Shown here one piece after another: positions 1-64,000 of a DNA stretch of 64,000 bases. Source of the stretch: Clostridia bacterium (GTDB lineage: Bacteria > Bacillota > Clostridia > DUPQ01); contig JAUUZV010000001.1 of NCBI GenBank assembly GCA_030592085.1, positions 807 through 64,806 on the forward strand, written 5' to 3'. Below the pieces are notes generated by a model. It was not told the origin of the DNA and made no database searches. It saw nothing but the letters and a program-made list of their open reading frames with translations. The translations under genes were made by a program, and so were the position numbers. How positions within the stretch are numbered: the stretch's first letter is position 1; the number at the start of each line of letters is the position of its first letter.

Positions 1-994
1 AAACACCAGTTGGTACCTCTTTTTCAATTTCATATTCTACTACTACTGTACTATTTCCAACTACCCTCGTATAAGTTCCATGTTTGGTATTAGAATATAT
101 CCCACCAGTAACACTATTAATTAAAAAATGTCTTGCATCAATAACTAAATTTCCATTATAATTATTAGTCATTGTAGCATCAAAATAAACTTTATCACCA
201 AAACCAGCATAAATAACTGGATTAGTATAAGTTGAACCGTTAACATAAGTTATTGGAAATGGAGCATTTAACATAGTAGCCCAACGATTTGTAGTAAATC
301 CTTTTACAGCATCTCCTACAGAATCTTCAATAGATAAACCATCTTCATCAACACATTCTTGTTGAGACCCAGCAGTTCCACACCAACACCCAATTTCGGC
401 AGTATAATCTATTCCTTCAGCAAAAGAAGTATATTCTAATATAAAAGAAGAATCAATATCACCATTGATTATCTCTAAATTATCTAAAACAATTACATCT
501 TGTAAACCCGTATTATCTTCTATATCAATTCTACATCTTCCACCAGAAATTAATTTATCATTTTCATCTTTTACAGTTGCATCTAAAGAAGAAGTTAATC
601 CTAAATATAATCCACTTACTGATACTTCTGAAATAACTAAAGAGCTTGCACTTGCTCCAGTTACATTAGCATTATCAAAACCTTCAAGATTAGAACCAGT
701 TAAAGTTGCATTAATTATACCCGTATAATCACTAGGAATAACATAACTCTCATAAAAATGAACATTAGTGTTTGGTGTTGTTCCAGTATCAGTTTGAACT
801 ACATCTCCAGACGAATTGAGCCAAGTTAAAGTATATGATTTTGCTTTTTCTGTAGCTTCATCACAAACATTATCAGCAGATATTTCTTCTGTTGGTGAAT
901 AATCAAACTTATCAAAAGTAACAACACAAACAGCACTAGTAAAACTACTTACTAATATTAATATTACAATTAAAAATATTTTTTTAATTACCAA
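1..994 (-). CDS. partial secreted protein; its 3' end lies beyond the window start
   Basis: Minus-strand frame is continuous across 1..994 and antisense to track ORF 465..728. Putative TTG start at 992-994 is preceded by GAGGT. The N-terminus (MVIKKIFLIVILILVSSFTSA) looks like a signal peptide and the downstream translation is coherent. Confidence 0.4.
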   Translation of the reverse strand, partial: MVIKKIFLIVILILVSSFTSAVCVVTFDKFDYSPTEEISADNVCDEATEKAKSYTLTWLNSSGDVVQTDTGTTPNTNVHFYESYVIPSDYTGIINATLTGSNLEGFDNANVTGASASSLVISEVSVSGLYLGLTSSLDATVKDENDKLISGGRCRIDIEDNTGLQDVIVLDNLEIINGDIDSSFILEYTSFAEGIDYTAEIGCWCGTAGSQQECVDEDGLSIEDSVGDAVKGFTTNRWATMLNAPFPITYVNGSTYTNPVIYAGFGDKVYFDATMTNNYNGNLVIDARHFLINSVTGGIYSNTKHGTYTRVVGNSTVVVEYEIEKEVPTGV

Positions 995-1494
995 TCTCGA
1001 ACCTCTGGCTCTATTACTCCAAGAAGATAATATAAATATTTACCACAATATAATCCTATAACAGCTTGCCCTTTTTTCATATCACCAGAATATGTTTTAA
1101 TATCAGTTTCACTTAACCGACAAACACCATTATTATGATTATGAATTGTACCTATAACCTTTCGTGTACCAATATATGATGGACATGATACATATCTAGC
1201 ACTAGTAGCATTTGACCGTATAATTTCAGTTTCTTGAAATTCATCTATAATTATACCATCAGCTGTTATAATTCCACCTAAACATACTGGAATTTCAACT
1301 TCAGCAGTAAGATATATAGCATCTAATCCATCTTTAACATTCTTATCCATTATTACTTTACTTTCTGTATAAACATTAGATAAAGTATAAAAATTTGTAG
1401 AGAAAAAATAAATACCTAAAGCTACTGCTAATATTAATAATACAAACATTAATTTCAATCCAAACTTTAGTTCTTTTATTCTACTCATTCCCAT
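988..1494 (-). CDS. JAB/MPN (JAMM) metalloprotease-like protein with N-terminal TM anchor
   Basis: N-terminal hydrophobic helix. An upstream Glu (EVEIP) is followed by HNHNNGVCRLSETD, which fits the JAMM motif E..HxHx7SxxD. Confidence 0.5.
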   Translation of the reverse strand: MGMSRIKELKFGLKLMFVLLILAVALGIYFFSTNFYTLSNVYTESKVIMDKNVKDGLDAIYLTAEVEIPVCLGGIITADGIIIDEFQETEIIRSNATSARYVSCPSYIGTRKVIGTIHNHNNGVCRLSETDIKTYSGDMKKGQAVIGLYCGKYLYYLLGVIEPEVRDW

Positions 1495-1495
1495 T

Positions 1496-1831
1496 TTAAT
1501 TTGTAACCTTCTTTAATATTTTTTTACCACTAACACCTAATATCAATAAAACTATAAGAGCTATCACAATTACAGCTCCGTTTTGTGCGTATGAGTTTGA
1601 AACTCCTAATTTCGCAAGAGTGTCTGATGCTCCTTGATATATTAATCTATAAAACGCCCATGAAATTGTACCTAGCAATACTCCAGATATTGCCCAAAAT
1701 AATGTTGTTTTTCTCCAATCTTTTCCCATTATTATCACCCTAAGTTTATAATTCCAGTTATTCTTAATATCAATATTATAAATGCTAATATTGCAAATAT
1801 TAAGCCACCAACGGCTAACCAGTCTCTCCAT
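1496..1831 (-). CDS. small membrane protein, hypothetical
   Basis: ORF with two predicted TM helices, packed head-to-tail with its neighbours. Confidence 0.35.
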   Translation of the reverse strand: MERLVSRWWLNICNISIYNIDIKNNWNYKLRVIIMGKDWRKTTLFWAISGVLLGTISWAFYRLIYQGASDTLAKLGVSNSYAQNGAVIVIALIVLLILGVSGKKILKKVTN

Positions 1832-1917
1832 TTCATTTTATTCTTCGTATATAACACCATGTTCAACACGACAACTTTCTTCTCTACAAATACAACTTTT
1901 ATCCATTTATATACACC

Positions 1918-2307
1918 TCACAATCCAAATTGTTTTTTTAATATTTTTAATAAACTCACTTCACCTATTAACGAATTAAGTAATGCTACTCCAAGTGATC
2001 CTATCAAAAGCATTTTTCTAAAATCTGTAATATCACCTACTAATAGATCATAAGTTGCAGATACAACCACAAATAAAGCTACTCCTATAACAAGACTTTC
2101 GCTAATTTTATTTCCAATACTAAAAATAAATGTTAAACCTATAAGAATATATGTTATTATCATCTGACCTTGATATGAAAAATTTGTCATCATCGGTAGT
2201 ATTACAGCATTAATAATTAACATTAATAAAGTTATAACAGTTACTATAACTTTACCACCATTTTCAATTGGTAGCCCATCTATAAAAAGTCCGTCTGTTT
2301 TACTCAT
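1918..2307 (-). CDS. multi-TM membrane protein, hypothetical
   Basis: Mostly hydrophobic 129-aa ORF with 3-4 TM segments. Confidence 0.35.
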   Translation of the reverse strand: MSKTDGLFIDGLPIENGGKVIVTVITLLMLIINAVILPMMTNFSYQGQMIITYILIGLTFIFSIGNKISESLVIGVALFVVVSATYDLLVGDITDFRKMLLIGSLGVALLNSLIGEVSLLKILKKQFGL

Positions 2308-2491
2308 TTTTTTTCTCCCTCTTCAGTTTTAAAAAAGCATATAGGATAAATATAAGATGCATTAAATTTAAACCAATCATTCCAATTGCATTTCCATATT
2401 TTTCTGCAACCCAAAAGACAACACCTCCATATCCTAATACTACTATCAATAATATTATAAGTGTAATAAACTCACTATCTTTCATTCCCAT
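2300..2491 (-). CDS. small TM protein, hypothetical
   Basis: 63-aa ORF with one or two TM helices and a basic C-terminus. Confidence 0.3.
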   Translation of the reverse strand: MGMKDSEFITLIILLIVVLGYGGVVFWVAEKYGNAIGMIGLNLMHLIFILYAFLKLKREKKNE

Positions 2492-2675
2492 TTTTTAAAA
2501 ACTTCTCAATATTTTTTCATAATTATTGACTGCTCTATCAAGTTTTCTATGTTTTGTTTCTTCAATTTGTTCGCCATTAGCATTTACTGTAACAATATAT
2601 GTTTTATTATATTGATACATATCTACAACAAGATTTCCAGCATCTCCAATATCACGTTTCAAATGTTTTTTCATT

Positions 2676-3044
2676 TTAATCTACCACAAATAACTCCATA
2701 AATATTACTGCAATTGCTATAAAACTTGCAATAGCTTTAAACGTTGAAAAAATTAACCATGTAACATTAAAAAAACTAATTACTCCTGTTAAAAATACAG
2801 CAAATCCTACAATTAATGTTATTAATTTGGGAATATTTTCATCAAAATTATTATTTGTTAATATTTTTAATGCGCCAGCTTCAAACATTAAACCAAGACC
2901 TAAAATAATAAATATTGTATTACTTACTACTACATCAATATTAACTATATTTAAATTATTTAATCCTGTAGCAAGAAATCCTAAAATACTCACTGCTGAA
3001 AGAAAATAAATAAATTTTGGTTTAGTTTTTATCATTTTAATCAA
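2676..3044 (-). CDS. multi-TM membrane protein, hypothetical
   Basis: 122-aa hydrophobic ORF. Confidence 0.35.
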   Translation of the reverse strand: MIKMIKTKPKFIYFLSAVSILGFLATGLNNLNIVNIDVVVSNTIFIILGLGLMFEAGALKILTNNNFDENIPKLITLIVGFAVFLTGVISFFNVTWLIFSTFKAIASFIAIAVIFMELFVVD

Positions 3045-3203
3045 GTATCTCCGTGAATAATGAAATCATTATCACAAATATTGCAGCACCTGCTGCTTCT
3101 TGTCCTAAATCTCTTGCAACTGTAACCCCACTAGATAATCCCCATAAATATGCAACAAGACTTAGTAAAAGAACAGTTAATGATGCAACAAGTGCTTTTG
3201 GGT

Positions 3204-3491
3204 TCATTTTACAGCAACCTCTGATGTTATACCATTACCACTCAAAAATGATGCAACTCTACCAGCAAGTAATGTTTGTTCATCTTTTGTTGGTGATACA
3301 TATTTTCCTGTTTCTTCATTTAATTCTTTTATTGTAATATTCATCTGATTACCAGATATTTTAGCAACACCAATGAATTTTCCCTTTGTTCTTTTTTTCA
3401 TAGATCCAACAATCATATTTCCCAACTGAGCAAGCTTAGTTGAATCATATGTAACTCCTGGCCTTTTTAGATTTTTTACGACGACTACCAT
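3204..3491 (-). CDS. hypothetical basic protein
   Basis: 95-aa ORF, soluble and Lys-rich. Confidence 0.3.
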   Translation of the reverse strand: MVVVVKNLKRPGVTYDSTKLAQLGNMIVGSMKKRTKGKFIGVAKISGNQMNITIKELNEETGKYVSPTKDEQTLLAGRVASFLSGNGITSEVAVK

Positions 3492-3495
3492 TTTT

Positions 3496-3681
3496 TCACC
3501 TTCTTACTATTATTTCATCAGCAAATACACCAACAATAAAAATTATTAACCCTACACCAAAAAAAGTATATACATTAGCAATTTTTAATTTGGTAATTAA
3601 ATCTAGATACTGATTTATGATTATTACTGTAATACCAATAAAAGCTAATATCTTACCTATATTAACCATAATACACTCCAT
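3496..3681 (-). CDS. small TM protein, hypothetical
   Basis: 61-aa ORF with two TM segments. Confidence 0.3.
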   Translation of the reverse strand: MECIMVNIGKILAFIGITVIIINQYLDLITKLKIANVYTFFGVGLIIFIVGVFADEIIVRR

Positions 3682-4033
3682 AAAAGATTAAAGCTGCGCC
3701 TAATATTAAACCGCAAACCATTATCCAAATTTTGTATTTTTTCCAAAATGCCATTTTTCACCTCAATCTATAAACTAAATACCAAATATAAATTAAAATT
3801 GTCATTAAAAACGCTACAATATAATATATATTAGTAAATAATTGTTGACTTAACTGTATTAAATTATTAAAAATTATTATTGATATAGCTAACACACTTA
3901 TTATAAAAACACTTAATTTTTTAGGTTGCATTATATTATACCAGATCCTTTTAATACTAATAATATAATTACTATAGTACCCACAATTAATACGATTTCA
4001 TCCCAATGTTTTTTAATAAATATCATTTTTACC

Positions 4034-4378
4034 TCAATCAAACATGCCTGGTTTACCATCTTTACCAGGTAAATAAATCAGTATTAACAAAAATACTATC
4101 ACAACACCACCAGTAAGTATTACTCCCCAAAGTGGATTAGCAAATAAATCTTCTATGAATGAAAATCCAAAACTAATTACTAAACCAAAAATAAATATAC
4201 CTGTCATTAGTTTATCAACTATTCCAAAATCAAAAATAGAACCTACTCCACCCTTAAACTTCAAATATGATTTATAAAATATAAAATACACTGCACTAAG
4301 CAACACCATTAATAGACCTACTATTGTATAACTATTTATATTTGGTAATATTATACTCCAAAAACTTGGTAATGTCAT
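4034..4378 (-). CDS. multi-TM membrane protein, hypothetical
   Basis: 114-aa hydrophobic ORF. Confidence 0.35.
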   Translation of the reverse strand: MTLPSFWSIILPNINSYTIVGLLMVLLSAVYFIFYKSYLKFKGGVGSIFDFGIVDKLMTGIFIFGLVISFGFSFIEDLFANPLWGVILTGGVVIVFLLILIYLPGKDGKPGMFD

Positions 4379-4440
4379 TTTTATTTTCGCCTCCGTATCT
4401 TTTATTTGTTATTAATTCTAATTTTTTTAAGCTGTTTTAT

Positions 4441-4596
4441 TTAATCTTCCATATCTTTTCTTCCAATTACATACAAAACTATTAACATTAATCCAACAAC
4501 TAAAGATCCTACCCAAGCACCTGATTGATTTGCCACGACTAAATTTACAACAAACCCAGCAGAAAATACAATATCATATATTATTTTTTTTGTCAT
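4441..4596 (-). CDS. small TM protein, hypothetical (start taken at the internal Met MTKKIIY)
   Basis: Taking the internal Met removes the long overlap with ORF 4593..4787. One TM helix. Confidence 0.25.
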   Translation of the reverse strand: MTKKIIYDIVFSAGFVVNLVVANQSGAWVGSLVVGLMLIVLYVIGRKDMED

Positions 4597-4787
4597 TTTT
4601 TCACCAACCGCACAATCCAATAAAATATTAAAGCAATAGGTAAAACTAAAGTTATAACAAACCAAATCCAATCAGCATCTTTTGCTTGTTGAATTAATGT
4701 TACAACCCAAACCAAAGACAATAATATTCCTACAATAACCATCAATCCTAATGCTTGAAACTGATCCATCATTTTAGAAGCCACCAC
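4593..4787 (-). CDS. small two-TM protein, hypothetical
   Basis: 64-aa ORF with two TM helices. Confidence 0.3.
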   Translation of the reverse strand: MVASKMMDQFQALGLMVIVGILLSLVWVVTLIQQAKDADWIWFVITLVLPIALIFYWIVRLVKK

Positions 4788-5985
4788 TTCCTTGTTTTTT
4801 CTTAATTAGTGTTATCATTAATACAACTATTATTAATAATAATATTCCACCAACTATCCATACTAAAAATGATTCATCATCACTACCAGGTAACCCACCA
4901 CCACCAACAGCTATACACGTTTGTGTTTGTGGATTAAAAAATGGTTTTTCGCTTGGACACGTCTCACCAATTTTAACACAATCATTTGTAAATTCTAATT
5001 TACTAAGTTCTTCATTACAAGACATCTTACAACTTTCAGTTGAATCTTTTTGTATATATGAATCACCTATACCTATAAATTTATCGCAAAATTTACCATC
5101 TGGTGTTGATTGCCATGCTGTACCATCATCATTACACAAAGGAGATGCTGGTGAACAAACAATTGTATTATCTTTTACAAAACTAGAAGGTCTTACATCA
5201 ACATATATTTTATTATCTTCTGTAAATGTTGGATGATAACCTCCAGGACCTTCAACATAAACAGCTTGTCCATCTATATTTACAATCATTCTCGGGCTTT
5301 GAACTAAAGTTTGTCCAATAATTATTGGAATAGTTTGACCAACTCTAATTATATTATTACTAGGTAAATCTTTTACAATTTCAGGAAAAGATCCTTGATA
5401 TTTACTATAAAGACCTACATCACATGTTCCTAATATATCTACCTTTCCAGTTCCAGTAAATTGCCATAATCCATATGGTTGTGAATTTGTATGAATTATT
5501 ATATCTCCTTCATCTAAAAGAAAATTAGCTCCTGTATATTGAACTGTTATAGCGTCTTGATTACTTACTGGAATAATTGGTGTAAATCCTTTTTTACTTA
5601 AAGTACCAGTTATTTGGCATGAAGAAAAACTACATTTTCCATATTTTATTTCCAAACTTGGTTCAAAAAAACCATCATCAATTTGTTCAATTTGAAAATT
5701 ACAACCTAATGGATAATGACCTGCTAAATCCCTACTTCCACAATATATATCCTTTCTAGCACCAAAAGCATCAGCATCTTTATATTTTGACAAATCCCAT
5801 ATATCCATAGTCACTTCTGGTAATTTATCACATATAACTGTGGTATATAATGGAATATAATATTGTCCACTAGCTTGATATATCGAAAACGGCAAACTAC
5901 TTCTATTTGTATATAAAATACCAGCGCCCATTACTAATACAATTACTATTAATGCCACAAATATTTGATTTTTAGATTTCACCAT
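4774..5985 (-). CDS. secreted Cys-rich type-I membrane protein (N-terminal signal, C-terminal TM, tail KKKQGSGGF)
   Basis: Hydrophobic N-terminus, many Cys, and a C-terminal TM helix followed by a basic tail ending in GF. Confidence 0.5.
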   Translation of the reverse strand: MVKSKNQIFVALIVIVLVMGAGILYTNRSSLPFSIYQASGQYYIPLYTTVICDKLPEVTMDIWDLSKYKDADAFGARKDIYCGSRDLAGHYPLGCNFQIEQIDDGFFEPSLEIKYGKCSFSSCQITGTLSKKGFTPIIPVSNQDAITVQYTGANFLLDEGDIIIHTNSQPYGLWQFTGTGKVDILGTCDVGLYSKYQGSFPEIVKDLPSNNIIRVGQTIPIIIGQTLVQSPRMIVNIDGQAVYVEGPGGYHPTFTEDNKIYVDVRPSSFVKDNTIVCSPASPLCNDDGTAWQSTPDGKFCDKFIGIGDSYIQKDSTESCKMSCNEELSKLEFTNDCVKIGETCPSEKPFFNPQTQTCIAVGGGGLPGSDDESFLVWIVGGILLLIIVVLMITLIKKKQGSGGF

Positions 5986-6260
5986 TTTTATTCATCTCCT
6001 AAAAAATTTTGTTTAATTAAATATAATATTAAAGACATAAAATATACCATATTTATAATCAATTCAATACTATCAAACCCTTTTGTTAAGCCATATAAAA
6101 CTAATACTATAGTAGCTACAAAAATTACAGCATTAAGAGACACATCTAACATATCCATTTTATATCACATTTAGTACTTTTAAAATAATTAAAATTATAG
6201 CTATTAAACCTAATATAATAGCTAACCATGAAACACTTTTATTTAATACATTCCCCATTT

Positions 6261-7694
6261 TCAGAACCCCTGTGATTTTGGTTTCAATGTATATATTAAT
6301 AATAAAACTAACAAAGCAACAACAAATACAATTGCTATAATTGATTGTGTTTTATAATCATCCCAAAAATCTTTTATTCCTGATGTTGTAAAAACTTTAT
6401 TTATGCTAAACGCACAATTATTTTCATCATTTAATATTTGATATGTTTTACAGCCATTTATAATACCACCTATAGCATTACTATCATCAGTACAAATCCC
6501 ACCAATACAATACTCACCATCTATTTTACAATCTGTACTTAACGTACAAATATCAACAACACTACTACCACACTCACCGGTTATAAGATTACATTCGCCA
6601 GAACATTTATTGGTAACAGTACATTTAGTTTCGGCACATTCATTAAGTGTACATTTATTTCCATCATCACACTCATCATTATTAGAACATACTATATCAG
6701 TTGCACACTCTAAAGTTGAATCTATTGTAAGACCTTGAGGACATTCATTATCCCAAGGTACACTTTCTACAGAAGTTCCTTCACAATAATAACAAGTAAC
6801 TTTTGTTAATTCAATATCATTATTTATATCACCTTTACAAACACCATCAAAACATATATAGCCAGAACCACAACCTACCTTAGTTGAACTTGGTGTATTA
6901 TCACTACAAATAAATTCTATTATATCTTGACTACCATCACACAAATCAGTTTGTTTTCCATTAGCAATAACATTAGAACCTTCTAAAATTTTCCAAGTAA
7001 CAGTGCCCTTTGTCGTTATAGCATGCCCACCATCAGAATCAGAACATTCATATGTTTTATCAATTGACTCTGGATCTACACAAGCACCATCTTTACAAAT
7101 ACCATCATTAGAACATACTGTAGTAGTTGTTCTTGGAGCATTGTCAGAATCACATGATTGTTCTCTTAAATCTTGATAACCATAACACTCATCTTCATCA
7201 GTTCCTTCACCTAAAATTCCTTGTTTATAAGCTACTACTGACCATTTTACACTTCCTTTTTTATCATACACTATACCACCATCAGAATCAAAACATGAAA
7301 ACTTATGAAGTTTACCATCAACACAATTATAACCAGATAATGATGCTAAAACTGCTTTTACTTCAGTACCATCACAATAATATTCTTTCACTTTAAGATA
7401 ATTATCACACTTGTCTATAAATGTTCCTGTATTAGAAATTACAGTACCTTTTATACCATATGTTTTTCCTTCGTCTGTATCTACACAAGTAGGAGCTGCT
7501 GGTGCTATAGCAAATGATAATCTTGATTCGACTTCAACATCTTCTTCAATAAGTTGTGCTTCAAAAATAGAAGCACTCGTACCATATTTATTATATAGGA
7601 AAATTCCTCCTATAGCAATAAATACTATAATGATAACAATTGGTATTATTTTTTTATTTTTTGACATTTTTAATTCATCCTCCAGTTGGTACAA
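6261..7694 (-). CDS. secreted Cys-rich type-I membrane protein with internal repeats (C.DSDGG...KG.V.W, three copies)
   Basis: Signal-anchor N-terminus. Repeats are CVDTDEGKTYGIKGTV, CFDSDGGIVYDKKGSVKW and CSDSDGGHAITTKGTVTW. C-terminal TM and tail KPKSQGF. Confidence 0.5.
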   Translation of the reverse strand: MYQLEDELKMSKNKKIIPIVIIIVFIAIGGIFLYNKYGTSASIFEAQLIEEDVEVESRLSFAIAPAAPTCVDTDEGKTYGIKGTVISNTGTFIDKCDNYLKVKEYYCDGTEVKAVLASLSGYNCVDGKLHKFSCFDSDGGIVYDKKGSVKWSVVAYKQGILGEGTDEDECYGYQDLREQSCDSDNAPRTTTTVCSNDGICKDGACVDPESIDKTYECSDSDGGHAITTKGTVTWKILEGSNVIANGKQTDLCDGSQDIIEFICSDNTPSSTKVGCGSGYICFDGVCKGDINNDIELTKVTCYYCEGTSVESVPWDNECPQGLTIDSTLECATDIVCSNNDECDDGNKCTLNECAETKCTVTNKCSGECNLITGECGSSVVDICTLSTDCKIDGEYCIGGICTDDSNAIGGIINGCKTYQILNDENNCAFSINKVFTTSGIKDFWDDYKTQSIIAIVFVVALLVLLLIYTLKPKSQGF

Positions 7695-8289
7695 TTATTA
7701 TTTTACTTACATTATCGGTTACAATAGGTACAATATCAGCAGTTGTTTGAATTGCCACAGGTGTTAATACTCCAGCCAAAGCATCCCACCATACACCAAA
7801 ATTCCAAAGCCAATTAACAATTCCCTTAAAAGGAATAATATTTGGCTTATTCATCAATAATCCATAAGAAAATTCAGCAAATGCAAAAATTAATAATATA
7901 ATTCCTATTATCATAAGGTCAGTCGTTGGATCAAGTTGACTTCTACCAGCAAACCAGTTTCCTACTTTATACATTAAAAAACCTACAATTATAAATAATG
8001 CAACATAAATTAAAACTTGTTTAGCTAATGCTGATTTATAATCTGATCTTAAATTTTCAGGTAAAGTATTAATAACTTCTCCACTTTTTAATTGTTCCAT
8101 AGCACTATCAATTTGGCCATCACTATATACAACTTGACCAATTGTAGCATCAACAACTGGTTTCCAATCACCTGTATCTTTCCATACAACAATACCATTT
8201 ATTATACCAGCTATCATTCCTATAATTAACATACTATAAAATATTATAGACATGAATTTCAACATTGATGGTCCGGCTATTATTCCCAT
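7675..8289 (-). CDS. multi-TM membrane protein, hypothetical
   Basis: 204-aa ORF with TM helices at both ends. Confidence 0.35.
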   Translation of the reverse strand: MGIIAGPSMLKFMSIIFYSMLIIGMIAGIINGIVVWKDTGDWKPVVDATIGQVVYSDGQIDSAMEQLKSGEVINTLPENLRSDYKSALAKQVLIYVALFIIVGFLMYKVGNWFAGRSQLDPTTDLMIIGIILLIFAFAEFSYGLLMNKPNIIPFKGIVNWLWNFGVWWDALAGVLTPVAIQTTADIVPIVTDNVSKIIIVPTGG

Positions 8290-8292
8290 TTT

Positions 8293-8523
8293 TTATTCCC
8301 TTATTTTTATTTTTACAGCAATAATCTCGTTAAATCTTTGAACAGGATATTTTCGAAACTCAATTCCACTATCTCTTAATAGTTGAGTTTCTTTATCTAT
8401 TTTTTTAGTATTAGTAATTGGTATAACTTGATAAGTTCTCCAATTAGGATAATTTCTAATTTTTTTAAATTCAGTTTTCATTAATTCTTTCATATCTATA
8501 TTTGTCATTTTTATCTCACACAT
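8293..8523 (-). CDS. hypothetical small protein
   Basis: 76-aa ORF between membrane-protein genes. Confidence 0.3.
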   Translation of the reverse strand: MCEIKMTNIDMKELMKTEFKKIRNYPNWRTYQVIPITNTKKIDKETQLLRDSGIEFRKYPVQRFNEIIAVKIKIRE

Positions 8524-8828
8524 GTTTCATATTTACCAACACAATCTTCAATTGGCCTTATACTAAGTCCACATGTTCCATTATGTGCTGGATTTGTTCG
8601 TATTAATTTTGTACATAAATAAGTTAAACAATTATCATCTTGTATTTCTTCACACATTCCATAAAAACTATCTTTTGGTGCTTCAACATGTTCTGTAAAA
8701 ATTTTAGCATTATTTTGTGTTGGGGTTTCTACTGGAAAAAATATTGATATACTAATGATAATAATGAACATAACAATAACTATAAGTATTACTTTTGTAA
8801 ATATATTTGGTTTTGTATTTTGTGACAT
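8511..8828 (-). CDS. signal-anchored Cys-containing small protein, hypothetical
   Basis: N-terminal TM followed by a Cys-rich ectodomain. Confidence 0.3.
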   Translation of the reverse strand: MSQNTKPNIFTKVILIVIVMFIIIISISIFFPVETPTQNNAKIFTEHVEAPKDSFYGMCEEIQDDNCLTYLCTKLIRTNPAHNGTCGLSIRPIEDCVGKYETCVR

Positions 8829-8846
8829 TTTTTATCTCATAATGTA

Positions 8847-8868
8847 AATTAAAAAATAAAAAAAATTG
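8847..8868 (-). terminator. oligo-T tract (TTTTTTTATTTTTTAATTT on the transcribed strand) just 3' of gene 8875..9936
   Basis: A-run on the plus strand, so a T-run on the minus strand, directly after the stop codon. The same element recurs after three other minus-strand genes. Confidence 0.4.
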
Positions 8869-8874
8869 TTAGAT

Positions 8875-9936
8875 TTAACTAACGGATAATACGAGCCTAG
8901 GTAGGTTTATAGTAGCTACAGCGACTTGCGTTGCTGCATCTGTCCAACATCCAACGTTTATTGTATCCTGTGCTTTTACAGAATTATATCTACCTTCTGC
9001 ACAAAATTCAATAATAGGGTCATCGCTTGGATTTACTCCAGCAGCCGATTCCATATAAAAGTCGACGTAAGATTCTCTATCCCCAATAGTTCCAATGTCA
9101 TAAGCATATTCATATCCTGAATATTTTCTTAAATCATCTGAAGCCATACTGGTTTTAACATCTACTAATTTTTGTCCACCATCTCTTGATACGATTGGTT
9201 CATCATATTCCGACCCATCAGCATCCACAAGCATAAATACCTTTAGACCATCTTCACCAAATTGTTTCTTGGTTTCGTTTGTTTTCATATAGATTCTTGT
9301 ATCTATATATCCATCAGTAGCTAAAGTTAGTGCTGAATTACCTGAAGCATCTGCAACTGTTAAACTAGATCCATTTGCATCTATGTAAGCAGTACTTCCA
9401 CCAATCTCAAAGAAAGTTGATCCACCGGAATACTTATCTTCTACCTTAAATTTAGGTGAGTCAATAGCTTTTCCCATAACATCTATCTTTGCGGTTGCTC
9501 CTACTGCACTAAACTCTACACTTTCAGCACTTGTATATGCGTCTACACTTGTTACTGTAATAACTTTCCAACCTGTACCACAAGTTACATCTGCATTACT
9601 TGAAAAATTTCCATTAGTATGTAATGTTCCTAATGTAGTTCGTCTTTCATTTGCATTTGTTGGTACTGCATATGCTGTTGGGTTTCCATATGTTATTGTT
9701 GACGCAAGTCCTTCTTGATATCGAACAACAATACCTGTTAATTCGCTATCTGGGCAACTTGCAACAACACCGCCAACTTGCGCACCAGGTGTTCCTGGTT
9801 GTGGGGCAGTACTAGCTGGAGCGCAAGCACCTAATATGACTGATAATGCTAAAAGCATACCAATCAACATGTTTCTTTTCTTCATTTTGGTTTCCACCTC
9901 ATTATATTTATCTATTAAACTACTATATGTAGTCAA
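8875..9936 (-). CDS. secreted paralog A with lipoprotein-like signal; abundant-structural-protein candidate
   Basis: An internal start MKKRNMLIGMLLALSVILGAC looks like a signal peptide with a lipobox-like Cys. It is about 65% identical to ORF 10916..12013 over its whole length (shared LVGKAIDSPKFKVEDKYSGGSTFF, QFGEDGLKV.MLVDADGSE.DEPIV.RDGGQKLVDV and VGCWTDAA). Confidence 0.55.
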   Translation of the reverse strand: MTTYSSLIDKYNEVETKMKKRNMLIGMLLALSVILGACAPASTAPQPGTPGAQVGGVVASCPDSELTGIVVRYQEGLASTITYGNPTAYAVPTNANERRTTLGTLHTNGNFSSNADVTCGTGWKVITVTSVDAYTSAESVEFSAVGATAKIDVMGKAIDSPKFKVEDKYSGGSTFFEIGGSTAYIDANGSSLTVADASGNSALTLATDGYIDTRIYMKTNETKKQFGEDGLKVFMLVDADGSEYDEPIVSRDGGQKLVDVKTSMASDDLRKYSGYEYAYDIGTIGDRESYVDFYMESAAGVNPSDDPIIEFCAEGRYNSVKAQDTINVGCWTDAATQVAVATINLPRLVLSVS

Positions 9937-9941
9937 TATCT

Positions 9942-10856
9942 TTACTCAAATGTAACAAAATCTTTAGCCATTAAACGGCCTTCTTTAATTATATCTTTGA
10001 TACTTAATAATCCAAAGATAACAATCATTAGTCCTATCGCGTCTAGTATTACACCTCCTGGAAATGTTGTTAATGCTGCTAAAACTACAGCTCCTCCTAC
10101 GAAGATTGCATTATTAACAGCATGAACTCCAATACTGAAAAGCAATCCTAAATTTCCAAACTTATATATAAAAATATTTAATATAAGTCTAAAAAGAGCA
10201 GCAAAAGCAAAAAGTCCTACGTTCATACTACCGTTATCGTTTAAATATGTATTATTAAATACGTGAAGAATAGCAAATAATACAACACTAAAAATCATAG
10301 ACATTGTAAAATCCCACACCTCATTACCTTTCTCTCCATAATCTAAATGTAAAAGTTTTCGTGTTCCAAGTCCAAGAACTAAACTACCCATTAAAACAAA
10401 ACCAAAACCAAGAACTATTTCTTCTATTACTGCTGCAGATAATACTGTAATAAAAAATACCCAAAAAGGAGATGTGGCAGCACTTAATGCTGAAAAAGTT
10501 TGACTACCTAATCCTACACCAAACTGAGCTAATGGTGCCATCACAAAAGGAGAATAAAAGTTCATACCCGTAAATGTTGAAAAACTAAAAAATATTAATA
10601 ATGAAATCACACCAAGAAACAACGCAAGAAATCCTCGTTCAGTTGTTCTATTAATAGGAATTTCAAACCAAAAATCAAGTTTTGCTAAATATTTAGCAAC
10701 GACGGCAATTAAAATAAAAACTACACCAATAATAAATAGCCATAAATATGCCACACCAGCTTCTAAGCCAAGTCGACTCAGCCAGTATAAACCAAAGAGT
10801 GCGAAAGTAAGAAATGTTGCAATTATTATATTGAATGGAAATTTTGAGTCTGTCAT
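9942..10856 (-). CDS. CPBP/CAAX-family intramembrane metalloprotease-like protein
   Basis: 304 aa with 7-8 TM helices. Motifs EEIVLG (EExxx), FAILH (FxxxH) and HAVNN (HxxxN) are typical of the Abi/CPBP family. Confidence 0.5.
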   Translation of the reverse strand: MTDSKFPFNIIIATFLTFALFGLYWLSRLGLEAGVAYLWLFIIGVVFILIAVVAKYLAKLDFWFEIPINRTTERGFLALFLGVISLLIFFSFSTFTGMNFYSPFVMAPLAQFGVGLGSQTFSALSAATSPFWVFFITVLSAAVIEEIVLGFGFVLMGSLVLGLGTRKLLHLDYGEKGNEVWDFTMSMIFSVVLFAILHVFNNTYLNDNGSMNVGLFAFAALFRLILNIFIYKFGNLGLLFSIGVHAVNNAIFVGGAVVLAALTTFPGGVILDAIGLMIVIFGLLSIKDIIKEGRLMAKDFVTFE

Positions 10857-10880
10857 ATATGATCACCTAAGTTAAGTTGT

Positions 10881-10903
10881 AAAAAATAAAAAAAATAAAA
10901 AAT
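10881..10903 (-). terminator. oligo-T tract 3' of gene 10916..12013
   Basis: AAAAAATAAAAAAAATAAAAAA on the plus strand, so a T-run on the transcribed minus strand with no hairpin. Confidence 0.4.
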
Positions 10904-10915
10904 TTAACATTTCAA

Positions 10916-12013
10916 TTAAGAAATGTCATATTTAAACTTAGGCAAATTAGCAGTTGCTACAGCAGCCTGATTTGCAGCATCTGTCCAACATCCAACCTTA
11001 ACTGTATCTTTTTCTTTTACAGAATTATATTTACCTTCTGCACAAAATTCTACAATTGGGTCAGTTGAAGGATTAACACCAGCAGCTGATTCCATATACA
11101 AATCTATAAAAGATTCTCTGTCACCAATACTACCGATTTCGTAGGCATACTCAAAACCCGAATATTTACGAAGATCATCTGGCATCATGCTTTGCATAAC
11201 ATCTACTAATTTTTGTCCACCATCTCTAGCTACGATTGGTTCATCCCATTCTGAGCCATCTGCATCAACCAACATCCAAACTTTTAAACCATCTTCACCA
11301 AATTGGTTTTTAGTATTGTTTGTTTTAATGTAGATTCGTGAATCTAGATATCCATCGGTACCAATAGTTAATGCAGTAGCACCAGCTTGATCAGCAATTG
11401 TGTCTTGTGTTCCATCAAAAGCTACATATCCTGTACCTGCTGCGGTAGTTCCAGCATTACCTGAATTGTTAAAGAAAGTTGATCCACCAGAATACTTATC
11501 TTCTACCTTAAATTTAGGTGAGTCGATAGCTTTTCCAACTAAATCACGCTTAACAAAAGCGCCACTTGCAACAAAACCTTCAGCTTCTTCAGCACTTGAA
11601 TAAGCATCTTGACTTGTTATAGCAACAGCACGCCATTTTGTACCTGATGTAAGACAAGGTAAATCAACTGCAGCTGAATATGAGCCATCTGTTGCTAGAG
11701 CACCTGAAGTAACTCTTTCCTGTCCTTCACTTTGAGGTATAAAATATACTGTTGGATCTCCGTATGTTATTACAGAAGCAAGACTTTCTTGGTATCTTAC
11801 TTGTCCACTTGTTGTTGAATCATCTGGGCAACTTACAATAGCCCCCACTGACTGAATACCTGTTTCTGTCAAAGCATCTTGCGGTGCAATTGTAGCAGCT
11901 GCAGGTCCAGTTGTTCTAGCGACAAAAACTATACTAGTAACTAAGATTGCAAGAGCAATTAGAACTAATATTGTCATACCGGTAGAAACTCCACCTTTCT
12001 TATTTCCTAACAT
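10916..12013 (-). CDS. secreted paralog B with class-III (type IV pilin-like) signal peptide
   Basis: N-terminus MLGNKKGG/VSTGMTILVLIALAILV resembles an archaeal prepilin/archaellin signal. The protein is homologous to ORF 8875..9936. Confidence 0.55.
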   Translation of the reverse strand: MLGNKKGGVSTGMTILVLIALAILVTSIVFVARTTGPAAATIAPQDALTETGIQSVGAIVSCPDDSTTSGQVRYQESLASVITYGDPTVYFIPQSEGQERVTSGALATDGSYSAAVDLPCLTSGTKWRAVAITSQDAYSSAEEAEGFVASGAFVKRDLVGKAIDSPKFKVEDKYSGGSTFFNNSGNAGTTAAGTGYVAFDGTQDTIADQAGATALTIGTDGYLDSRIYIKTNNTKNQFGEDGLKVWMLVDADGSEWDEPIVARDGGQKLVDVMQSMMPDDLRKYSGFEYAYEIGSIGDRESFIDLYMESAAGVNPSTDPIVEFCAEGKYNSVKEKDTVKVGCWTDAANQAAVATANLPKFKYDIS

Positions 12014-12413
12014 TTTATTTTTTAAAGCAGATTTTTAAGAGACCTTTTTAATATGCATGTCAAAACATAGACGTTATAAAACACTTGTGTTCAACAAACA
12101 TAATCCCCTGATTTCATCTTTAAAATTTATCACTGCTTAACGATATATTTTGTTGACAAAATCAAATATTTACTATTTTTACGATATATCTATATACATT
12201 AGAAATTATATATAACCTTTGGCTCTCCAGAACCATCAGACTCTTAAAGGTTCGTTCATTCCTGGACAATAAAAAACACAGGGGGCTTTATACGTACTTC
12301 CATACTTATAAAAACATATATTTATATATGATGAAGTATTCAGCAAGGTTTTATAAATGATGAAATCTACAGAATACAAATGTTTAAATACTATAAAATA
12401 GTATTTTTGAACT

Positions 12414-12758
12414 ATGAATTATCAAATTTTTATTATTCTAACCATAATCCATATATTATTTATGTTAATAATTTTCACAATAAATCATTTTTTTGATGAT
12501 AATTTAATAATGAAAATATTTGCATATTTTAGTGCTTTTAGTTTAAACATAATAACCTTCTATATTTTTATTTATATCATAAACATAGCACAATCATTAA
12601 TACTACTTAATTATTTCTTAATTACATCCATAATTTTTATAATATATTTTATACTTAATGAAGACTGGCTATTTAGAATTAATAAAATCTTAAATTTGGT
12701 ACTAATGAGTTTATTAGGAATTACTATTTATTTTACTTTTATAATTTTAACATTCTAG
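12414..12758 (+). CDS. very hydrophobic ORF, possibly a membrane protein or an artefact of low complexity
   Basis: 114-aa ORF rich in Ile/Phe, located in the divergent intergenic region. Confidence 0.2.
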   Translation: MNYQIFIILTIIHILFMLIIFTINHFFDDNLIMKIFAYFSAFSLNIITFYIFIYIINIAQSLILLNYFLITSIIFIIYFILNEDWLFRINKILNLVLMSLLGITIYFTFIILTF

Positions 12759-12786
12759 AAATAAAAAAATAAAAAAATAAAAAAAA
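12759..12786 (-). terminator. oligo-T tract 3' of gene 12787..13191
   Basis: ATAAAAAAATAAAAAAATAAAAAAAA on the plus strand, immediately after the minus-strand stop codon. Confidence 0.4.
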
Positions 12787-13191
12787 TTACTTAGTAATTT
12801 TTTCAAGCTTTGCTTTATCTTTGATAATTCTATCTTCAAGTTTTTTCTTAGTTTCAGCATCTTTTACTGCGTTCTGAGCTTTTCGATTCTCATCTTTAGC
12901 TGCTTTTAAAACTTTCTTAGCTTCTACTTCAACAGCTTTAGCGCCCTTTCTCTTATAATATGCTCTAGTTTTTTCAACCTTAATTTTCTTAAAAGCTGCT
13001 AATTCTTTAGTATATGCTTTAACAATCTCTTTTTGTTTAGCATCCCAAATTTTATATGTAGGTAATCTAGTTACAGTACCATCACTTTGAACTGTATATC
13101 TATAACCTTCTTCTACTTCAATTTTTTGATCTGTTTTTTCCGCTGGTATCGGAAATGCTGGTTTTACTGGTTTTTCATTTTCTTCTGCCAT
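12787..13191 (-). CDS. Lys/Glu-rich basic protein, hypothetical (start at the second Met, MAEENEK)
   Basis: A strong SD, AAGGAGGGGAAA, lies 7 nt before the second ATG, and a TATATAAA element sits about 45 nt upstream. An oligo-T terminator follows the gene. Confidence 0.5.
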   Translation of the reverse strand: MAEENEKPVKPAFPIPAEKTDQKIEVEEGYRYTVQSDGTVTRLPTYKIWDAKQKEIVKAYTKELAAFKKIKVEKTRAYYKRKGAKAVEVEAKKVLKAAKDENRKAQNAVKDAETKKKLEDRIIKDKAKLEKITK

Positions 13192-13430
13192 TTTCCCCTC
13201 CTTAAGGTTTTTAATAAATGAAAGTTTTATCATTTATATACTTTTAGATTCTCAAGAGATAATATCATAATATGTAATAGTTTTTTTCATTTATTTATTT
13301 TTTTTTCATTAAAAAATAAATAATTTTGATCTACATTAAAAAAATTATAACTAACTAATATACATATTCAAAAATAACAATATATTTAAATACAAAATTC
13401 TTAAAAAATATATAATCAGGGGATGTATGC

Positions 13431-13691
13431 ATGGAAAATGAAGCAGACATATATAAATATTATATAGGTAAAAGAGTTCGTATAACAAAACAACTGGCTA
13501 ATGGTAAAAATTTTTTCTATAGAGGCTTAGCAACTAAATTAATTAATAATAAATTAATTATTAATGATAAATATGTTGGCCAAATAGTAATAGCTTTTGA
13601 TGAAATTAAATTAATAGAAGTTATGTCACATAAATTAGATGACTTTAAAGATGTTCTGCCAGAAAATACGGACGATAAAAAAAATGAATGA
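13431..13691 (+). CDS. small beta-rich protein, possibly Sm-like or SH3-like
   Basis: 86-aa ORF with the pattern GKRVRI..(n)..G.L..(n)..VGQIVIAFDEIKLIEV. A TATATAAT element lies about 20 nt upstream. Confidence 0.3.
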   Translation: MENEADIYKYYIGKRVRITKQLANGKNFFYRGLATKLINNKLIINDKYVGQIVIAFDEIKLIEVMSHKLDDFKDVLPENTDDKKNE

Positions 13692-16377
13692 AATATTTAA
13701 TGTAAACGATGTCGAAAAAACATTTCAATTAACCAACTATGATGAAATAGAAATACGTGTTATTGAACCTAAAAAAGGTTCAAAAAACATTAAAACATTT
13801 CATACTCACAACAAACAAGATTTTATTAATAAAGCTAAAGAATTCTCAGGACAATCAATAAATCAAATTTATCATAGTGTATTCTTTGGAGTTAACGAAA
13901 GAAAAAAAGGTTGTAGTAAAGAAAAAGATATTTTCAAAGTAAATATTCTTCCTATCGATTTAGATTACAAAAGAGAATCATATACTAGTACTACTGATGA
14001 ACAAGTAAAATATACTATTGAAATAGGTCACAAATTAAGACAGTGGTTTATTGATAATAACTTTGAAGCTCCTTCTATGTCAATGAGTGGAAATGGAGTT
14101 GGATTATACCTAAAAGTACCGGCTATTCCTTTCAAAAACAATGAAGCTATGCTTGATTTTAAAGCTAAGTGGACATTATTTACTAAAAAAATACGAAAAA
14201 TTATAACAAATATGACTGATAAAGTTGAAGTTGATTACATACAAGATCTAAGTAGAATATTTAAAATTGTAGGAACTATGTCTGTAAAAGGAAATAAACA
14301 CAGACTAACAAAATGGATTGAATATAATAATAAAGAAGATGAAAACTTAAAAGAATATATTATGCAAATGGACGCTGAAGAAGAAAAAACCAAACCAATT
14401 GAAGTTAAACCTTTAAGTAAAGATATGTTAAAAAAAATCATTGAAGATGCTAATATTCAAGAATTACTAAATATGAAAGGAGAACAGGGAAAAAGAAGTG
14501 AGTTAGAACAAAAATTATTTAATAAGTTAGTACTAAAAGGAATAACTGATTTTAAACAATTAGACGCTATTATGAGTACTTGTAAGATTGGTAAATGGCA
14601 AGAAGGAACCAAATCTTATAAAGAGCATACATATAAAAATTCTTTAGCGTTTGTTGCTAAACTTAAAAAAAATAAGCCAAAACAAACTGGAAGTTATATC
14701 AGTGTTGAATTAAGCGATAATAGATATTTAATTAATAATAAATCAGGAATTTTTATACAAAAAGAACAGTATGATAAAAATAAAAAAGAACCATTTTATA
14801 CAAAAGAAAGAACAATTCATACTTGGCATATAGAAAAAGTAATTGTTGAACTATCCGCATACATGGATGACTTCTATTTTAAAATATTTGTTACTGATAA
14901 CAAACACAAACGAGAATTAAAAGGAACTATTGATGAAGTAGCTGAACTATTTAAAAAAATTCCTGGTTGTTGTGAATCTAGAAGTGTAAAAGATTGTATG
15001 TCACATCTGGTTAGTTTTTTGCAAACAGAAGAACGAGTAGAAATTGAAAAAAATCCTTTAACAACTGCGTTTGGGTTTGCTTATGATAAAGAAAATAAAA
15101 AAATAATTATAAAAGATGTGCTTCAAAACACTAAAATGGTTGAAGAAGTCACAAAAGAACAACTAAAAAAAGGTTTAGACGCCCTGTTTACTATTATAGA
15201 TAGTTATAATAAATCAGAATCACATAGAAATGAGTTAATAAGAATCATGGCAACTGGTTTGATTTATCCGTTTGGTTATATAAGAAAACAAATGTTACAG
15301 TTAGCTCCATTTGTAATTGTAAATGGACCATCAGGAACTGGAAAGACTTTAAGTGGTGATGTTATTCTTTGTATGTGGGGTTGTTGGGGTAAAAGAGGTT
15401 TTGAACATTCTGGAAGTACTGTTAATGGAGCTTATCAATTAGCAAAAAAATGTAGTGAAAATACAATGTTCTTATTGATAAACGAAGCTGGACAGTTTTT
15501 AGCTAAATTCTCTGAAAATAACGAGATCACAGAATTGTTAAAAAATATGGTTGAATCTCCATTCCCAATACGAGATAAAAAAAGTGGAATGTTTATTTCT
15601 TTTAGGACTCCTTTCTTAACTGCCAACTATCCTTTTAAATTTAGTACTGATGCGTTAAGATTAAAGACTTTAGTGTTCTCTTTTGAGAACGATTTTACAC
15701 ATTCAGGTGATGAAAGAGCAGAAGTAATGCAATTATTAAGTTCATCTGAAAGAGATTTATCTTATATTGGTTCTTGGCTAACAAATAAAGTATCACAACA
15801 TGATAAAAAATATTTTGATATTATTACACAGAAAGATTATGCAAAAGCTTCTATGGATTTACTTAAAGAGTTGCTTGCTGATTCTGGAATGAATCATGAT
15901 TTACCAACACCTCCAGTAGTAGGGTCTTACATAAATAATGAAACTACATCATTTTGGGAAAATATGATTGATTATATGAGAATAGAAATAATAAAAAGAG
16001 CTAAACAAGTTGCAAGTATTGATGAATCAAAAGAAGGATTAAATGTAAGACAGTGTATAGATATAATTATAGATAAAAATAATTTACCTACTTGGTTAAT
16101 AACTATTCACAAAGATGTGGAATTAAAAGTACTTGTACCTGCTGAAATTCAACAATATGTGCAGACATTCTCTAAAGAAACCTTTGAAATGGGAGTTTAT
16201 GAGAAAGAAGTAAAAAATAGAGATGGTTATGATTATGTAAAAAGTAAAAATGTGCGTGTGCACGGTAAATCTACCAAAAAAAGTGGCATGTATGTGTTAA
16301 AGTCAAAATTTGTTGAGTTATTCGAAGAGCGTGCGCACCTTGAAAAACAAAAAACATTGTCTAATTCTGCACCATAA
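13639..16377 (+). CDS. primase-helicase: AEP-type primase domain fused to a D5-like SF3 helicase
   Basis: N-terminal region has ILPIDLDYK (DxD) and MSGNGVGLY (sGxGxH-like), which are AEP primase motifs. C-terminal region has the Walker A VNGPSGTGKT followed by LLINEAG (Walker B). The start may instead be the ATG at 13684 (MNEIFNV). Confidence 0.7.
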   Translation: MTLKMFCQKIRTIKKMNEIFNVNDVEKTFQLTNYDEIEIRVIEPKKGSKNIKTFHTHNKQDFINKAKEFSGQSINQIYHSVFFGVNERKKGCSKEKDIFKVNILPIDLDYKRESYTSTTDEQVKYTIEIGHKLRQWFIDNNFEAPSMSMSGNGVGLYLKVPAIPFKNNEAMLDFKAKWTLFTKKIRKIITNMTDKVEVDYIQDLSRIFKIVGTMSVKGNKHRLTKWIEYNNKEDENLKEYIMQMDAEEEKTKPIEVKPLSKDMLKKIIEDANIQELLNMKGEQGKRSELEQKLFNKLVLKGITDFKQLDAIMSTCKIGKWQEGTKSYKEHTYKNSLAFVAKLKKNKPKQTGSYISVELSDNRYLINNKSGIFIQKEQYDKNKKEPFYTKERTIHTWHIEKVIVELSAYMDDFYFKIFVTDNKHKRELKGTIDEVAELFKKIPGCCESRSVKDCMSHLVSFLQTEERVEIEKNPLTTAFGFAYDKENKKIIIKDVLQNTKMVEEVTKEQLKKGLDALFTIIDSYNKSESHRNELIRIMATGLIYPFGYIRKQMLQLAPFVIVNGPSGTGKTLSGDVILCMWGCWGKRGFEHSGSTVNGAYQLAKKCSENTMFLLINEAGQFLAKFSENNEITELLKNMVESPFPIRDKKSGMFISFRTPFLTANYPFKFSTDALRLKTLVFSFENDFTHSGDERAEVMQLLSSSERDLSYIGSWLTNKVSQHDKKYFDIITQKDYAKASMDLLKELLADSGMNHDLPTPPVVGSYINNETTSFWENMIDYMRIEIIKRAKQVASIDESKEGLNVRQCIDIIIDKNNLPTWLITIHKDVELKVLVPAEIQQYVQTFSKETFEMGVYEKEVKNRDGYDYVKSKNVRVHGKSTKKSGMYVLKSKFVELFEERAHLEKQKTLSNSAP

Positions 16378-16389
16378 AACTCTTTTAGG

Positions 16390-16550
16390 TAAGCACGTTA
16401 CGCCTAATATGCCCGCAAAAAAACCAACGTCCTTATATTATTTTACAAAGTTCTATTTTATCATGGGAGCACCCGGGAGCATCGTAACCATTATGCTCAA
16501 CGGGCTTAACGGGCTTACCCTGCTTACCGCGCTTACTACGCTTACTCCCC
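16390..16550. promoter_or_regulatory. GC-rich island with short direct repeats; candidate replication origin or iteron region
   Basis: GGGAGCA occurs twice, and five tandem 9-bp units ending in GCTTA(C) span 16501..16545. The island sits in AT-rich DNA directly 3' of the primase-helicase gene. Confidence 0.35.
16501..16545. repeat. 5 x 9-bp tandem repeat (acgggctta acgggctta ccctgctta ccgcgctta ctacgctta)
   Basis: Read directly from the sequence. Confidence 0.7.
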
Positions 16551-16727
16551 TTTATATATAAATATTTAATAATAATAATAAATATATATATAAGAACAGT
16601 TTCTTTATGATGTGATTGTTGGAGGAGCAACAAACATATAAATCAACGAATTATTATGGAATAAAGATGTACAAAAAATCATAATTTTTTTGTTAAAAAA
16701 ATAAAACCAAATGGAGGAAATTAAAAA

Positions 16728-17105
16728 ATGAAAAGAGTAGAATTACTAAAGATTGATGTAGATAAGTATGTAAACGATAAAGCCCAGATTGTTTCAGCTG
16801 AGGTAGTTAAGTTGAAATTTGGAACAGTAATAAAAGTTTTAACAAACCCGTTAGAACTTAAAGGAGATGATAAGCTCCCAGAAGGTCGTCATTTGACTGG
16901 AAGTATTTTATTAGGATTGGTAGATTCAGATGAAGGTTTGGCTATTGGAATAGATGGTAAATCTGAAAAATGGTTAATTGCTCATGGAGTAGATGTGACA
17001 AAAGATATTCCAGATGACTTAAAGATTGGAGATCAATGCAAAGCACTTCTTGGAAAAGATGTAGTTGTTCAAAAGAATACTGGCGGTTTCTTAGAAATTG
17101 CTTAA
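16728..17105 (+). CDS. hypothetical acidic protein
   Basis: 125-aa ORF with a strong SD, GGAGGAAATTAAAAA, before the ATG. Confidence 0.45.
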   Translation: MKRVELLKIDVDKYVNDKAQIVSAEVVKLKFGTVIKVLTNPLELKGDDKLPEGRHLTGSILLGLVDSDEGLAIGIDGKSEKWLIAHGVDVTKDIPDDLKIGDQCKALLGKDVVVQKNTGGFLEIA

Positions 17106-17125
17106 TTTTTTTTATTTTTTTTAAA

Positions 17126-17518
17126 ATGCGAAATGATGGTGTTAATTATGAAGAACATATTAACAAGTTTTTTAAAGGAACGAACGTGTCTAATATACAT
17201 AATTACTGTGATATAGAGACTAAAAGTTCGTTATATGAAGTAAAAGGATGTAAAATATACTTAGAAAACAAGACTGGGTCAATGAGTTTAGGAAGATACC
17301 AAATAAATTTTGATAATCACAAACAATTAAAACAAGAAGCTGATAAGTTAAATAAAAAAGCAAAATATGTTTTTTTGTTAAGAATTGACAGACAAAAAAT
17401 ATTTAAAACAATGTCGTGGTTGGTAGTAAATCATATATTATTATTAGAAGGTCGAGAATTTAAAAAAGAAGATAGTGAAACAAAAATGTATAATATAAGA
17501 TTAAGGAGCGTGTGGTAA
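17126..17518 (+). CDS. PD-(D/E)xK nuclease-like protein, possibly an Hjc/RecB-like resolvase
   Basis: YCDIETKSSLYEVKGCK fits a D...E.K nuclease core. The internal Met at 17126 was chosen because the track ORF start at 17036 overlaps the upstream gene. Confidence 0.3.
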   Translation: MRNDGVNYEEHINKFFKGTNVSNIHNYCDIETKSSLYEVKGCKIYLENKTGSMSLGRYQINFDNHKQLKQEADKLNKKAKYVFLLRIDRQKIFKTMSWLVVNHILLLEGREFKKEDSETKMYNIRLRSVW

Positions 17519-17519
17519 A

Positions 17520-17909
17520 ATGTTTAAATTAAAAAAAGAATTTAATATTAGTTGTAGTCATAGACTTTTTGATATGGATGCGTCAGATGAAACAAATAGT
17601 ATAATTTTTGGTAGATGTTGTAAAAATCATGGGCACAATTATAAAATAATTCTTTATCTTAAATCTGACTCATTAAAGCATGGTATGTTATTAAATTTTA
17701 ATGAAATAAAAGACATTTTCAACTTACATATAGATAATGTATATGATCATAAATTTTTGAATGATTGTCCTGGTTTTGAAAACGTTATACCAACTGCAGA
17801 AAATATGTGTAAAGTGTTTTTTAATAAGCTTAAAGTACATTTATCGACTTTATATGCTGTAGAAATATATGAAACAGAAGGTGCTTCTGCTATTTATGAG
17901 GATGATTAA
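17520..17909 (+). CDS. queD: 6-carboxy-5,6,7,8-tetrahydropterin synthase (QueD/PTPS family)
   Basis: CSHRLFDMD, CCKNHGHNYKI (CxxxHGH) and DHKFLND are QueD/PTPS signature motifs. SD AAGGAG upstream. Confidence 0.7.
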   Translation: MFKLKKEFNISCSHRLFDMDASDETNSIIFGRCCKNHGHNYKIILYLKSDSLKHGMLLNFNEIKDIFNLHIDNVYDHKFLNDCPGFENVIPTAENMCKVFFNKLKVHLSTLYAVEIYETEGASAIYEDD

Positions 17910-17910
17910 A

Positions 17911-18495
17911 ATGAAAGTGAATGAAATGTTTGAATCGTTGCAAGGCGAAGGTCGTTTTGTTGGATATCCTGTTATGTTTATTAGAATGTCAGGGTGTAAT
18001 AGGTCTTGCGTCTTTTGCGACACATCTTATCATAACGAAGGAGAAGAACTGTCAGTAGAACAAATGGTTAAAAAGATAGATAAAAGTAATATGAATATTA
18101 TTATTTTTACTGGAGGAGAACCTATGATGCAGTTCGATGATATTATAAAAGTTATTGAACAAACAAAAGATAAACAATATCATATTGAAACTAATGGTGA
18201 TTTATTAGTTCCTGAAAGTTATTTTGATTATGTATGTTTTTCACCTAAAAGTGAAGAAGGTTTAAATAAAGCATTAGGATATCCTGGTATATGTGATATA
18301 AAAGTAGTTACAGATTTAAATTTAAATAAAAATATGTTAGAGTCAGCGACGATGATAATGCCGTTAACAACTATATCAGATATTAAAAATTTAAAAATTA
18401 AACAACAAGTATGGAAGTATTGTGAGAAACATAACAAGCGATATGCACCTAGACTTCATGTGGATGTTTGGGGAATGTCTAAACGAGGAGTTTAA
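17911..18495 (+). CDS. queE: 7-carboxy-7-deazaguanine synthase (QueE, radical SAM)
   Basis: Start is the ATG after GAGGATGA. MFESLQGEGRFVGYPVMFIRMSGCNRSCVFCDT carries the radical-SAM CxxxCxxC cluster motif and a QueE-like N-terminus. Confidence 0.75.
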   Translation: MKVNEMFESLQGEGRFVGYPVMFIRMSGCNRSCVFCDTSYHNEGEELSVEQMVKKIDKSNMNIIIFTGGEPMMQFDDIIKVIEQTKDKQYHIETNGDLLVPESYFDYVCFSPKSEEGLNKALGYPGICDIKVVTDLNLNKNMLESATMIMPLTTISDIKNLKIKQQVWKYCEKHNKRYAPRLHVDVWGMSKRGV

Positions 18496-18885
18496 ATGAG
18501 AGATAATACAGATAATCTAAACAAAATGTATATTAGTTGGGAACAGTTTGGTATTGATATTGATAAATTAGCAAATCTTATTAGTTTAGAAGCTAGAGAG
18601 TTTGATAGCATTTATGGAATACCTCGTAATGGCACTATTATATCTAGTATTCTATCAAAAATGTTAAATTTGAAAATGGTTGATTATCCAGACTCCACTA
18701 GAACTCTTATAGTTGACGATATTTCGGATTCAGGAAAAACCTTAAAGGAATATAAGAACAAATTTAACGGTAATGTGATAGCTTGTATTTTTTATCGACA
18801 AAATACAGAAATAATGCCAGATATAGTTGTATATGATGCACAAAAAGATTGGATTGTATTTCCTTTTGAATTAAATGAAAAATAA
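18496..18885 (+). CDS. xanthine-guanine phosphoribosyltransferase-like type I PRTase
   Basis: TLIVDDISDSGKTL is a PRPP-binding motif. The N-terminal YISWEQF, the central GIPRNGTIISSIL and the C-terminal VVYDAQKDWIVFPF are collinear with E. coli Gpt. Confidence 0.65.
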   Translation: MRDNTDNLNKMYISWEQFGIDIDKLANLISLEAREFDSIYGIPRNGTIISSILSKMLNLKMVDYPDSTRTLIVDDISDSGKTLKEYKNKFNGNVIACIFYRQNTEIMPDIVVYDAQKDWIVFPFELNEK

Positions 18886-18899
18886 TTAATATAATAAAA

Positions 18900-19307
18900 A
18901 TGGCATCTGAAATGATCAATAACGAAGAATTAAACAATATGATACCTAAAGATCGTCACTCTGTTTTTAAAAAATTATCAGCAGAGGAAATAAGAAACTT
19001 ACATCCATCATATGTTAAAGTCATTGAAGAAAGTGGTATTACAGTTGAAGAGTATTTAGAACGAGTAAGAACAAAAAAATATCAAAAAAATAATAATCAA
19101 AAAATGAATGAACAACAAATGAATGATTTGGTAGATAAAGAAGTTGAGAAGGTAAAACAGCGGGATAAAACTGATGTTTTGAATAAGATTAAACACGCAA
19201 AACCACCTAAATCCGGCTCAAGGTTTGAAGATGTGTTAAAAGGTTATGAAGAAAAATATAAATATAAGTACAAGCGATTTGTCAAAGATTACAGGAATTC
19301 ATCTTAG
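18900..19307 (+). CDS. hypothetical Lys/Glu-rich protein
   Basis: 135-aa ORF of charged low complexity. Confidence 0.35.
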   Translation: MASEMINNEELNNMIPKDRHSVFKKLSAEEIRNLHPSYVKVIEESGITVEEYLERVRTKKYQKNNNQKMNEQQMNDLVDKEVEKVKQRDKTDVLNKIKHAKPPKSGSRFEDVLKGYEEKYKYKYKRFVKDYRNSS

Positions 19308-19382
19308 TTATGTTTCACGATTAAAGAAACAAGTTAAGGAATATTTAGAAGATCAAAATAAAAAACATTAAATGAGGTAAAA

Positions 19383-19877
19383 ATGATACAAAATCCAGAA
19401 ATGATTATAGAAAAAGATTTTGTTTCTCCAGTTACAGAGGAACAAATACAAATGAATGGAATTGATTTGAGAGTTGAAAGTGTACAGTCTATTGAAGGTG
19501 TTGTTTCTATATTTAAAGATAGTAAACAGTTGCCAAATTATATAAATATAAAGAGTGAAGTTAATTTAAATAAAGGAAAAATTTGGAAATTAGAACCTGG
19601 TAAAGCTTATCTTTTACAAATAGCAGAAACAATAAAAATACCAGAAGGAATGTGTGCTATGGTTTGGATGCGTTCAACCTTTAATAGAAGTGGAATTCCT
19701 ATCTTTGCCTGTGTTTTTGATTCAGGTTATGAAGGCAAACCAACATTCACAGCATATCCTACAATTCCTTTGTATTTAGAAAAAGGAACAAGGGTGGCTC
19801 AGATAGTTTATTTTAATGCTGATACTGCTAAAATGTATGTTGGTCAGTATCAAGGAGAAGGAATAAAAAAAGAATGA
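19383..19877 (+). CDS. dCTP deaminase/dUTPase-superfamily enzyme
   Basis: NGIDLRV, LEPGKAYLLQ and VFDSGYEGK are the beta-barrel dUTPase/Dcd motifs. SD GAGGT upstream. Confidence 0.6.
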   Translation: MIQNPEMIIEKDFVSPVTEEQIQMNGIDLRVESVQSIEGVVSIFKDSKQLPNYINIKSEVNLNKGKIWKLEPGKAYLLQIAETIKIPEGMCAMVWMRSTFNRSGIPIFACVFDSGYEGKPTFTAYPTIPLYLEKGTRVAQIVYFNADTAKMYVGQYQGEGIKKE

Positions 19878-19892
19878 ATGAGGTAATATAAA

Positions 19893-20123
19893 ATGAAAAA
19901 AATGAATACTTTAAGTAGGGCAACAATTTATGTGCATCGAAATCATGAAATGAGAGAAAAAGGAAGACTCAAATTTTTTAAACATGAAAGAATTAGGATT
20001 GAAATTAAATTAAAAAATAAAGAAAAAGCTGATTTCATTTATGCTGATGAGCTACAGAAATATCTAGCCGAAAATTTTGAATATGGAACAAAGTTAGAAA
20101 AGGAGGAGAAAAAAGATGAATAA
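19893..20123 (+). CDS. hypothetical small basic protein
   Basis: 76-aa ORF with an SD upstream. Confidence 0.3.
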   Translation: MKKMNTLSRATIYVHRNHEMREKGRLKFFKHERIRIEIKLKNKEKADFIYADELQKYLAENFEYGTKLEKEEKKDE

Positions 20124-20946
20124 AGAATTACCAAAATATAGAAATAAAGAAGATACAACAGGTTTAGCAATACAAAAAGTTGGTATACGAGGAGTAAGAG
20201 CACCGTTTACTTTAAAAACAAAAAATGGTGGAGATCAAGAAACTATAGGAACTTGGAGTATATATACAGATTTATCAGCACAATTTAAAGGTGTTAGTAT
20301 GAGTCTTATGGAAAGAATACTACATCAAACTTTACAAAATGAAATAAGTGTTGATATATTAAAAGATATAACAACTCAAATTTATGAAAAGTCTGAACAC
20401 AAATCCAAAGATGTATATGTGAAAGTTAAATTTCCATACTCAATTAAAGTTAAAGCACCAGCATCTGGTTTTGAAGCTGTAAAGGTTTATGATTGTATGT
20501 TGGAAGTTAGAAATATTGATGGAAAGATTAAAAAATATTTAACTGTAAAAGTTCAATATATAGCAACTTGTCCATGTGCGGCTGAATTAGCTGATGAATT
20601 AATGAAGACTGAAAATAAACAAAGTATGGCACATCAACAAAGAGGTTTTGCTGAAATTACTATAGAATTTGGAAATGAAATTGTATGGATAGAAGATGTG
20701 ATTAACATTGCAGAAAATGAATTAAAAGCTACACCATATCCAGTTATTAGAAGGCCAGATGAACAAAATATTTGTTATACAGCACGTCAAAACTGTGCTT
20801 TTGTAGAAGAAGCTGTAAGAAATATTTGTCTTGGTCTTATTAAAGAATCTAGAATTTTAGATTATGTTGTAGTATGTAATCATGAGGAAAGTATTCATTC
20901 TCACTCAGCCGTTGCTGTAATGAATGATGGAAAGGAGTTAAAATGA
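20116..20946 (+). CDS. folE2: GTP cyclohydrolase FolE2/MptA family (GCYH-IB)
   Basis: N-terminal VGIRGVRAPF, GVSMSLMERI (compare GxHMSRF) and the conserved CPC motif (ATCPCAAEL). SD GGAGGAG upstream. Confidence 0.65.
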   Translation: MNKELPKYRNKEDTTGLAIQKVGIRGVRAPFTLKTKNGGDQETIGTWSIYTDLSAQFKGVSMSLMERILHQTLQNEISVDILKDITTQIYEKSEHKSKDVYVKVKFPYSIKVKAPASGFEAVKVYDCMLEVRNIDGKIKKYLTVKVQYIATCPCAAELADELMKTENKQSMAHQQRGFAEITIEFGNEIVWIEDVINIAENELKATPYPVIRRPDEQNICYTARQNCAFVEEAVRNICLGLIKESRILDYVVVCNHEESIHSHSAVAVMNDGKELK

Positions 20947-21293
20947 GCAAAATAACTAAATCAATAATTGTAAAAACAGTTTTTAATGGAGAACATATGT
21001 ATGAAGATGCACCAGAAGAAATTAAATTTCTGAGGGAACTTCACCCGCATATTTTTTTTGTATCGGCAAATATAGAGGTAACTAATAGCACTCGTGAATT
21101 AGAATTTTTCATGGTAAAAAGAGTTATAGACGACTATTGTAAAGAGTTTTTAACAGGTAATAGTGGTCGCTCTTGCGAAACTATGGCAGAATCTATTATT
21201 AATCTTTTACATAAAAAATATGGAAAAAGAAATTGTACTGTAACTGTATACGAAGATAACCAGAATGCTGGGAGGGTAAAATATGAAATTTGA
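20943..21293 (+). CDS. hypothetical protein
   Basis: 116-aa ORF, translationally coupled to its neighbours (ATGA overlap). Confidence 0.35.
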   Translation: MSKITKSIIVKTVFNGEHMYEDAPEEIKFLRELHPHIFFVSANIEVTNSTRELEFFMVKRVIDDYCKEFLTGNSGRSCETMAESIINLLHKKYGKRNCTVTVYEDNQNAGRVKYEI

Positions 21294-21516
21294 AATAACT
21301 TTAGATGTGAAAGATGAAGCTATACAAAAACATTTTAAAGATTTTTGTCAAAGTTTAGCTGATAGATTTGCTGCAGGGGAAAAAGAATACGGTGTAAGTA
21401 GTTACATGGATATGGATTTAGAAGAAGAATTAAAACAGGAATTACTCGATATTCCAAATTATTTGTTGTTAAGGTTTATTCAAATGCAAAAAAGAAAGGA
21501 GGCGGCAAAAAAATGA
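21283..21516 (+). CDS. hypothetical small acidic protein
   Basis: 77-aa ORF with SD GGGAGGG. Confidence 0.3.
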   Translation: MKFEITLDVKDEAIQKHFKDFCQSLADRFAAGEKEYGVSSYMDMDLEEELKQELLDIPNYLLLRFIQMQKRKEAAKK

Positions 21517-22262
21517 AATTAGCTTTTATTAGTACTATAAAGAACCCACAACTAAGTTTAGAAGGAGATTTGTTATTCACTTTAGCACAACATGCTTTTA
21601 AGGTAGATGATTATATTGAATTTTATAAAAAACAAAAAAAATACAAGATTGTTGATTGTGGCGCCGCGGAACATGAAACTGTAAAACCAGAAATATTGTT
21701 AGATGTAGCTCGTGAATTGGATGCTAATGAAATCATTGTTCCAGATAAATTATGTGTTGGTTGGCGCTCAACTTTAATGGCTAAAAATTTTTTTGAAACA
21801 CTTAGTCATGATGAAGCAAAAAAATATACTTTTCAATTAGTTGGTCAAGGAAAAACACCAGAACAATATATGACAAATGTAAATAATGTACTTAATCATG
21901 ATTTATGTCCACCAAATGTTATTTTAGGCATAAGTAAATTTTCTTCAGTTATGTCTTTTGGTAACAGAGTAAGATGTGTAAAACATCTTATTGATAATGG
22001 TATCAAAAATGAAATGCATTTGCTTGGTACTACAGATGATTTAGCTGAGATTGTGAAGTTGAAAGACATTGCTCAAATTAGAAGTAATGATAGTTGTATT
22101 GCTATTTTAGCAGCAACTGAAGGATTAAAATTTACAAAAGATAATTTGTCTACGCTTAAACGTCCTGTAACTACAAATAAATATTTTGATATTCAGATGA
22201 GTGAAGAACAAATATTATTGGCTAAAGAAAATATGAAAGTACTAAAAAATACACAGGCTTAA
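21513..22262 (+). CDS. hypothetical protein at the end of the deazaguanine module; candidate transglycosylase (DpdA/TGT-like?), unproven
   Basis: 249-aa ORF with SD AAGGAGG. Its position after FolE2/QueD/QueE is suggestive, but no diagnostic motif was recognised by eye. Confidence 0.3.
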   Translation: MKLAFISTIKNPQLSLEGDLLFTLAQHAFKVDDYIEFYKKQKKYKIVDCGAAEHETVKPEILLDVARELDANEIIVPDKLCVGWRSTLMAKNFFETLSHDEAKKYTFQLVGQGKTPEQYMTNVNNVLNHDLCPPNVILGISKFSSVMSFGNRVRCVKHLIDNGIKNEMHLLGTTDDLAEIVKLKDIAQIRSNDSCIAILAATEGLKFTKDNLSTLKRPVTTNKYFDIQMSEEQILLAKENMKVLKNTQA

Positions 22263-22508
22263 ATGTGTATTTTATAGGCCAATAGTATTTAAATATTTAC
22301 ATTTTTATATACTATAATAATGTATAAAATACAAATTCTTAATAAATTTACCGGTTGGGATAGTTTTAAACATAAAAAAACTAAAAAAACTCAATATTTT
22401 TTAACTAAATCTAATGCTATGAGAATTATTACTGTTTTTTTAGGAAATATAAAAAATATTAGAATAGTAAATACAGAAGATAAAAAAATTGTTTTCGAGA
22501 GGTGAAAA

Positions 22509-22760
22509 ATGACTAAAACAACATATAATATATATCATGAAAAAGGAAAGGTAGATGAGTTTATAGCTTATTCTTCACAAGATGCTGCATATAAACACGT
22601 TAGAAAAGTAGATGCAAAAATAGGTCATAAATTTATTGTAGGTTCTAATTTAGCACCACCGTTTTTTTCTTATGTAGTAAAAACAGTAGAAGGAAGACGA
22701 AAGGCTGTTAAAGTTGATAAAATTAAGACTGATATTACTCGTGGATTTTTAATGAAGTGA
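22509..22760 (+). CDS. hypothetical small protein
   Basis: 83-aa ORF with SD GAGGTG. Confidence 0.3.
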   Translation: MTKTTYNIYHEKGKVDEFIAYSSQDAAYKHVRKVDAKIGHKFIVGSNLAPPFFSYVVKTVEGRRKAVKVDKIKTDITRGFLMK

Positions 22761-22787
22761 CGATTATTTAAAAAACAATATGAATGA

Positions 22788-23906
22788 ATGACTATGAAAG
22801 CCGTATTATATATGAGATTGTTTGAAGATTCTGGAATAACTAAATTACAAATATTTAAAAATAAAAAAGAACATCTTGTTGAGTTACCATTTAAACCTTA
22901 TTTTTTTGACTCAGCCAAAATAGATGGGTTAGTTGGAGAAGAAGTTATTTTAAAACCAGTTGATACATTACAACCTACTAAACTTTTTAAATATGAAGTT
23001 GATTCTGTAAAAGATATACCTAAATTAAGAACTAAAACGAGTATAGCTGCAGATGTAAATTATTTATTACGATTATGTATAGATCAACCTAGCTTTTTGA
23101 ACCAGTATTTTCAAACAGATGAATTAACATTTTTATATCTTGATATTGAAACTGATAGTATTGGAATTTTCCCTAAGCCTGAATTGAACCCAATTATTAG
23201 TATAGGATATGCTATTAATGATGGTCCAGTAAAAGTAATTAAAATTGATAAATTAGAAGATGGTGATATAAAACTTTTATTAGAGTTTAATGAAGTTATG
23301 GAAAAGTACAATCCTGATGTCATAGTTGGATATAATATTTTAATGTTCGATTTACCATATATTTTGAAAAGAATGAAAAAGAATGGAATAAGTACAGATT
23401 GTTGGACAAGAGGTAAAACATCTGCATTTTTCACAACTAGTTCTGGTAATGAAGTTTATAATATTCAAGGAAGGTTTGTATTTGATGTGATTAAAGAAGT
23501 GTTTCAAGATCAAACAATTCATGGCATTTCGAAAGGATTAAAACCAGTTTCAAAATATTTTAAAGTTGATGAAAAAATAAGACAAATACCAGGATATGAA
23601 GATTATCAAATTATAACTGAAGATGTTCATATCACGAGGCCATTAATCGGAACAGATAAATTGGCAAAATATAATGAGAGTGATGTTCTTATCACACGTG
23701 AATTATGTAAAATGTACATTGCTAATGTGATAGCGTTTGCAGAAATGTTACATGCTCCATTAAATATGATGGCTAAACGAACTACAAGTATGATAGGTTC
23801 TATTTTTTATGCAACCGAACTTAAAAAGAAAGGTATTATTGAATGTACTATGCCTAATTATAAAAGACACCCAGATGTATTTGGAACTTTAAAGGAGGGT
23901 TATTAA
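22788..23906 (+). CDS. polB: family B DNA polymerase, N-terminal half (3'-5' exonuclease domain)
   Basis: Exo I is YLDIETD, Exo II is YNILMFDLPY, Exo III is YNESD. The gene ends in TAA, which overlaps the ATG of the next gene. Confidence 0.75.
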   Translation: MTMKAVLYMRLFEDSGITKLQIFKNKKEHLVELPFKPYFFDSAKIDGLVGEEVILKPVDTLQPTKLFKYEVDSVKDIPKLRTKTSIAADVNYLLRLCIDQPSFLNQYFQTDELTFLYLDIETDSIGIFPKPELNPIISIGYAINDGPVKVIKIDKLEDGDIKLLLEFNEVMEKYNPDVIVGYNILMFDLPYILKRMKKNGISTDCWTRGKTSAFFTTSSGNEVYNIQGRFVFDVIKEVFQDQTIHGISKGLKPVSKYFKVDEKIRQIPGYEDYQIITEDVHITRPLIGTDKLAKYNESDVLITRELCKMYIANVIAFAEMLHAPLNMMAKRTTSMIGSIFYATELKKKGIIECTMPNYKRHPDVFGTLKEGY

Positions 23907-25105
23907 TGCCTTTTTTTAGAGAGTCTCGATTTAATGATGAGAAAGGAATACAAGGAGCTATTGTAGAGATTTATAAAACTGGTTTAATACGAAAAATAAA
24001 AAAGGTTGATTTTTCTGCTTTTTATCCTAGCATTGTTATGAGTTTTAATTTATCACCAGAAACAACAAAGATAAAGGAATATTTACCTTATACTAATAAA
24101 TATGATTTTGATATACAAAAGGATAGAACATTGTTATATATTCCAGATAATAGAATTAATAAAACAGTTGTCATTGAAATAAATAACACTATTCAAGGAT
24201 TTCTTCCAGCAAAACTTATTGAATTTAAAGAAAAAAGAGATAAGATTAAATTAAGATTAAGAGAAAAAAATTTAACACCAGGTGAACAAGTTTATCTTAA
24301 TAGTTTATCATGGACTTATAAAATTTTATCAAATTCTGTTGGTTATGGAATTAATAAAAATGCATGGTTTAAATATGGAGATTTATCAATATCAATAGCA
24401 ATTACTGGATTGGCTAGATATTTTATTCAGTTTGTAATGGACTTAAATCTTGATAAGAATATTGAAGTAGATACTGATGGTATATATGTAGATGGTGATA
24501 TAAATATTGATGATGTTAATTATAAAATAAAGGAACATACATTAGATAAATTTAATATTCCATTTGTTAAAAATTATTTATTTTTAGAGTTAGATGAATA
24601 CGATGCTGGATTTTTTTATAAAACTAAGAATTATCTTTTATTTAATAATGGTAAAGTTATAAAACATGGTGTTACATTTTTATCAAGTAGTAAAACAATA
24701 CTTTTTAAGAAAGCTTTAGATAAAATAGCTGAATATATATTTAATAATAAGTCAGTTATTGAAGCTGTTAATATACTTATAAATGAAGAAAGTACACTTA
24801 AAGATTTTACTATGAAAACTAATATAAATCAACCTATTTCTGAATATAAAAATGATGGATGTTTGCAAAAACAATTAGCTAAACAAGTTAAAGAACATTT
24901 AAAACAAGATTTACAAGTTTCTGATACAATCGATTATATTAAGACCAAAGATGGCTATAAAATATTAACGATAGCAAAGTTACACGAAGTTGATAAAAGA
25001 TATTATTATGATCAATTACAAACGTTAATTAATATTTTTACTGATGAAAAAATTAGTATTGAGAACGGTGGAGCTGTAATACAAAAAAAACTTGAAGGGT
25101 ATTAG
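23906..25105 (+). CDS. polB: family B DNA polymerase, C-terminal half (polymerase domain)
   Basis: Motif A is DFSAFYPSI, motif B is KILSNSVGYG, motif C is VDTDGIYV. It is in a different frame from the upstream half and overlaps it by 1 nt. Confidence 0.75.
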   Translation: MPFFRESRFNDEKGIQGAIVEIYKTGLIRKIKKVDFSAFYPSIVMSFNLSPETTKIKEYLPYTNKYDFDIQKDRTLLYIPDNRINKTVVIEINNTIQGFLPAKLIEFKEKRDKIKLRLREKNLTPGEQVYLNSLSWTYKILSNSVGYGINKNAWFKYGDLSISIAITGLARYFIQFVMDLNLDKNIEVDTDGIYVDGDINIDDVNYKIKEHTLDKFNIPFVKNYLFLELDEYDAGFFYKTKNYLLFNNGKVIKHGVTFLSSSKTILFKKALDKIAEYIFNNKSVIEAVNILINEESTLKDFTMKTNINQPISEYKNDGCLQKQLAKQVKEHLKQDLQVSDTIDYIKTKDGYKILTIAKLHEVDKRYYYDQLQTLINIFTDEKISIENGGAVIQKKLEGY

Positions 25106-25192
25106 TTTTTAATGTACTATTATAGGGGTAAAGCATGGTAGCATTTATATATAAGTACTTATTATTACACCTTATAACAAGTTAAAACGCTT

Positions 25193-25381
25193 GTGGAGGC
25201 AAATAATATGAAAACTAAAATATATAATGTACCAGAACCAACAAGAGTAGAACAAATTGCTTTTATGAAAGCTAATTACCCAAAAGTTGATAACAGTGCT
25301 ATTATAAAACAACTTGGAATAAATAAAAGTTATTTTTACAGACTTGTAGGAAAAGTTACTACCGCTGTTCATGCAGCTTAA
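25193..25381 (+). CDS. small HTH-like protein
   Basis: 62 aa. IIKQLGINKSYFYRLV resembles a helix-turn-helix. Confidence 0.3.
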   Translation: MEANNMKTKIYNVPEPTRVEQIAFMKANYPKVDNSAIIKQLGINKSYFYRLVGKVTTAVHAA

Positions 25382-25401
25382 TTTTATTCAAATGTGATGG
25401 A

Positions 25402-25857
25402 GTGAAAAAAATGACTGAAGAAATTTTAATTTCGGAAGATGGGGAAACTCAAGTACTTTTATCAGATATACATAAATTTACTGTTTTTCACAAAACTTAT
25501 GAGAATGGATTAAAATTAAAAGCATATGTCAATCCTGATTTATGTACTGTTATTGATGATATGGGTGAAGTAATTAAAAAAGGCAAGTATGAACATTTTC
25601 AAGTATATGAACATGATAAATTTTGTGCAGGAAGTAGACCAGGAAGTAGAGAAAGAATATCAAGAGAAATATCAAATGGTTTTATAGTGTTAGGCAAATA
25701 TAATAAGTGTAGAACGAAGCTTATGAATAAAGTTAAAAAAGAAGCAAAAACAAAACAAAATAATAGTGTAGTAATGACAGGAATGAGTAGTGGTTATGCA
25801 GTACATAATAGTTATTTAGAATTAAAAATGAATGGTGATAATGATGTCAAAATATAA
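25402..25857 (+). CDS. hypothetical protein
   Basis: 151-aa ORF. Confidence 0.35.
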   Translation: MKKMTEEILISEDGETQVLLSDIHKFTVFHKTYENGLKLKAYVNPDLCTVIDDMGEVIKKGKYEHFQVYEHDKFCAGSRPGSRERISREISNGFIVLGKYNKCRTKLMNKVKKEAKTKQNNSVVMTGMSSGYAVHNSYLELKMNGDNDVKI

Positions 25858-26095
25858 CACCAATAAAAAATATAGAGAATGTGTAAAAAGATGTGTTAAA
25901 AAATATAGAGCTACTGAGAAAGGTATTATAACAACTCAACGAGCATTAAAAAAATTAAAAGATGTATATCCAGATTACATGAAAGATTATATGAAAAAAC
26001 GAAGATCTGAAGCAAAAATACAAGGTATTTGTTGTAGATGTTTAAAAAGAAAAGCAATTAAAGGCATGGTATTATGTCGAATATGTAGAATATGA
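25832..26095 (+). CDS. basic protein with C-terminal Cys cluster (zinc-binding?)
   Basis: Ends in CCRCLKRKAIKGMVLCRICRI. Confidence 0.3.
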   Translation: MVIMMSKYNTNKKYRECVKRCVKKYRATEKGIITTQRALKKLKDVYPDYMKDYMKKRRSEAKIQGICCRCLKRKAIKGMVLCRICRI

Positions 26096-26391
26096 GGTGT
26101 AATAAAATGAATGAAGAAAATACATTAGGCAAATTCGAATGCGATAAATGTAGTAGTATAACTATTCTTAAAATTGATGATGATATAGGTGGTACTATTG
26201 ATTGTAATAATTGTGGGGAAATGATTGATGTATGTCCTGAATGTAAATCAAAACAGGTTGAAATTGATGATTTTGGTGTTACATTATGTGATATATGTTT
26301 TGAAAAGAATTCAAAAGCAAAAAGTTATGTGCATGAAATGTCAAGACAAGAAGCTTATGATACTGGAAGACCAATGAGTAATAATGATTGA
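26092..26391 (+). CDS. zinc-ribbon protein
   Basis: CDKC..(n)..CNNCG..(n)..CPECK..(n)..CDIC gives four CxxC pairs. Confidence 0.4.
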   Translation: MRCNKMNEENTLGKFECDKCSSITILKIDDDIGGTIDCNNCGEMIDVCPECKSKQVEIDDFGVTLCDICFEKNSKAKSYVHEMSRQEAYDTGRPMSNND

Positions 26392-26495
26392 GATGAATCA
26401 TAAAACATATGGTCTTATTTTTGGTCAAGATGCATTAATAGATTTAATACATTATGAAACTTTAAGTAAAAAAATAAATAACAGAGGAATAAAAA

Positions 26496-26747
26496 ATGGA
26501 AGCAAAAAATGTGTTAGTTGATTACAATGTAGTCAGCGAATTAGCAGGACATCAAGAAAATAAAGGTGTTCAGTTAATAGAAGCAGCTAAAGATATCTTT
26601 AGCAAAGTAAAAGAAAAAGGTATGCAATGTGCAGTGAAAGGAGTTTTTAAAACTTTTAAATCTGTAGATGATTTGATGGATATTTTGATGGACGCTGTTC
26701 ATAATAATTACAGAATATCTGTTTATGATGAGGATTTAGGAGGTTAA
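26496..26747 (+). CDS. hypothetical small protein
   Basis: 83-aa ORF with SD. Confidence 0.3.
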   Translation: MEAKNVLVDYNVVSELAGHQENKGVQLIEAAKDIFSKVKEKGMQCAVKGVFKTFKSVDDLMDILMDAVHNNYRISVYDEDLGG

Positions 26748-26748
26748 A

Positions 26749-27102
26749 ATGGAAAAAAAACATAAACATAAAGGTGTAGATAGGAAACATCTTATTTCAA
26801 GAAAACATAAAAATCCAAAAGTTCAAAAGTTTCATAATGAAGCTTTAAAAAAGGATAAAAAAGATGTTAAAGTTGTTTTACCAACTAAAGTGGTAAATAA
26901 ACCTATTAAAACTGCAAATGTTTCGGTTGATGCTGATGGTTTTATTAGTATTAACGTAGATGCTTTATCATTTAAAGGTGTACGATTAACTTTTACAAGA
27001 CAAGAAGGAAGAACAAAAAAAGAAGTAGCATTACAAATAGATAAAATTCCTTGTAGAAGTGGTGGACATAATCGAAGAAAAGTTAAAGACATAAAAAAAT
27101 AA
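26749..27102 (+). CDS. highly basic His/Lys-rich protein, possibly nucleic-acid binding
   Basis: Begins MEKKHKHKGVDRKHLISRKHKNPK. Confidence 0.35.
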   Translation: MEKKHKHKGVDRKHLISRKHKNPKVQKFHNEALKKDKKDVKVVLPTKVVNKPIKTANVSVDADGFISINVDALSFKGVRLTFTRQEGRTKKEVALQIDKIPCRSGGHNRRKVKDIKK

Positions 27103-27133
27103 TTTTTTTATTTTTTTAAATGGGTGACACAAA

Positions 27134-27763
27134 ATGAATGAAATGGAAACAAAAAAAATAGCAATAGTTGGTGCTGGTGGCATTAATAGTTGGGCTATAA
27201 AATGGTTACATCAGTTAATTGAAGATTTTGATAGAAAATTAATTTATGTAAAGATCTTCGATAATGATGAAGTAGAAGAAAAGAATTTACTACGTAATAA
27301 TCAAAATTTTCAAATAGATGATTTACTATCACAAAAGGCGGAAGTTCTTTCTGAAAGATATAACTTTGATTGTGAAAACATTTTTATTACTGAGGATAAT
27401 ATTCAAAAATTAGCTAGTTTTGATGATATAATTTTAGGAGTAGATAATCATAAAACTAGGAAATTAATTTATGATTTTGCATTAAAGAATAATAAATATG
27501 TTCTTGATATGAGAGCTCAAGGCACTATCATGGGTTTTACAATTATAGATGGTAGTAAAGACATGGATTATTATAATAAAAAAATGTTTAATAATTTAGA
27601 AGTTATGGAAAGAAAAGGTAGTTGTCAGTTAAAGAGTGATGTTGAAAATGATCATATAGAAAATGCTAATCGAGTAATAGCAATGTTAGGTATTTATTCA
27701 GTTTATTTGAAAAGATTAAGAAAAGAAAAAGTATCTACGGACGAATGGAAATTTGTATATTAA
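27134..27763 (+). CDS. ThiF/MoeB/E1-like adenylyltransferase (adenylation domain only)
   Basis: IVGAGGINSW is the Gly-rich loop. FDNDEVEEKNLLRNNQ matches DxDxVExSNLNRQ. LGVDNHKTRKLI matches the DN..R motif. There is no C-terminal CxxC region. Confidence 0.6.
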   Translation: MNEMETKKIAIVGAGGINSWAIKWLHQLIEDFDRKLIYVKIFDNDEVEEKNLLRNNQNFQIDDLLSQKAEVLSERYNFDCENIFITEDNIQKLASFDDIILGVDNHKTRKLIYDFALKNNKYVLDMRAQGTIMGFTIIDGSKDMDYYNKKMFNNLEVMERKGSCQLKSDVENDHIENANRVIAMLGIYSVYLKRLRKEKVSTDEWKFVY

Positions 27764-29861
27764 AATGGTAGACACAATTTTGTTAGATGAGTTTAAATTT
27801 TATAATAAACAGAAGATTGTTATAGATGAAGCTATAATTAATTCATTTGAACAAAAATTGAAGAAAGGAGAAAATAGATTAAGATGGACTAATAATTTAT
27901 TTGCTGATAATAAGATGTCGTTTGAATTTTCAAAAAGTGATGATGAAAATTTTATTGCTATGCATTCTTATTATTTTAAAGTAACTACAAAACAGATAGA
28001 TAATGTAAAAACAATTTGGAATGATTATGTATTTTTTAATTTTAATTTAACAAATAATCAAGAACAAGTTTTAGAAGAAATTGATTATTCATCAGGAGCA
28101 ATACAAGAGGAGTTAATAATAGATGATAAATTAAGTAGAACATTTGATAATTTTGAAGATTTTTTAATATTATTAATTGAAAAAGAAACTTTTTCTTTTG
28201 ATATAACTTTTAATTTTTATGAAGGAGCTGAATATGAAGAGCAAAATAAAAAGGATCAAACAGAAATTTTAGAAAGTTTAAATTTTATTTTGAAAGCAGT
28301 CTTTAATGAAGAACAGATGTTAGAATTGCCTAAGTATACTATTAATTATAAACACATGAGAGATTCATTATATCATATTTTTAAAGTAGTTGAGAAAAGA
28401 TATAATAATAAAAATTATCGTATAGCTTTTATCACACATATTAAAACCAATAGTGATTTTATTTTTAAGGTTAAGGTGTATTCTGAAGATAATGAAGAAT
28501 ATAATTATATTGATGAAAAGGTATTATATGTAAATGATAGTGATAATAATTATTATTTAGATATAAATCTAAATGAATATAATAATATAGGTTCATTACG
28601 AGTAGATATGAATATTTTTAAAATTTTAGCTAAATATATTTCAAAAGTAATTGGTGAAACAGATAGTAGAATAATTACATCTAATATATTTAATTTTTAT
28701 AAATCAAAAGTGAGTTTTTTTAATAATTGGGATGATGAAGATATACAAGATGAAAAAGAATTGAAGATAATTGCTAAATATTTAGATTTGTTAAGAGGAG
28801 GACGAACAATTAAGATAGAACAAGTCAAAATAAATAAAACAAGTATTAGTCTTGATGATGATTCATTTAAAATTGAATTTAAAGAAAGTTTTTTTGATGT
28901 TGCTAGTAATTTTCTTGAATTAAGAAGATTGATATTAAGAAATGATGCTAAATATAATTTTAATCTATTATATGAAAAAATATTATCACTTTCTATGTTA
29001 CAAATTATAGATCGTTCTAATGTGAAAGACGATGATTATAAAGAATTTGAAGAATGTAGTTTTAAAGTTAATGACATGGTTATTAATATTGATAAAGGAG
29101 ATAATGGAAGAATACGTATTAATGATATTTTTTCTAGAATAGATGACGTCGATGATGTTTTGAATAGAGCAATTTGCTATAATAATGTTGATGATTATAA
29201 CCAGTACTTAAAAGATGTTAGTTATATTGGAATTGATTTAAAAAGAATGATCAATAATGGTATTGTGATATGGTTACAAAATCCATTACATAGTTTATTT
29301 CAACTTCATGGCGATACTTCATTAGAAAAAATGCAAGTTAGGTTTAGTTTATTTTGGGATTCAGAAAAAAGATCAAGAATATATTTACATTTAAACAATA
29401 AAAAATATTTAATTAAAAAGAAAGGAAAATTTAAAACTTTTTTTAATAAGCCAGTAGCAACGGTAAAAATTTCACAATTAAATGTATTATTAAAAGAGTG
29501 TTTAGAAGAGTGGAAACCTGGCCAATTATTAGAAGTAGTAGAAAATGCTTTAGAAGAGTTTAAAATTATTAAAGCTAGAGGAGAAAAATTAGTCAAAGAA
29601 ACAATAGAAGAAATTAACGCATTAAAGAATAATATAATAATAAATGGGCGAGAAATTAATGGCTTTTTATTAAGAGGTATATTGACTAATAAAGAATACT
29701 TTATTGAAAATGAAAACTTAGATGTGTATAAAAAAATTGATGGTGTTTGGAATCGAAGATGTGTAGTAAGTGATCCAAACAAATCAAGAATATATGAAGA
29801 CAGATTAGCCAATCGATTGATTAATATTTATAATGAAAATCCTAATATAACAACAATATAA
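27753..29861 (+). CDS. large Asn/Asp-rich hypothetical protein (702 aa)
   Basis: Long ORF overlapping the ThiF-like gene by ATG..TAA. No motif recognised. Confidence 0.45.
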   Translation: MYIKMVDTILLDEFKFYNKQKIVIDEAIINSFEQKLKKGENRLRWTNNLFADNKMSFEFSKSDDENFIAMHSYYFKVTTKQIDNVKTIWNDYVFFNFNLTNNQEQVLEEIDYSSGAIQEELIIDDKLSRTFDNFEDFLILLIEKETFSFDITFNFYEGAEYEEQNKKDQTEILESLNFILKAVFNEEQMLELPKYTINYKHMRDSLYHIFKVVEKRYNNKNYRIAFITHIKTNSDFIFKVKVYSEDNEEYNYIDEKVLYVNDSDNNYYLDINLNEYNNIGSLRVDMNIFKILAKYISKVIGETDSRIITSNIFNFYKSKVSFFNNWDDEDIQDEKELKIIAKYLDLLRGGRTIKIEQVKINKTSISLDDDSFKIEFKESFFDVASNFLELRRLILRNDAKYNFNLLYEKILSLSMLQIIDRSNVKDDDYKEFEECSFKVNDMVINIDKGDNGRIRINDIFSRIDDVDDVLNRAICYNNVDDYNQYLKDVSYIGIDLKRMINNGIVIWLQNPLHSLFQLHGDTSLEKMQVRFSLFWDSEKRSRIYLHLNNKKYLIKKKGKFKTFFNKPVATVKISQLNVLLKECLEEWKPGQLLEVVENALEEFKIIKARGEKLVKETIEEINALKNNIIINGREINGFLLRGILTNKEYFIENENLDVYKKIDGVWNRRCVVSDPNKSRIYEDRLANRLINIYNENPNITTI

Positions 29862-29873
29862 AATAAAGAATGA

Positions 29874-30077
29874 ATGGAGGATATAAAAATGGCAAAAACA
29901 TTAATTGTAGCAAGTAGAGTTAAAGAACTTTGCAAGTACCCAGGTGGTAAAAAAGATTTAAATATGTCATCTGGATTGTCTGGCGCCCTTACTTTAAAGG
30001 TTGAACAGATTATAACAAAAGCTTGTAAAAGAGCTATAGAAAATGGTAGAACTACCGTTATGATAAAAGATATTTAG
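29874..30077 (+). CDS. histone-fold-like small DNA-binding protein (alpha3-truncated?)
   Basis: IVASRVKELCK (alpha1-like), ALTLKVEQIITKACKRAIENGRTTVMIKDI (parallels archaeal HMf IASEAIKLARHAGRKTIKAEDI). SD GGAGGA upstream. Confidence 0.35.
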   Translation: MEDIKMAKTLIVASRVKELCKYPGGKKDLNMSSGLSGALTLKVEQIITKACKRAIENGRTTVMIKDI

Positions 30078-30091
30078 GAGAGTGGATAAAA

Positions 30092-30955
30092 ATGATGAAT
30101 GAAGAAGAACAATATGATGAATTAATAGAACATATCGTAGAGATAGATGATTATATTTCAGTAATAATAAAAATACCAAAACGACTTGACGCATTAAAGA
30201 TGAAAGCTTTAATGATGAAAACTAATAAGTTATTTAACTTATCTGAAGTACCAATACAAGAAGGACCTAGAGGGTCATATAAGAAGAAAATTAGGAAAAA
30301 AACTGATTATACTAAATTTAGTATAGAAGAACTAACAGAAATAGTTAAAAGTTGGATTACTGGTGATCATGATGTAAGAAATGCATTATCATCTAAATTA
30401 GAAATTGATAGAGATACTTTAGCTAAAAAAGTTAGTTATTGGAAACAAAAATTTAATATTGATATTAGTCATCTAACACCAAGTGCAATTAGTTCAGGCA
30501 GACCACCAACAAAAAATAAAACTAAAAAGTCACATAAAGGAGTTGATGGAAGAAATCCAGTATGGTCTGTTGATGAAATAAAAATATTAAAGACTAATTA
30601 CATTACTAAAACAATACAAGAATTAATGGTTTTATTACCAGGTAGATCAAACACTTCTATATATAATAGAGCTAGTCGAGAAGGTGTATCTGATTCGTCA
30701 AAATATACTGGTGTTGGTAGAGGAAGACCATCAGTAAAAAAAGCTAAGATTAGTAAATCATATGTGAATAAACCATTAAGAAAATCAAAAAATAAAGCAA
30801 TTATTTGGACTAAAGAAAAAAATAAAGAGTTTAAGTTGCTTTTTGAAGGTGGTAAAACTCAAGACGAAGTCGCTGAACATTTTAATATGAGTTTAAAGCA
30901 AGTTTGGGATAAAAGATTTAAAATGAAACAAACAGGTGAAATACAAGATGAATAG
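30092..30955 (+). CDS. protein with two Myb/SANT-like HTH repeats
   Basis: WSVDEIKILKTNYITKTIQELMVLLPGRSNTSIYNRAS and WTKEKNKEFKLLFEGGKTQDEVAEHFNMSLKQVWDKRF follow the W..E...L..(n)..GR(S/T)..(n)..R pattern. Confidence 0.35.
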   Translation: MMNEEEQYDELIEHIVEIDDYISVIIKIPKRLDALKMKALMMKTNKLFNLSEVPIQEGPRGSYKKKIRKKTDYTKFSIEELTEIVKSWITGDHDVRNALSSKLEIDRDTLAKKVSYWKQKFNIDISHLTPSAISSGRPPTKNKTKKSHKGVDGRNPVWSVDEIKILKTNYITKTIQELMVLLPGRSNTSIYNRASREGVSDSSKYTGVGRGRPSVKKAKISKSYVNKPLRKSKNKAIIWTKEKNKEFKLLFEGGKTQDEVAEHFNMSLKQVWDKRFKMKQTGEIQDE

Positions 30956-31424
30956 AGAAATTATAACAAAACAACTTACAAAAGAAGATCATTATAAGTT
31001 GAAGAGGTTAACAACATCTAATATAGCTTTTGAAATATTAAAAATTTTTGGTAAGCATATTGGACGTGATAACGAAATTACTAGAGGAAAATTATTTAAA
31101 AGAATTTATGCTAAGACTGAAGAAGCGTCTTTAATTGATGAACTTAGATGGGATTTTATTAAACGAGCAATGCATTTATGTAGACTACGTACAAAGTGTT
31201 TTATAGGTAGTAGATATTATAGAGGTATATGGAGATATTTTGTCGTTGATGACATGGGAGATGCTGAATATTACATCAATAACTTAAAGAAAAGCATTAA
31301 ACGAATGGAATCAATGCAATCAAAATGTGCTGAATCAGTAAGAAAAGGCTGGAGTAAAGTTGATTGGTTTGCAGATGTTAAAGAAAAAAAATCTCTAGGT
31401 TATACAGGTAAAGTAATGGTATAA
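30936..31424 (+). CDS. hypothetical protein
   Basis: 162-aa ORF coupled to the upstream gene. Confidence 0.35.
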   Translation: MKYKMNREIITKQLTKEDHYKLKRLTTSNIAFEILKIFGKHIGRDNEITRGKLFKRIYAKTEEASLIDELRWDFIKRAMHLCRLRTKCFIGSRYYRGIWRYFVVDDMGDAEYYINNLKKSIKRMESMQSKCAESVRKGWSKVDWFADVKEKKSLGYTGKVMV

Positions 31425-31681
31425 TGAATTGGAGGACTAAAATGAAATGTGAAATATGTGAAACTGAAATGGATAATTTACCCACTTCTGACTTGTGTAA
31501 ATGTCCTGCTTGTGGAACATTATCTGTAGAGGAGGATTAGAATGAAAGTTTTTGAAATAACAGAAAATGATGAAACATTAGACGCTTTTACATCGACAGA
31601 AGCTGAAAAAGAATTTACAAAAATTAGATCAAATATGAGGATAGGTACAATTTGTAATTTCAAACTTAAAAGATTAGGTTA

Positions 31682-31903
31682 GTGATAAAAATGGGACAAA
31701 TTAATGTATTACAATTTTTAAAAGATAATAGATCTTGTTGGTTTACTGCTGTAAAAATAGCAAAAGAATTAAATATAGGTAAAAGCACAATATATACAAA
31801 TATGATGAGATTGAAAAAAAGAGATTGTGTTATGATTAGAGATGGTCAATTAGAAGGAAACTCTAATTATAGATCAGTTACTGAGTATAAGTATAAAAGG
31901 TGA
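31682..31903 (+). CDS. winged-helix transcription regulator-like protein
   Basis: VKIAKELNIGKSTIYTNMMRLKKRDCV resembles an HTH with a wing. Confidence 0.35.
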   Translation: MIKMGQINVLQFLKDNRSCWFTAVKIAKELNIGKSTIYTNMMRLKKRDCVMIRDGQLEGNSNYRSVTEYKYKR

Positions 31904-31907
31904 AGAA

Positions 31908-32183
31908 ATGAAAACAATATTACAACAAACTAGAGAAAATATTAGTAAGAAAGTTTTAACTATTGATGTAGATGAACTTATTGAGTATCTTGAAGGCAAT
32001 GTTAACTGGCTTAAATATAATATAAATACTTTAAAGAATGAAGATACACATAATCCAAAAAAAATGAATGAAAAATGTCCTAAATGTGGAAGAAGAACGT
32101 TAAAATTAAGTGATGGAGATCATATAGAAACAATAACTAATTGCCAAAATAAGAATTGTAATTATTATTGTAGTAGTTCATAA
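31908..32183 (+). CDS. zinc-ribbon protein
   Basis: CPKCGRR..(n)..CQNKNCNYYC. Confidence 0.35.
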   Translation: MKTILQQTRENISKKVLTIDVDELIEYLEGNVNWLKYNINTLKNEDTHNPKKMNEKCPKCGRRTLKLSDGDHIETITNCQNKNCNYYCSSS

Positions 32184-32241
32184 AAAGATAATTAATAGAG
32201 GAATAGATAAAATAACTCGATTAGCATAATTGGAGATATAA

Positions 32242-32367
32242 ATGAAAAAGAAACGTAAAATTTTTATAATCTTAAAAGTAATTTTTGTAATAGTATTAAC
32301 ATTAGCAATATTATATAGTATATTTTGTTTGTGGATGTTATATTTAATAATAAGTTTAGGGTGGTAA
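32242..32367 (+). CDS. small 41-aa membrane protein (not in the ORF track)
   Basis: MKKKRKIFIILKVIFVIVLTLAILYSIFCLWMLYLIISLGW. Basic N-terminus followed by two TM helices. Confidence 0.25.
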   Translation: MKKKRKIFIILKVIFVIVLTLAILYSIFCLWMLYLIISLGW

Positions 32368-32750
32368 TATGGCTTTTATATCGATAAATAAAAATGGAAA
32401 GTTTCATTGTTTTTTAGAAGGTGAAGATTTATTTGAAATCAATAAAAAATTGGATGATTATAAGAAGAAATATAAGATTATAAATATGGGTTTATTTGGA
32501 AAAATTATTAAAGAATCTAGATGGAGTATAACTAATAAAATAAAAATATTAAAGGTACAAAATGAAAAATAATATCGTTGATTCAAAAGTGGTAATATTA
32601 CAAGGTACAAAATATAAAGCATATTTAAAAAAAGTAGCGTCTTCTGTCTTGCCTGGAGGCAAACCTAGCAGTTATTGTGTACGACCTTTTATCAAAAAAA
32701 TTAGATCTAAAAATTAATTTATGGACAATAAAGTGTGGCTTAAAGTGTTC

Positions 32751-32860
32751 TAATATAGATATTATATTATAGTATAATACAATTTATATTTTTTAATATA
32801 GATATTATATTATACTATAATACAATTTATATTTTTTAATATAGATGATACTATATACAA
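32751..32860. repeat. about 2.5 copies of a 43-44 bp tandem direct repeat (taatatagatattatattata[gc]tataatacaatttatatttttt)
   Basis: Read directly from the sequence. It lies in a 570-bp region with no long ORF. Confidence 0.7.
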
Positions 32861-32884
32861 AAGTATAAAAAGGTGTAACATATA

Positions 32885-32946
32885 AAAATAATAATAATAA
32901 TTATTATAATTATTTTAATTATTTTAATTATTATTATTATTATTTT
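32885..32946. repeat. ATT/ATA-rich microsatellite-like low-complexity tract
   Basis: aataataataattattataattattttaattattttaattattattattattatttttt. Confidence 0.6.
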
Positions 32947-33144
32947 TTGAGGGGTGAGTTACTATCGTTAAGAAAAATTATAAAACTAATTACACTATTC
33001 CTTTTGAGTTTCATGAGTATATTTTAAATTATAAAAAACAACGTTCTATTACTATGGAAGAAGCTTTAATTTTAATTGTTTCTGAACATAAAAAAAATAA
33101 AGAAAAACAGGACGCAACTAAAAAAGAACTAAAAGCGTAATAAG

Positions 33145-33465
33145 ATGAATGAAAGAAGAATAGTATTTAATAAAGCTTACTGGGTATTTATTTATTTAGT
33201 TATTACTGATGAAAGATATTTAAACGTTGAAGGTAAGCTTTTAGCTAATATAGTTACTAAAAAAGGTTACTGTGAAAGCATAACTAAAGCAGCAAAAAAT
33301 ATGGGTATAGATATATCTAGGATTTGGAAAATTTGCCACGAAATCGAAAATAGAGGCCATGTACAAATGCAAAAAGATGGTAATAAGTTAAGAATTTTTT
33401 TTGATGAAAAGATTCAAAAAGAATCAACAAAAATGTTGAGGTTAGTATTAGAAGATGAATTTTAA
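33145..33465 (+). CDS. HTH-like regulator, hypothetical
   Basis: GYCESITKAAKNMGIDISRIWKICHEIENRG resembles a helix-turn-helix. Confidence 0.3.
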   Translation: MNERRIVFNKAYWVFIYLVITDERYLNVEGKLLANIVTKKGYCESITKAAKNMGIDISRIWKICHEIENRGHVQMQKDGNKLRIFFDEKIQKESTKMLRLVLEDEF

Positions 33466-34342
33466 AAAAGTTTTTATAACTACATCTTTAATAATATTAT
33501 TTTTATTTATAATAATTATTATTTTATTACTTATTAATTCATCTACTGCTAAATGTTTACAAGGTCATCAATTTAATGATAATACTAGTGTTTGTACTTA
33601 TATAGCTAATAATTGTTTGGTAGATGAATATGTTATAGAAATAAAAGGACAAAGATCGTGTTCTTATTCACCAAAAGGTTTTATGGATAATGGTATATTT
33701 ACTTTTTTAATTATATTATTGATATTTGTATGGGTTATATTACTTATTGTTTATTTATTTTCAACTAGTAAAAAAGATAAACCAATTGATATATCAACAT
33801 TTAAAAAAGAAGATTATGTATTTCCAGATTTAGCAATGTCTACATGGGCTCTTAAAATAGCTAGAGATACTAATATACCAATTATTGATAATAAATATGA
33901 TTTATCATGTTTTGATTTTTTTGTTGGTAAAGGCCAAAGAAATGTTTTTCAAAAAGGAAAAGAATGGTTTTTAAAATTTTCTTGTAGTGTTACAGATGGT
34001 ACGAATCCTGGAGTTTATACTGTAATATTAAGTTTGAGTAGAAGTGTTAATTGGATAAAAAATGGTAATTTTAATATGGAACAAGTTAATTTTGATGATT
34101 ATAAAATTTCAAGAAATATGCCTATTCACACTTCAGAAGATCCTAGAGAAAGATTATTAGAACAGTTATGGGAAAGAGAACCAGAAAAAGCTATGGATAT
34201 GCAACAACAATTAATTGAAAAAGCTATATCATCTCCGAGTATATTACAAAATCAACAAGCCCCAGAAGGGCAACCAGCTCAAATAATAAAACAGCCAGTA
34301 AGAAGATCTTGGTATAAAGGGAGAGGATATCGTGAACGTTGA
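33455..34342 (+). CDS. membrane protein (N-terminal and central TM), hypothetical
   Basis: 295 aa with two hydrophobic helices and a Cys-containing ectodomain. Confidence 0.4.
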   Translation: MNFKKVFITTSLIILFLFIIIIILLLINSSTAKCLQGHQFNDNTSVCTYIANNCLVDEYVIEIKGQRSCSYSPKGFMDNGIFTFLIILLIFVWVILLIVYLFSTSKKDKPIDISTFKKEDYVFPDLAMSTWALKIARDTNIPIIDNKYDLSCFDFFVGKGQRNVFQKGKEWFLKFSCSVTDGTNPGVYTVILSLSRSVNWIKNGNFNMEQVNFDDYKISRNMPIHTSEDPRERLLEQLWEREPEKAMDMQQQLIEKAISSPSILQNQQAPEGQPAQIIKQPVRRSWYKGRGYRER

Positions 34343-34620
34343 GTATTTTGATATTACTAAAGATTTTTGGATTGCTCGTTGGTTAAAAAAACCACGAACA
34401 AAAGAAATTTTAAAAAGCAAAAAGATTATAGTAAGTAAAGGATATATAATTAAAATAGGAATAAGTGTAAAAGTTGTAAATAAAGTTATGACAATATATA
34501 AAAACATTGAAAAATATAATAGAATTGAAAATGAAAATGATTTATCTGTTATTGCTTTAAATATGGAATTACCTTTACCGGTTGTACTTCTTATTTTAAA
34601 AAATAAAAGTCTAATAAAAA

Positions 34621-35829
34621 ATGAATAAAATTATATTAATAATGATGTCGATAATAATGATTGGAACAGTTTATGCTTCAGATTATATTTATAATTTGGA
34701 TTATACAGATTTACCTTTTAATGATACATTAGATATTATTGTTAATGGTGTTAATAATTTAACATTATATATTGATTATAGTAATTTTACATATGGACAT
34801 GATACTTTAAATTTTACCTCTAGTTCAATTATTTTAAGTGTGAATGTACATATTCCAAAAAATACTGAACCTATTAATTATACTGAAAGTGTTATACTTT
34901 ATAATAATGATATTAATTTTACACATAATCTTACATTTGAATATAATATTTATAATGATACACCATCACCAACTGTTGATTATATTCAATTAGATTTTAA
35001 TGAATATAAATATTCTATTTGTAGTTATAGTTTACCTTGGAATAATACAAAAAAGATTACAATTAGTGGTGTTTTTGGTCAAGAAATTTATACATTATTT
35101 AATGAAGATTTTATAGATGTTGTTGATAAATTTATTATAGGAACAAGTAATTTTTCTATTATTGATGTGAATATGCATTTAAATGAAAATGTAACTGAAG
35201 GAGTTCATACAAGAGTAATTCAGTTTAGTGTTGTGGATGGTTCTAGTAATATTACAATTCATTTTGATGTTCAAAATTGTATTAGACCACCACCAGAATA
35301 TAATGCAATGATAGAAGCATGTGCAATAGTTAATAAGACACCTCAAGAAGCCTTATATTGCCAACAATTACAAACTGAATATAATTTAGCATTATATCAA
35401 GCAATGTTAGAAGCACAAGAAGTTCGTATAGAACAAAATACAACTATTAAATATGTTAATAATACTGTAAGAATTCCAGTTTTAGATTTAAATGATCAGT
35501 CTATAATTACTGCATTAAAAGAAATTCCTAGAACATGGAATCAAATGATTAGTGAACAACGAGAAAAAGATAAACTAATAACAACTAAGAATGATGAGAT
35601 TAAAGCATTAATTACTGATAAAGAAACTCTTCAGAGAAATATACGAGAGGAAGTTGGAAAAGCTGTAAATTCAATGACTGAAGAAAGTAAATTAAAACAA
35701 AATACTATTGATATGTATGAAGATAAATATATGAAGAAAGCCACTTTAGGTTGGCTTATATTTTGGGTTATATTTATAGGTGGTGGATTTTATTTATATA
35801 CTATATATCAAGATAATAATATGTGGTGA
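34621..35829 (+). CDS. secreted sequon-rich type-I membrane protein with C-terminal coiled coil and TM anchor
   Basis: Signal peptide MNKIILIMMSIIMIGTVYAS, more than 15 N-x-S/T sequons, and a C-terminal heptad-like region followed by a TM helix. Confidence 0.45.
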   Translation: MNKIILIMMSIIMIGTVYASDYIYNLDYTDLPFNDTLDIIVNGVNNLTLYIDYSNFTYGHDTLNFTSSSIILSVNVHIPKNTEPINYTESVILYNNDINFTHNLTFEYNIYNDTPSPTVDYIQLDFNEYKYSICSYSLPWNNTKKITISGVFGQEIYTLFNEDFIDVVDKFIIGTSNFSIIDVNMHLNENVTEGVHTRVIQFSVVDGSSNITIHFDVQNCIRPPPEYNAMIEACAIVNKTPQEALYCQQLQTEYNLALYQAMLEAQEVRIEQNTTIKYVNNTVRIPVLDLNDQSIITALKEIPRTWNQMISEQREKDKLITTKNDEIKALITDKETLQRNIREEVGKAVNSMTEESKLKQNTIDMYEDKYMKKATLGWLIFWVIFIGGGFYLYTIYQDNNMW

Positions 35830-36191
35830 AAATGGGAAATAAAATAAATAGTGAAGATGCAATGGATTTTTTAATGACTTATGGATGGGCAATTTTAGTA
35901 GTTATAATAGCACTTGGAGCCTTGTTTTATTTTAATATATTATCATTAAATCCTGATGATTATATAGGGCTTAATAAAACAGAGATTGAAGAAGTCAATT
36001 GCACAACATATAAGAGAATAATTCCACTTGCTTCTAATTGTAGAGAAGTTAATAAATTATTATTAGAAGGAAAAGATTATATATTTGATGTAGAACATAC
36101 AGTATTATGTACTAATGAAGATCATAACCATCAATGGATTATTAAAGCTGGAAGTACGATAGATGCATATATAATGAGGTGTATTAATTAA
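35823..36191 (+). CDS. small protein with N-terminal TM, hypothetical
   Basis: 122 aa. MGNKINSEDAMDFLMTYGWAILVVIIALGALFY. Confidence 0.35.
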   Translation: MVKMGNKINSEDAMDFLMTYGWAILVVIIALGALFYFNILSLNPDDYIGLNKTEIEEVNCTTYKRIIPLASNCREVNKLLLEGKDYIFDVEHTVLCTNEDHNHQWIIKAGSTIDAYIMRCIN

Positions 36192-36192
36192 A

Positions 36193-36753
36193 ATGGAAGA
36201 TGAAAAAGAAAAGAAAATAATTGAAGAAGTTAAATTAGAAGAATATAAAGAAGAAGATAATAAAGAAGAAGATAATAAAGAAGAAGATAATAAAGAAGAA
36301 TTAAAATCTGAATTTGATGAAAAAAAAGTTGATATTAAAGAAGAAGAAACAATTAAGTTTGTTGAGTCAGAAGATCCAGAAAGAAATACTACACCGTCTG
36401 AGTTTAAAGAATTTCCAGAAGAGCCAGAAAAGAAGAAGGTTGATTCTAAAACAATTATTATTGGACTGTTAATTCTTGAATTAATATTATCTATTTATAC
36501 TAGTGGTTTTGGTTTAATGGGTAATGAAACAGTAGAAACAAATTTAGGATTACCAATGGATGAAGTTGAACAAATAGCTTTAGGTTATATTAGAACATCT
36601 ATGGTTGCACCAAATGTAACAATAATAGTTGATAGTATTGTAAAAGATGATAATTTGTATAAGTTAACATTAATCATAAGTAATCAAACATTTGTATCTT
36701 ATATTAATAAAGATGCAACTATGATTTTCCCTAATGGATTATCTATTGAATAA
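36193..36753 (+). CDS. acidic repeat-containing membrane protein
   Basis: (EEDNK)x3 is encoded by a 15-bp tandem repeat, and there is a central TM helix. Confidence 0.4.
   Translation: MEDEKEKKIIEEVKLEEYKEEDNKEEDNKEEDNKEELKSEFDEKKVDIKEEETIKFVESEDPERNTTPSEFKEFPEEPEKKKVDSKTIIIGLLILELILSIYTSGFGLMGNETVETNLGLPMDEVEQIALGYIRTSMVAPNVTIIVDSIVKDDNLYKLTLIISNQTFVSYINKDATMIFPNGLSIE
36247..36300 (+). repeat. 15-bp in-frame tandem repeat aaagaagaagataat, about 3.6 copies
   Basis: Read directly from the sequence. Confidence 0.7.
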
Positions 36754-36894
36754 TGGAACGTGGTAATTTTAAGCGTCAACAAAAACATAAGAATTTATTT
36801 TGTATTAAATGTGATATACCAATGATAAAACGAGGAAAGATTAAAGAGGGTGAACCTCGATATAAGTGTAAAAAATGTGGTGAGATGAGATAAA

Positions 36895-37509
36895 ATGCCT
36901 GATGAAGAAGAAGTGTTAATGTCAACGGAAGAAGCGTCAATGATACCAACTATGGGTCTTGATATTATCGTATTGGATGAACTAAAGGAAGGAATGATTA
37001 TTACATCACTAGCTGGGCTTAATGATGAATTAGTTGAAACTGCACATTATGAAATAAAAGGGATGCGTGATTGTATGAAAGATATATATCAAGCATATTC
37101 AACTAAAGCTAGTAAGAAAGAGATGTGTAATATATTAGAAAAACATAAGAAGCGAATTGATGATAATATACATGATTTTTTTGGTAAGATTGAAAATTTA
37201 AATAAGAATGAAAAGATGTTTAAGGTTGCTAAAAAAAAGATAAAAAACGGAGAAGTAATAATAAAATTTACTCCTATAAATATAGAAGAAAAACAAAAGT
37301 ATGTAAAGTCAATTGTTAAGAAGTTAGTTAATAAAGTTTCAAAGGAACAATTAGTTCAGATGTTTGAACAAGCAGTAGTTAAATTGAATGATATAGGTCA
37401 ATTGAAAAAGGCTGATAAAGCATTAGATAAAAAGAATCCTAAAGTGGAAGGTAAGAGAGGATGTTATAAACTCATCATTGATGATGTGGATTTGATGATG
37501 ATAGGATGA
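36895..37509 (+). CDS. hypothetical protein
   Basis: 204-aa ORF. Confidence 0.35.
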   Translation: MPDEEEVLMSTEEASMIPTMGLDIIVLDELKEGMIITSLAGLNDELVETAHYEIKGMRDCMKDIYQAYSTKASKKEMCNILEKHKKRIDDNIHDFFGKIENLNKNEKMFKVAKKKIKNGEVIIKFTPINIEEKQKYVKSIVKKLVNKVSKEQLVQMFEQAVVKLNDIGQLKKADKALDKKNPKVEGKRGCYKLIIDDVDLMMIG

Positions 37510-37658
37510 GATACAAAATAGTAGTTACTTGTCCAGAAAAAAAGACAGCAGAAAAGGTTTATGATTTGCTTAAAAAATCAAAGGTATATAATAGTCAAGA
37601 GATTATGTCAATAAATTCAATAAAAGAAGTATGTGATGAATGTTCGAGGAAGTTGTAA

Positions 37659-38009
37659 ATGGTAAAACAAAGATTAATGTTAAAAGAAAAAGACGCTTAT
37701 GCTGCAGGAATGTTAGAATGTAAGGGAGGTTTTTATCTTCATAAAGGCAATAATCGTATTAAAAAATATATAGGCTTTAAGATAGTATCAAAAGAAAATA
37801 AAAAATCAATATCAAAATTATTAATATGTTTGAAAGAAAGAAAAATAATATTTAAACAATATACTAATTCATTAGACACAACTACTATATATTATATTAA
37901 TGAAGATAAGATGGTTAGAAAATTAATTAAATTTATATCACGATATTGTTATAGAGATGATTATAAAAAATATAAATATGATTGGAAATTGGGGTGGTTT
38001 AAATCGTAA
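37659..38009 (+). CDS. hypothetical protein; weak LAGLIDADG-like resemblance
   Basis: YAAGMLECKGGFYL only loosely recalls LAGLIDADGSF and the acidic residues are not conserved. Confidence 0.2.
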   Translation: MVKQRLMLKEKDAYAAGMLECKGGFYLHKGNNRIKKYIGFKIVSKENKKSISKLLICLKERKIIFKQYTNSLDTTTIYYINEDKMVRKLIKFISRYCYRDDYKKYKYDWKLGWFKS

Positions 38010-38026
38010 GAGTTAAGGCGAAAACG

Positions 38027-38557
38027 TTGTACATATGGGAAGGTCCAGATGATTTTTGTATTATGAGAGGATACCAACCAGTAGCTAATCCTAGGAATAC
38101 TACTGGCATGAATATACGTATTAAGCATAAAGGAGCAATGTCAAAATTTATGTTAGCAGAAAATATTGATTTAATGTTTCTAAGTGAACCAAAAAAATTA
38201 AGAGTGGGTAGTGGTTTTCTTGATGGATGGCAAGTTTATCGTGTTAAAAGAAGTTTTGGAAGTGGTGAGCCTTATATTCCTGATGTGCCTCCTGTAGTAG
38301 CTACTATGATTGATAGTTTGAGAAATCAATTAGCTATTATGACACGAAAGTATCACGAAGCTAGAAAACTTAATTATGATAGAGAACAAAGAGATTTATT
38401 TAGAGCTAAAGTTAAAGATGACTTTAAATTTATAGGAGACGCTAAAAATAAATTATTTACTCAAAATGATTATGGTGGTGGCGGAGCGTGGTCGAGCCCA
38501 TTTACTAGTAGATGGAACTCTAATTTAGGTTCTGGTGGAGGAGACCAAAGTGAATAA
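38027..38557 (+). CDS. hypothetical protein with Gly-rich C-terminus
   Basis: 176-aa ORF. Confidence 0.35.
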   Translation: MYIWEGPDDFCIMRGYQPVANPRNTTGMNIRIKHKGAMSKFMLAENIDLMFLSEPKKLRVGSGFLDGWQVYRVKRSFGSGEPYIPDVPPVVATMIDSLRNQLAIMTRKYHEARKLNYDREQRDLFRAKVKDDFKFIGDAKNKLFTQNDYGGGGAWSSPFTSRWNSNLGSGGGDQSE

Positions 38558-38559
38558 AA

Positions 38560-39063
38560 ATGAATAATTCAAGCATAGAAGAATATGATATTACACAAGC
38601 ACAGAAGTTGTTATCTAATATTAGATTCATTAGCGATTTAAGAAAATTTAAAGTCTCTAAGCCTTTTACTTTAATGGATGAAATAACTATGCAAGAATGG
38701 GTAAAAATATATGTAGAGAATATAGAGTGGAATGGTAGTATAGGAATAGAAAAAGAAGTGTTGCATATGATTCACAAACTAGATAGTCAAATGCAAATTT
38801 TATCTAGTAGAGCTGAAGAAGGTTATCGTAAATTGTTAATGGTCTTAGAGAGAAGAGCATCTATTATCAAATTATTAAATGATAAAATCTTTGAGTTAGA
38901 AAAAGAAAAAATATCTAATATACAGCCAGCTGTAATGGTTCCACCTATAAATACAGAGGCTAAAGATGAAGATAGTAATAAAGAAGAAGATAAAGAAGAA
39001 GAAAAAAAGACGAAGACTAAAACAGCACCTAGATGGATGAATAAAAAACCTTCACCCACCTAA
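38560..39063 (+). CDS. hypothetical protein with acidic C-terminal tail
   Basis: 167-aa ORF. Confidence 0.35.
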   Translation: MNNSSIEEYDITQAQKLLSNIRFISDLRKFKVSKPFTLMDEITMQEWVKIYVENIEWNGSIGIEKEVLHMIHKLDSQMQILSSRAEEGYRKLLMVLERRASIIKLLNDKIFELEKEKISNIQPAVMVPPINTEAKDEDSNKEEDKEEEKKTKTKTAPRWMNKKPSPT

Positions 39064-39122
39064 TATTAAAGAGTAGAAAGACAAGATAAAAAGTAAAGAA
39101 ATGATTAATTCCCGTCAAAATT

Positions 39123-39512
39123 TTGTGCGGTATGCTAAATATGGAAACAGTCAAAATTGAAATAGATATGGTACAGTTTATACGAAAGTTGACACAAAAA
39201 AATTATATATCACTTTATATTAATAAGGGTTGTAATATGATATTAACACCACCAGAACTTAGATCTATGTATAATCTATTAAACTTATTAGAATTTCATG
39301 AAATACATAATGAAATAAAAATTAGTGATTTATTAGCACAATCAGGTTTAGGTAGAGTATCATTTACTAGTAATATTTGGAAATTGATGCCTTATTGTAT
39401 AAATGTGAAAGGTTTAGCCAGTCTCGTTCCTGGCAGAAGTGGAGCTAGATTTATATCAATAAATCAAAATGGGCTAGAAGTTTTAAAAAGATGGAGAGAT
39501 CAAAATGTATGA
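39123..39512 (+). CDS. hypothetical protein
   Basis: 129-aa ORF. Confidence 0.3.
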   Translation: MCGMLNMETVKIEIDMVQFIRKLTQKNYISLYINKGCNMILTPPELRSMYNLLNLLEFHEIHNEIKISDLLAQSGLGRVSFTSNIWKLMPYCINVKGLASLVPGRSGARFISINQNGLEVLKRWRDQNV

Positions 39513-40758
39513 AAATGTAATAAATGACATTCTGCAATTAGAAGCTCAAAAACCAGATGATTATTGGAGAGAGAAAGCCGAAGCCCCCTTATTTACTAAA
39601 AAACCTTTTTATGAATATCAAGGAGAAATACCAGAAGAAGATATAATCACGATGAGTGTAGATACTAGAGATGCACAAAGTAGAACACCTTTAAATGCGT
39701 TAGTATGTGCATCTACGGGAGTGGGTAAAGGACGTCTAATAAAAAATATAGTAAAAGCTTATCATAAACAAGGATATAAAATTTTATATTTTGAACCTAA
39801 AAGCATTGAGATGATGAATGCACGAAAAATGGGTAAAGGTAATAAAGTTCATCCATTAGATAAAAATGAAAAACTGCCAGTCGTAAGTTATGTTCCTAAT
39901 TATATTAAAAGTTATTTAGATCTAAATTATCCTGAGATGAGTAGAAAAGTAACTTTTTATTCTCCAGAACTTAGTAAGTTAAATTATCGAGAAATTTGGC
40001 AAAGTTTTGGAGTTCCTGATAAAGCTGCAGATTTAATTGTTGAAATGGTTCAAAAAGGAACAACTAATATAGACGCTTTTATAGCTAAAATAGCTAGAAC
40101 AAGTTTACATTCAATGACTAAACAAGCAGCTTTAGCATCATTAAATAATTTAAAAGGAACGGGATTATTTTCAGCAAAGAGAAAACTTGATTTAGAAGTT
40201 GAATGGGAAAAAAGTAATATTGTAGTTATTAATTATTTTAGTCGAGATGGAGCTTTTATGAATACAGAAATTGGGCTTGTGTTAGATTTAATCAGAGATA
40301 TTGGTATTATGGAAAGTAAAAAAGGATTAAAAAATATTACAAAAAAATTAATAATTTTTGATGATGCTTTTTATTATGCAGGTTTAAGTGCAACATTAGC
40401 CACTAGATCTTCTGGAGGTATTAATTTAGCAATTCGAAATATTTCAAACTGTCAAAATAATTTTAGAACGTGGGGTATTGATACAATGTTTGTTGTTCAA
40501 TCACCAGATACTAATGCTATTTTTCCTGCATTAATAGATGGATGTACTACAAAATTTATAAGTTATGTAGAAAATCCTAGTTCTTTGCAAGGAAAAGTAC
40601 CTTATGCTGCTTATTCGTTAGTTTCAAATGTTAATCCGGCTAAAGGTCCTGTTTTACATGTGAATGAACAAAATTATTTATTTCAATGGATATATGTTCA
40701 AGGTAAGACAAGATGGAAAACTGGTTTTCCATTTGATTGTACTGTTGGACACTCATAA
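39505..40758 (+). CDS. possible degenerate P-loop NTPase (packaging/translocation ATPase candidate)
   Basis: ASTGVGKGRLI is Walker A-like but GKG is non-canonical. KKLIIFDDAFYYAG is Walker B-like. Confidence 0.35.
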   Translation: MYENVINDILQLEAQKPDDYWREKAEAPLFTKKPFYEYQGEIPEEDIITMSVDTRDAQSRTPLNALVCASTGVGKGRLIKNIVKAYHKQGYKILYFEPKSIEMMNARKMGKGNKVHPLDKNEKLPVVSYVPNYIKSYLDLNYPEMSRKVTFYSPELSKLNYREIWQSFGVPDKAADLIVEMVQKGTTNIDAFIAKIARTSLHSMTKQAALASLNNLKGTGLFSAKRKLDLEVEWEKSNIVVINYFSRDGAFMNTEIGLVLDLIRDIGIMESKKGLKNITKKLIIFDDAFYYAGLSATLATRSSGGINLAIRNISNCQNNFRTWGIDTMFVVQSPDTNAIFPALIDGCTTKFISYVENPSSLQGKVPYAAYSLVSNVNPAKGPVLHVNEQNYLFQWIYVQGKTRWKTGFPFDCTVGHS

Positions 40759-40762
40759 TAAA

Positions 40763-40960
40763 ATGGAAAAAAACAAATTAATAATAATATATGAAAAGCA
40801 TCATTCACAAGGCACGATGGAAAATTATAAACCTTTTAGTACTTCATGGAAAAAGGTAGCATCTTTTAGTTGTTTAACTAAAGCAAAAACATTTATTATA
40901 AAAATGAATAAGAAAAGAAATTCAAATTATTGGACTTATAAAATGGAAGAAAAGGAGTGA
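40763..40960 (+). CDS. hypothetical small protein (internal start chosen to avoid overlap)
   Basis: ATG lies immediately after the upstream stop. Confidence 0.25.
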   Translation: MEKNKLIIIYEKHHSQGTMENYKPFSTSWKKVASFSCLTKAKTFIIKMNKKRNSNYWTYKMEEKE

Positions 40961-41484
40961 TTATAATGGGGATGAAAAATATGTCATATGATAAACATGT
41001 TAAAGATATAAAGTCGTTAGATGTAATATTAATAACAATTATTTCATTAGTTATATTATTAGGAATATTTGCTATTATGGTTTCAAAAACAAAAAATGAA
41101 GTTACATATCAAGAAGAAGTGTGTAATAATTTAGAAAAAGAAGTTAATGGAGAAATTGAAATATTTCCAGAGATTCAAATTACAATGCAACAAATAGCAA
41201 AAATATATGCATTTACTGTAGTAGTTGAGGGTAGATCATCTACACCTTGGAAATGGGACGAAGATGGTGTTATGTGTAGTATGGATATTCAATTATGTGA
41301 AATAAGTAATTTGTTTTGTATGAATGCTACGATGCAAGTGCCTGTTGAATATAATGAATGGGAATTTTTTCAAATGAAAAAGCCACCTGCAGAATCACAA
41401 TATGTACCTATAGATCAATTAAAAACTAATAATACTATATGTGAGGAATCAAACGAAACTATTTGTAATCTTGATTTAAAATGA
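40957..41484 (+). CDS. single-pass membrane protein with Cys-rich ectodomain
   Basis: 175 aa with a TM near the N-terminus. Confidence 0.35.
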   Translation: MIIMGMKNMSYDKHVKDIKSLDVILITIISLVILLGIFAIMVSKTKNEVTYQEEVCNNLEKEVNGEIEIFPEIQITMQQIAKIYAFTVVVEGRSSTPWKWDEDGVMCSMDIQLCEISNLFCMNATMQVPVEYNEWEFFQMKKPPAESQYVPIDQLKTNNTICEESNETICNLDLK

Positions 41485-42384
41485 TAGCAATAAAATGTAA
41501 TTGGTGTGGACAAGATAATGAAATACTATTAATAGAATGTAAATATTGTGGAAATGATTTAATTAGTAATATACGATATGTATCTAAAGAAAAACAATAT
41601 TATTATAAGAGGGGAAAAAATGGTATTTAATTTATATTGGAGAGGTCATGCAACTGAAAAATTAACTAAACTTAAAAATGCTTCAAAGGAAGATTTATTA
41701 GAAGCAATTTCATTAGCAATTGATGATAGTAAAGAAGTACTTAGAGTTAAGATTGAGAGGTGTGAAAATGGTAAAAAAGAAACAAACGAAAGTGCAAAAA
41801 TTAAAGAGTAGTTTGGTTGATATAAAAGATCGGTTGGTTAAAATGAATATTAAGTCTAATGAATATATAAATAGTCACCCGATATCAATGAGAACAGTAA
41901 GTCATCTTGGAGCTGCAATGGTAGGTGGTATTATTGGTTTTTTAATAGGCAAAAGAAAATGACTGAAAGATTTAATAGTAAATTGGTTTGTTGCTTATGT
42001 AGAAAACATCGACGATTATATACTATCGGAAAACATGGTAATCAATCAGATTTATGTCTTAAATGTTTGACTAATTTGTCTAATTATAAATATAAAAAAC
42101 TTATAAAATGAATAATAAAAAAAAGAGGTCATTGGGTGGATTTATCGCTGAGATAGGTATATTTGACAGTTTCATAGATGCAATAACAAGTTTTGCAAAT
42201 TTTGGAATAGATGATGAATATAAGAAAGCAAGAAGTAAAGAATTATCAATATTAGGTAAGAAAGAACCAAATATTGTTGATCAATTACCTATATTTTATC
42301 ATAAAAAATCAAAAGTTATAAATACTTATAGGAAAGAACCTAAGATGGGAGAACAAAGATATTATAATAAGAATGTGAAGGATA

Positions 42385-42567
42385 ATGAGAATGTTTGAAC
42401 ATTTTTTAGGAAAACAAGTAAAATGTCCATATATTGATGGTAAACAATATAGAATTGCTAGAGGTAAATTATCTGAAATAAATAAAGAGTTTGTCAAAAT
42501 AGAAGGCAAGATTGGAGTAATTATAATAAATAAAAGTAGTATTCAAAGAATGAGTTTATTGAAATAA
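42385..42567 (+). CDS. Sm-like/Hfq-like small beta-barrel protein candidate
   Basis: FLGKQVKCPYIDGKQYRIARGKLSEINKEFVKIEGKIGVIIINKSSIQRMSLL follows the Sm1/Sm2 pattern (GK.V...G....G.L..(n)..V.I). Confidence 0.3.
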   Translation: MRMFEHFLGKQVKCPYIDGKQYRIARGKLSEINKEFVKIEGKIGVIIINKSSIQRMSLLK

Positions 42568-42600
42568 TAGTCCTATATTATAGGAAGGAGGAAATCGAAA

Positions 42601-42972
42601 ATGGTATTTGGAAAGAAAAAGGAAGATAAAGACAATGATATAGAAGTAGAATTGCCGCCACCACCGCCACCGCCAGAAGATTTAAGTATAGTAATTACTG
42701 ATGATTTGGTTAAGACTGGTGAGATTGATATAGGTGATGATGAATATAATACAATATTAACACGACTTAGTGAAAGAAATCAAGAAGATCAAGGTGATAC
42801 TGTACCTGTAGATATTCTTGGAGAGAAAGGATTAATGTATAATTTAATTGATAAAGTATTTAAATTAAGAAACGCTTTAGAAGATAATATAAATGATGAA
42901 GAAGTTTTAGATATATGGATAGAAATAGCTGACAAATCTATTTTAGGAATAATTCAAAACGAGAAGAGGTAA
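42601..42972 (+). CDS. acidic protein, tandem paralog 1 (N-terminus MVFGKKKEDKD, poly-Pro)
   Basis: Shares its N-terminus with the next gene. SD GGAGGA upstream. Confidence 0.4.
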   Translation: MVFGKKKEDKDNDIEVELPPPPPPPEDLSIVITDDLVKTGEIDIGDDEYNTILTRLSERNQEDQGDTVPVDILGEKGLMYNLIDKVFKLRNALEDNINDEEVLDIWIEIADKSILGIIQNEKR

Positions 42973-42980
42973 AAAATAAA

Positions 42981-43337
42981 ATGGTTTTTGGAAAGAAGAA
43001 AAAAGATGAACAAAAAATTGATTTTAGTGATCCAAATATAGCTGTACAAGTTCCAGCTCCAGTTATAACATATCCAGAGGGTGTTGATGAAAATGGTGAA
43101 CCAATTAATGTATCAGGTCAAATTGATGAATCTCCAAGAGTATTTAATTCACCTTTTGGTGGTACTACAAAAACTGAACCAGAAGAAATTCAATTAATAA
43201 TGCGTATGGAATTACGTCTTCAGGATAAACATATGATGCAAGAAATGCTTGATGGACTACATTCTATAATTAAGGATTATGGAAAGGAGGTTATTATAAA
43301 TTTTAGTATTGAACCTGAAAAAGCAAAAAATGCCTAG
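42981..43337 (+). CDS. acidic protein, tandem paralog 2 (N-terminus MVFGKKKKDEQ)
   Basis: Shares its N-terminus with the previous gene. Confidence 0.4.
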   Translation: MVFGKKKKDEQKIDFSDPNIAVQVPAPVITYPEGVDENGEPINVSGQIDESPRVFNSPFGGTTKTEPEEIQLIMRMELRLQDKHMMQEMLDGLHSIIKDYGKEVIINFSIEPEKAKNA

Positions 43338-43770
43338 TTATAAGGTACATGCTGTATTTGGTTTTTTGTTTGTGGTAGTTATTATTTTTTTATTATATTT
43401 TTATGATTTAATAAACCTTAATGCAAAAATACTATTTTATATACCTGCAATATTAGTCTTTGCTTTACTTCCAGATTTAGATAGTGGATCAAGTATTATT
43501 AGACGATCTATACTTACATTATTAATTTTAATATTTATAGGATCTTCTATAATGTTTTTTATGACACATGATATAATGTATATTGCACCAATAACTATAA
43601 TTATAATATTGAATATAATTATAAAGTTATCAAAGCATAGAGGTTTAATGCATAATATAATAACAGGAATTATATTAGCATCACCATTATTAGTTATTGA
43701 TTGGGGAGTTGCATTAGCAGCTTTTTTTGCTTATTTTTCTCATTTATTATTAGACGGAAAGTTAATTTAG
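43309..43770 (+). CDS. membrane-bound metal-dependent hydrolase-like protein (YdjM/DUF457-like?)
   Basis: Polytopic. LLPDLDSGSSIIRRS resembles the LPDIDHP..(n)..G motif of that family. Confidence 0.3.
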   Translation: MNLKKQKMPSYKVHAVFGFLFVVVIIFLLYFYDLINLNAKILFYIPAILVFALLPDLDSGSSIIRRSILTLLILIFIGSSIMFFMTHDIMYIAPITIIIILNIIIKLSKHRGLMHNIITGIILASPLLVIDWGVALAAFFAYFSHLLLDGKLI

Positions 43771-43777
43771 AAAATTT

Positions 43778-44287
43778 CTATTTGTATAATATCCCTACAA
43801 CAATACCATGTATTTGACATCGTTTTATTATATCTCTATTATGACTATTATCTCCTTTAGTATATATAATATCACCTGGATAAATCGCTTCTATTCTATG
43901 AATAATTGAAACATTAATATCAATATTTGTATCAAAATATATTGTATTAACTTCACAATCAGTTTTATTTTTTAAAGTGTAATATACTAATTCTCCACTT
44001 TTAAGTTTATAATTATTATTTATATATTTTACGATTGCGTAATTGTCTTCATAGAATATAGGTTGCATAGAATTACCATATAATCTTATTAAGTCATAAC
44101 CATTAATATTAAAATCATCAATATTGAATTTAGAATGTGAAGGTAATAATATTTCATCTTGTCTACAGTAACAATCACAAGTTATATTTTGTTTATATTT
44201 AAAAACGGTATCACTATTCTCTTTACTAATAAGATAACCAGTAAATAATGATGCTATAATCATAATAATAATTATAAAATTTTTCAT
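43778..44287 (-). CDS. secreted Cys-containing protein, hypothetical
   Basis: Signal-like N-terminus MKNFIIIIMIIASLFTG. Confidence 0.35.
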   Translation of the reverse strand: MKNFIIIIMIIASLFTGYLISKENSDTVFKYKQNITCDCYCRQDEILLPSHSKFNIDDFNINGYDLIRLYGNSMQPIFYEDNYAIVKYINNNYKLKSGELVYYTLKNKTDCEVNTIYFDTNIDINVSIIHRIEAIYPGDIIYTKGDNSHNRDIIKRCQIHGIVVGILYK

Positions 44288-44853
44288 TTTATTATCACCG
44301 TTTTAGTTAATATAACATCATCACTACAATCCTTGTAATCAATTTTTAGATTATTTTTTCCTTTTGTTAGATTATAATAATCTATATTTACAGTAATATA
44401 ATTCCAAACAGTTTCATTACTGCACTGATATGTGAAATTATTTAGCGTTAATATATTACCATTGATATAAACTTCAAATAATCTAAATGGATCTAAACAA
44501 GCATCATAAAATTTATCGTAGTCACAATCATATGTTTTACAACAACCAATTCCATTTTTCACTTCCCAAGAAAAGTTTATAAATTTATCATCTTGTATGG
44601 CTTTAAATTTTATAATTTCTTTATTGTTAACATATATACTATTGCTATTTCCACCTCCACTACGTTTTTCGAGTGTAATAATAGTATTATCATCAATTAT
44701 TGTTAATGGTTGTGATTTATCACCAGAAAGTATTTTCTTAAAAAAACCTTTAGCAGCATCAACATAATTATTTATATCAATTGAATTTGCTAATACTACA
44801 GATATTAGAATAAGAATTGCGATTATTAAAATTAATGTTTCACTTATTTCCAA
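44284..44853 (-). CDS. signal-anchored Cys-containing protein, hypothetical
   Basis: N-terminal TM. CC and CDYD motifs. Confidence 0.35.
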   Translation of the reverse strand: MEISETLILIIAILILISVVLANSIDINNYVDAAKGFFKKILSGDKSQPLTIIDDNTIITLEKRSGGGNSNSIYVNNKEIIKFKAIQDDKFINFSWEVKNGIGCCKTYDCDYDKFYDACLDPFRLFEVYINGNILTLNNFTYQCSNETVWNYITVNIDYYNLTKGKNNLKIDYKDCSDDVILTKTVIIK

Positions 44854-45151
44854 TTTTATTTACACCATATCCAAATAAAAATACACCTAGCATTGATAAC
44901 ATAAACCCAGATTTAATTTGATTTCCACCAATTATCATTAAGGTTATAAAGTCTGTTTTTTCAAATGTATTAGTTATTTCTGTAAATTTTACATCATAAT
45001 ATGATTCAACTCTTAGCATATTTTGAGATAAATCTACATTATGAAAACCATTATAGAATATATTACTTCCAGTCATAAATATGATCATACCAATAATAAT
45101 GAATAACGCAGTTTTTGATAGTTTTTCAGTTTTATTAGTCGAATTCTTCAT
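44840..45151 (-). CDS. membrane protein, hypothetical
   Basis: 103 aa with two TM helices. Confidence 0.3.
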   Translation of the reverse strand: MKNSTNKTEKLSKTALFIIIGMIIFMTGSNIFYNGFHNVDLSQNMLRVESYYDVKFTEITNTFEKTDFITLMIIGGNQIKSGFMLSMLGVFLFGYGVNKIGNK

Positions 45152-45297
45152 CTATCATTACCTTCAAATCTTCTTTTGCATATCCTAATTTATGTGGAGC
45201 ATTATAATCAGTCATTTTATCTTTCCAATTAAAATACCATCTACCAATGATATCTGCTATTTTTATTTTATCTTTTGTGTTCATTTATATTCCTTAA

Positions 45298-45855
45298 TTA
45301 TTGAAATTTAAGTTGATGACCTAATTCAAATATCTTATCAACTATTTGTTCTCTTTTTGATTTTCTTAATTCATATATTTTATGTGCTAATGCAAATGCT
45401 ATACTTGATAATATTATTGGTAATAACATAAATAATCCTACAAGCCAAAAATAACTTTGCATTTTATCATCTGTTGTTAATTGTTTCATTGATTCTACAT
45501 ATTCTTCTGGCGCTTCATAATAGTTTTGGGTAGCTCTTATATTAGTAGTAGCACCTAAAATATGACCAGCACATAAATAAATTGTAAACATAAATACAAT
45601 AAATAACTTAGTTAATGATATTGATTTAAATAAAGTTCTTATTAAAAATACAGTAATCAAAGTGGTTAGTATTAATAATGTAACGATACCACCTTCTAAT
45701 AAGAATAATGGGTTAGATTCAGATATTTTAAATACTGGTGAACCAAATGCTGTCCATAGATCAGCTATTGTAGTTACAAATAATAATACTATTAAAGTCC
45801 ATAATATTTTTTTTTCTGTTATTTTGAATTTGTTTTTTACAGTTGTGATATTCAT
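45298..45855 (-). CDS. multi-TM membrane protein, hypothetical
   Basis: 185 aa with 4-5 TM helices. Confidence 0.35.
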   Translation of the reverse strand: MNITTVKNKFKITEKKILWTLIVLLFVTTIADLWTAFGSPVFKISESNPLFLLEGGIVTLLILTTLITVFLIRTLFKSISLTKLFIVFMFTIYLCAGHILGATTNIRATQNYYEAPEEYVESMKQLTTDDKMQSYFWLVGLFMLLPIILSSIAFALAHKIYELRKSKREQIVDKIFELGHQLKFQ

Positions 45856-45956
45856 TTATGCCTCCAATTATGCACAAGCAGAGATAATAGGTTCAAGTAC
45901 ATATTTTTGTGTGTAGTTATCCATTGTCTTTCATCTCTTGTGTCAATTATGATAGT

Positions 45957-46172
45957 TCAAATTCTCTCCATATTTATATCAATATCCTTTATATGGATTA
46001 GAAGATATTTTAAAGTAAAAGCCATTTTACACATAATCTCGACTTTCCTTACTGTATCGGATTTGATTATAAAATCCCCCGTCTTTTTATCTACATATTT
46101 CTCTAATTCTTGAATAATCTTTCTAGTTTCTGCCAGTTCTTTTGAACTTAATGTTACATATTTCCTTTCCAT
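45957..46172 (-). CDS. hypothetical small protein
   Basis: 71 aa, preceded by a conserved upstream motif. Confidence 0.3.
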   Translation of the reverse strand: MERKYVTLSSKELAETRKIIQELEKYVDKKTGDFIIKSDTVRKVEIMCKMAFTLKYLLIHIKDIDINMERI

Positions 46173-46182
46173 TTATATCATT

Positions 46183-46202
46183 CCTTTGTATTCCTTATCT
46201 TA
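46183..46202 (-). promoter_or_regulatory. conserved upstream motif (copy 1), reads TAAGATAAGGAATACAAAGG on the minus strand and includes an RBS
   Basis: A near-identical 20-mer occurs again at 46498..46517. Both copies sit 11 nt upstream of a minus-strand start codon. Confidence 0.35.
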
Positions 46203-46209
46203 TGTCATT

Positions 46210-46323
46210 TCAGCAACATTGGCAAGAATCTGGAAAGTAATCTCCACAATGGTTACATTTCCAACCATAAGGGAAACATTGATATTCTATATCCTTGCTA
46301 TTGCATTTCTTACATTTCTTCAT
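46210..46323 (-). CDS. 37-aa zinc-ribbon miniprotein (not in the track)
   Basis: MKKCKKCNSKDIEYQCFPYGWKCNHCGDYFPDSCQCC. Confidence 0.25.
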   Translation of the reverse strand: MKKCKKCNSKDIEYQCFPYGWKCNHCGDYFPDSCQCC

Positions 46324-46328
46324 TGTGT

Positions 46329-46487
46329 TTAAGCCGTAGGCTCTTTAATCTGAGTATAAGACCATTCTATTAATTCCATTATTGTAGTCTTGTTTGGAAA
46401 TTTTGTAGTATGTTTAATAAAATCTGCTACTAATTCATCCAATGCTTTATGTAATCTTATATGTGTCTTTTGATGTTCTTTATCCAT
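46329..46487 (-). CDS. 52-aa hypothetical small protein (not in the track)
   Basis: MDKEHQKTHIRLHKALDEL.. Preceded by copy 2 of the conserved upstream motif. Confidence 0.25.
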   Translation of the reverse strand: MDKEHQKTHIRLHKALDELVADFIKHTTKFPNKTTIMELIEWSYTQIKEPTA

Positions 46488-46497
46488 TATTATCACA

Positions 46498-46517
46498 CCT
46501 TTGCATTCCTTATCTTA
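46498..46517 (-). promoter_or_regulatory. conserved upstream motif (copy 2)
   Basis: cctttgcattccttatctta compared with cctttgtattccttatctta at 46183. Confidence 0.35.
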
Positions 46518-46657
46518 GTTGTATTAATATACCTCATCACTAGTAAGCCGTATAATTGATCTAGTGTCTTTATCATTTAACTTTTCATCTTTATTCTCTA
46601 ACTTACTCAATCTCATTTCTAATTCCGTTATTTTTTCTTCTATTATCATTTTATAAT

Positions 46658-47368
46658 TTACCTCAGTTTTCTAAATTTGTTTTTAATAATAAACCCAATC
46701 ATTACAAGGCCTAATAAAAACGCCTTTATTTTGCTACCTGTTACAGAAGATTTACCAACTCTTTTCTTATAATTTAATGGGATCTCCATAAAATTAATAT
46801 TTTTTTTAATAATTAATAACATCATTTCCACTCCAAAATGAGAACCTCCTATTGTGAAATAAGGTTCAATTTTTTGTAATACTGATCTTTTTATTAAACG
46901 CATAGTACATCCAACGTCTGTTAAAATTGAAGTATTGTAAAGCAATTCCATTAGTTTTGCAATAAATACATTTCCCCATTTGATAAAGAAGCCTATATTT
47001 GCTCCTTCCCAAATAAGATTTCTGCTAGTCCTAGAACCGAAAACCACATCAAAGTCATCCGAATAGGCTAATAATTTAATTATATCTCTGCCTAAAAAAG
47101 TTCCATCTGGTTCTGCTAAGATTATATAATCACCACTTGCAAATTTTAATCCTTTTCTAATTGCATGACCATAACCTTGTTTATGTTCATATACTTCTTT
47201 TGCTTTAGTTTTTGATACTTCTTTAGATGTACCATAAGCAGCATTATTATTTACAACAATTATTTCATCAATATATCCAGAACTAAAGAAATCATTAATT
47301 GAAGTCTTTATAGATTTCTTCTCATTGTAAGTTGGAAAAATTACAGATATTTTTTTATTTTTCCACAT
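46658..47368 (-). CDS. family-2 glycosyltransferase (dolichyl-phosphate sugar synthase-like)
   Basis: N-terminal ISVIFPTYNEKKSI, DGTF and YIILAEPDG are GT2/DPM1-like motifs. Amphipathic C-terminus. Confidence 0.6.
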   Translation of the reverse strand: MWKNKKISVIFPTYNEKKSIKTSINDFFSSGYIDEIIVVNNNAAYGTSKEVSKTKAKEVYEHKQGYGHAIRKGLKFASGDYIILAEPDGTFLGRDIIKLLAYSDDFDVVFGSRTSRNLIWEGANIGFFIKWGNVFIAKLMELLYNTSILTDVGCTMRLIKRSVLQKIEPYFTIGGSHFGVEMMLLIIKKNINFMEIPLNYKKRVGKSSVTGSKIKAFLLGLVMIGFIIKNKFRKLR

Positions 47369-47617
47369 CCTTTTGTACCTTCATTTTATTTCTCCTAAGT
47401 AAATTATTGAGGTCCATCTCTTGATTCCCAAGAGTTATTAAGTCCGTTGAGTTGGGTTTGGCATACGAAATAAAATGTTGCAACATCTTCAATCGTAAAG
47501 TCTGTATTACAGATTACAAGTCTGATACATTTTATATTGACATCAACTGTTCAGCACTGTTTCCAGTGGCTAGTTTCTGATACTCATTGGGTTGTATTCA
47601 AGTGGACCACAATAAAA

Positions 47618-47827
47618 TTATCCTTTGATTCTTTTATCCATTAGATAAGCTAGTGTTCCAGCTTTTTCAAGTTTTGATAGTTCAACTCCAGCAATAACTT
47701 CGTTTAAAACTACCATAACAACATCTGCTTTATCTTTTTTTGAATCAAGATTGTTTATGTTACCAACAACCTTTTTTGTTTGTTCTGTTATTTCTTCAAT
47801 TATTTTTTGTACTGTTTTTTCACTCAT
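47618..47827 (-). CDS. hypothetical small protein
   Basis: 69-aa ORF. Confidence 0.3.
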   Translation of the reverse strand: MSEKTVQKIIEEITEQTKKVVGNINNLDSKKDKADVVMVVLNEVIAGVELSKLEKAGTLAYLMDKRIKG

Positions 47828-47995
47828 TTTAATTCCTCCTTACCCAAACAATGCATGCAAGGGATGTTTTTATCATATTCTACATATTCTTCTGATTCTG
47901 TTACTTTTATTGAACAGCTTCTTAGTTTAGATTTTTTATGAATCCAACCAATAGGGGTTTCAATTATTTCCCAACCACAATGTCTACATAACATT

Positions 47996-48298
47996 TTACA
48001 TTAATTTAGGTGTATCAGGCATATCTCCACCAACTGGTTTTTTTACTTCTATATTATTTGGTGCAATTCCTTGACCTATTACTATTAATTGTTGACAATC
48101 AAATAATTCAGCAGTTACAATTTTCTTATCTTTATCTAATCTAGGTTTTAATTGATATTGAATACATCCGTTATAAAATAATATTTTAGATATTGCAATA
48201 CCTTCAAAACCTGAGATTCTATCTTTAACTAGATGACCTAATGGTATATTCATTAAATCAATGTGTTCAAAGCTTTCTTTTTCTAGTGTTTTTGCCAT
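47996..48298 (-). CDS. hypothetical protein
   Basis: 100-aa ORF. Confidence 0.3.
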   Translation of the reverse strand: MAKTLEKESFEHIDLMNIPLGHLVKDRISGFEGIAISKILFYNGCIQYQLKPRLDKDKKIVTAELFDCQQLIVIGQGIAPNNIEVKKPVGGDMPDTPKLM

Positions 48299-48310
48299 TT
48301 TTGCCTCGTA

Positions 48311-48532
48311 TTATTTTTTTATAATTTTTCTTATTCTTTTATTAATCCATTGATTACAACATAGACATTTTTTACCTTCTTGTATCATTTTAAATTTTTC
48401 AATAATCTTTAAACCAGCTTTATTTCTATCATATCTAACATTAGATAATTCAACAATATCTCCAGTTTTATAATCTCTTCTTATCCAAGGACTATAACAT
48501 TTATCAATATTAATTATTTTTACTTTATACAT
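48311..48532 (-). CDS. small basic Cys-containing protein
   Basis: 73 aa with CLCCNQW. Confidence 0.3.
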   Translation of the reverse strand: MYKVKIINIDKCYSPWIRRDYKTGDIVELSNVRYDRNKAGLKIIEKFKMIQEGKKCLCCNQWINKRIRKIIKK

Positions 48533-48533
48533 T

Positions 48534-48974
48534 TTATTTCTTTTTTATAAACATTATACAACCAACACTACCAATAAGTGCAATCATAGTTGTTATTGGA
48601 TTAAATTCTGGAATTTCTTGAGATGTTGGAGGTGAATATTGAGTTGATCTTGACACAGATCCTCTACCATTTTCAAATTTTCTATAAATAAAATTTGTAA
48701 ACGTATCGGTTTCTTCTGTCTCCCATAATGTTGTTATAAAACTACCTGATTGTGACGTTTTAATATATCCTACTAATTTTGTTTGTAATATATCATTCTT
48801 TTCAGCAGTAACAAACCAATTAAACTCACATTCTGGTTCAAACCCCCAACCATAAAAATATACGATAGTATCTGTTATTAAAGAGTTAGTTTCTCCAACA
48901 CCACAAAGCTCATCTGAACCAAAAACTATTGTTGCCATAAATAATACACCCAAAATTAATATTAATTTTTTCAT
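48534..48974 (-). CDS. secreted protein with C-terminal TM anchor
   Basis: Signal MKKLILILGVLFMATIVFGS and a C-terminal hydrophobic segment ending KKK. Confidence 0.4.
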   Translation of the reverse strand: MKKLILILGVLFMATIVFGSDELCGVGETNSLITDTIVYFYGWGFEPECEFNWFVTAEKNDILQTKLVGYIKTSQSGSFITTLWETEETDTFTNFIYRKFENGRGSVSRSTQYSPPTSQEIPEFNPITTMIALIGSVGCIMFIKKK

Positions 48975-49348
48975 TTTTTCACCTTTATTGATAATAGCTG
49001 TGATCGTATTTTTTTTTCAGCAAAACTTTCAAAGTTATTAGTAGCTCGCCATATAATATGCCATTTATTTTGATACCATATTCTAGCTTCTAAAGTAGTA
49101 TTCCAACCACCAAATAATGCTAAATATAATAGTTTTTGGTTTAAAAGTATTTTATACCAACATTTATCACCACGATATAAATCTTTTACTTTCATACCTA
49201 TCCAATGCCAACCTTCCATTCCATCATTCATATCTCGTATACAAGTAATTTCTATCCTACCATCTTCATATTTATCATCTTTAATTAATAGTGCAGTGGC
49301 TTCAATTATTGTATAATCCATTGGATTAGGTTCTTTTATTTGAATCAT
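48971..49348 (-). CDS. hypothetical Trp-rich protein
   Basis: 125-aa ORF. Confidence 0.35.
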   Translation of the reverse strand: MIQIKEPNPMDYTIIEATALLIKDDKYEDGRIEITCIRDMNDGMEGWHWIGMKVKDLYRGDKCWYKILLNQKLLYLALFGGWNTTLEARIWYQNKWHIIWRATNNFESFAEKKIRSQLLSIKVKK

Positions 49349-49483
49349 TTTTTATATCCAATAATTAATAAAACTATAGCAATTAAAAAACATAAATAAA
49401 TCAACCATCTAGGCATGGGAAACACTGCTTCTTTATTAACATATTTTAGATATTTTATTAGTTTTTTATATTTTTTCATTTTT

Positions 49484-50137
49484 TCATATTCTTCTTGCTG
49501 CTATTTTTCCTTTTTCTTTTCTATATCTTCTTAATAAAGTTGAGGTAGTAACACCAATTGTTTTAGCTATTTCAGACCACGAATATACAAATTTACCTGT
49601 GTCTTTATCTGTTACAGCTAAAAAATTTTCGACTTGTTTCCAATTAATTTTTGCTTTTGGTCTTCCAAACTTTTCAGGATTGTTCTTATATGCGATATCT
49701 CTACCAATTCTAGTATTATCTATTATAGTTTCTCTTTGCCATTCAGCAACACTAGCCATAATACCCATAACCATTCTTCCAAATGTGTTTGCAGTATCTA
49801 AACTTTGTTCTACAAATTTAAGATGTATATTTATTTTTTGTAATTCTTTTTGAGTATTAATCATTTGTTGTAAATTTCTACCGAATCTATCAACTCTTAG
49901 ACAATATATTTTATCAAATTTTTTTTCTTTAGCATCTATAATCATTTTTAAAAAATCTTTCATATATTCTTGTGACTTACCACTAATATATTGATCTACA
50001 TAACTTTTATAGAATTCATTATCATCAACACTAATCTGCTTATTACATTTATCTAATTGGTTTTGAATACTTTTTGCGATGTATTCACCTTGTTCCTTTC
50101 TAGTTGGACTAACTCGTGCGTATATTGCCGCTTTCAT
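49484..50137 (-). CDS. small serine recombinase (resolvase/invertase family)
   Basis: N-terminal AAIYARVSPTRKEQ contains the catalytic Ser context, plus SIQNQ. C-terminal HTH is IAKTIGVTTSTLLRRYR. Confidence 0.7.
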   Translation of the reverse strand: MKAAIYARVSPTRKEQGEYIAKSIQNQLDKCNKQISVDDNEFYKSYVDQYISGKSQEYMKDFLKMIIDAKEKKFDKIYCLRVDRFGRNLQQMINTQKELQKINIHLKFVEQSLDTANTFGRMVMGIMASVAEWQRETIIDNTRIGRDIAYKNNPEKFGRPKAKINWKQVENFLAVTDKDTGKFVYSWSEIAKTIGVTTSTLLRRYRKEKGKIAARRI

Positions 50138-50467
50138 TTTTACCCGTTATTTTTATTTTAAATTAAATATACATTTTATAATATGTATTATTAATACACT
50201 ATTTTGTTTATAACACCTAATTATCTATACTTAGTTTTAAATAATAAAGACATTTAAATACTTTTACCAATTTGAATTAGTATAATCAAGTATATAATCA
50301 ACCAGAATTCACAAATAACTATTAAAACATGGTAAATCAACGTAATATTTATTAGATATTGCCGCTGTTTTAAGTGAAAAAAACGGTTTATCGAGCGATT
50401 TTGCCCCTATGAAACTTTAGAAAAAGCAATAATTATATTAAATTCATAGTGAAAATAAAGATGTCAA

Positions 50468-50800
50468 TTATCTATATATGTGAATAACACCTATACCTTG
50501 ACATTCCATATTCCAACCATGTTTAGTTAACATTTCAGTAAACTTTTTACGGTATCTGTATTGATCTACAGGTTCATATTCAAAGCCAAATTCTTCTGAA
50601 GCCTCTTTCATTAAGTAAGGTTCTTCGTTTAAAGACGGATCATATATTAATGTTAAAAGTGTTCCATCAGTACGTAAATGTATTGAATTATTATTTGTTT
50701 TTTTAAGAACATATAACATTTGTTCTTGATATTTCCTTTCTAATTTACCAATAAAAGATTTAATTTTAACTAATATTTCGCTTGGTACTGTTTGTTTCAT
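50468..50800 (-). CDS. hypothetical protein
   Basis: 110-aa ORF. Confidence 0.3.
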   Translation of the reverse strand: MKQTVPSEILVKIKSFIGKLERKYQEQMLYVLKKTNNNSIHLRTDGTLLTLIYDPSLNEEPYLMKEASEEFGFEYEPVDQYRYRKKFTEMLTKHGWNMECQGIGVIHIYR

Positions 50801-50811
50801 TTTTTACCTCA

Positions 50812-51168
50812 TTAAACTATTGGTCTTCCATCATCATAGTATGATATCAAATCATCATCACTATGTTCTTCTTTATCACTAGCAATTTTTGGTTTTTCAT
50901 AATCTTTTAATCCATTTGTTAATTTTTTTACATCTCTTATATATGCATAATACCCATATCCACCTTGTGAGAAAGGATTTCTCGCTGAATCAACTTTTAA
51001 TAGCAAACCTAATTTTTTATCTTCTATTATCATAGTTTCTCCTTCTCCATAATAAGGAGCAGGTCTACCTTCTTTGATAATAAATCTTCTACCTACTTTA
51101 GTACCTCGTTTAAAAAAAGCAGCTAAACTAGTTTCAAGTTTTTGTTGTATTTGATAATCTAGTTCCAT
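50812..51168 (-). CDS. hypothetical protein
   Basis: 118-aa ORF. Confidence 0.3.
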   Translation of the reverse strand: MELDYQIQQKLETSLAAFFKRGTKVGRRFIIKEGRPAPYYGEGETMIIEDKKLGLLLKVDSARNPFSQGGYGYYAYIRDVKKLTNGLKDYEKPKIASDKEEHSDDDLISYYDDGRPIV

Positions 51169-51346
51169 TTCTTTTCACCTTTTTAATATTTATTTATTGT
51201 TTAACATTACCAGTTAAATTTAATTTTCTGAAAACGTTAGATATTTCATCTACTAATATATTCTGTAGCATTTGTGTATCTGCATTTTTAAATTTAGAGT
51301 TATGCATAGCTTTTACATTTGTTATTTTTATTACCATTTTTTCACC

Positions 51347-51802
51347 TCATATTAATTTTAACCATATAATTTTCATTTTTAATTTAAGTGGAACAGATGC
51401 TTTACCTTTAACATCATCATACCAAAGATCACCTTTTTCTTTATAAATTTCAAATAATTCTGATACAATTTTCTCTTTCACATACACATTATAACATCCT
51501 GTAGGCCTATTAATTTTAACTATCTTAGCATCTTGTATTGAAATATATATATTTCTTTCATCAGTATTAATGCAAAAATTTTCACCCTCAAAATATTTTA
51601 GATTAATTTTTTTCTCAACAATTGGAATAATATCATCCACATTAATTCGTTCAAATTTCTCATTTGTTTTTATTATTGATGTGACTGTAGTTGTAGGCTC
51701 AAATATAACAACTTCTCGACCAAAAAAATTAAATCTAAATGCAGATACATTTATACTTAATATTACGAGTAATAACATTAATATTATTAATTTCTTTTTC
51801 AT
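51347..51802 (-). CDS. secreted protein, hypothetical
   Basis: Signal MKKKLIILMLLLVILSINVSA. Confidence 0.4.
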   Translation of the reverse strand: MKKKLIILMLLLVILSINVSAFRFNFFGREVVIFEPTTTVTSIIKTNEKFERINVDDIIPIVEKKINLKYFEGENFCINTDERNIYISIQDAKIVKINRPTGCYNVYVKEKIVSELFEIYKEKGDLWYDDVKGKASVPLKLKMKIIWLKLI

Positions 51803-52230
51803 TTATTTGCCTCATACATCTCAACTAAATAGTCGCCACAATTCTTCGTTAGAGTCGTTGTATCAAAATTACAAAGTTTTTCATCAGTCATTTTTTATCA
51901 CCTAAATGAAATCCATATTTTCTACCTGATAATGTTTCTTCTCCATAATCTATTGCTGAAACGTAATTATATTTTTTCTTATAATTATTAATTATTTTAT
52001 TAATATTTCTTAGTTTTATATATCTTATTATTATTTTGTCAGTCATTTTTATCACATACGCCAGCATTAGTTAATATAAACCTTAAATAATGAACACAAT
52101 ATTTGTTTGCATCATGATAACATAATTTTCTTGATTGCTCTCTTAATTGCTCTGTTGTTGCAACTAACGCTTCGCTCGAAGTTGCTTGGTAATCCTTACA
52201 TAAGTTATCAATGCTCATTAGTATATAAAT

Positions 52231-55200
52231 CTAACTATTTTTAGGTAGTCTAGATATAACGACAGCAACCAGTATTATTAAAAAACTTGATAATATAATT
52301 AATACTGATGGTTGACTGAAAAAATCACCTGGATTTTCTCTTATTAAATCTAATTGTGCTTTGCCTTTATCTAATATATCTTTTATTGTTACATCAATTA
52401 TTGGAATATCAATAATACTAAGTGGTATTACATTATTCTTACTTACAACTTCATATTCAACTAATAAAGATTCATTTCTATAATTAAATGATGTCTTATA
52501 TAAATATATTTCAATTACTTCTTCATAATTGCCTATTACAGACTCATCAATTAAAAATTCTACTTTTTTCGTGTCTTGTGGTAATATAACAAATCTTTTA
52601 GAGTCATGATTTAATTTAGTTACCATTTCAATTGTTAATGGTATACTAATCTCTTTATTTATTATATCAAATGTAGCATAAGCAGTATCACCCTCTTTAT
52701 ATTTAATATCTAACTTACCAGGAGTAATTTCATAATAAATTTCTTGTCCTGTTCCACCTGATCCACTTCCACCACTTCCACTACCAGTATCTAAACTAGT
52801 TGTATCAATAATAAATGCTTCTGTTGATGAAGTCCCAACATTATTCAAAGTATCATTACAAACAACATACCAAGTATGAATTCCAGAAGCTATTGTATCC
52901 TTACTAAATGAATGATCAATACTTTGATTAACGTTTATTTCTGTATTTATTAATGTGCTATCCATATACAATAAACAATCCGTAACATTCAAATCATCAC
53001 TTACATTATATGTGAATGATGTTGCATGGCTAGGAATTAATAATGAATTAATAGGTGAAATCATTGTTATTAATGGTGTAGAAGTATCTATATAAATTGT
53101 TATAATATCACTAGAACAAAGAGGTACTGTTGTACTATCTTCACAGCTTTCAATTATAACATCATATGATCCATCTAAATACACTGATGTATTTATTTGA
53201 TATGATGTTGTGGTTGAATTTATTGTAGACGAAACAACACTACCATTTATAGTAACATTTGTTATATATGCATCTTGATTAGCTGCACTATTATTCCAAG
53301 TTACATTAAAATCTCCACCATGATTACTATCATTATCAGGTGTTAATATTAAAACAGTTGGTGGAAAATTTACTTCATATGTTGATGAACTACATTCAGT
53401 ATTTAATCCTCCTGTTATTGGGTCAATAATAAAAGTTGAAGACAAACCATCATAAAAAATTGCGTTGGGGGCAACTATATCAACGATGGCAACATCTTCA
53501 ACTTCACTATATTCAACATTCCAGCCTGATAAAATAGCATCATCAAATTGATAAACTATATTTCTATTATTATCAATTATTCTATCTCTATTTCTATCAT
53601 CAAGATATTCCATATATTCACAATTATCAACACATTCGTAAGTTAATCTCAACTTATATAAATTTTGATTTACATCAACTTTATTAATTGTGAAATCTGT
53701 TTTAATATGTCTACCATTATCCACCCATTCATCAGTAACAACAATACCATAATTTGAAATTACTAATGGTGTATTTGACTCATCAAGATATTCTAAAGTT
53801 CTCTTAATTACTACTCCAGACATATTATAAGTTGTTTCATGAGTAATTTCATTACTAACATAAGTAATTGTTGGATCTATAAATACAGGATACACTGTTG
53901 AAACATCAGTTAAAAAACTATATGACGTTTCAATCACAATAAATAAACTAGCACCTGTTTTCTTAAATAAATAATTTAATTCCACAGAATTACCAGCACT
54001 ATCATATGCCATTGGTTTAGCTAAAACATAAAGAACATTTCCACTATCATCTTTAATTGATGCACTATTACTAGTACGTAATTCACTAGATTTATCCCAA
54101 TCTTCACCATCAATAACAACATGATTTGAGTCTGTTTCAATAAGGAAATCTAAATCTAAATGAACATTTCCACCTGCTAAAATATATGATGCTGGAACTA
54201 ATAAATCATTAAAATCTCCAATAATTAATCTTTCTTTAACAGAAGCTCCTGAAGATTCATATGTCAAGTTAAAACCAACTCCATAAGCATTAGGATAAAT
54301 AAAAGTTACTCCGTCAGCATCAGGAATTCCAGTTACAGATTGTATCATACTAACTTGTTCAATTTGTGATAAATCATTACGATAATTCAGGGCCATAGGT
54401 TGAAAAGTTGTTTCAAACCCACCCTTATTTGATGAAATCACTTGGCCAAATGTTGGATTATCCTTAAAATATGTGATATAATCTGATCCATTTATCATAT
54501 AATTATAGTCAATATAAACTACAGGTTCCAAAAGCGATGTTAAAGCTCCTGGTGTTGTATAAGCAAAGTTCAAAAGCCCTTGAATTATCGGTGAATCAGT
54601 CAATGAATCTCTTGCACACACTTCAATTGTATTTATTTGCTCACCACAACTAGTTGTGTCAATATTATCAGTTATATTAATAAATGTTCCAGCCGTCCAA
54701 GTGGTTGTATTTGTATATACATAAGTTCCTGATTCACACATTAAAGATACGTTTGTTACATCAACATATGGATCTTCAATTGTGGCATTCAAAATTAAAT
54801 TATAATATTGTGTAATTGTATTATTTGATGTTGATGGATAATATATATTAATAAATGGAGGTTCTGTATCAAATACATAACTTCTAGTTGACGAAAGAGT
54901 TATATCTTCACTATCTGTACAATTAATATACCAAGAATATGTTCCATCTATTTCTAATGTGCCATATAAAACTGTTGTAATGCTAGAATCTACTGATGAG
55001 TTTGTAGAATTTATTATACTATCTACATATAAACTACAACTTACAGTATCTGCATCATTTTCAAGAACAGAAAATGTTGCAGATATATTAACTTTATCAT
55101 GCTTTCCATCTACTGGAGATATTAATGTAATACTAGGCTCAGTATTTTGAACTGTAAAACTTTCTCCTTCAAATACAGACGAGTTAAATGTTGTTGTTGT

Positions 55201-56175
55201 GGCTTTTGCATAACAAGTTATTGTATCACTTTTATCGCAACCTGAAATTGTACAATCAATTGTATCATTATCAGACCAATCTTGTAAAGTTCCAGCTGAC
55301 TCATTCCATTTATAATGATATGTTATAGACTCACTATCAGTTGAACCAGACGCATTACAAGTTATTATATCATTAGTTTTTGGAGTTGAATTACTTACCG
55401 TTGCTGATGTTGGTATTGTTGGTGGGGTATCACTAGTAAATGGATAAAAACCATCACTTGTATTACTCGCTAAAATCGTTATCATTTCTTGAGTTATATC
55501 GTCAGTTACCCATATATAACATTCGTCTAAATTACCTGTCCATCCTCCACCTATATCGTTAGCATAACCATTAAAAAAAGTCAATTCATCTGTAGATGAA
55601 CCTGCCCATGAAGTAACACTATTACTATTTACTAAAACACCATCTTCATAAGCATATGTTCCTGTACTATTAACTTTCATTAATATATGATACCAAAACC
55701 CTGTAATTATAGAGTTTCCTGCTAAATGTGCACCATTATAATAAGAAATACAATCTAAACCTCCACAATGTCCTGCATTATTTGTTAACCAATGTAAACC
55801 ACTGCTAGTTGTTGCTGGTGCGGAATTAAAATCAAAAAGTCTTCCTGAAGTAGTACCAGATTGTTGATTAAACCAACACGAAACAGTACCAGTTTTCCCA
55901 GCTAAAATATGACTATTCGTACTCATACAATATCTATTATCTGATGCGTCAGGATTTCTTAATGCAGTATCTGCTATACCCTCAACACCAGAAGTATTAC
56001 TTAATCCTGCAGTATCAAAAGTAGAAACATTTCCAATTAAATCTGTACAATCATAACTCATATTTATAACTGCAGCAGGTACAGGTATTACTAAAGCACT
56101 AACTATTAAACTTGATATTAAAAACAAAGCAAAACATAATAGTATTATTATAATTTTTCTTATTTTATTTTTCAT
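52231..56175 (-). CDS. giant secreted type-I membrane protein (about 1314 aa) with a LamG/concanavalin-like domain candidate and C-terminal TM
   Basis: Start taken at MKNKIRKIIIILLCF (signal). GTVSCWFNQQSG..(n)..GFWYHILMKVNSTGTYAYEDGVL is LamG-like. A GSGSGGSGSGG linker precedes the C-terminal TM ...ISRLPKNS. The start overlaps the upstream stop in TAATG. Confidence 0.5.
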   Translation of the reverse strand: MKNKIRKIIIILLCFALFLISSLIVSALVIPVPAAVINMSYDCTDLIGNVSTFDTAGLSNTSGVEGIADTALRNPDASDNRYCMSTNSHILAGKTGTVSCWFNQQSGTTSGRLFDFNSAPATTSSGLHWLTNNAGHCGGLDCISYYNGAHLAGNSIITGFWYHILMKVNSTGTYAYEDGVLVNSNSVTSWAGSSTDELTFFNGYANDIGGGWTGNLDECYIWVTDDITQEMITILASNTSDGFYPFTSDTPPTIPTSATVSNSTPKTNDIITCNASGSTDSESITYHYKWNESAGTLQDWSDNDTIDCTISGCDKSDTITCYAKATTTTFNSSVFEGESFTVQNTEPSITLISPVDGKHDKVNISATFSVLENDADTVSCSLYVDSIINSTNSSVDSSITTVLYGTLEIDGTYSWYINCTDSEDITLSSTRSYVFDTEPPFINIYYPSTSNNTITQYYNLILNATIEDPYVDVTNVSLMCESGTYVYTNTTTWTAGTFINITDNIDTTSCGEQINTIEVCARDSLTDSPIIQGLLNFAYTTPGALTSLLEPVVYIDYNYMINGSDYITYFKDNPTFGQVISSNKGGFETTFQPMALNYRNDLSQIEQVSMIQSVTGIPDADGVTFIYPNAYGVGFNLTYESSGASVKERLIIGDFNDLLVPASYILAGGNVHLDLDFLIETDSNHVVIDGEDWDKSSELRTSNSASIKDDSGNVLYVLAKPMAYDSAGNSVELNYLFKKTGASLFIVIETSYSFLTDVSTVYPVFIDPTITYVSNEITHETTYNMSGVVIKRTLEYLDESNTPLVISNYGIVVTDEWVDNGRHIKTDFTINKVDVNQNLYKLRLTYECVDNCEYMEYLDDRNRDRIIDNNRNIVYQFDDAILSGWNVEYSEVEDVAIVDIVAPNAIFYDGLSSTFIIDPITGGLNTECSSSTYEVNFPPTVLILTPDNDSNHGGDFNVTWNNSAANQDAYITNVTINGSVVSSTINSTTTSYQINTSVYLDGSYDVIIESCEDSTTVPLCSSDIITIYIDTSTPLITMISPINSLLIPSHATSFTYNVSDDLNVTDCLLYMDSTLINTEINVNQSIDHSFSKDTIASGIHTWYVVCNDTLNNVGTSSTEAFIIDTTSLDTGSGSGGSGSGGTGQEIYYEITPGKLDIKYKEGDTAYATFDIINKEISIPLTIEMVTKLNHDSKRFVILPQDTKKVEFLIDESVIGNYEEVIEIYLYKTSFNYRNESLLVEYEVVSKNNVIPLSIIDIPIIDVTIKDILDKGKAQLDLIRENPGDFFSQPSVLIILSSFLIILVAVVISRLPKNS

Positions 56176-57077
56176 TAGTAAATCACCTTCATTATATAGT
56201 AAAGCATTATGCTTAATATTATTGTAATAAAAAAAGTTATTAATAAATTCATCCACCAATTAACCCTTTTAGATAATATTAATAACGAAAATGTAAATAT
56301 AAAAATTAATATAGATATAACATATAATCTTAAATTTATATTATATCCTTGAATAACCGTTTGTACTATTTTATAATTAAAAGCATCGTTTAAAAAACTA
56401 TTGCTTTCATCAAATTTTTCTGCTGGTCCATCAATAAAATACTCACCAGACTCTGCAACTGAAACTGTTTGTGGTACTATCATAAAACTTAATAAAATAT
56501 TAGCTAATAATATTATAAAAATACTAATTATAATTTTAATACCAATATCCATATCTACATACTTTATCAATAAAATAGTTCCAAAAATAATAATTATTGT
56601 AAATACATAAAATGAAATATCAAAAAAAAATATTTTTACTTTTGAAGTTAATGTTTTAACAATACTTAAAAACATATTTTTAGTAACACTAGATTGTTTT
56701 AATGCGTAAGTATAACTAATTGGTATTACAATATTAAAGCATGTATCAGAAATAATTATTAATTCTTCTTCAATATTATCAGTTCCATCATATAATCTTA
56801 CTATACTTAATTCTTGTTCTGAATTACTAACTATAGAACTTTTTTCACCTTTAATCTCAAATAAATCATTATTTACTATATATTTAGGTATAATAGTAAT
56901 GTTTTCATTATTTTTAACATTAAGTCTTAATACCAAATTATCTTGATAAAAATCAAGTTTTTCTGGATTAATTTTAAAGTCACAATCTTTTTTTGTAGAT
57001 GATACTGTATAATTTACAGCACTAACAGTAATCATTAGACTTAATAATATAAAAATCCATAATAATTGTTTCTTCAT
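56175..57077 (-). CDS. secreted protein consisting only of the conserved C-terminal anchoring module (beta domain plus polytopic membrane region)
   Basis: Signal MKKQLLWIFILLSLMITVSA. Homologous to the last ~300 aa of ORF 57074..59584 (KKDC.F...P..L.F.Q..LVL...KN.E...IP.Y..(n)..LLSF.IVPQ). Confidence 0.5.
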   Translation of the reverse strand: MKKQLLWIFILLSLMITVSAVNYTVSSTKKDCDFKINPEKLDFYQDNLVLRLNVKNNENITIIPKYIVNNDLFEIKGEKSSIVSNSEQELSIVRLYDGTDNIEEELIIISDTCFNIVIPISYTYALKQSSVTKNMFLSIVKTLTSKVKIFFFDISFYVFTIIIIFGTILLIKYVDMDIGIKIIISIFIILLANILLSFMIVPQTVSVAESGEYFIDGPAEKFDESNSFLNDAFNYKIVQTVIQGYNINLRLYVISILIFIFTFSLLILSKRVNWWMNLLITFFITIILSIMLYYIMKVIY

Positions 57078-59584
57078 CGTTTCCTCATTATAACAACAAA
57101 AACTGTAAAAAGTATCACAATAAATGCTATTATTAATCCTACTAAAAACGTATTATCTGTAAGTATGTTTTCTTGATTAACAACAGGCTCACTAACCGTA
57201 CTATTTATATCCGTAATTGCAAATGCTGATTGTGGAACTATTACAAAACTTAATAAAACGTTAACAAATAAAATAATAAAAATACCACTTATTACTTTAA
57301 CCATGATAGATGCATTAGCAAATCTCAATAATAATACAGCACCACCAATAATTAAAATTGTAAAAATATAAAATGGAATATTCAATGATAATATAGGTAT
57401 TTTAGCTGTCAAAGCTTTAATAGTATTACTACCAAAATTACCCATTATTTCTAAAAAATTAAACTGTTTTACTACTGGATTATAAGTTATTGGAATTGTT
57501 ATACTTTGACAAACATCAAAGGTTATTATTAATTGGCTTTCAATACTTTCAAGCCCTCTATAATTTCTAAGAACGCTTATTTCTTGCTCTGAATTGCCAG
57601 CAATAATAGCAGTTGCTCCGCGCACTTCAAAATTATCATTGCTTATTGTGTAAGATGGTATTACTGAAGTATCTTCACCATTTTTAAGATCAACTTTTAA
57701 TACTAATGTATTCTGAAAAAATTCTAATTCTTTAGGTTTAACTTCAAAATTACAATCTTTTTTTTGTACTGTTGGTGTGCCACTACCACCACTACTAGGA
57801 GCTGATGGTGTTGGATCTGCTGAAATTATAATATTTATATCAACTGCTGATGTGTTTGTATTACCTGAATCATCTGAACAATAAGCATACTCCCAAACTA
57901 AAACCCCTGTACCATAACTACTCATAGATAATGTTCTACTAACAGTATCATTTACTTTTGTGTCTGTGTTAGTAACATTAAATCGTGGAATACCTAAATC
58001 AGATTTATAAAATTGAAATATACAAGCATTTGCTGACACTGTTGATATTGAATCTATAACCGTTGCATAAAATGTAATAGTATCACTTATATAAACGCTA
58101 GTTGATGATGTAGTAAAATTAGTAGCGTTTGGTGGTGTAACATCTCCAATAGTAACCGTATCATTTACCCAATCACTCCAATTAAAACCATCAAATACTC
58201 TTGCTGAAGCTATCCAAATCTCATTAGCTGTTGTATTTCCAAAACCAATTGTTGTAAGATTTTCATAATCAATAGTAATATTATCATCTATATACCATAT
58301 TATTTGACTTTCTTGCCAAGTGTCATCATCTGCATCAAAAAAAGTAAGTGAAACATTCAAATCTTCATTTTCATTTAATGGTTTACCAATAATATCTATT
58401 TTTACTATAGGTATAGTCTTAGTAATTATTATAATTATTTCATCTGTCTGATTATTATTATTATAACTATCATTAGCAAAAATTTGATAAGCACACTCTG
58501 TAATATCAGAAGTATTTATTAAATCTTTTGTAATATTCATGCTATAAAATATACCAGAAACATCTATAGATGTATTTATCCAAACACCACCAGTACAATT
58601 CCAAGAAAATATTATATTAGATAAATCAGTATTTTCTGTAACATTTATTTGATATAAAATTGTATCATTTATTTTAGGAACTGTATTATTTATTGATATA
58701 GAAAATGTTGGAAATTGTTGCAAATTATATTCAATATAAACACTATCAATATCAATATCACCAACCTCTCCAGTAATATTTATTTCATATGAACAATTAT
58801 CAGTAGGACAGACATCATAAAAATTTATTAATCTAGTTGTTAAATTTATAGTATTTGTAGTATACCAATTTGAAGTATTTGAATAAAGTATTTCATCGTC
58901 TCCAACAATTACAACATTATCTGGAAGCCAATCATCCCTATAAGTTTTAAATTGATTAAAATAATCAATATATATGCCACGATTAGATTCTGGAAAAGTA
59001 AAATCAACTTGACTCATAGTAAAAGTCGAAGATGTTTTTATATTATTCCAATTTGAATTAAAACTAGCTTCTGTATATTCTGTATTTGATGTCATGCTTT
59101 CCATTGTTATTAGTGAAGTACTTCTTATAGAACCAGCAGCAGACCCATCACCAGTTATAACTTTTAATATAACATCAGAATCTGTCGCATTAAAACATCT
59201 ATCAGCAGAACATCCATATACACAATCTGCCATGGTTATTGTTACAGTATTGCCACCATTCCAAGAATCATCCTCGTCATATACATAATTGTTATCATCT
59301 GCTGTTGTAGATGCACAATTACCACTATCACCAGTAACAGATGCACAACTTTTTGTACACCCAGTCCTACCAGATACATTATTATAATAGTCACCACCTA
59401 CAACTATATTAGCTGTAATTATTTCAACATTTGCTGGAAGATTTATCCATGTATAATTATATACACCAACTCCAGTATATCTATAATTTTTAGAACTTGA
59501 ACTATCATTAAATGTTGTTAATGTTAGCGCTGTCACCTGTGAACATATAAAAATTAATAATATAAATAATACTAATTTATTCAT
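57074..59584 (-). CDS. large secreted surface protein (836 aa) ending in the conserved anchoring module
   Basis: Signal MNKLVLFILLIFICSQVTA, a Cys-rich sequon-rich ectodomain, and a C-terminal domain plus TM region homologous to ORF 56175..57077. Confidence 0.55.
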   Translation of the reverse strand: MNKLVLFILLIFICSQVTALTLTTFNDSSSSKNYRYTGVGVYNYTWINLPANVEIITANIVVGGDYYNNVSGRTGCTKSCASVTGDSGNCASTTADDNNYVYDEDDSWNGGNTVTITMADCVYGCSADRCFNATDSDVILKVITGDGSAAGSIRSTSLITMESMTSNTEYTEASFNSNWNNIKTSSTFTMSQVDFTFPESNRGIYIDYFNQFKTYRDDWLPDNVVIVGDDEILYSNTSNWYTTNTINLTTRLINFYDVCPTDNCSYEINITGEVGDIDIDSVYIEYNLQQFPTFSISINNTVPKINDTILYQINVTENTDLSNIIFSWNCTGGVWINTSIDVSGIFYSMNITKDLINTSDITECAYQIFANDSYNNNNQTDEIIIIITKTIPIVKIDIIGKPLNENEDLNVSLTFFDADDDTWQESQIIWYIDDNITIDYENLTTIGFGNTTANEIWIASARVFDGFNWSDWVNDTVTIGDVTPPNATNFTTSSTSVYISDTITFYATVIDSISTVSANACIFQFYKSDLGIPRFNVTNTDTKVNDTVSRTLSMSSYGTGVLVWEYAYCSDDSGNTNTSAVDINIIISADPTPSAPSSGGSGTPTVQKKDCNFEVKPKELEFFQNTLVLKVDLKNGEDTSVIPSYTISNDNFEVRGATAIIAGNSEQEISVLRNYRGLESIESQLIITFDVCQSITIPITYNPVVKQFNFLEIMGNFGSNTIKALTAKIPILSLNIPFYIFTILIIGGAVLLLRFANASIMVKVISGIFIILFVNVLLSFVIVPQSAFAITDINSTVSEPVVNQENILTDNTFLVGLIIAFIVILFTVFVVIMRKR

Positions 59585-60063
59585 TTATAATCACCATAAT
59601 AACTATAAACGTCTACCAATATCTCATCCAGTACTTTATAAAAACTTTCTTCATGATTATAAGACTCAATATAACTATAACCTTGAACTTCTTGTTGATA
59701 ATGTGTCACTTCATGTACCAATGTATTAAAACCACATCCATTTTCTGAAACAAGTATTTTTGATCCCCACATATAATAACCAACCCTATTATCACCAGAC
59801 CATGAAACTGAACAATCTTTACAATTAAGCCATTGAACAGAATCTAAAATATTTTTCTCTTCCATTATTTTTATAGTATTTAGCCCTTTTAAATATTTAA
59901 AAGGAATATCATATATATTACCTAGACAATCAGCTTTATCTATTTTATCACTATAAAATTTTATTTTTATTCCATTATAATCTATTGGTTTTATCCAAGC
60001 TGATACAGTTGTCACTAATAATAATATTATAATACATACACTCCATAATTTATTCATTTTCAT
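59581..60063 (-). CDS. secreted HExxH zinc-metalloprotease-like protein
   Basis: Signal MKMNKLWSVCIIILLLVTTVSA. NTLVHEVTHYQQE contains HExxH. Confidence 0.45.
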   Translation of the reverse strand: MKMNKLWSVCIIILLLVTTVSAWIKPIDYNGIKIKFYSDKIDKADCLGNIYDIPFKYLKGLNTIKIMEEKNILDSVQWLNCKDCSVSWSGDNRVGYYMWGSKILVSENGCGFNTLVHEVTHYQQEVQGYSYIESYNHEESFYKVLDEILVDVYSYYGDYK

Positions 60064-62583
60064 TTATTTTTTCTTTAATTTTATTATCAATGTTACTACT
60101 CCTATTAAAAGAAATCCCCCAACAATTAACCAAACCCACCAATAATTACCAGGACTACTAAATACCGGATCACAATTACGAGTTCCTCCATATTCTATAC
60201 AAATATCTACACAATCAAAATCACAACTTCCACCACAATCTCTGCCATCTTCGTCACCATCTACAATGTGATTATAACAATGATCTGGAGCTCGTTGTTT
60301 ACTACAATCTTTATCTTTTCCATAAGTCTCTAAACAAATTCCACCACAATCAATACCATCTTCATCTTGATTTTGTCTACCATCAAAACAACTAACACAA
60401 TCTTCTTTAACATCAACTAATTCTGAAACTGGTGGTCTATTCCTAAAGTCATAAATTTGAGCTATGTCAATTGGTTTACACCCAGGCCCCGAACTTCCAA
60501 ACTTACAAACATAATTACATACAGGTACATCAAGCCACACCATATTATTAATTTGTGCTGGTAAAATTAAATTTGGAAGATTTTTATAATCACATAAATA
60601 ATCATTTAAACTTACCATCTTCTTAAAATCAACACAAATTGGTTTTATATTTCCCATTTCAAGACATGATAGTGCACAATCTTTATTTCCGTCACATTGT
60701 CTAACACAGTCTTCATGTGCAATCATATCTAAAAACGCAATTCTTTTATCTTCAGTATTTATTAAATCATAATCAACACATTCTTGAAGATTTGTCAACC
60801 AAAACTCATCACTTTCACATGGCACTAATGGATATGATGTTGTGGCATAACATCCATATTCTGTAAATATCATTCTATCTTCTGGAATTCCATATTGATC
60901 ACACATTGGATTTATAACAACTCTAAATGTTTTACTATCAATGTTTTTTGGGTGTGATACAGACTTTACTGAAGCTATACAAGTTTGAATAATCCCTTCA
61001 CCACTAATTACTAACTCAGCTACACTTTTACTATCTGCTGCTATTGTTAATCTTTTACTTTGTTGTGATATTGCAAATGGACATTCTAAATTTACGTCAA
61101 AACTATCGTCTTCAGTTCCAGCATTTTTAACACCAATAAATATTTTACTAAGCATATTTGAATCAATACTAATATCAGTTGTTATACCATCAATAGCTAA
61201 ATTTTTATCATCTGAAATTCCTAAAATTTCTGGTTTTCCTTCTGGTATAAAAATTCCAACTTTACTTGCTCTAATAGTCAATTTCAATAATGGATAAACA
61301 ATACTTGTTTCTGTATCACATTCATATACATTTTTATCTTCATTAAAGAAACAGTCTCCTGTCTTAATTTCAGAATCTAAACTATGATACAAAGATTTTA
61401 AAGTGGTATATTTTGTAAATGTAGAATCTGCTCCAATTGCTGGATCGATAGCTGTTACTGTAGTTGGTGTAACAAGAGTATATGTATAATAATTATTATC
61501 TATTCTTGATAATTCATTTAAATTATCTAAATAGCTTTGAAAATTACTTCCTGCTCCATTATCTACCGTCTTAATTTCTTGTGTGTCTATATTTTTAATA
61601 AGAGCGTTATATATTGCAGGCTGAGGACAAAATTGTGTTCCTACTAAATTCCCTGCCCATTGAATCTTTCCTAATTCTCCTAATTCAACAACCATATCAT
61701 TCTCAGTAATTACTCCTTCAAAAATTTCTCCACTTTCTAGTGTTATTTTTACTCTTGCTTTATAACTTACTAAAGGTGTAGTAGAAATATCATAAACACC
61801 ATATTGTGGAAGTAAACTTATATGTTGAACTCTCCAGTCACCATTATCTACTGCAACACCCGTTGTAGCTATACTTTCAAAACAACAAAGACCAGGTTTT
61901 TCTTCCCATCCAGGTGGTAATTTTGATTGTACTATAGTATTACAATCACTACCACTACATACTCCACAGCCTTCATGATATGGAGGATGAGATCTACATA
62001 ATATTTGTTTTGAATTAGTTGAAAGTAATTGACATTCACCAGGAAGAACTGTATTACTTTCTTCTGGAAACCAACCACACCATTCACTATGAGTTCCTTG
62101 TGTAACCTGATCTAAATCAACCATCCGTTCGCAATTTTCTATTCCATCTTCTTGACAAGCATAAATTACATCATCTAAATCAACAGCTTGAAATGGACAT
62201 GGAAATCCTAAACATTGTTCTTGAATCCAATAATCATATAATTGGCCTATAACTTCATCACTTTTTTCAATATTATAATTACATGAAACATCATCCAAAT
62301 TAAATTCAATTTTAAATTTAGATGCAGGCACATTCTTTAAATTATATCTAACAATATCCTCAGCACTTATCTCACCTACAACACTTTCTGCACCCTGATT
62401 CATTGATAATGCAATCACCCATTCAGTACTTTCAGATGCCCCATAAGTTTCTACTGAATCAATAGAAAATATTGTAGCACCACCTTGAATAGTATCTATT
62501 GAAAATGGTTTAAATACTACTAAACCTAATAAAGCAACTAATAAAAGTACTATAAATATATTTCTGATTGCGTGTTTTGCCAT
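60064..62583 (-). CDS. very Cys-rich secreted type-I membrane protein (839 aa) with Asp-rich Ca-binding-like repeats
   Basis: Signal-anchor N-terminus. Dozens of Cys residues. Repeats include QDEDGIDCGGIC and GDEDGRDCGGSC. C-terminal TM followed by KLKKK. Confidence 0.5.
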   Translation of the reverse strand: MAKHAIRNIFIVLLLVALLGLVVFKPFSIDTIQGGATIFSIDSVETYGASESTEWVIALSMNQGAESVVGEISAEDIVRYNLKNVPASKFKIEFNLDDVSCNYNIEKSDEVIGQLYDYWIQEQCLGFPCPFQAVDLDDVIYACQEDGIENCERMVDLDQVTQGTHSEWCGWFPEESNTVLPGECQLLSTNSKQILCRSHPPYHEGCGVCSGSDCNTIVQSKLPPGWEEKPGLCCFESIATTGVAVDNGDWRVQHISLLPQYGVYDISTTPLVSYKARVKITLESGEIFEGVITENDMVVELGELGKIQWAGNLVGTQFCPQPAIYNALIKNIDTQEIKTVDNGAGSNFQSYLDNLNELSRIDNNYYTYTLVTPTTVTAIDPAIGADSTFTKYTTLKSLYHSLDSEIKTGDCFFNEDKNVYECDTETSIVYPLLKLTIRASKVGIFIPEGKPEILGISDDKNLAIDGITTDISIDSNMLSKIFIGVKNAGTEDDSFDVNLECPFAISQQSKRLTIAADSKSVAELVISGEGIIQTCIASVKSVSHPKNIDSKTFRVVINPMCDQYGIPEDRMIFTEYGCYATTSYPLVPCESDEFWLTNLQECVDYDLINTEDKRIAFLDMIAHEDCVRQCDGNKDCALSCLEMGNIKPICVDFKKMVSLNDYLCDYKNLPNLILPAQINNMVWLDVPVCNYVCKFGSSGPGCKPIDIAQIYDFRNRPPVSELVDVKEDCVSCFDGRQNQDEDGIDCGGICLETYGKDKDCSKQRAPDHCYNHIVDGDEDGRDCGGSCDFDCVDICIEYGGTRNCDPVFSSPGNYWWVWLIVGGFLLIGVVTLIIKLKKK

Positions 62584-62637
62584 TTTTAATCATCTCCATA
62601 ATTTTGTTTGAATACTTATGATTGTGAATTTATTAAT

Positions 62638-62666
62638 TTAAAAAATAAAAAAAATAATTAAAATAA
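62638..62666 (-). terminator. oligo-T tract 3' of gene 62669..63007
   Basis: ttaaaaaataaaaaaaataattaaaataaa on the plus strand. Same element type as at 8847, 10881 and 12759. Confidence 0.4.
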
Positions 62667-62668
62667 AT

Positions 62669-63007
62669 TTATTCTAATTTTGCTGCTAAAGTTGTTACTG
62701 CAACAGGTATTGCTACAGGTACGCTTAAAAATGCAATTCTAGATAGAACAGCTTCTAAAACAATACCAATACCAGGTAGAATTGATAATATTCCACCACC
62801 AATTCCAAGCACAAGTGCTGAAACCATAACTGCAGTCACTTCTCCTTTTGCGATATTTAGCAGACCAATTAATAGACCAGCTACAACTAACACAATAGGA
62901 ACCCACATTATTTCAGGCATAACATTAAGACCCTCAAGCAATCCAACTATAATCGCACCGATAAAGCCTACAATGTATAATATACCACTTAATCCAAGTT
63001 TATTCAT
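62669..63007 (-). CDS. small polytopic membrane protein (Gly/Ala/Leu-rich, 3 TM)
   Basis: 112-aa hydrophobic ORF followed by an oligo-T element. Confidence 0.4.
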   Translation of the reverse strand: MNKLGLSGILYIVGFIGAIIVGLLEGLNVMPEIMWVPIVLVVAGLLIGLLNIAKGEVTAVMVSALVLGIGGGILSILPGIGIVLEAVLSRIAFLSVPVAIPVAVTTLAAKLE

Positions 63008-63327
63008 TTTATTTTTCGCCTCCTTTAGTTTTTATGTTTTTTCATTAGTATTGCTGCTATTATAACTAATATCATTGCAACAACACTTAGCAAGAAAAAA
63101 ATAACTTCCTTACTTAATGTAATATCTAAATTCATTTTATTTTAGTTCACCTCACTGAAGCTTAATAAGATGTTTTAAAATATCTACTACTGATATTATC
63201 AATAACAATAATATATACAATACAAAATCTGGTAATCCATAAACATTTTGTAAAAATATAACTACCGCAGCTGTTGATAAAATCCAACCAAGCCAATGTT
63301 TCCAATCAAATATTAATTCTTTTATGT

Positions 63328-64000
63328 TCATTTTATTACTCCTGTAAAATCCAAGATTATTTTTTGGTCTTGTGTATATTCATATCCATATCTATCTTTT
63401 AATAATGATTGAAAGAATGTTTTCCAATGATTTCTGTTAGCATTAGTCTTTGAATGACAACTATTACATAAAGTAACAAGATTTTGTGGAAAACTATTTT
63501 TTTTATCATAATCCACATGATGTATATGTATTTTCCTATTCAATAATATTAAATCATCAAATGAAATATTACACACCAAACATATCATATCTCGTTCTTT
63601 TATTTTTCGCTTGATTTTTTTATTAAAATCTAATGTATATGGTTCATATGATTTACCACCCTGCCAATTACCAGGCAAAAAACCATTTTTCAATCTATGA
63701 TTTTGACTCATTAATTGTCTAATTTTATCTGAATGATTTTTATTTTTCATACCATAATTATCGATTTTTTTATGACACTCAATTATAGACTTACTTAATT
63801 GTTTTAACCTATCGTCAACTTCTTTATTTAACCCTTTACTCCAAGGTATAATATTTCCACTAGCATATTTTTCTTTTTGTTTAACACTAAATGCTTCTCG
63901 TTTTTCCTTACTCCATTTATTGCCAAAATTTGGATTATTCTCGCCTAATTGTGTAATTTTAGCATATTCATGATAACATTTTTGATTACAATAATTATCT
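63328..64000 (-). CDS. HNH homing endonuclease with NUMOD3-like N-terminal repeat; its 5' end lies beyond the window
   Basis: The HNH core is CLVCN..(n)..HIHHVDYDKKNSFPQNLVTLCNSCHSKTN. The frame stays open upstream of the annotated Met to the window edge and encodes GENNPNFGNKWSKEKREAFS, a NUMOD3-like segment. Confidence 0.55.
   Translation of the reverse strand, partial: DNYCNQKCYHEYAKITQLGENNPNFGNKWSKEKREAFSVKQKEKYASGNIIPWSKGLNKEVDDRLKQLSKSIIECHKKIDNYGMKNKNHSDKIRQLMSQNHRLKNGFLPGNWQGGKSYEPYTLDFNKKIKRKIKERDMICLVCNISFDDLILLNRKIHIHHVDYDKKNSFPQNLVTLCNSCHSKTNANRNHWKTFFQSLLKDRYGYEYTQDQKIILDFTGVIK

Follow-up and report, generated by a model that had tools for sequence, protein, structure and literature searches.

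Background

In the published view, all viral 7-deazaguanine modification of DNA is post-replicative and proceeds via DpdA, and DpdA3 alone explains 100% substitution (PMC10516641). Substitution at this level has been measured in three phage groups, represented by CP220, phiST and immuto (PMC10516641). The pairing of DpdA3 with DpdL has never been reconstituted, and the two enzymes failed alone in E. coli. The module of phiST (dDG, complete substitution; Cui et al. 2023, PMC10516641) comprises a FolE-type enzyme, QueD, QueE, DpdL and DpdA3, has no QueC and lies near a polymerase, and the locus described here is built in the same way. It also contains two further genes, one for a Gpt-like phosphoribosyltransferase (PRT) and one for an enzyme of the dUTPase/Dcd superfamily, and both are conserved accessory parts of the deazaguanine module.

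Gene content and order of the locus

The window, by which we mean the whole stretch of DNA that was analysed (64,000 nucleotides), carries a phiST-type module (QueD, QueE, FolE2, DpdL and DpdA3, without QueC), with the following features:

17520-17909, + strand: QueD (6-carboxytetrahydropterin synthase; Pfam PTPS 1e-30, NCBIfam QueD 5.5e-21)
17869-18495, + strand: QueE (radical-SAM 7-carboxy-7-deazaguanine synthase; Radical_SAM 6.8e-13, sub-cut-off matches to NCBIfam QueE models at 4e-23 to 2e-15)
18496-18885, + strand: predicted Gpt-class purine phosphoribosyltransferase (PRT) without flexible loop II ('mini-Gpt'), 129 aa
18900-19307, + strand: Lys/Glu-rich ORF, function unassigned, in the interval between the PRT and the Dcd-like gene, 135 aa
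19383-19877, + strand: predicted dUTPase/Dcd-fold NTP pyrophosphatase without the deaminase Glu, 164 aa
20116-20946, + strand: FolE2 (GTP cyclohydrolase IB; Pfam GCHY-1 1.3e-66, NCBIfam FolE2 5.4e-68, 229 bits against a cut-off of 215)
20943-21293, + strand: DpdL-type QueD paralogue, proposed CDG decarboxylase (DpdL motif; HMM; PHROG 17812 5.8e-11)
21283-21516, + strand: ORF without a family match in Pfam, NCBIfam or PHROGs, 77 aa
21513-22262, + strand: DpdA3-family guanine transglycosylase homologue (similarity to the phiST and immuto DpdA3)
22788-25105, + strand: split family B DNA polymerase in two abutting ORFs (exonuclease 22788-23906, polymerase 23906-25105)

The PRT lies directly after QueE, its ATG starting at the base that follows the QueE stop, and the Dcd-like gene begins about 500 bp further on (497 nt), as the initial annotation of this DNA had described. 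The ORF contained in this interval had no matches in NCBIfam or PHROGs, only a sub-threshold one in Pfam (DUF3829 6.2e-4, 19.9 bits against 26.8), and no homologue among 4,517 ORFs from related loci. An HMM built here for QueE recovers the window QueE and 73 viral loci, and QueC had no match across the whole 64-kb window. The two halves of the polymerase match Pfam DNA_pol_B_exo1 (2.6e-19) and DNA_pol_B (3.7e-16), and the same split is found in a related contig (L133). A megablast search of window positions 16000-26000 against phage genomes returned no match; the host of the virus is probably a DPANN archaeon. The gene order is shared with two relatives (L133 and L124) and with many unrelated viral contigs, indicating that the placement of the PRT and the Dcd-like gene is not due to chance.

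The initial annotation had proposed a possible pre-replicative route at this locus and had missed the DpdA3 gene that the window encodes. The published DpdL signature is LxxxHRHxF in place of the CxxxHGH of QueD (PMC10516641); the DpdL-type ORF has L30-R-E-L-H-P-H-I-F38 (L30-x3-H-P-H-x-F), with Pro at the position of Arg in the signature, and an HMM built here groups it with phiST CGPG_00067 (1e-27). The DpdA3 homologue is 24% identical over 98% coverage to CGPG_00065 of phiST, the DpdA3 prototype (tblastn, 2e-6 database-wide), and 25% identical to the immuto DpdA. When DpdA3 is compared with DpdA1-type proteins by hhalign (95.2% probability, E 2.8e-8), D48 (DNS/DSG) and D193 (S-x-D-[ST]-S) align as the catalytic Asp motifs. 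The DpdA3 profile gave only weak matches in the PDB (7ui4, a DNA-guanine transglycosylase, and TGT), and in a low-confidence AlphaFold model (pLDDT 60, from 3 sequences) TGT 6rkq ranks seventh in Foldseek (TM 0.40). The family is compact (249-265 aa), and the HMM built here has at least 37 members.

A Gpt-type fold without loop II

The PRT passes the Pfam cut-off for Pribosyltran (PF00156, 1.6e-9, 37.7 bits against 26.3) and matches PHROG 8995, 'phosphoribosyl transferase' (1.4e-18); its match to the NCBIfam xanthine PRT model NF006613 is strong in E-value (4.2e-15) but far under the cut-off in score (55.7 bits against 138). The best solved relative is the purine PRT of Pyrococcus horikoshii (1vdm, 2.3e-9). 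With an AlphaFold model of pLDDT 89 and pTM 0.83, Foldseek retrieves Gpt-class 6-oxopurine PRTs exclusively (TM 0.77-0.80), the top 46 matches all being XGPRT, HGXPRT or purine PRT. The segment VDDISDSGKT, which the initial annotation had correctly read as collinear with E. coli Gpt (D88-D89-x-x-D92-T-G-G-T), places D74, D75, D78 and T82 on Gpt D88, D89, D92 and T96. Across 89 viral homologues D74, D75, D78 and G46 are invariant and R44, W119 and E125 nearly so. The predicted purine-binding residues are W119 (87 of 89; Gpt Trp134), R101 (Lys or Arg in 77 of 89; Gpt Lys115) and P123-F-E125 (P-W-D in Gpt), and Asp78, whose Gpt counterpart D92 serves the purine N7, is kept in all 89. The window protein deviates from its relatives in N45, which replaces the Gly of 87 of 89, and in R101, which stands in place of the Lys of most others. 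These features suggest a pared-down Gpt-type guanine (6-oxopurine) PRT.

The principal departure from Gpt is a deletion of the flexible loop II (Gpt 61-81, about 21 residues) in the window PRT and most viral copies; the loop is retained in the PRTs of phiST, P0006, P0007 and L124. Loop II matters for catalysis in HGPRT-type enzymes, so the activity of the PRT could be weak or altered. One explanation of this family-wide loss is that the protein is not a catalyst but a sensor of PRPP or purines, or a partner subunit of FolE, tuning flux or transcription in the manner of PurR, PyrR or GfcR. The PRT gives a weak NCBIfam match to the regulator GfcR, a relative (L124) has a full-length PRT that ends in a fused winged-helix DNA-binding domain, and the physical fusion to FolE seen in some viruses (below) suggests complex formation. 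We nevertheless regard a non-catalytic role as very unlikely, given that the catalytic and PRPP/Mg-binding residues are invariant over about 90 very divergent sequences, which would be unusual for a pure sensor, and that most copies have no DNA-binding domain.

Association of the phosphoribosyltransferase with FolE

We examined the surroundings of the 89 viral PRT homologues. In 13 the PRT is fused to FolE, the enzyme that opens the pathway (counted with a PRT HMM built on domain-trimmed sequences), in 50 the distance to FolE or FolE2 is no more than 150 nt, and in 12 more it is up to 1.5 kb; the fused and adjacent cases make up 63 of 80 loci, these being IMG/VR loci that were picked by similarity to the window PRT and are not independent samples. 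Clustering at 50% identity yields 29 groups of homologues, and the link to FolE recurs in 22 of them (binomial p = 2e-7 against 0.29). QueD is present at 69 of the PRT loci and QueE at 73. The annotated gp38 translation of PaMx25 is Arg-rich nonsense, and the PRT match is found in another frame, continuous with FolE. Cellular relatives of the PRT behave otherwise: 24 of the 26 stand alone as housekeeping PRTs with no Que cluster around them, and the closest ones belong to DPANN archaeal MAGs.

The same PRT occurs in CP220, phiST and immuto 2-6A, all of which also carry DpdA3; the premise of the initial annotation that known viral systems need no PRT does not hold. Its distribution, moreover, is indifferent to the class of transglycosylase. 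The PRT is as frequent in DpdA1 clusters, the class of partial, motif-specific modification, as in DpdA3 clusters, its active-site columns are the same in the two classes, and 10 of the 13 fusions to FolE are in DpdA1-type clusters, which have no pyrophosphatase. It is absent from the DpdA3 clusters of MA9V-3, Ahp1, RHph_I1_18 and L129, in which the pyrophosphatase is kept. On four PRT-bearing contigs (L063, L066, L048 and L080) no DpdA was visible within the portions examined, and these contigs run further.

A pyrophosphatase slot specific to DpdA3 clusters

The Dcd-like ORF matches Pfam DCD (PF22769, 1.2e-22) and dUTPase (PF00692, 5.5e-7), and its best family is the NCBIfam archaeal-type dUTPase PRK02253 (3e-30, 104.9 bits, under the cut-off of 130); against Dcd TIGR02274 it scores 68.3 bits, below the cut-off of 92.8. 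It has the motifs R-S-T, F-D-S-G-Y, R-V-A-Q and Y-x-G-Q-Y-Q-G. The initial annotation had considered a deaminase, a reading that we reject because the catalytic Glu of dCTP deaminase (E. coli E138; D-P-G-x(6)-L-E) is replaced by Thr (...TFTAY...), although this residue alone is not decisive, since SIRV1 dUTPase retains the Glu without deaminating. Window-type Dcd-like enzymes are found in the DpdL/DpdA3 clusters of Chryseobacterium MA9V-3, Aeromonas Ahp1 and Rhizobium RHph_I1_18, and in those of four further contigs (L078, L124, L129 and L133).

This gene fills a conserved slot that in other DpdA3-class viruses is taken by MazG/PRA-PH-like or HD enzymes. Of 40 loci with DpdA3, the complete-substitution class, 38 encode an NTP pyrophosphatase or phosphohydrolase, against none of 14 DpdA1 loci (Fisher p = 4e-11). 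Each occupied locus has exactly one such enzyme (MazG-like in 25, Dcd-like in 11, HD in 2) and never two together. With lineages defined at 50% identity, 13 of the 14 DpdA3 lineages show the pattern. The PRT is the nearest cluster gene to the slot enzyme in 27 loci. Single-sequence PDB searches with the MazG-like proteins gave nothing useful. In CP220, the immuto group, Ahp1 and Youna2, DpdA3 is flanked by genes for dNMP kinases or P-loop kinase-like proteins; those that were classified are of the deoxy-NMP type (DNMK). In MaInes a dNMP kinase is next to FolE-PRT.

These observations bear on an alternative in which the two genes, for a plain dUTPase and a purine-salvage PRT of a generic kind, sit by chance in a replication and nucleotide block and have no specific tie to deazaguanine DNA. 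The closest characterised relatives are indeed housekeeping Gpt enzymes and plain archaeal or viral dUTPases, the cellular PRT relatives stand alone, and some Dcd-like homologues occur in ordinary replication contexts, beside a polymerase and RNR and without Que genes (L127/L128). However, the window has no general block for the two genes to join: we looked for RNR, kinase, MazG, HD and ThyA genes in it and found none, and it contains no recognisable nucleotide-metabolism genes besides these two. The recurrence of the FolE fusion or adjacency in 22 of 29 lineages, and the occupation of one slot by three non-homologous NTPase types in DpdA3 but not DpdA1 loci, likewise speak against ordinary housekeeping. 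On a neighbor-joining tree that is approximate (identities 24-33%, no support values), the window enzyme groups with the copies from deazaguanine/DpdA3 clusters and not with the SIRV1 and STSV1 dUTPases. We therefore judge the housekeeping explanation to be improbable, and the assignment of both genes to the deazaguanine module by the initial annotation is borne out by the gene order kept in relatives, by the tie to FolE and by the DpdA3-specific slot.

Proposed roles of the two enzymes

The sequences show the gene identities, the conserved residues, the fusion and adjacency counts and the class-specific distribution; which substrates the two enzymes take, which way the flux runs and how both relate to complete substitution we infer. 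The best explanation of the whole, which we put forward tentatively as somewhat short of probable, is that within a module of the DpdA3/DpdL class the PRT recycles guanine and the Dcd-like protein is an accessory (d)NTP pyrophosphatase. FolE2, QueD and QueE would produce CDG, DpdL would act as the proposed decarboxylase, and DpdA3 would be the base-exchange enzyme. Each base exchange of the TGT/DpdA type would expel one guanine; the PRT, using PRPP, would convert this guanine, and other guanine that is scavenged, to GMP, and host kinases would raise GMP to GTP, the substrate of FolE, closing a guanine cycle. Such recycling would also clear away guanine, which is poorly soluble and competes with the deazaguanine base. 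The Dcd-like enzyme would be a non-deaminating (d)NTP pyrophosphatase that most likely hydrolyses a canonical triphosphate to the monophosphate, the candidate substrates being dGTP if G is excluded before replication and dUTP if the function is housekeeping.

Salvage of guanine to GTP is favoured over phosphoribosylation of a deazaguanine because the PRT is tied to FolE and is equally common in DpdA1 clusters; it is also indicated by the conservation of the guanine- and PRPP-binding residues of Gpt, including the Asp that serves N7, and by the lack of a PRT in some DpdA3 clusters that have a pyrophosphatase. A point against it is that GMP is two kinase steps short of the substrate of FolE, so that the fusion of PRT to FolE does not join consecutive steps.

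The competing model is that of the initial annotation, in which a PRT like TubE or ToyH joins the deazaguanine base (here CDG) to PRPP, after which DpdL would decarboxylate the nucleotide, host kinases and ribonucleotide reductase would yield 7-deaza-dGTP for PolB, and the Dcd-like enzyme would destroy dGTP. There is a precedent in TubE: this purine-type PRT is proven to be CDG-specific, and its pathway, without QueC, has a decarboxylase and a nucleotide hydrolase (PMC6112128). The window, which is also without QueC and has DpdL, makes CDG. PRT and pyrophosphatase are usually neighbours, all three phage groups with 100% substitution have the PRT, and an ADG nucleoside has been reported from CP220-infected cells (PMC10516641). 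Yet the model would make the universally conserved DpdA3 redundant, and it leaves four DpdA3 clusters (MA9V-3, Ahp1, RHph_I1_18 and L129) with a pyrophosphatase and no PRT. A deaza-nucleotide would be useless in the DpdA1 clusters, in which the PRT is as common and is fused to FolE; Asp78 is invariant although a 7-deazapurine has no N7 for it to serve; and the DNMK-type kinases next to DpdA3 point to a deoxy-monophosphate intermediate rather than a ribonucleotide that needs a reductase. With the FolE tie in 63 loci, the retained Gpt residues and the lack of any difference between the DpdA3 and DpdA1 classes, the sequences argue against ribophosphorylation of CDG or preQ0, and we consider the model unlikely.

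The comparative pattern nonetheless gives a hint that guanine is replaced completely by way of the nucleotide pool. A specific form of this idea, which we think unlikely but weigh seriously, is that DpdA3-class viruses (this virus, CP220, phiST and immuto) replace G before replication. The pyrophosphatase of the cluster (Dcd-like, MazG-like or HD) would convert dGTP to dGMP; the compact DpdA3 would exchange guanine for deazaguanine on this mononucleotide and not on DNA; NDP kinase and a dNMP kinase, either encoded by the virus or, in the present case, host Gmk, would then supply the modified dGTP to the polymerase, and the Gpt-like PRT would return the expelled guanine to GTP for FolE. If true, this scheme would account for the failure of DpdA3 and DpdL alone in E. 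coli. A pool logic like that of PurZ and DatZ, as the initial annotation had envisaged, is a live possibility with genuine support where it concerns the pyrophosphatase (38 of 40 against 0 of 14 loci) and the kinases by DpdA3; the part that it gave to the PRT is not supported.

Whichever scheme applies, the pattern itself (a Gpt-like PRT tied to FolE, a three-fold NTP pyrophosphatase slot that occurs only with DpdA3, and frequent kinases) is not mentioned in the literature that we searched, and no earlier account linking a PRT, MazG or dGTP to viral deazaguanine DNA came up there. The 'other unknown enzymes' needed in reconstitution now have concrete candidates in the PRT, the pyrophosphatases and the kinases, and the choice between pre- and post-replicative modification becomes directly testable in three cultivable phages. 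Guanine recycling, if right, would be a new case in which a virus closes a metabolic loop around the chemistry that modifies its own DNA.

Comparison with known systems

Beyond the shared gene set, phiST and the window are alike in having an NTP pyrophosphatase between FolE and the DpdL region and a PRT homologue in the genome. They differ in the type of cyclohydrolase (FolE2 in the window, FolE in phiST) and of pyrophosphatase (Dcd-fold in the window, MazG-like in phiST), and in the position of the PRT, which abuts QueE within the module of the window and lies about 17 kb away in phiST. The window also has a split PolB, unlike phiST, and the probable host of its virus is a DPANN archaeon.

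With Gpt (E. coli 1A95-1A98; P. horikoshii 1vdm) the window PRT shares the fold (TM 0.77-0.80), the Arg of the PPi loop, the motif D-D-x-x-D-[ST]-G-x-T, Lys or Arg at Gpt K115, the stacking Trp134 and a P-W-[DE] C-terminus. It is shorter (129 aa against 152-153), has lost loop II and has N45 for Gpt Gly38, and it lies inside a deazaguanine pathway, to which it is elsewhere fused, whereas Gpt stands alone. TubE and ToyH, which we compared by their published description, are likewise purine-type PRTs encoded with GCH-I, QueD-like and QueE-like genes, and the tubercidin pathway, like the window, has no QueC; a decarboxylase and a nucleotide hydrolase are part of it (PMC6112128). TubE, however, has 194 aa and belongs to actinomycete metabolite clusters without a transglycosylase, whereas the window has DpdA3 and its PRT tracks FolE.

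The Dcd-like enzyme resembles the Dcd-fold dUTPases (SIRV1, PRK02253) in fold and length, in the motifs R-S-[ST] and [FY]-D-x-G-[FY] and the C-terminal Y-x-G-x-[YW]-Q-G, and in having no deaminase function; it differs from them in its sub-cut-off score, its Dut-like R-V-A-Q and a shorter hairpin after D-x-G-[FY].

Pre-replicative substitution in T4 uses the gp56 dCTPase, gp42 and the gp1 dNMP kinase. Unlike such systems, DpdA3 clusters have only DpdA3 or the PRT as candidates for the maker of a modified dNMP, and DpdA3 is published as a DNA transglycosylase. The likeness to pre-replicative systems lies in the kinase genes adjacent in several DpdA3 phages and in the association with complete substitution, and it extends to the Z-genome phages with PurZ, DatZ and MazZ (PMC8342488), in which, as is predicted here, a dNTP pyrophosphatase or phosphohydrolase is encoded beside the modification enzymes and the polymerase.

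Gene layout of the module

Both flagged genes were recovered by ORF calls with Pfam and NCBIfam matches exactly where the initial annotation had placed them. The sequence around them is virus-like, about 27% in G+C, and its GC skew is linked to strand.

17520-17909, +: QueD
17869-18495, +: QueE
18496-18885, +: phosphoribosyltransferase (PRT)-like ORF, 129 aa, ATG directly after the QueE stop
18900-19307, +: 135-aa ORF without convincing family match
19383-19877, +: Dcd/dUTPase-fold ORF, 164 aa
20116-20946, +: FolE2
20943-21293, +: 116-aa ORF, weakly PTPS-like, carrying the DpdL motif
between the 116-aa and 249-aa ORFs, +: 77-aa ORF
21513-22262, +: 249-aa ORF, DpdA3 homologue
22788-25105, +: PolB in two ORFs

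The premise of a module without a DpdA route was mistaken: a transglycosylase homologue (21513-22262) had been missed, as had the DpdL-type ORF. The former matches the DpdA3 prototype, phiST CGPG_00065, across 98% of its length and also the immuto DpdA; hhalign paired a DpdA3 profile with DpdA1-type proteins through two catalytic-Asp motifs with 95% probability, and the predicted structure, at pLDDT 60, is too weak for fold comparison. The 116-aa ORF contains the motif L-x3-H-P-H-x-F; the signature of DpdL, a proposed CDG decarboxylase, is LxxxHRHxF (Cui et al., PMC10516641). Genes for QueC, MazG, HD, kinase, RNR and thymidylate synthase were not detectable within the 64-kb window. Because the DpdL signature and the DpdA3 match occur without QueC, the module is, judged by homology, a phiST-type 'dDG' module with a predicted transglycosylase.

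The PolB halves (exonuclease ORF 22788-23906, polymerase ORF 23906-25105) abut at 23906; in L133, a relative of the window virus, PolB is split likewise, but there a 47-aa ORF separates the two parts. A ThiF-family (E1-like adenylyltransferase) ORF lies at 27134-27763 in the replication-side gene block. GC skew tracks the coding strand sharply and switches together with gene orientation near 12-13 kb and 44 kb; the stretch richest in A+T (12-13.6 kb, 23% G+C) resembles a divergent control region. A search of positions 1-64000 gave no tRNA genes.

The PRT-like and Dcd-like proteins

The PRT-like protein scores above the Pfam PRT domain cut-off and far below the curated xanthine-PRT cut-off (55.7 bits versus 138). 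Among solved structures it is closest to 1vdm, a purine PRT of P. horikoshii, and its AlphaFold model (pLDDT 89) matched only Gpt-class 6-oxopurine PRTs (TM 0.77-0.80). The proposed collinearity with E. coli Gpt held: when Gpt and 88 viral homologues were aligned with the window protein, D74, D75, D78 and G46 were invariant, R44, G80, T82, W119, P123 and E125 nearly so, and position 101 was K or R, the conserved PRPP and purine columns corresponding to Gpt R37, G39, D88, D89, D92, K115, W134 and D140. Flexible loop II (Gpt residues 61-81) is deleted in the window protein and most viral copies. In L124, a 43-kb relative of the window virus found in 36 samples, loop II is retained: the PRT there (9065-9832) is full-length and carries a fused winged-helix DNA-binding domain at its C-terminus, an architecture recalling PRT-fold transcription regulators. 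Given this fusion and the loss of loop II elsewhere, a non-catalytic role is conceivable.

For the Dcd-like protein, the proposed superfamily was borne out (PF22769, 1.2e-22; archaeal-type dUTPase model, 3e-30, under cut-off) and the deaminase option was not, since Thr occupies the column of the dCTP-deaminase catalytic Glu. With this replacement, and with R-S-T, F-D-S-G-Y, R-V-A-Q and Y-x-G-Q-Y-Q-G kept, it is predicted to be a pyrophosphatase-type, non-deaminase enzyme. An approximate neighbour-joining tree (identities 24-33%) places it with cluster-associated copies, apart from the SIRV1/STSV1 dUTPases and true Dcd. Bacteroides phage SJC03 has two dUTPase-fold paralogues (L091 1320-1820 and 5926-6423), one canonical Dut-like and the other of the deazaguanine-cluster type, yet with no Que genes within 6 kb.

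Distribution of the PRT and its association with FolE

The view that known viral deazaguanine systems lack a PRT does not stand. Searching phage genomes with tblastn, we found the PRT in Flavobacterium immuto phages, Campylobacter CP220/CP21-type phages and the Cellulophaga phiST group, as well as in Brevundimonas phages and in siphoviruses of Pseudomonas, Xanthomonas and Vibrio, where it makes up the N-terminal portion of the FolE gene. The immuto, CP220/CP21-type and phiST groups coincide exactly with those reported to be 100% substituted and to encode DpdA3 (PMC10516641); neither that paper nor PMC6884629 mentions a phosphoribosyltransferase. In Pseudomonas phage PaMx25 a PRT::FolE fusion of 297 aa, taking in the annotated folE, is the real ORF (L007:6899-7792); gp38 as annotated in this region (NC_041953.1, L007 6862-7792; 124 aa, Arg-rich) is probably in the wrong frame. 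In related Pseudomonas, Xanthomonas and Vibrio phages the whole fused gene is annotated 'GTP cyclohydrolase'.

An IMG/VR scan supplied 80 further loci, taken from at least 260. Among the 89 PRT sources, annotated with HMMs built for this analysis, FolE/FolE2 occurs in 80, QueE in 73, QueD in 69 and QueC in 55, counts that carry selection by similarity to the window PRT and common ancestry among loci; absence of DpdA from some PRT contigs may reflect contig ends. The PRT is fused to FolE/FolE2 in 13 of the 89 loci, within 150 nt in 50, within 1.5 kb in 12 (1231 nt in the window) and within 3 kb in five, and nine have no FolE in the stretch examined. Fusion or adjacency holds in 22 of 29 clusters at 50% identity (p = 2e-7, against a chance expectation of about 0.29 for a seven-gene cluster).

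Cellular relatives are stand-alone in 24 of 26 cases, the other two lying in Que clusters of one Pacearchaeota and one WWE3 MAG. The nearest (at most 45% identity) come from DPANN archaeal MAGs, which suggests DPANN archaea as the host group. The closest cellular-bin copies (38-45% identity) lie on low-GC Nanoarchaeota, Pacearchaeota and Woesearchaeota MAG contigs (L098, L099, L101; gene order QueD-PRT-QueE in L099), which may be viral or proviral and hint at the host.

An NTPase slot in DpdA3 clusters

The window-type Dcd-like gene directly follows the PRT in eight IMG/VR loci. The window's order recurs in L133 (QueE-PRT-x-x-Dcd...FolE2-DpdL-x-DpdA3-split PolB) and L124; L129, another relative, keeps the Dcd-like gene and lacks the PRT, and Chryseobacterium MA9V-3, Aeromonas Ahp1 and Rhizobium RHph_I1_18 carry it inside a DpdL/DpdA3 cluster without PRT. 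Clustering the unassigned ORFs of all loci yielded, as the commonest family (37 loci), a MazG/PRA-PH-like one (PF01503/PF03819) that takes in the immuto 'hydrolase' and phiST CGPG_00068. LAGLIDADG homing-endonuclease sequences lie within or beside module genes of L133 (3363-4001 and 8777-9742), where the DpdL-matching ORF (321 aa) has a LAGLIDADG match, and the comparison locus L003 has a helicase with intein (9924-12290).

Table. NTPase types by DpdA class (HMM-assigned)
DpdA3: 40 loci; MazG-like 25, Dcd-like 11, HD 2, any 38
Other long DpdA-like: 7 loci; MazG-like 0, Dcd-like 2, HD 4, any 6
DpdA1: 14 loci; MazG-like 0, Dcd-like 0, HD 0, any 0

Three unrelated NTP-hydrolase folds thus occupy one slot, filled in 38 of 40 loci of DpdA3, the class linked to 100% substitution, versus 0 of 14 of DpdA1 (Fisher p = 4e-11 for types by class). 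None of the loci so counted had two types, 13 of 14 DpdA3 lineages defined at 50% identity keep the pattern, and MazG-like and Dcd-like types replace one another among related DpdA3s. The enzyme's closest neighbour within the cluster is the PRT in 27 loci, FolE in 10 and DpdA in 8.

Kinases often stand alongside. In CP220 (L130 5862-8355), a 100% dADG phage (PMC10516641), DpdA3 (gp056) lies between gp055, an HD and AAA_33 kinase-like fusion, and gp057, an AAA_28 kinase that shares its family with the 'thymidylate kinase' adjoining DpdN in the immuto group. Ahp1 has a T4-type dNMP kinase (PF21448) between DpdA3 and the Dcd-like gene, Youna2 a P-loop protein before DpdA3, and Brevundimonas phage MaInes the order RNR-RNR-dNMP kinase-FolE-PRT. 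Directly after FolE-PRT in MaInes, where other clusters carry the pyrophosphatase, lies MAINES_00770 (L134 14410-14877; 155 aa, motif FVFGSNLRGIHGKGAA), with no Pfam match.

It is possible that the slot is simply a dUTPase: the nearest characterised relatives of the Dcd-like protein are dUTPases, and some of its homologues stand in ordinary contexts.

Role of the PRT

Phosphoribosylation of the deazaguanine base, as originally proposed, fits the intact Gpt-type active site and has a precedent in TubE, a proven CDG-specific PRT (PMC6112128). We favour guanine salvage, a role that such a site fits as well, because the gene goes with FolE, where the pathway begins by consuming GTP, and not with DpdA or the final step of biosynthesis, and because the PRT is dispensable in several DpdA3 clusters. 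The active-site columns, including the invariant Asp serving purine N7, are moreover alike in DpdA1 and DpdA3 clusters. By the established TGT mechanism, one guanine is set free at each exchanged site, and complete substitution would therefore free a large flux of poorly soluble guanine competing for re-insertion. Salvage is further favoured by FolE fusions in DpdA1-type clusters, where a deaza-nucleotide would be without purpose; characterised DpdA1-class members make partial, motif-specific and hence post-replicative modifications (PMC10484667, PMC6884629).

A possible nucleotide-pool logic

The nucleotide-pool pattern fits poorly with the published view (PMC10516641), according to which every deazaguanine modification of DNA is made after replication. 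In the most economical pre-replicative scheme, which we consider rather unlikely, the pyrophosphatase would give a deoxy-monophosphate, DpdA3 rather than the PRT would produce the modified nucleotide, and the PRT would recycle guanine; DpdA3 is preferred as the entry point because the pyrophosphatase is expected to yield a deoxy-monophosphate, because those neighbouring kinases that could be classified are dNMP kinases, and because DpdA3 is universal and the PRT is not.

The general nucleotide-pool idea of the initial annotation gains real support, since three NTPase folds share the DpdA3-specific slot, frequently with neighbouring kinases. To our knowledge, all well-understood complete substitutions share this hydrolase (and kinase) gene content. 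T4 combines a dCTPase with a dNMP kinase. Complete substitution in Z-genomes involves DatZ/MazZ (PMC8342488).

Follow-up and report, generated by a model that had tools for sequence, protein, structure and literature searches.

Family B DNA polymerases (PolBs) divided between two genes are an established category, phages included. In the Aeromonas phages 44RR2.8t and 25, the replicative PolB is split into gp43A and gp43B (Petrov et al. 2010, as related in PMC2988022), and that account reports that gp43A and gp43B of phage 25 co-purify and that polymerase activity is present. The phiKZ-like jumbo phages EL, phiKZ and 201phi2-1 encode the exonuclease and the polymerase in separate ORFs (Kazlauskas and Venclovas 2011; PMC3201878). 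Split PolBs are also known from Nanoarchaeum equitans, group B magroviruses and, as the first-pass annotation of the present locus had pointed out, Methanobacteriales (Kelman et al. 1999; PMC4104785, PMC5434244). The Methanobacteriales split has been tied to erratic intein excision, and the N. equitans halves carry a trans-splicing split intein (PMC4104785, PMC5434244). Finally, a Pfu polymerase divided by accidental termination and reinitiation is described as incorporating a modified nucleotide better (PMC3061061).

The window analysed here, a 64,000-nt stretch of DNA, contains a virus-like element that bears a PolB in two adjacent genes. Our preferred interpretation, to which we assign a probability of about 0.75, is that the element encodes a heterodimeric PolB from two co-transcribed, translationally coupled cistrons. 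ORF1 (22788–23906, + strand, 372 aa, with a possible alternative start at the ATG at 22794) encodes the N-terminal and 3′–5′ exonuclease subunit, whereas ORF2 (23906–25105, + strand, 399 aa) encodes the polymerase subunit, with palm, fingers and thumb. All three exonuclease motifs reside in ORF1 on the + strand: Exo I (DxE; LDIETDS, 23139–23159), Exo II (NxxxFD; GYNILMFDLPY, 23328–23360) and Exo III (YxxxD; YNESDVLIT, 23670–23696). Motif A (DxxSLYPS; DFSAFYPSI, 24008–24034), motif B (KxxxNSxYG; KILSNSVGYG, 24320–24349), motif C (DTDG/S; VDTDGIY, 24467–24487) and the KxY motif (24620–24634) all reside in ORF2, also on the + strand. The catalytic residues are intact in both ORFs, and D119, E121, D188 and D299 of the exonuclease motifs are invariant in the sequence alignment. 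ORF1 matches the Pfam family DNA_pol_B_exo1 (PF03104) at 2.6e-19, and ORF2 matches DNA_pol_B (PF00136) at 3.7e-16; the Pfam search detected no intein or endonuclease domain in either ORF. In alignment with the Pyrococcus abyssi PolB, ORF1 covers residues 100–379 and ORF2 covers residues 405–700, and a phmmer search of the PDB with ORF2 matched the P. abyssi enzyme at 8.5e-17. Because they align to successive segments of this enzyme, ORF1 and ORF2 are two contiguous halves that together make up one complete PolB. They are complementary, with no segment duplicated or absent between them, and each ORF has its own start and stop codon. The first-pass annotation had allotted Exo I–III to the first gene and motifs A, B and C to the second, with which the motif positions and Pfam matches agree. 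It had also described a genuine two-gene arrangement and not a truncation, a reading that is supported here.

The break between the ORFs lies in a linker that spans 20 residues from FG to QGA across ORF1 and ORF2, compared with 14–20 residues in fused relatives. An AlphaFold2 model of the concatenated proteins (mean pLDDT of 84.9, pTM of 0.75) has a whole-PolB fold, with N-terminal, exonuclease, palm, fingers and thumb domains, and the top Foldseek matches to this model are PolBs of Thermococcales (TM ~0.65, E = 5.6e-39). The only internal segment of the model with pLDDT below 50 is residues 375–378, at the junction, and the break thus falls within a flexible linker between domains.

Like the Aeromonas phages, the window has adjacent same-strand cistrons for the two parts of a replicative PolB. 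However, the break in 44RR2.8t and 25 falls between motifs A and B, whereas that in the window precedes motif A. Gp43A of 44RR2.8t (498 aa) contains Exo I–III together with motif A (DLTSLYPS at residue 397), gp43B (391 aa) contains motifs B and C, and a 49-nt untranslated spacer separates the two, in place of the 1-nt overlap in the window. Phage 25 further differs from the window in carrying an intron together with a gene for a homing endonuclease. The window therefore shows neither the A/B break nor the untranslated spacer of the 44RR/25 type. The phiKZ-like enzymes resemble the window in that the B-family activities are on two polypeptides cut at the same domain boundary; they belong, however, to a highly divergent clade found by profile methods only. 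In group B magroviruses, as here, the two PolB genes lie next to each other, in that case on the genome of a virus, but the magrovirus, Methanobacteriales and N. equitans breaks are intein-linked and lie inside the catalytic domain, whereas the window’s break lies upstream of motif A. An intein-excision origin was also considered for the window and rejected, because the intein sites of relatives differ from the break and no intein remnant is present. When residues are numbered along the concatenated protein, intein-size insertions in relatives occur at approximately residues 191, 243, 410, 515 and 561 and never at 372/373, which places the break ~37 residues from the nearest hot spot.

At the junction, the ORF1 stop codon TAA (23904–23906) and the ORF2 ATG (23906–23908) share the A at 23906, forming TAATG (23904–23908, + strand), and ORF2 is in the +2/−1 frame relative to ORF1. 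Both the one-nucleotide overlap and the change of frame noted in the first-pass annotation are thereby confirmed. The ORF2 ATG is preceded at 7 nt, an optimal spacing, by the perfect Shine–Dalgarno (SD) sequence AAGGAGG (23892–23898, + strand), which lies within the ORF1 coding sequence (codons K-E-G) and gives the downstream half an initiation signal of its own. Of the 8 copies of this 7-mer in the window, 7 are located 5–11 nt before an ORF start. Starts led by an SD are common in the window, as are junctions at which a stop and a start overlap, and no conspicuous internal promoter or terminator was seen between ORF1 and ORF2. The fused relatives at loci L009 and L010 have neither SD nor ATG at the homologous position.

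The ORF2 frame is open from 23864, and a single ORF is restored by the gain of 1 nt or the loss of 2 nt between 23864 and 23903. Deletion of one T from TATTAATG was examined as a route to a fused ORF and discarded, since the frame arithmetic calls for +1 or −2 nt. The true gene might accordingly be one continuous PolB of ~772 aa, with one base missing or two extra in this interval through an assembly or sequencing error, and the interval does hold the short runs AAA, GGG and TTT. We regard such an error as quite improbable. Intact long ORFs of the window contain 83 homopolymer runs, counting A/T runs from 7 nt and G/C runs from 5 nt upward, and a single 912-aa ORF holds 12 of these; this indicates a low indel error rate. 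Moreover, an error would have to coincide by chance with a pre-existing AAGGAGG and an ATG 7 nt further on, and only one of the 8 AAGGAGG copies in the window is away from a gene start. The same error would also need to produce the exact TAATG overlap.

The junction also contains a canonical −1 slippery heptamer, T_TTA_AAG (23888–23894, + strand), in the ORF1 frame and 10 nt before the ORF1 stop. Programmed −1 frameshifting at this site would yield a fused PolB, in which FGTLK is followed directly by GGLLMPFF, and ORF1 alone would be the non-shifted product. The heptamer lies where the ORF2 frame is already open, as frameshifting demands; motifs of the form X_XXA_AAG number 10 in the 15,951 codons of the window’s genes, so that the chance of one in 13 codons is ~0.008; and the linker of the fused product would be 21 residues, close to the 14–20 of fused relatives. 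The trans-frame peptide predicted for a −1 shift at T_TTA_AAG is FGTLKGGLLMPFFR. We nevertheless consider frameshifting unlikely. No stimulatory structure is found downstream (23895–23990; MFE of −12.4 kcal/mol, z = 0.37 against shuffles). In dnaX frameshifting, an SD lies ~10 nt upstream of the slippery heptamer, but here the SD overlaps the 3′ end of the heptamer or follows it, so that the junction has neither a hairpin or pseudoknot downstream nor an SD ~10 nt upstream. In this AT-rich genome, chance alone places some slippery heptamer in 14% of such intervals, and this one is partly imposed by the SD and by the L-K codons. The strong start signal of ORF2 likewise argues against a need for slippage, and the heptamer is probably incidental. 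Frameshifting of the +1, prfB type (SD, then UAU UAA) was dismissed, because such a shift would not lead into ORF2, whose frame is −1, and would soon run into a stop. The junction could alternatively act as a dual-output switch, at which most ribosomes terminate and restart to give separate subunits and a fixed proportion shifts by −1 at T_TTA_AAG to give covalently fused PolB. This proposal is the most doubtful of those that we weigh; if it were true, the element would run its replicase in two versions, of which one might, for instance, have a proofreader that can dissociate, and this might be tied to copying the element’s 7-deazaguanine-modified DNA.

To place the coupled-cistron reading in an evolutionary setting, we consider the relatives of the polymerase. 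The ORF1 and ORF2 proteins are singletons, each found once, on one 67,018-bp NCBI contig, and both are absent from the encoding-contig index. An exhaustive search of protein representatives returned the self match and then fused relatives at no more than 42% identity, the nearest of which (P0073, P0074, P0076 and P0002–P0005; 36–42% identity) are all fused. Searches of IMG/VR and of GTDB genomes, exact-junction searches included, gave no second, independent instance of the junction, and among GenBank phages (blastn, tblastn) there was no match to the window’s polymerase closer than 27% identity. Several apparent further cases were set aside: among polymerase-only proteins of 400–460 aa, P0087 and P0094 begin no more than ~120 nt from where their contigs end, and the contigs of P0081, P0108 and P0185 are too short for a whole PolB gene. 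A singleton whose nearest relatives are fused gives no sign of an inherited split in the window’s lineage, and the split there could be very recent. Knowledge of the junction from a single contig and the fused state of close relatives are also what an indel error would predict.

The same pattern would fit a recent inactivating frameshift, after which the polymerase would be a decaying pseudogene and the element would use another replicase. Besides the singleton status with fused relatives, this explanation can draw on the absence of accumulated change at the break, where ORF1 and ORF2 have gained no additional terminal residues. We judge it very unlikely. There is only one disruption across 2.3 kb of 27% GC DNA with all catalytic residues intact, the SD and ATG would still drive translation of ORF2, and no second replicative polymerase was detected among the window’s large ORFs, many of which are unassignable and almost all of which lack a Pfam or PHROG match. 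The recent and the programmed frameshift that the first-pass annotation had raised as alternatives thus stand as minor possibilities; neither the strong SD nor the T_TTA_AAG heptamer figured in that annotation.

A separate clade from uncultivated viruses (the P0197/P0195 group; loci L001–L006 and L091–L095) has its PolB split in the same linker, and stable natural PolBs with this division therefore exist. P0197 itself is represented on 8 contigs from 5 samples, with a 344-aa exonuclease gene and a 385-aa polymerase gene that overlap in TAATG (locus L001), and the DNA was identical at all five loci examined. The one-base overlap is the same as that in the window, and in the clade, as in the window, the exonuclease gene comes first and the polymerase gene second on the same strand, and the break falls, to within ~6 residues, in the stretch that joins the N-terminal/exonuclease part to the strand preceding motif A. 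This architecture, assembled identically from 5 samples of another lineage, argues against an indel error in the window, and the L001 TAATG junction, which has no slippery site, argues against frameshifting. At least 13 related polymerase-only proteins group together with a neighbour-joining bootstrap of 94%; their identities are 41–61%, apart from a single protein at 33%. The spacers between halves vary in length from −1 nt up to 1653 nt, with most members at 215–1653 nt, and Dam methylase genes lie between the halves in some members. All exonuclease C termini end no more than 6 residues past a conserved motif, which is RF.G.LW in most. These features show that the two halves have worked as separate polypeptides throughout a long evolutionary history. 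By contrast with these similarities, the clade belongs to another PolB subclade, with 29% identity to ORF2 and a GC content of 44–52% as opposed to 27% in the window. None of 200 bootstrap trees joins it to the window, which points to an independent origin. The most probable origin of the window’s split is a small indel that struck the linker when the ancestral PolB was still fused, as an event separate from that in this clade. The first-pass annotation had judged a split with adjacent, coupled halves to be unusual in a mobile element; the arrangement is indeed rare, being present in none of 80 IMG/VR relatives, but the claim was overstated in view of Aeromonas 44RR/25, the magroviruses, the phiKZ-like phages and the P0197 clade. 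The window is a rare variant of a known category.

In the coupled-cistron reading, translation of ORF1, which encodes the N-terminal domain and proofreading exonuclease, would end at TAA, and that of ORF2, encoding palm, fingers and thumb, would begin at the ATG that overlaps this stop, whether through reinitiation or through a new initiation event directed by AAGGAGG. Such coupling would provide roughly equal amounts of the exonuclease and polymerase chains, which would then join non-covalently into the usual ring-shaped PolB. We infer from the single-chain model and by analogy with Aeromonas 44RR/25 that the two products would associate into an active enzyme. If real, the locus would be an independent natural case of a B-family replicase cut exactly between its proofreading and polymerase modules and retained by selection. 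Together with the P0197 clade, it would mark one particular linker as a recurrent permissive break point, split at least twice and in one case with the same TAATG overlap. Such a linker would help in designing polymerases that are split or whose exonuclease can be swapped, and the case would bear on how multi-subunit replicases, with separate polymerase and proofreader chains, evolve from single-chain enzymes.

The family B DNA polymerase (PolB) of this element is encoded by two adjacent forward-strand genes, which the ORF list and the raw sequence both place at 22788..23906 (ORF1, 372 aa) and 23906..25105 (ORF2, 399 aa). ORF1 matches the Pfam family DNA_pol_B_exo1 (2.6e-19) and contains Exo I, II and III; ORF2 matches DNA_pol_B (3.7e-16) and contains motifs A, B and C together with the KxY motif. 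In alignments to solved structures, the two proteins cover residues 100-379 and 405-700, respectively, of Pyrococcus abyssi PolB. The ORF1 stop codon (TAA, 23904-23906) and the ORF2 ATG (23906-23908) have one base in common, forming a TAATG junction, and the reading frame of ORF2 is -1 (+2) with respect to that of ORF1. The first-pass annotation, which had described an adjacent two-gene PolB, was therefore right in every detail: coordinates, TAATG, frame change, and the partition of Exo I-III versus motifs A/B/C. Two features of the same strand were absent from it: a perfect Shine-Dalgarno (SD) 7-mer, AAGGAGG (23892-23898), 7 nt upstream of the ORF2 ATG, and a T_TTA_AAG heptamer in the ORF1 frame (23888-23894), 10 nt upstream of the ORF1 stop.

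Starts led by an SD are normal in the window, which has 27% GC. AAGGAGG occurs eight times on the two strands, against 2.2 copies expected from base composition, and seven of the eight, including that of ORF2, precede an ORF start by 5-11 nt (the remaining one is at 43284); the 7-mer is thus close to a marker of gene starts in the element. The fused relatives at loci L009 and L010 lack both an SD and an ATG at the corresponding position. The window has many stop/start overlaps (five of ATGA type, and others), and nothing resembling a promoter or terminator is conspicuous between ORF1 and ORF2. We regard an assembly or sequencing indel as an unlikely cause of the break: by chance, such an error would have had to land beside a perfect SD and an ATG that already existed inside the gene, and to produce TAATG as well. 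The assembly is not indel-prone: intact long ORFs contain 83 homopolymer runs (at least 7 nt for A/T, at least 5 nt for G/C), and a single 912-aa ORF accounts for 12.

The position of the break was defined by alignment with fused homologues. Homology of ORF1 runs to its last residues (...NYKRHPDVFGTLKEGY*) and resumes at once in ORF2 (MPFFRESRFNDEKGIQGAIV...), and when the ORF ends are simply joined, the conserved FG-to-QGA linker is 20 residues long, compared with 14-20 in fused relatives. No segment is missing or duplicated. A decaying pseudogene is an unlikely reading of the pair. An AlphaFold2 model of the concatenated proteins (mean pLDDT 84.9, pTM 0.75) superposes on Thermococcales PolB structures (E = 5.6e-39, TM ~0.65), and its only internal segment with pLDDT below 50, residues 375-378, is exactly at the junction. 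The model thus places the cut in a flexible linker on the enzyme surface, where the N-terminal/exonuclease part connects to the first palm strand.

A single ORF would be restored by adding one base or removing two within 23864-23903. The simplest origin of the split is a small indel in the linker, which would have been tolerated because, or once, the SD and ATG let the downstream half be made. Erratic intein excision, the route proposed for the Methanobacteriales split (PMC4104785), does not fit, because relatives have no intein-size insertion at residue 372/373 and Pfam finds no intein domain in ORF1 or ORF2. Insertions of that size in relatives lie at Exo II (~191), ~243, motif A (~410), motif B (~515) and motif C (~561); they occur in P0001, P0084, P0096, P0137, P0208 and other related proteins, some of which carry two.

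Alternatively, the two halves might be joined by -1 frameshifting at T_TTA_AAG, which is a canonical -1 heptamer and sits in the correct frame. Reading in the ORF2 frame is already open at 23864, and X_XXA_AAG heptamers are rare in the genes of the window (10 in 15,951 codons). However, any X_XXY_YYZ heptamer is expected in 14% of 13-codon intervals, T_TTA_AAG owes most of its sequence to the SD and the L-K codons, and the 96 nt downstream are no more stably folded than shuffled controls (z = 0.37). Unlike in dnaX, where the SD is ~10 nt upstream of the heptamer, the SD here overlaps the heptamer's 3′ end. We find frameshift fusion unlikely. A genuine, translationally coupled two-subunit PolB is the best explanation, with a probability of roughly 0.75.

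The concatenated protein matched 71 homologues. The closest, P0002-P0005 (36-40% identity), are unbroken chains of 774-780 aa, of which some contain inteins and none is split. When ORF2 was run with HMMER exhaustively against 1.84 billion cluster representatives, its first match was its own protein (P0072), followed by the fused P0073, P0074 and P0076 at ≤42% identity. Both proteins are singletons from one 67,018-bp NCBI contig, and searches of GenBank phages, IMG/VR, GTDB genomes and the contig index turned up neither a copy nor a close relative; the split therefore has no cross-check within its own lineage, which is the main weakness of any conclusion.

The element is extremely novel, and its gene content pointed to no particular host or virus type. 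ORFs of 912, 839, 836, 477, 403 and 365 aa have no match in Pfam or PHROG, nor does a 702-aa ORF (27753-29861, +) whose start is overlapped by a ThiF/E1-like gene (27134-27763, +); a 1342-aa ORF matches only Laminin_G_3, and no tRNAs were found in the window. A serine recombinase (49484-50137) and a GT2 glycosyltransferase (46658-47368) are encoded on the reverse strand. Just downstream of the polymerase genes, two adjacent small ORFs rich in CxxC pairs (87 and 99 aa; 25832-26391, +) likely encode zinc-ribbon proteins. Directly upstream lies a 7-deazaguanine (preQ0-type) synthesis module (17520-22262, +), which suggests a modified genome. It comprises QueD-like (17520-17909), QueE-like radical SAM (17869-18495), phosphoribosyltransferase-like (18496-18885), dUTPase/dCTP-deaminase-like (19383-19877) and FolE2 (20116-20946) genes and a gene for a 249-aa protein (21513-22262), all on the forward strand; the last, matched solely by the unknown-function family phrog_20335, could be a DNA transglycosylase.

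Split PolBs are already known, so although the first-pass reading of a genuine two-gene enzyme largely holds, its description of the arrangement as unusual was overstated. In Aeromonas phage 44RR2.8t, gene 43 is divided into 43A (498 aa) and 43B (391 aa) by a 49-nt spacer; we confirmed that motif A is in 43A and motifs B and C are in 43B, so the site differs from that of the window. The split products of phage 25 reportedly co-purify and have polymerase activity (PMC2988022). In group B magroviruses and Methanobacterium, the break is inside the catalytic domain (PMC5434244). In phiKZ-like phages, an unrelated clade, a very divergent PolB has its exonuclease and its polymerase on separate ORFs, divided at the same domain boundary (PMC3201878). 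For Pfu polymerase, a split through accidental termination and reinitiation yielded an enzyme that incorporated a modified nucleotide better (PMC3061061). What is new here is a break at the exonuclease/polymerase linker, in its most compact form, within an archaeal-type clade that is otherwise fused.

A split of this type is rare, being absent from all 80 IMG/VR relatives. One ORF2 match, P0197 (385 aa; eight contigs, five samples), from uncultivated viruses, begins at the same point of the polymerase as ORF2 does. Each time, the last base of a 344-aa exonuclease gene is also the first base of the P0197 gene (...GTG TTG TGG TAATG TTC...), and the DNA is identical in five of five loci and lacks a slippery heptamer. 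A P0197 query retrieved 20 further proteins (220-443 aa, 33-61% identity), 18 with the polymerase Pfam domain alone and the two shortest (220 and 269 aa) without Pfam annotation. In all contexts examined (among loci L001-L006 and L091-L095; for example, L001 2967-5158 and L094 828-4119), an exonuclease gene lies upstream on the same strand, with spacers of -1, 215, 374, 1033 and 1653 nt, and its product ends 0-6 residues past a conserved motif, RF.G.LW in most. The longer spacers contain small ORFs and Dam methylase genes (L006 and L094/L095), and the break point seems to be a hot spot for insertions. The contigs span 19-42 kb, with 44-52% GC in six loci measured. Thirteen polymerase-only proteins form one clade in 94% of neighbour-joining bootstraps, sister to fused enzymes. 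Cutting PolB at this linker thus gives an architecture that, in one viral clade, is stable, inherited and evidently functional. In 55% of replicates the window polymerase falls with its fused relatives, and in none of 200 does it join the split clade; it represents a second, independent occurrence of the linker split within ~6 residues of the same position. The most interesting aspect is that two lineages converged on one linker, and even on the TAATG overlap.

Follow-up and report, generated by a model that had tools for sequence, protein, structure and literature searches.

Several described systems share parts with the viral cassette reported here. The SAMP/UbaA/HvJAMM1 system of archaea and the TtuB/TtuC/TtuD system of Thermus likewise comprise a small beta-grasp protein ending in Gly-Gly, a single ThiF/MoeB-type E1 and a JAMM peptidase, with no E2. 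Both systems are E2-independent, have a crossover-loop Cys in the E1 and act in conjugation as well as in sulfur transfer, with TtuA serving as a dedicated effector in Thermus. The combination of a ubiquitin-like protein (Ubl), an E1 and a JAB peptidase without an E2 is equally typical of sulfur-carrier pathways (TtuB/TtuC/TtuD/TtuA, CysO/MoeZ/Mec and QbsE/QbsC/QbsD). To our knowledge, Ubl conjugation in prokaryotes has so far been a tool of the host, as in SAMPs, CBASS, Bil and Bub. Bil (BilABCD), type II CBASS (Cap2/Cap3) and Bub are operons of an E1, a Ubl and a JAB or other peptidase that carry out protein conjugation in virus-host conflict (PMC10557695, PMC10097602, PMC11601596). Among mobile elements, the PRTRC cassettes of plasmids and ICEs combine a ThiF-like protein with small partner proteins and supply the best NCBIfam match of the E1 described below. 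Phages lambda and T1 encode TAPI, a Ubl with a conserved C-terminal Gly, beside TAPK, a JAB and NlpC/P60 protein (Iyer et al. 2006, PMC1779556). Finally, E1-like genes occur in the Helarchaeota-linked Nidhogg viruses, which are uncultivated archaeal viruses from sediment.

The cassette lies in the 64,000-nucleotide stretch of DNA analysed here (the window; Table 1) and differs from these systems in several respects. Compared with SAMP and Ttu, its E1 is only about 200 aa long and has no Zn site, there is no rhodanese, the Ubl falls outside the Pfam families, and all parts are encoded by a virus. Its obligate partner is a protein of 400-800 aa and unknown fold rather than a PP-loop thiolase. 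Bil, CBASS and Bub are host-encoded and all have a recognisable E2 or E1-E2 fusion, whereas the cassette is viral and none is recognisable in it. Bub forms oxyesters with a Cys-less E1, but the window E1 keeps an invariant Cys. The PADLOC antiphage Ubl models gave only weak partial matches to the E1, both of them "E1-E2" models (PDLC00842, E 2.5e-4, residues 2-83; PDLC00848, E 1.3e-3), and nothing for the large protein. We rejected identity with PRTRC, as the E1 scores 37.2 bits against PRTRC_ThiF (TIGR03736, E 1.9e-9), far below the cutoff of 144.75, and neither ParB nor another PRTRC protein was seen among the neighbours, judged from the 25 of 45 Pfam families shown and, in the case of the large protein, from NCBIfam. 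The TAPI/TAPK system is without an E1, belongs to the tail module and carries its Ubl as a fusion with another domain, whereas the cassette sits in a replication/early region together with an E1. No description of the cassette was found in the searchable literature.

Table 1. Genes of the cassette and a possible additional component, with positions in the window.
Feature	Position	Strand	Remarks
Candidate Ubl, 83 aa	26496..26747	+	Predicted beta-grasp; C-terminus ...YDEDLGG-stop; presumed E1 substrate
His/Lys-rich basic protein, 117 aa, 21% Lys	26749..27102	+	Between Ubl and E1 genes
Minimal E1-like / ThiF adenylation domain, 209 aa	27134..27763	+	Pfam ThiF; conserved Cys164
Large partner, 698 aa (702 aa if start is TTG 27753)	27765..29861	+	New family; core residues ~430-698
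Possible membrane-anchored JAB/MPN-like protein	988..1494	-	TM helix and JAMM motif; membership doubtful

The original prediction described the E1 as a stand-alone enzyme. This proved incorrect, because its own Ubl is encoded in the same four-gene operon, a tight one with intergenic gaps of 1, 31 and 1 nt. We put the chances at about even that these genes form one viral operon encoding a self-contained Ubl-activation system. No E2, E3 or RING protein was detectable for the cassette. A phmmer search found no second ThiF in the window, and the 25 of 45 Pfam families shown for it included neither a second ThiF nor an E2 or ubiquitin family. The P0002 contig is unlike the window with regard to the presence of a second ThiF, E2 or ubiquitin family.

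We grouped the E1s of the subfamily into 54 clusters at 90% identity, tier 1 being the window type and tiers 2 and 3 being bacteriophage-like and marine archaeal-virus-like. A homolog of the large partner is encoded on the same strand, at a distance of -22 to 3990 bp, in 52 of the 54 clusters, which speaks strongly in favour of the pairing of E1 and large protein that had been predicted. Of the two exceptions, L106 lies at the end of its contig, and L063 has a divergent copy in which the C-terminal signature persists. A reading in which the large protein serves in replication or as a structural component and is functionally unconnected with the E1 is very improbable. Such mere synteny would accord with some tier-1 genomes, where a Band_7 module puts 3.8-4 kb of intervening genes between the two. 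However, the pair persists in three virus groups whose loci have no further genes in common that BLAST can detect, and it survives an inverted order and different insertions. Indeed, the E1 and large-partner families are the only ones common at the BLAST level to the two best-sampled virus groups, in which the gene order is inverted. Co-inheritance therefore supports the E1-like protein and the 700-aa protein as a functionally linked pair.

A beta-grasp protein ending in GG, which the original prediction had proposed to look for nearby, was found two genes upstream of the E1. This 83-aa protein is predicted to be a beta-grasp Ubl. Its AF2 model, built from 4 sequences, has a pLDDT of 86.4 and the topology b-b-a-b-b-a-b, and the top 50 Foldseek matches in the PDB are mostly Ubl, SUMO and PB1 beta-grasp proteins, all below significance (E 0.02-0.3, TM 0.4-0.55). 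There is no Pfam family for the window Ubl, which shares a VVSxxGH motif with the Ubls of the phage group (hhalign P 0.003). The GG is kept in all 11 tier-1 homologs seen and is followed directly by the stop in 10 of them, the other (P0156) ending in GGEQQ, with a 3-residue extension. A protein with GG-stop or GG plus a short extension is encoded at 32/32 tier-2 loci and at 26/38 non-redundant tier-3 loci. Among the remaining 12 tier-3 loci, the upstream flank is short at several, and the E1s at 4 of the 38 loci score low and may come from other families. The background frequency of a GG ending among 60-110-aa ORFs at these loci is 3.2%, true Ubls included. Overall, the Ubl was detected in 48 of the 54 E1 clusters, and most misses were truncated flanks.

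Every cassette locus is on a viral contig, and a scan of 185,579 species genomes with the tier-1 alignments found neither the tier-1 E1 nor the tier-1 large partner. Of the conjugation, defence or modification system first suggested, a role in host defence is therefore unlikely; E2-less Ubl conjugation is the reading we favour. With E1, Ubl and large partner occurring jointly in more than 50 lineages of uncultivated bacterial and archaeal viruses, the cassette looks like a virus-encoded system for protein tagging or sulfur carriage that has not been described before. The cassette is always among nucleotide-metabolism and replication genes, which in the window are a dCTP deaminase-like gene, deazaguanine genes and PolB, and in tiers 2 and 3 a class II RNR. 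Like the Nidhogg viruses, relatives of the window's virus have Ro60/TROVE and additional ThiF genes. The ThiF/E1 homologs of the Nidhogg viruses were proposed to harness the ubiquitin systems of Helarchaeota (Rambo et al., bioRxiv 10.1101/2021.07.29.454249). That report has three E1s and describes no viral Ubl, large partner or cassette. The shared genes would fit a similar hijacking of a host ubiquitin-like pathway by the viral E1, with the large protein as an unrelated early protein. We regard this as improbable, since the cassette brings its own Ubl, is also present in bacteriophage-like genomes, which carry sigma-70 and PolA genes and have hosts without ubiquitin, and has an E1 that is co-inherited with the large partner.

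The E1 matches the Pfam ThiF family (PF00899) over residues 3-139, with an E value of 4.8e-12 and 46 bits against a cutoff of 28.1. Its core motifs had been predicted to be intact, and all were found: GxGG (G13-A-G-G16), DxD...N..R..Q (D43-N-D45-E-V-E-E-K-N51-L-L-R54-N-N-Q57), K68 and DN..R (G-V-D104-N-H-K-T-R109). Residues G13, G15, G16, S19, D43, D45, N51, K68, D104, R109, D125, R127, C164 and R196 are invariant in 18 subfamily members, and a Tyr replaces the Arg of the canonical NLxRQ motif in tier-2 and tier-3 E1s. The absence of the CxxC region was also noted correctly: none is present in the 209 residues, and the CxxC pairs that form the Zn site of MoeB/ThiF-type E1s are absent from all 18 aligned members. 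E. coli ThiF and MoeB are roughly 250 aa in length, and in MoeB/ThiF the C-terminal region binds the Ubl. The window E1 is without the Zn site and most of that region, and therefore may need a partner or act differently. Its single conserved Cys, in the motif GSCQL, lies 60 residues C-terminal to the Mg-binding Asp104 and is followed by just 45 residues. We take its position to be about that of ThiF Cys184, MoeB Cys187 and UbaA Cys188. Further NCBIfam matches are to ThiS adenylyltransferase ThiF (4e-9) and MoeB, and the ThiF and UbaA models score far below cutoff. The only phage matches of the E1 were ThiF genes of jumbo phages, which we set aside as longer, unrelated and in different neighbourhoods.

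The closest PDB sequences to the E1 are TcdA (7e-4) and MccB (0.01), both of which act on carboxylates other than those of Ubls. In addition, the window contains the deazaguanine genes FolE2, QueD and QueE, with no QueC or TGT/DpdA in the 25 of 45 Pfam families shown for the 115 ORFs. Both observations would suit adenylation of a small-molecule or nucleic-acid carboxylate, for example in the conversion of CDG to 7-amido-7-deazaguanine as the original prediction speculated, with the GG and large proteins as bystanders. However, the idea found no support and we judge it exceedingly improbable. The similarity to TcdA and MccB is weak and covers the Rossmann half only, a GG-ended protein accompanies the E1 in 48/54 clusters, and homologs of QueE are confined to tier-1 loci. 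The two other virus groups, tiers 2 and 3, have the cassette without any deazaguanine gene within 6-8 kb of it.

As predicted, the large ORF has no recognisable domain: none was found in Pfam, PHROGs, PADLOC, NCBIfam or PDB sequences, the last of which gave only coiled-coil noise with the single sequence and three profiles, and INPHARED phage genomes had no match to the large protein of any tier. It is nonetheless a real, conserved protein of a new family without a known fold match. A word-indexed search found 8 full-length homologs with 35-44% identity, and with a profile the count rose to 272 cluster representatives at E<=1e-3. The overlap with the ThiF gene that had been reported exists only if TTG 27753 is the start; with ATG 27765, the ORF starts one base past the ThiF stop. 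The database copy (P0001, 698 aa) begins at this ATG, and the homolog alignment backs that start. The protein is Asn-rich, as stated originally (10.6% N vs. 6.5% in other long ORFs of the window), although this is mostly compositional at 22% GC. Structure prediction, which had been recommended for this ORF, yielded an AF2 model with a pLDDT of 75.5 and no Foldseek match to a PDB fold at E<=1e-3. The only BFVD matches of the model were three viral proteins without names, 416-452 aa in length, which are probably short-form members of the family. In hhalign, short forms of 400-490 aa match residues ~430-698 of the large partner (probability 98%, E 2.8e-13), and these C-terminal ~265 residues are the family-wide core. 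The only recurrent weak match of the family was DUF7737 (6/70 members, best E 0.004), a domain of which no mention was found in the literature.

Gly638, Cys666 and Asn690 of the large partner are invariant across all tiers, and Asp679, Arg684 and Thr697 are nearly so. Judged from the alignments, this pattern is more in keeping with a catalytic site, or one that carries a thioester, than with a passive target. The invariant Cys666 alone does not make the large partner an E2. An E2-like C-terminal domain (helix, beta-meander, Cys, helix) was considered, but hhalign against four human E2s returned a probability of 0.2%, and the likeness is kept as an analogy. Neither UQ_con nor Prok-E2 had a Pfam match in 70 members of the large family.

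The original prediction also drew attention to a JAB/MPN-like membrane protein (Table 1) as a usual partner of such systems. The assignment of this ORF to JAB is tentative: it has EVEIPVCLGG upstream and exact JAMM spacing (HNHNNGVCRLSETD), and hhalign against viral JABs gave P 9e-4, with no match in Pfam, PADLOC or NCBIfam. Its place in the system is doubtful, as it lies outside the cassette, 26 kb off and on the other strand. Another ORF (35823-36191) was rejected as a JAB, since it contains an HxHx7SxxD string yet shows no JAB similarity. By comparison, a Prok-JAB (E 1e-13) is encoded inside the cassette in tiers 2 and 3, and there is none in the cassettes of the window's own virus group. 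Many Ubls of the JAB-bearing groups carry 1-4 residues after the GG, and extension of the Ubl past the GG is frequent precisely where a JAB occurs.

A Ubl, an E1 and a JAB without an E2 could also serve as a sulfur-carrier system of the ThiS/MoaD, TtuB or CysO type, and this is the main rival to conjugation. Here, the adenylated Ubl would receive sulfur from a host persulfide to form a thiocarboxylate, the JAB would process the carrier, and the large protein would be a sulfurtransferase making a thio-modified nucleotide, nucleic-acid base or cofactor for the virus. The NCBIfam matches of the E1 to ThiS adenylyltransferase ThiF and MoeB, the constant company of nucleotide-metabolism and replication genes and the invariant Cys of the large partner all agree with such a role. 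However, neither the cassette nor its flanks encode a rhodanese, cysteine desulfurase, PP-loop ATPase or Fe-S motif, and the large protein has no nucleotide-binding motif and just a single Cys that is conserved throughout. Moreover, we know of no thio-modified base in such viruses. On this evidence, a sulfur-carrier role appears rather unlikely.

We instead favour an E2-less Ubl activation module in which the large partner receives or uses the Ubl, with covalent attachment to protein as the most likely output, and give this reading roughly equal chances of being right or wrong. From gene content, motifs, predicted folds and co-inheritance, we infer each chemical step and the target as follows. 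The 83-aa beta-grasp protein would expose its C-terminal Gly-Gly, and the minimal E1, with its ThiF fold, would bind ATP/Mg, adenylate the terminal glycine of the Ubl and probably then hold the Ubl on Cys164. The activated Ubl may be passed to, or used by, the ~700-aa protein, whose C-terminal domain contains the sole universally invariant Cys (Cys666), and which could be an E2/E3-like transferase or the primary acceptor. The His/Lys-rich protein may be an accessory factor or a target. In the bacteriophage and marine archaeal-virus versions, the JAB would trim Ubl precursors that have 1-4 residues after the GG, and it might also undo conjugation.

More tentatively, the cassette may represent a virus-specific, E2-less conjugation system of bacteriophages and archaeal viruses, including relatives of Asgard-linked viruses, in which the minimal E1 hands the new Ubl to a Cys-dependent transferase domain of a new kind, the C-terminal core of the 400-800-aa partner, that tags viral or host proteins early in infection; this fuller version is possible but less likely than not. 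On this view, the constant position of the cassette next to the virus's own transcription factor or its replication genes suggests that host transcription or replication might be what is targeted. If true, a self-contained Ubl-E1 module in viruses themselves would reverse the picture of Ubl conjugation as a host tool, in at least 54 lineages that are bacteriophage-like and archaeal-virus-like. It would also add a new Ubl family, an unusually small E1 and a large family of unknown fold in the place of E2/E3. If the sulfur-carrier reading is right, the cassette would point to an unknown, virus-made thio-modification. Either outcome bears on how ubiquitin-type chemistry diversified before eukaryotes.

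Finally, the His/Lys-rich protein, encoded between Ubl and E1, is conserved only within the window's virus group. Its Pfam matches are all below cutoff (ExbD, E 0.017, 15.6 vs. 25.4 bits; Ntox35, E 0.16, 13.1 vs. 23.6 bits), and a degenerate JAB was ruled out, as hhalign detected no similarity to JAB. Homologs occupy the same position at six loci (L001, L003, L005, L014, L056 and L058) and the protein has the N-terminal motif HKH[KE]G..H.I..HK....H; it could be an adaptor or a target of the system.

We examined the gene neighbourhood of the E1-like (ThiF-like) protein in the window, which is virus-like, of about 27% GC and made up of gene blocks that switch strand. The gene had been described as standing alone; instead, it belongs to a tight four-gene operon and has a predicted ubiquitin-like (Ubl) gene two genes upstream (see table). 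The intergenic gaps measure 1, 31 and 1 nt. The final codons of the Ubl gene, TTA GGA GGT TAA (26735-26752), contain a Shine-Dalgarno-like GGAGG 6 nt before the ATG of the next gene, and the Gly-Gly codons thus appear to serve also as its ribosome-binding site. The E1 and large genes were originally said to overlap; this applies only if an alternative TTG start at 27753 is used, as an identical database copy of the large protein (P0001, on a 67,018-bp NCBI contig, annotated as 698 aa) starts at ATG 27765.

The E1-like protein matches Pfam ThiF (E 4.8e-12, 46 bits, cutoff 28.1). As first reported from the sequence, its core motifs are intact (GAGG, DNDEVEEKNLLRNNQ, Lys68 and GVDNHKTR) and its 209 residues contain no CxxC. 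The single conserved cysteine, Cys164 (GSCQL), lies just 45 residues from the C-terminus, at a distance from the Mg-binding Asp that we take to be about the same as for ThiF Cys184, MoeB Cys187 and UbaA Cys188. The nearest NCBIfam models, PRTRC_ThiF and ThiF/MoeB, all scored far under cutoff, PADLOC returned only a weak, partial "E1-E2" match, and a PHROGs search gave nothing below E 0.07. The best solved relatives by profile, TcdA (7e-4) and MccB (0.01), match over the Rossmann half only.

A search for a nearby beta-grasp protein ending in GG, proposed with the original prediction, yielded a candidate in the first gene of the operon. Among its homologs in the protein database and related contigs, ten end GG-stop and one ends GGEQQ. 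No Pfam family covers this protein, and an AlphaFold2 model from a four-sequence alignment (pLDDT 86.4) has the beta-grasp order strand-strand-helix-strand-strand-helix-strand. Nearly all Foldseek matches in the PDB were Ubl, SUMO or PB1 beta-grasp folds, none of them significant (E 0.02-0.3, TM 0.4-0.55). Between the Ubl and E1 genes lies a gene whose product is 21% Lys and has a motif rich in His in its N-terminal part, a position kept in the window's virus group only; we considered this protein as a JAB relative and found no relationship.

Consistent with the original description, the large protein has no recognizable domain in Pfam, PHROGs, PADLOC, NCBIfam or PDB sequences and is rich in Asn (10.6% vs. 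a 6.5% background), alongside 22% GC. Its AlphaFold2 model (pLDDT 75.5, pTM 0.53) is multi-domain alpha/beta; Foldseek found nothing in the PDB, and in BFVD its matches were limited to three unnamed viral proteins, 416-452 aa long. Searching 1.8 billion cluster representatives with a profile gave a family of 272 members. Across 70 long forms, R219, G638, Y645 and C666 are invariant, and E210, Y246, D250, N453, C471, G499, D679, R684 and N690 are at least 90% conserved. By hhalign (probability 98%, E 2.8e-13), the short forms correspond to residues ~430-698 of the window protein; with these added, only G638, C666 and N690 remain invariant, and L609, D679, R684 and T697 nearly so. The C-terminal signature is approximately G-x-[WYI]-x-C-[IVM]-[VDN], 8-14 residues, [DEQ]-x-L-x2-R-x3-[LIM]-x-N-[DE], 6-8 residues, T-[LI], where the local prediction runs from a long helix through a five-strand meander, which ends at Cys666, and a loop to another helix. 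The arrangement is reminiscent of an E2, but hhalign comparisons with four human E2s were negative and none of the 70 members matched UQ_con or Prok-E2, and we therefore do not place the protein among the E2s.

The cassette recurs in three groups of viruses. The window-like group (tier 1) stems from metagenomes, those of sediment among them. L003/L004, L005 and L014 repeat the window's order of Ubl, His-rich protein, E1 and large protein, as does, judged by gene sizes, the JGI contig of P0002, one of the relatives; L019 has E1 and the large protein. Several relatives have a variable module, which encodes small membrane proteins along with a Band_7/flotillin-like protein of 325-527 aa: in L001/L002 and L056/L057 an insert of 3.8-4 kb including the Band_7 gene separates E1 and the large gene, and in L007 and L020 the module lies upstream of the large gene on contigs that stop before the E1 position. 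In L058 a radical-SAM gene, whose product is not QueE, sits exactly between the two.

Tier 2 was searched with an alignment of distant family members, 17-27% identical to the window protein, and comprises 32 bacteriophage-like IMG/VR loci (33-41% GC), which also encode PolA, class II RNR and a factor of the sigma-70 type. In every one of the 32, an E1 belonging to the same subfamily follows the large gene at 0.2-1.6 kb on its downstream side, and a GG-bearing Ubl is present: 27 end GG-stop, four end GGN, GGC, GGQ or GGNAN, and in one the domain continues into a ~110-aa tail. A JAB with HxHx7SxxD is present in 30 (in L033, Pfam Prok-JAB E 1e-13). VVSxxGH is a motif common to tier-1 and tier-2 Ubls, whose hhalign alignment spans 57 columns (P 0.003). 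All-vs-all BLAST between tier-1 and tier-2 loci identified E1 and the large protein as the sole families common to both.

A reciprocal scan with the E1 alignment regained the tier-2 loci and added a third, marine archaeal-virus-like group (tier 3; ~33-34% GC in four loci checked). In this group, class II RNR is followed by a ~120-aa gene, a short homolog of the large protein (about 390-490 aa), a TFB-like Zn-ribbon protein, E1 and, farther away, a JAB (HTHPFGxAYFSxTD); a Ubl that ends GG or GG plus 1-2 residues lies upstream. A chaperonin gene is also nearby, and this, together with the RNR, recalls group B magroviruses (Philosof et al., PMC5434244). E1 precedes the large gene in tier 1 and follows it in tiers 2 and 3. 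As a side observation, the cassette always adjoins the virus's own transcription initiation factor, which in tier 2 lies just downstream of E1.

The E1 subfamily totals 118 loci in 54 clusters at 90% identity, with a detected Ubl in 48 and a JAMM ORF in 39. The original prediction had named lack of conservation of the gene pair in relatives as grounds for abandoning it; 52 of the 54 clusters keep a large-protein homolog on the strand of E1, -22 to 3990 bp away, a census hard to reconcile with adjacency by synteny alone. In the first exception, L106, E1 is at the contig start; in the second, L063, a 556-aa ORF just upstream of E1 bears the C-terminal signature but falls below the HMM threshold. 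We did not detect the tier-1 E1 or the tier-1 large protein in 185,579 prokaryotic species (one genome each), and 50,697 deposited phage genomes lack the large protein.

We propose that E1 would adenylate the terminal Gly of the Ubl, which would probably be held on Cys164, and that the large protein may receive or use the activated Ubl via its Cys666 domain, as a transferase or first acceptor. We infer these functions from sequences and models: the E1 active-site motifs and conserved Cys, the predicted beta-grasp with its obligatory GG end, the tight operon, a large partner that is obligate and has a single invariant Cys, and the JAB and extended Ubl precursors in two of the three groups. E2-less protein conjugation, as in SAMP/UbaA, is the reading we favour, with confidence and doubt about equally balanced. 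Its main rival, a sulfur-carrier pathway like that of TtuB/C/D/A or CysO/Mec, is matched equally well by the Ubl, E1 and JAB set and the nucleotide-metabolism neighbourhood; however, no sulfur-donor or PP-loop component was found in the cassette or its flanks, and we consider this pathway rather improbable. Hijacking of host ubiquitin by a viral E1 (Rambo et al.) is unlikely, since the cassette supplies its own Ubl and occurs in phages too.

Among the closest systems, SAMP/UbaA/JAMM and TtuB/C/D are E2-less, whereas an E2 is part of each of the antiphage systems of hosts, Bil, CBASS type II and Bub. PRTRC gives the best E1 match, yet far under cutoff, and lambda TAPI/TAPK is a Ubl and JAB without E1 (PMC1779556). 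Unlike all of these, the cassette is encoded by viruses and has an E1 of about 200 aa with no Zn site and a Ubl outside every Pfam family, and a protein family of unknown fold occupies the place of an E2, E3 or effector. A full-text literature search found no description of the cassette, and magrovirus and Poseidoniales virus papers make no mention of ThiF, JAB or ubiquitin.

Features of the window and of related viral loci
Feature	Sequence	Position	Strand	Remarks
Ubl	window	26496-26747	+	83 aa; C-terminal YDEDLGG-stop
His/Lys-rich protein	window	26749-27102	+	117 aa; between Ubl and E1
E1-like/ThiF	window	27134-27763	+	209 aa; Pfam ThiF
Large protein	window	27765-29861	+	698 aa from ATG 27765; no known family
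Candidate MPN-like ORF	window	988-1494	-	168 aa; N-terminal TM helix; exact JAMM motif HNHNNGVCRLSETD
912-aa protein	window	13639-16377		no Pfam domain
7-Deazaguanine precursor cluster	window	16728-20946		
QueD	window	17520-17909		
QueE	window	17869-18495		
PRTase-like ORF	window	18496-18885		
dCTP-deaminase-like ORF	window	19383-19877		
FolE2	window	20116-20946		
Family B DNA polymerase, exonuclease part	window	22788-23906		
Family B DNA polymerase, polymerase part	window	23906-25105		
Histone-fold ORF	window	29874-30077		67 aa; directly downstream of large gene
Band_7 module	L001	6021-9911		variable
Band_7 module	L056	6184-9932		variable
Band_7 module	L007	528-3381		variable
Band_7 module	L020	611-2867		variable
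Radical-SAM protein	L058	9258-9989		243 aa; CNLKCSYC, C-terminal Cys-rich region
Sigma-70-type factor	L033	11856-12683		tier 2
Sigma-70-type factor	L024	11558-12358		tier 2
TFB-like Zn-ribbon protein	L098	4738-5727		tier 3
TFB-like Zn-ribbon protein	L135	5083-5946		tier 3
TFB-like Zn-ribbon protein	L110	4986-5837		tier 3
Ro60/TROVE + vWA	L001	2501-3982		
CCA-adding or poly(A) polymerase-like enzyme, plus PTH2	L056	16846-18298		HD domain in the enzyme
Second Ubl set	P0002 contig	2885-6678		ubiquitin/Rad60-SLD-like, 82 aa; UQ_con-like E2, 244 aa; JAB, 255 aa; second ThiF, 229 aa

A JAB/MPN-like membrane protein had also been put forward as a partner of the E1. The ORF in question has the TM helix and the JAMM motif and aligns with viral JABs (hhalign P 9e-4), but matches no library model; it may encode an MPN-like protein anchored in the membrane, in a different gene block. 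The suggestion that E1 amidates CDG, the deazaguanine carboxylate, is not supported, as QueE homologs are, among the fetched loci, confined to tier 1. The listed Pfam matches of the 115 ORFs in the window (25 of the 45 families) include neither QueC nor TGT/DpdA. The viral pathway may end at CDG, or it may rely on an unrecognized transglycosylase or amidase. In the split DNA polymerase, the stop of the first ORF and the start of the second have one base in common.

Finally, there are hints of an archaeal host for the window's virus. The only deposited phage or virus matches of the 912-aa protein are the Methanobacteriales viruses Drs3 and vir080 (25-29% identity, part length), which gives one such hint. 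A second is the histone-fold ORF, which matched PDB 8cmp and 8fvx ("CBFD_NFYB_HMF domain-containing protein"; E 6e-5 and 1e-4) and DUF1931 (0.05); BLAST found no copy of it in the other fetched loci. The third is the Nidhogg-type features of relatives, such as the Ro60 of L001, which parallels gene content reported for Nidhogg viruses. L001 and L056 encode RNA-related functions. The viral genome carrying P0002 has two Ubl systems, the second of them set apart from the cassette and 3-7 kb upstream of it.
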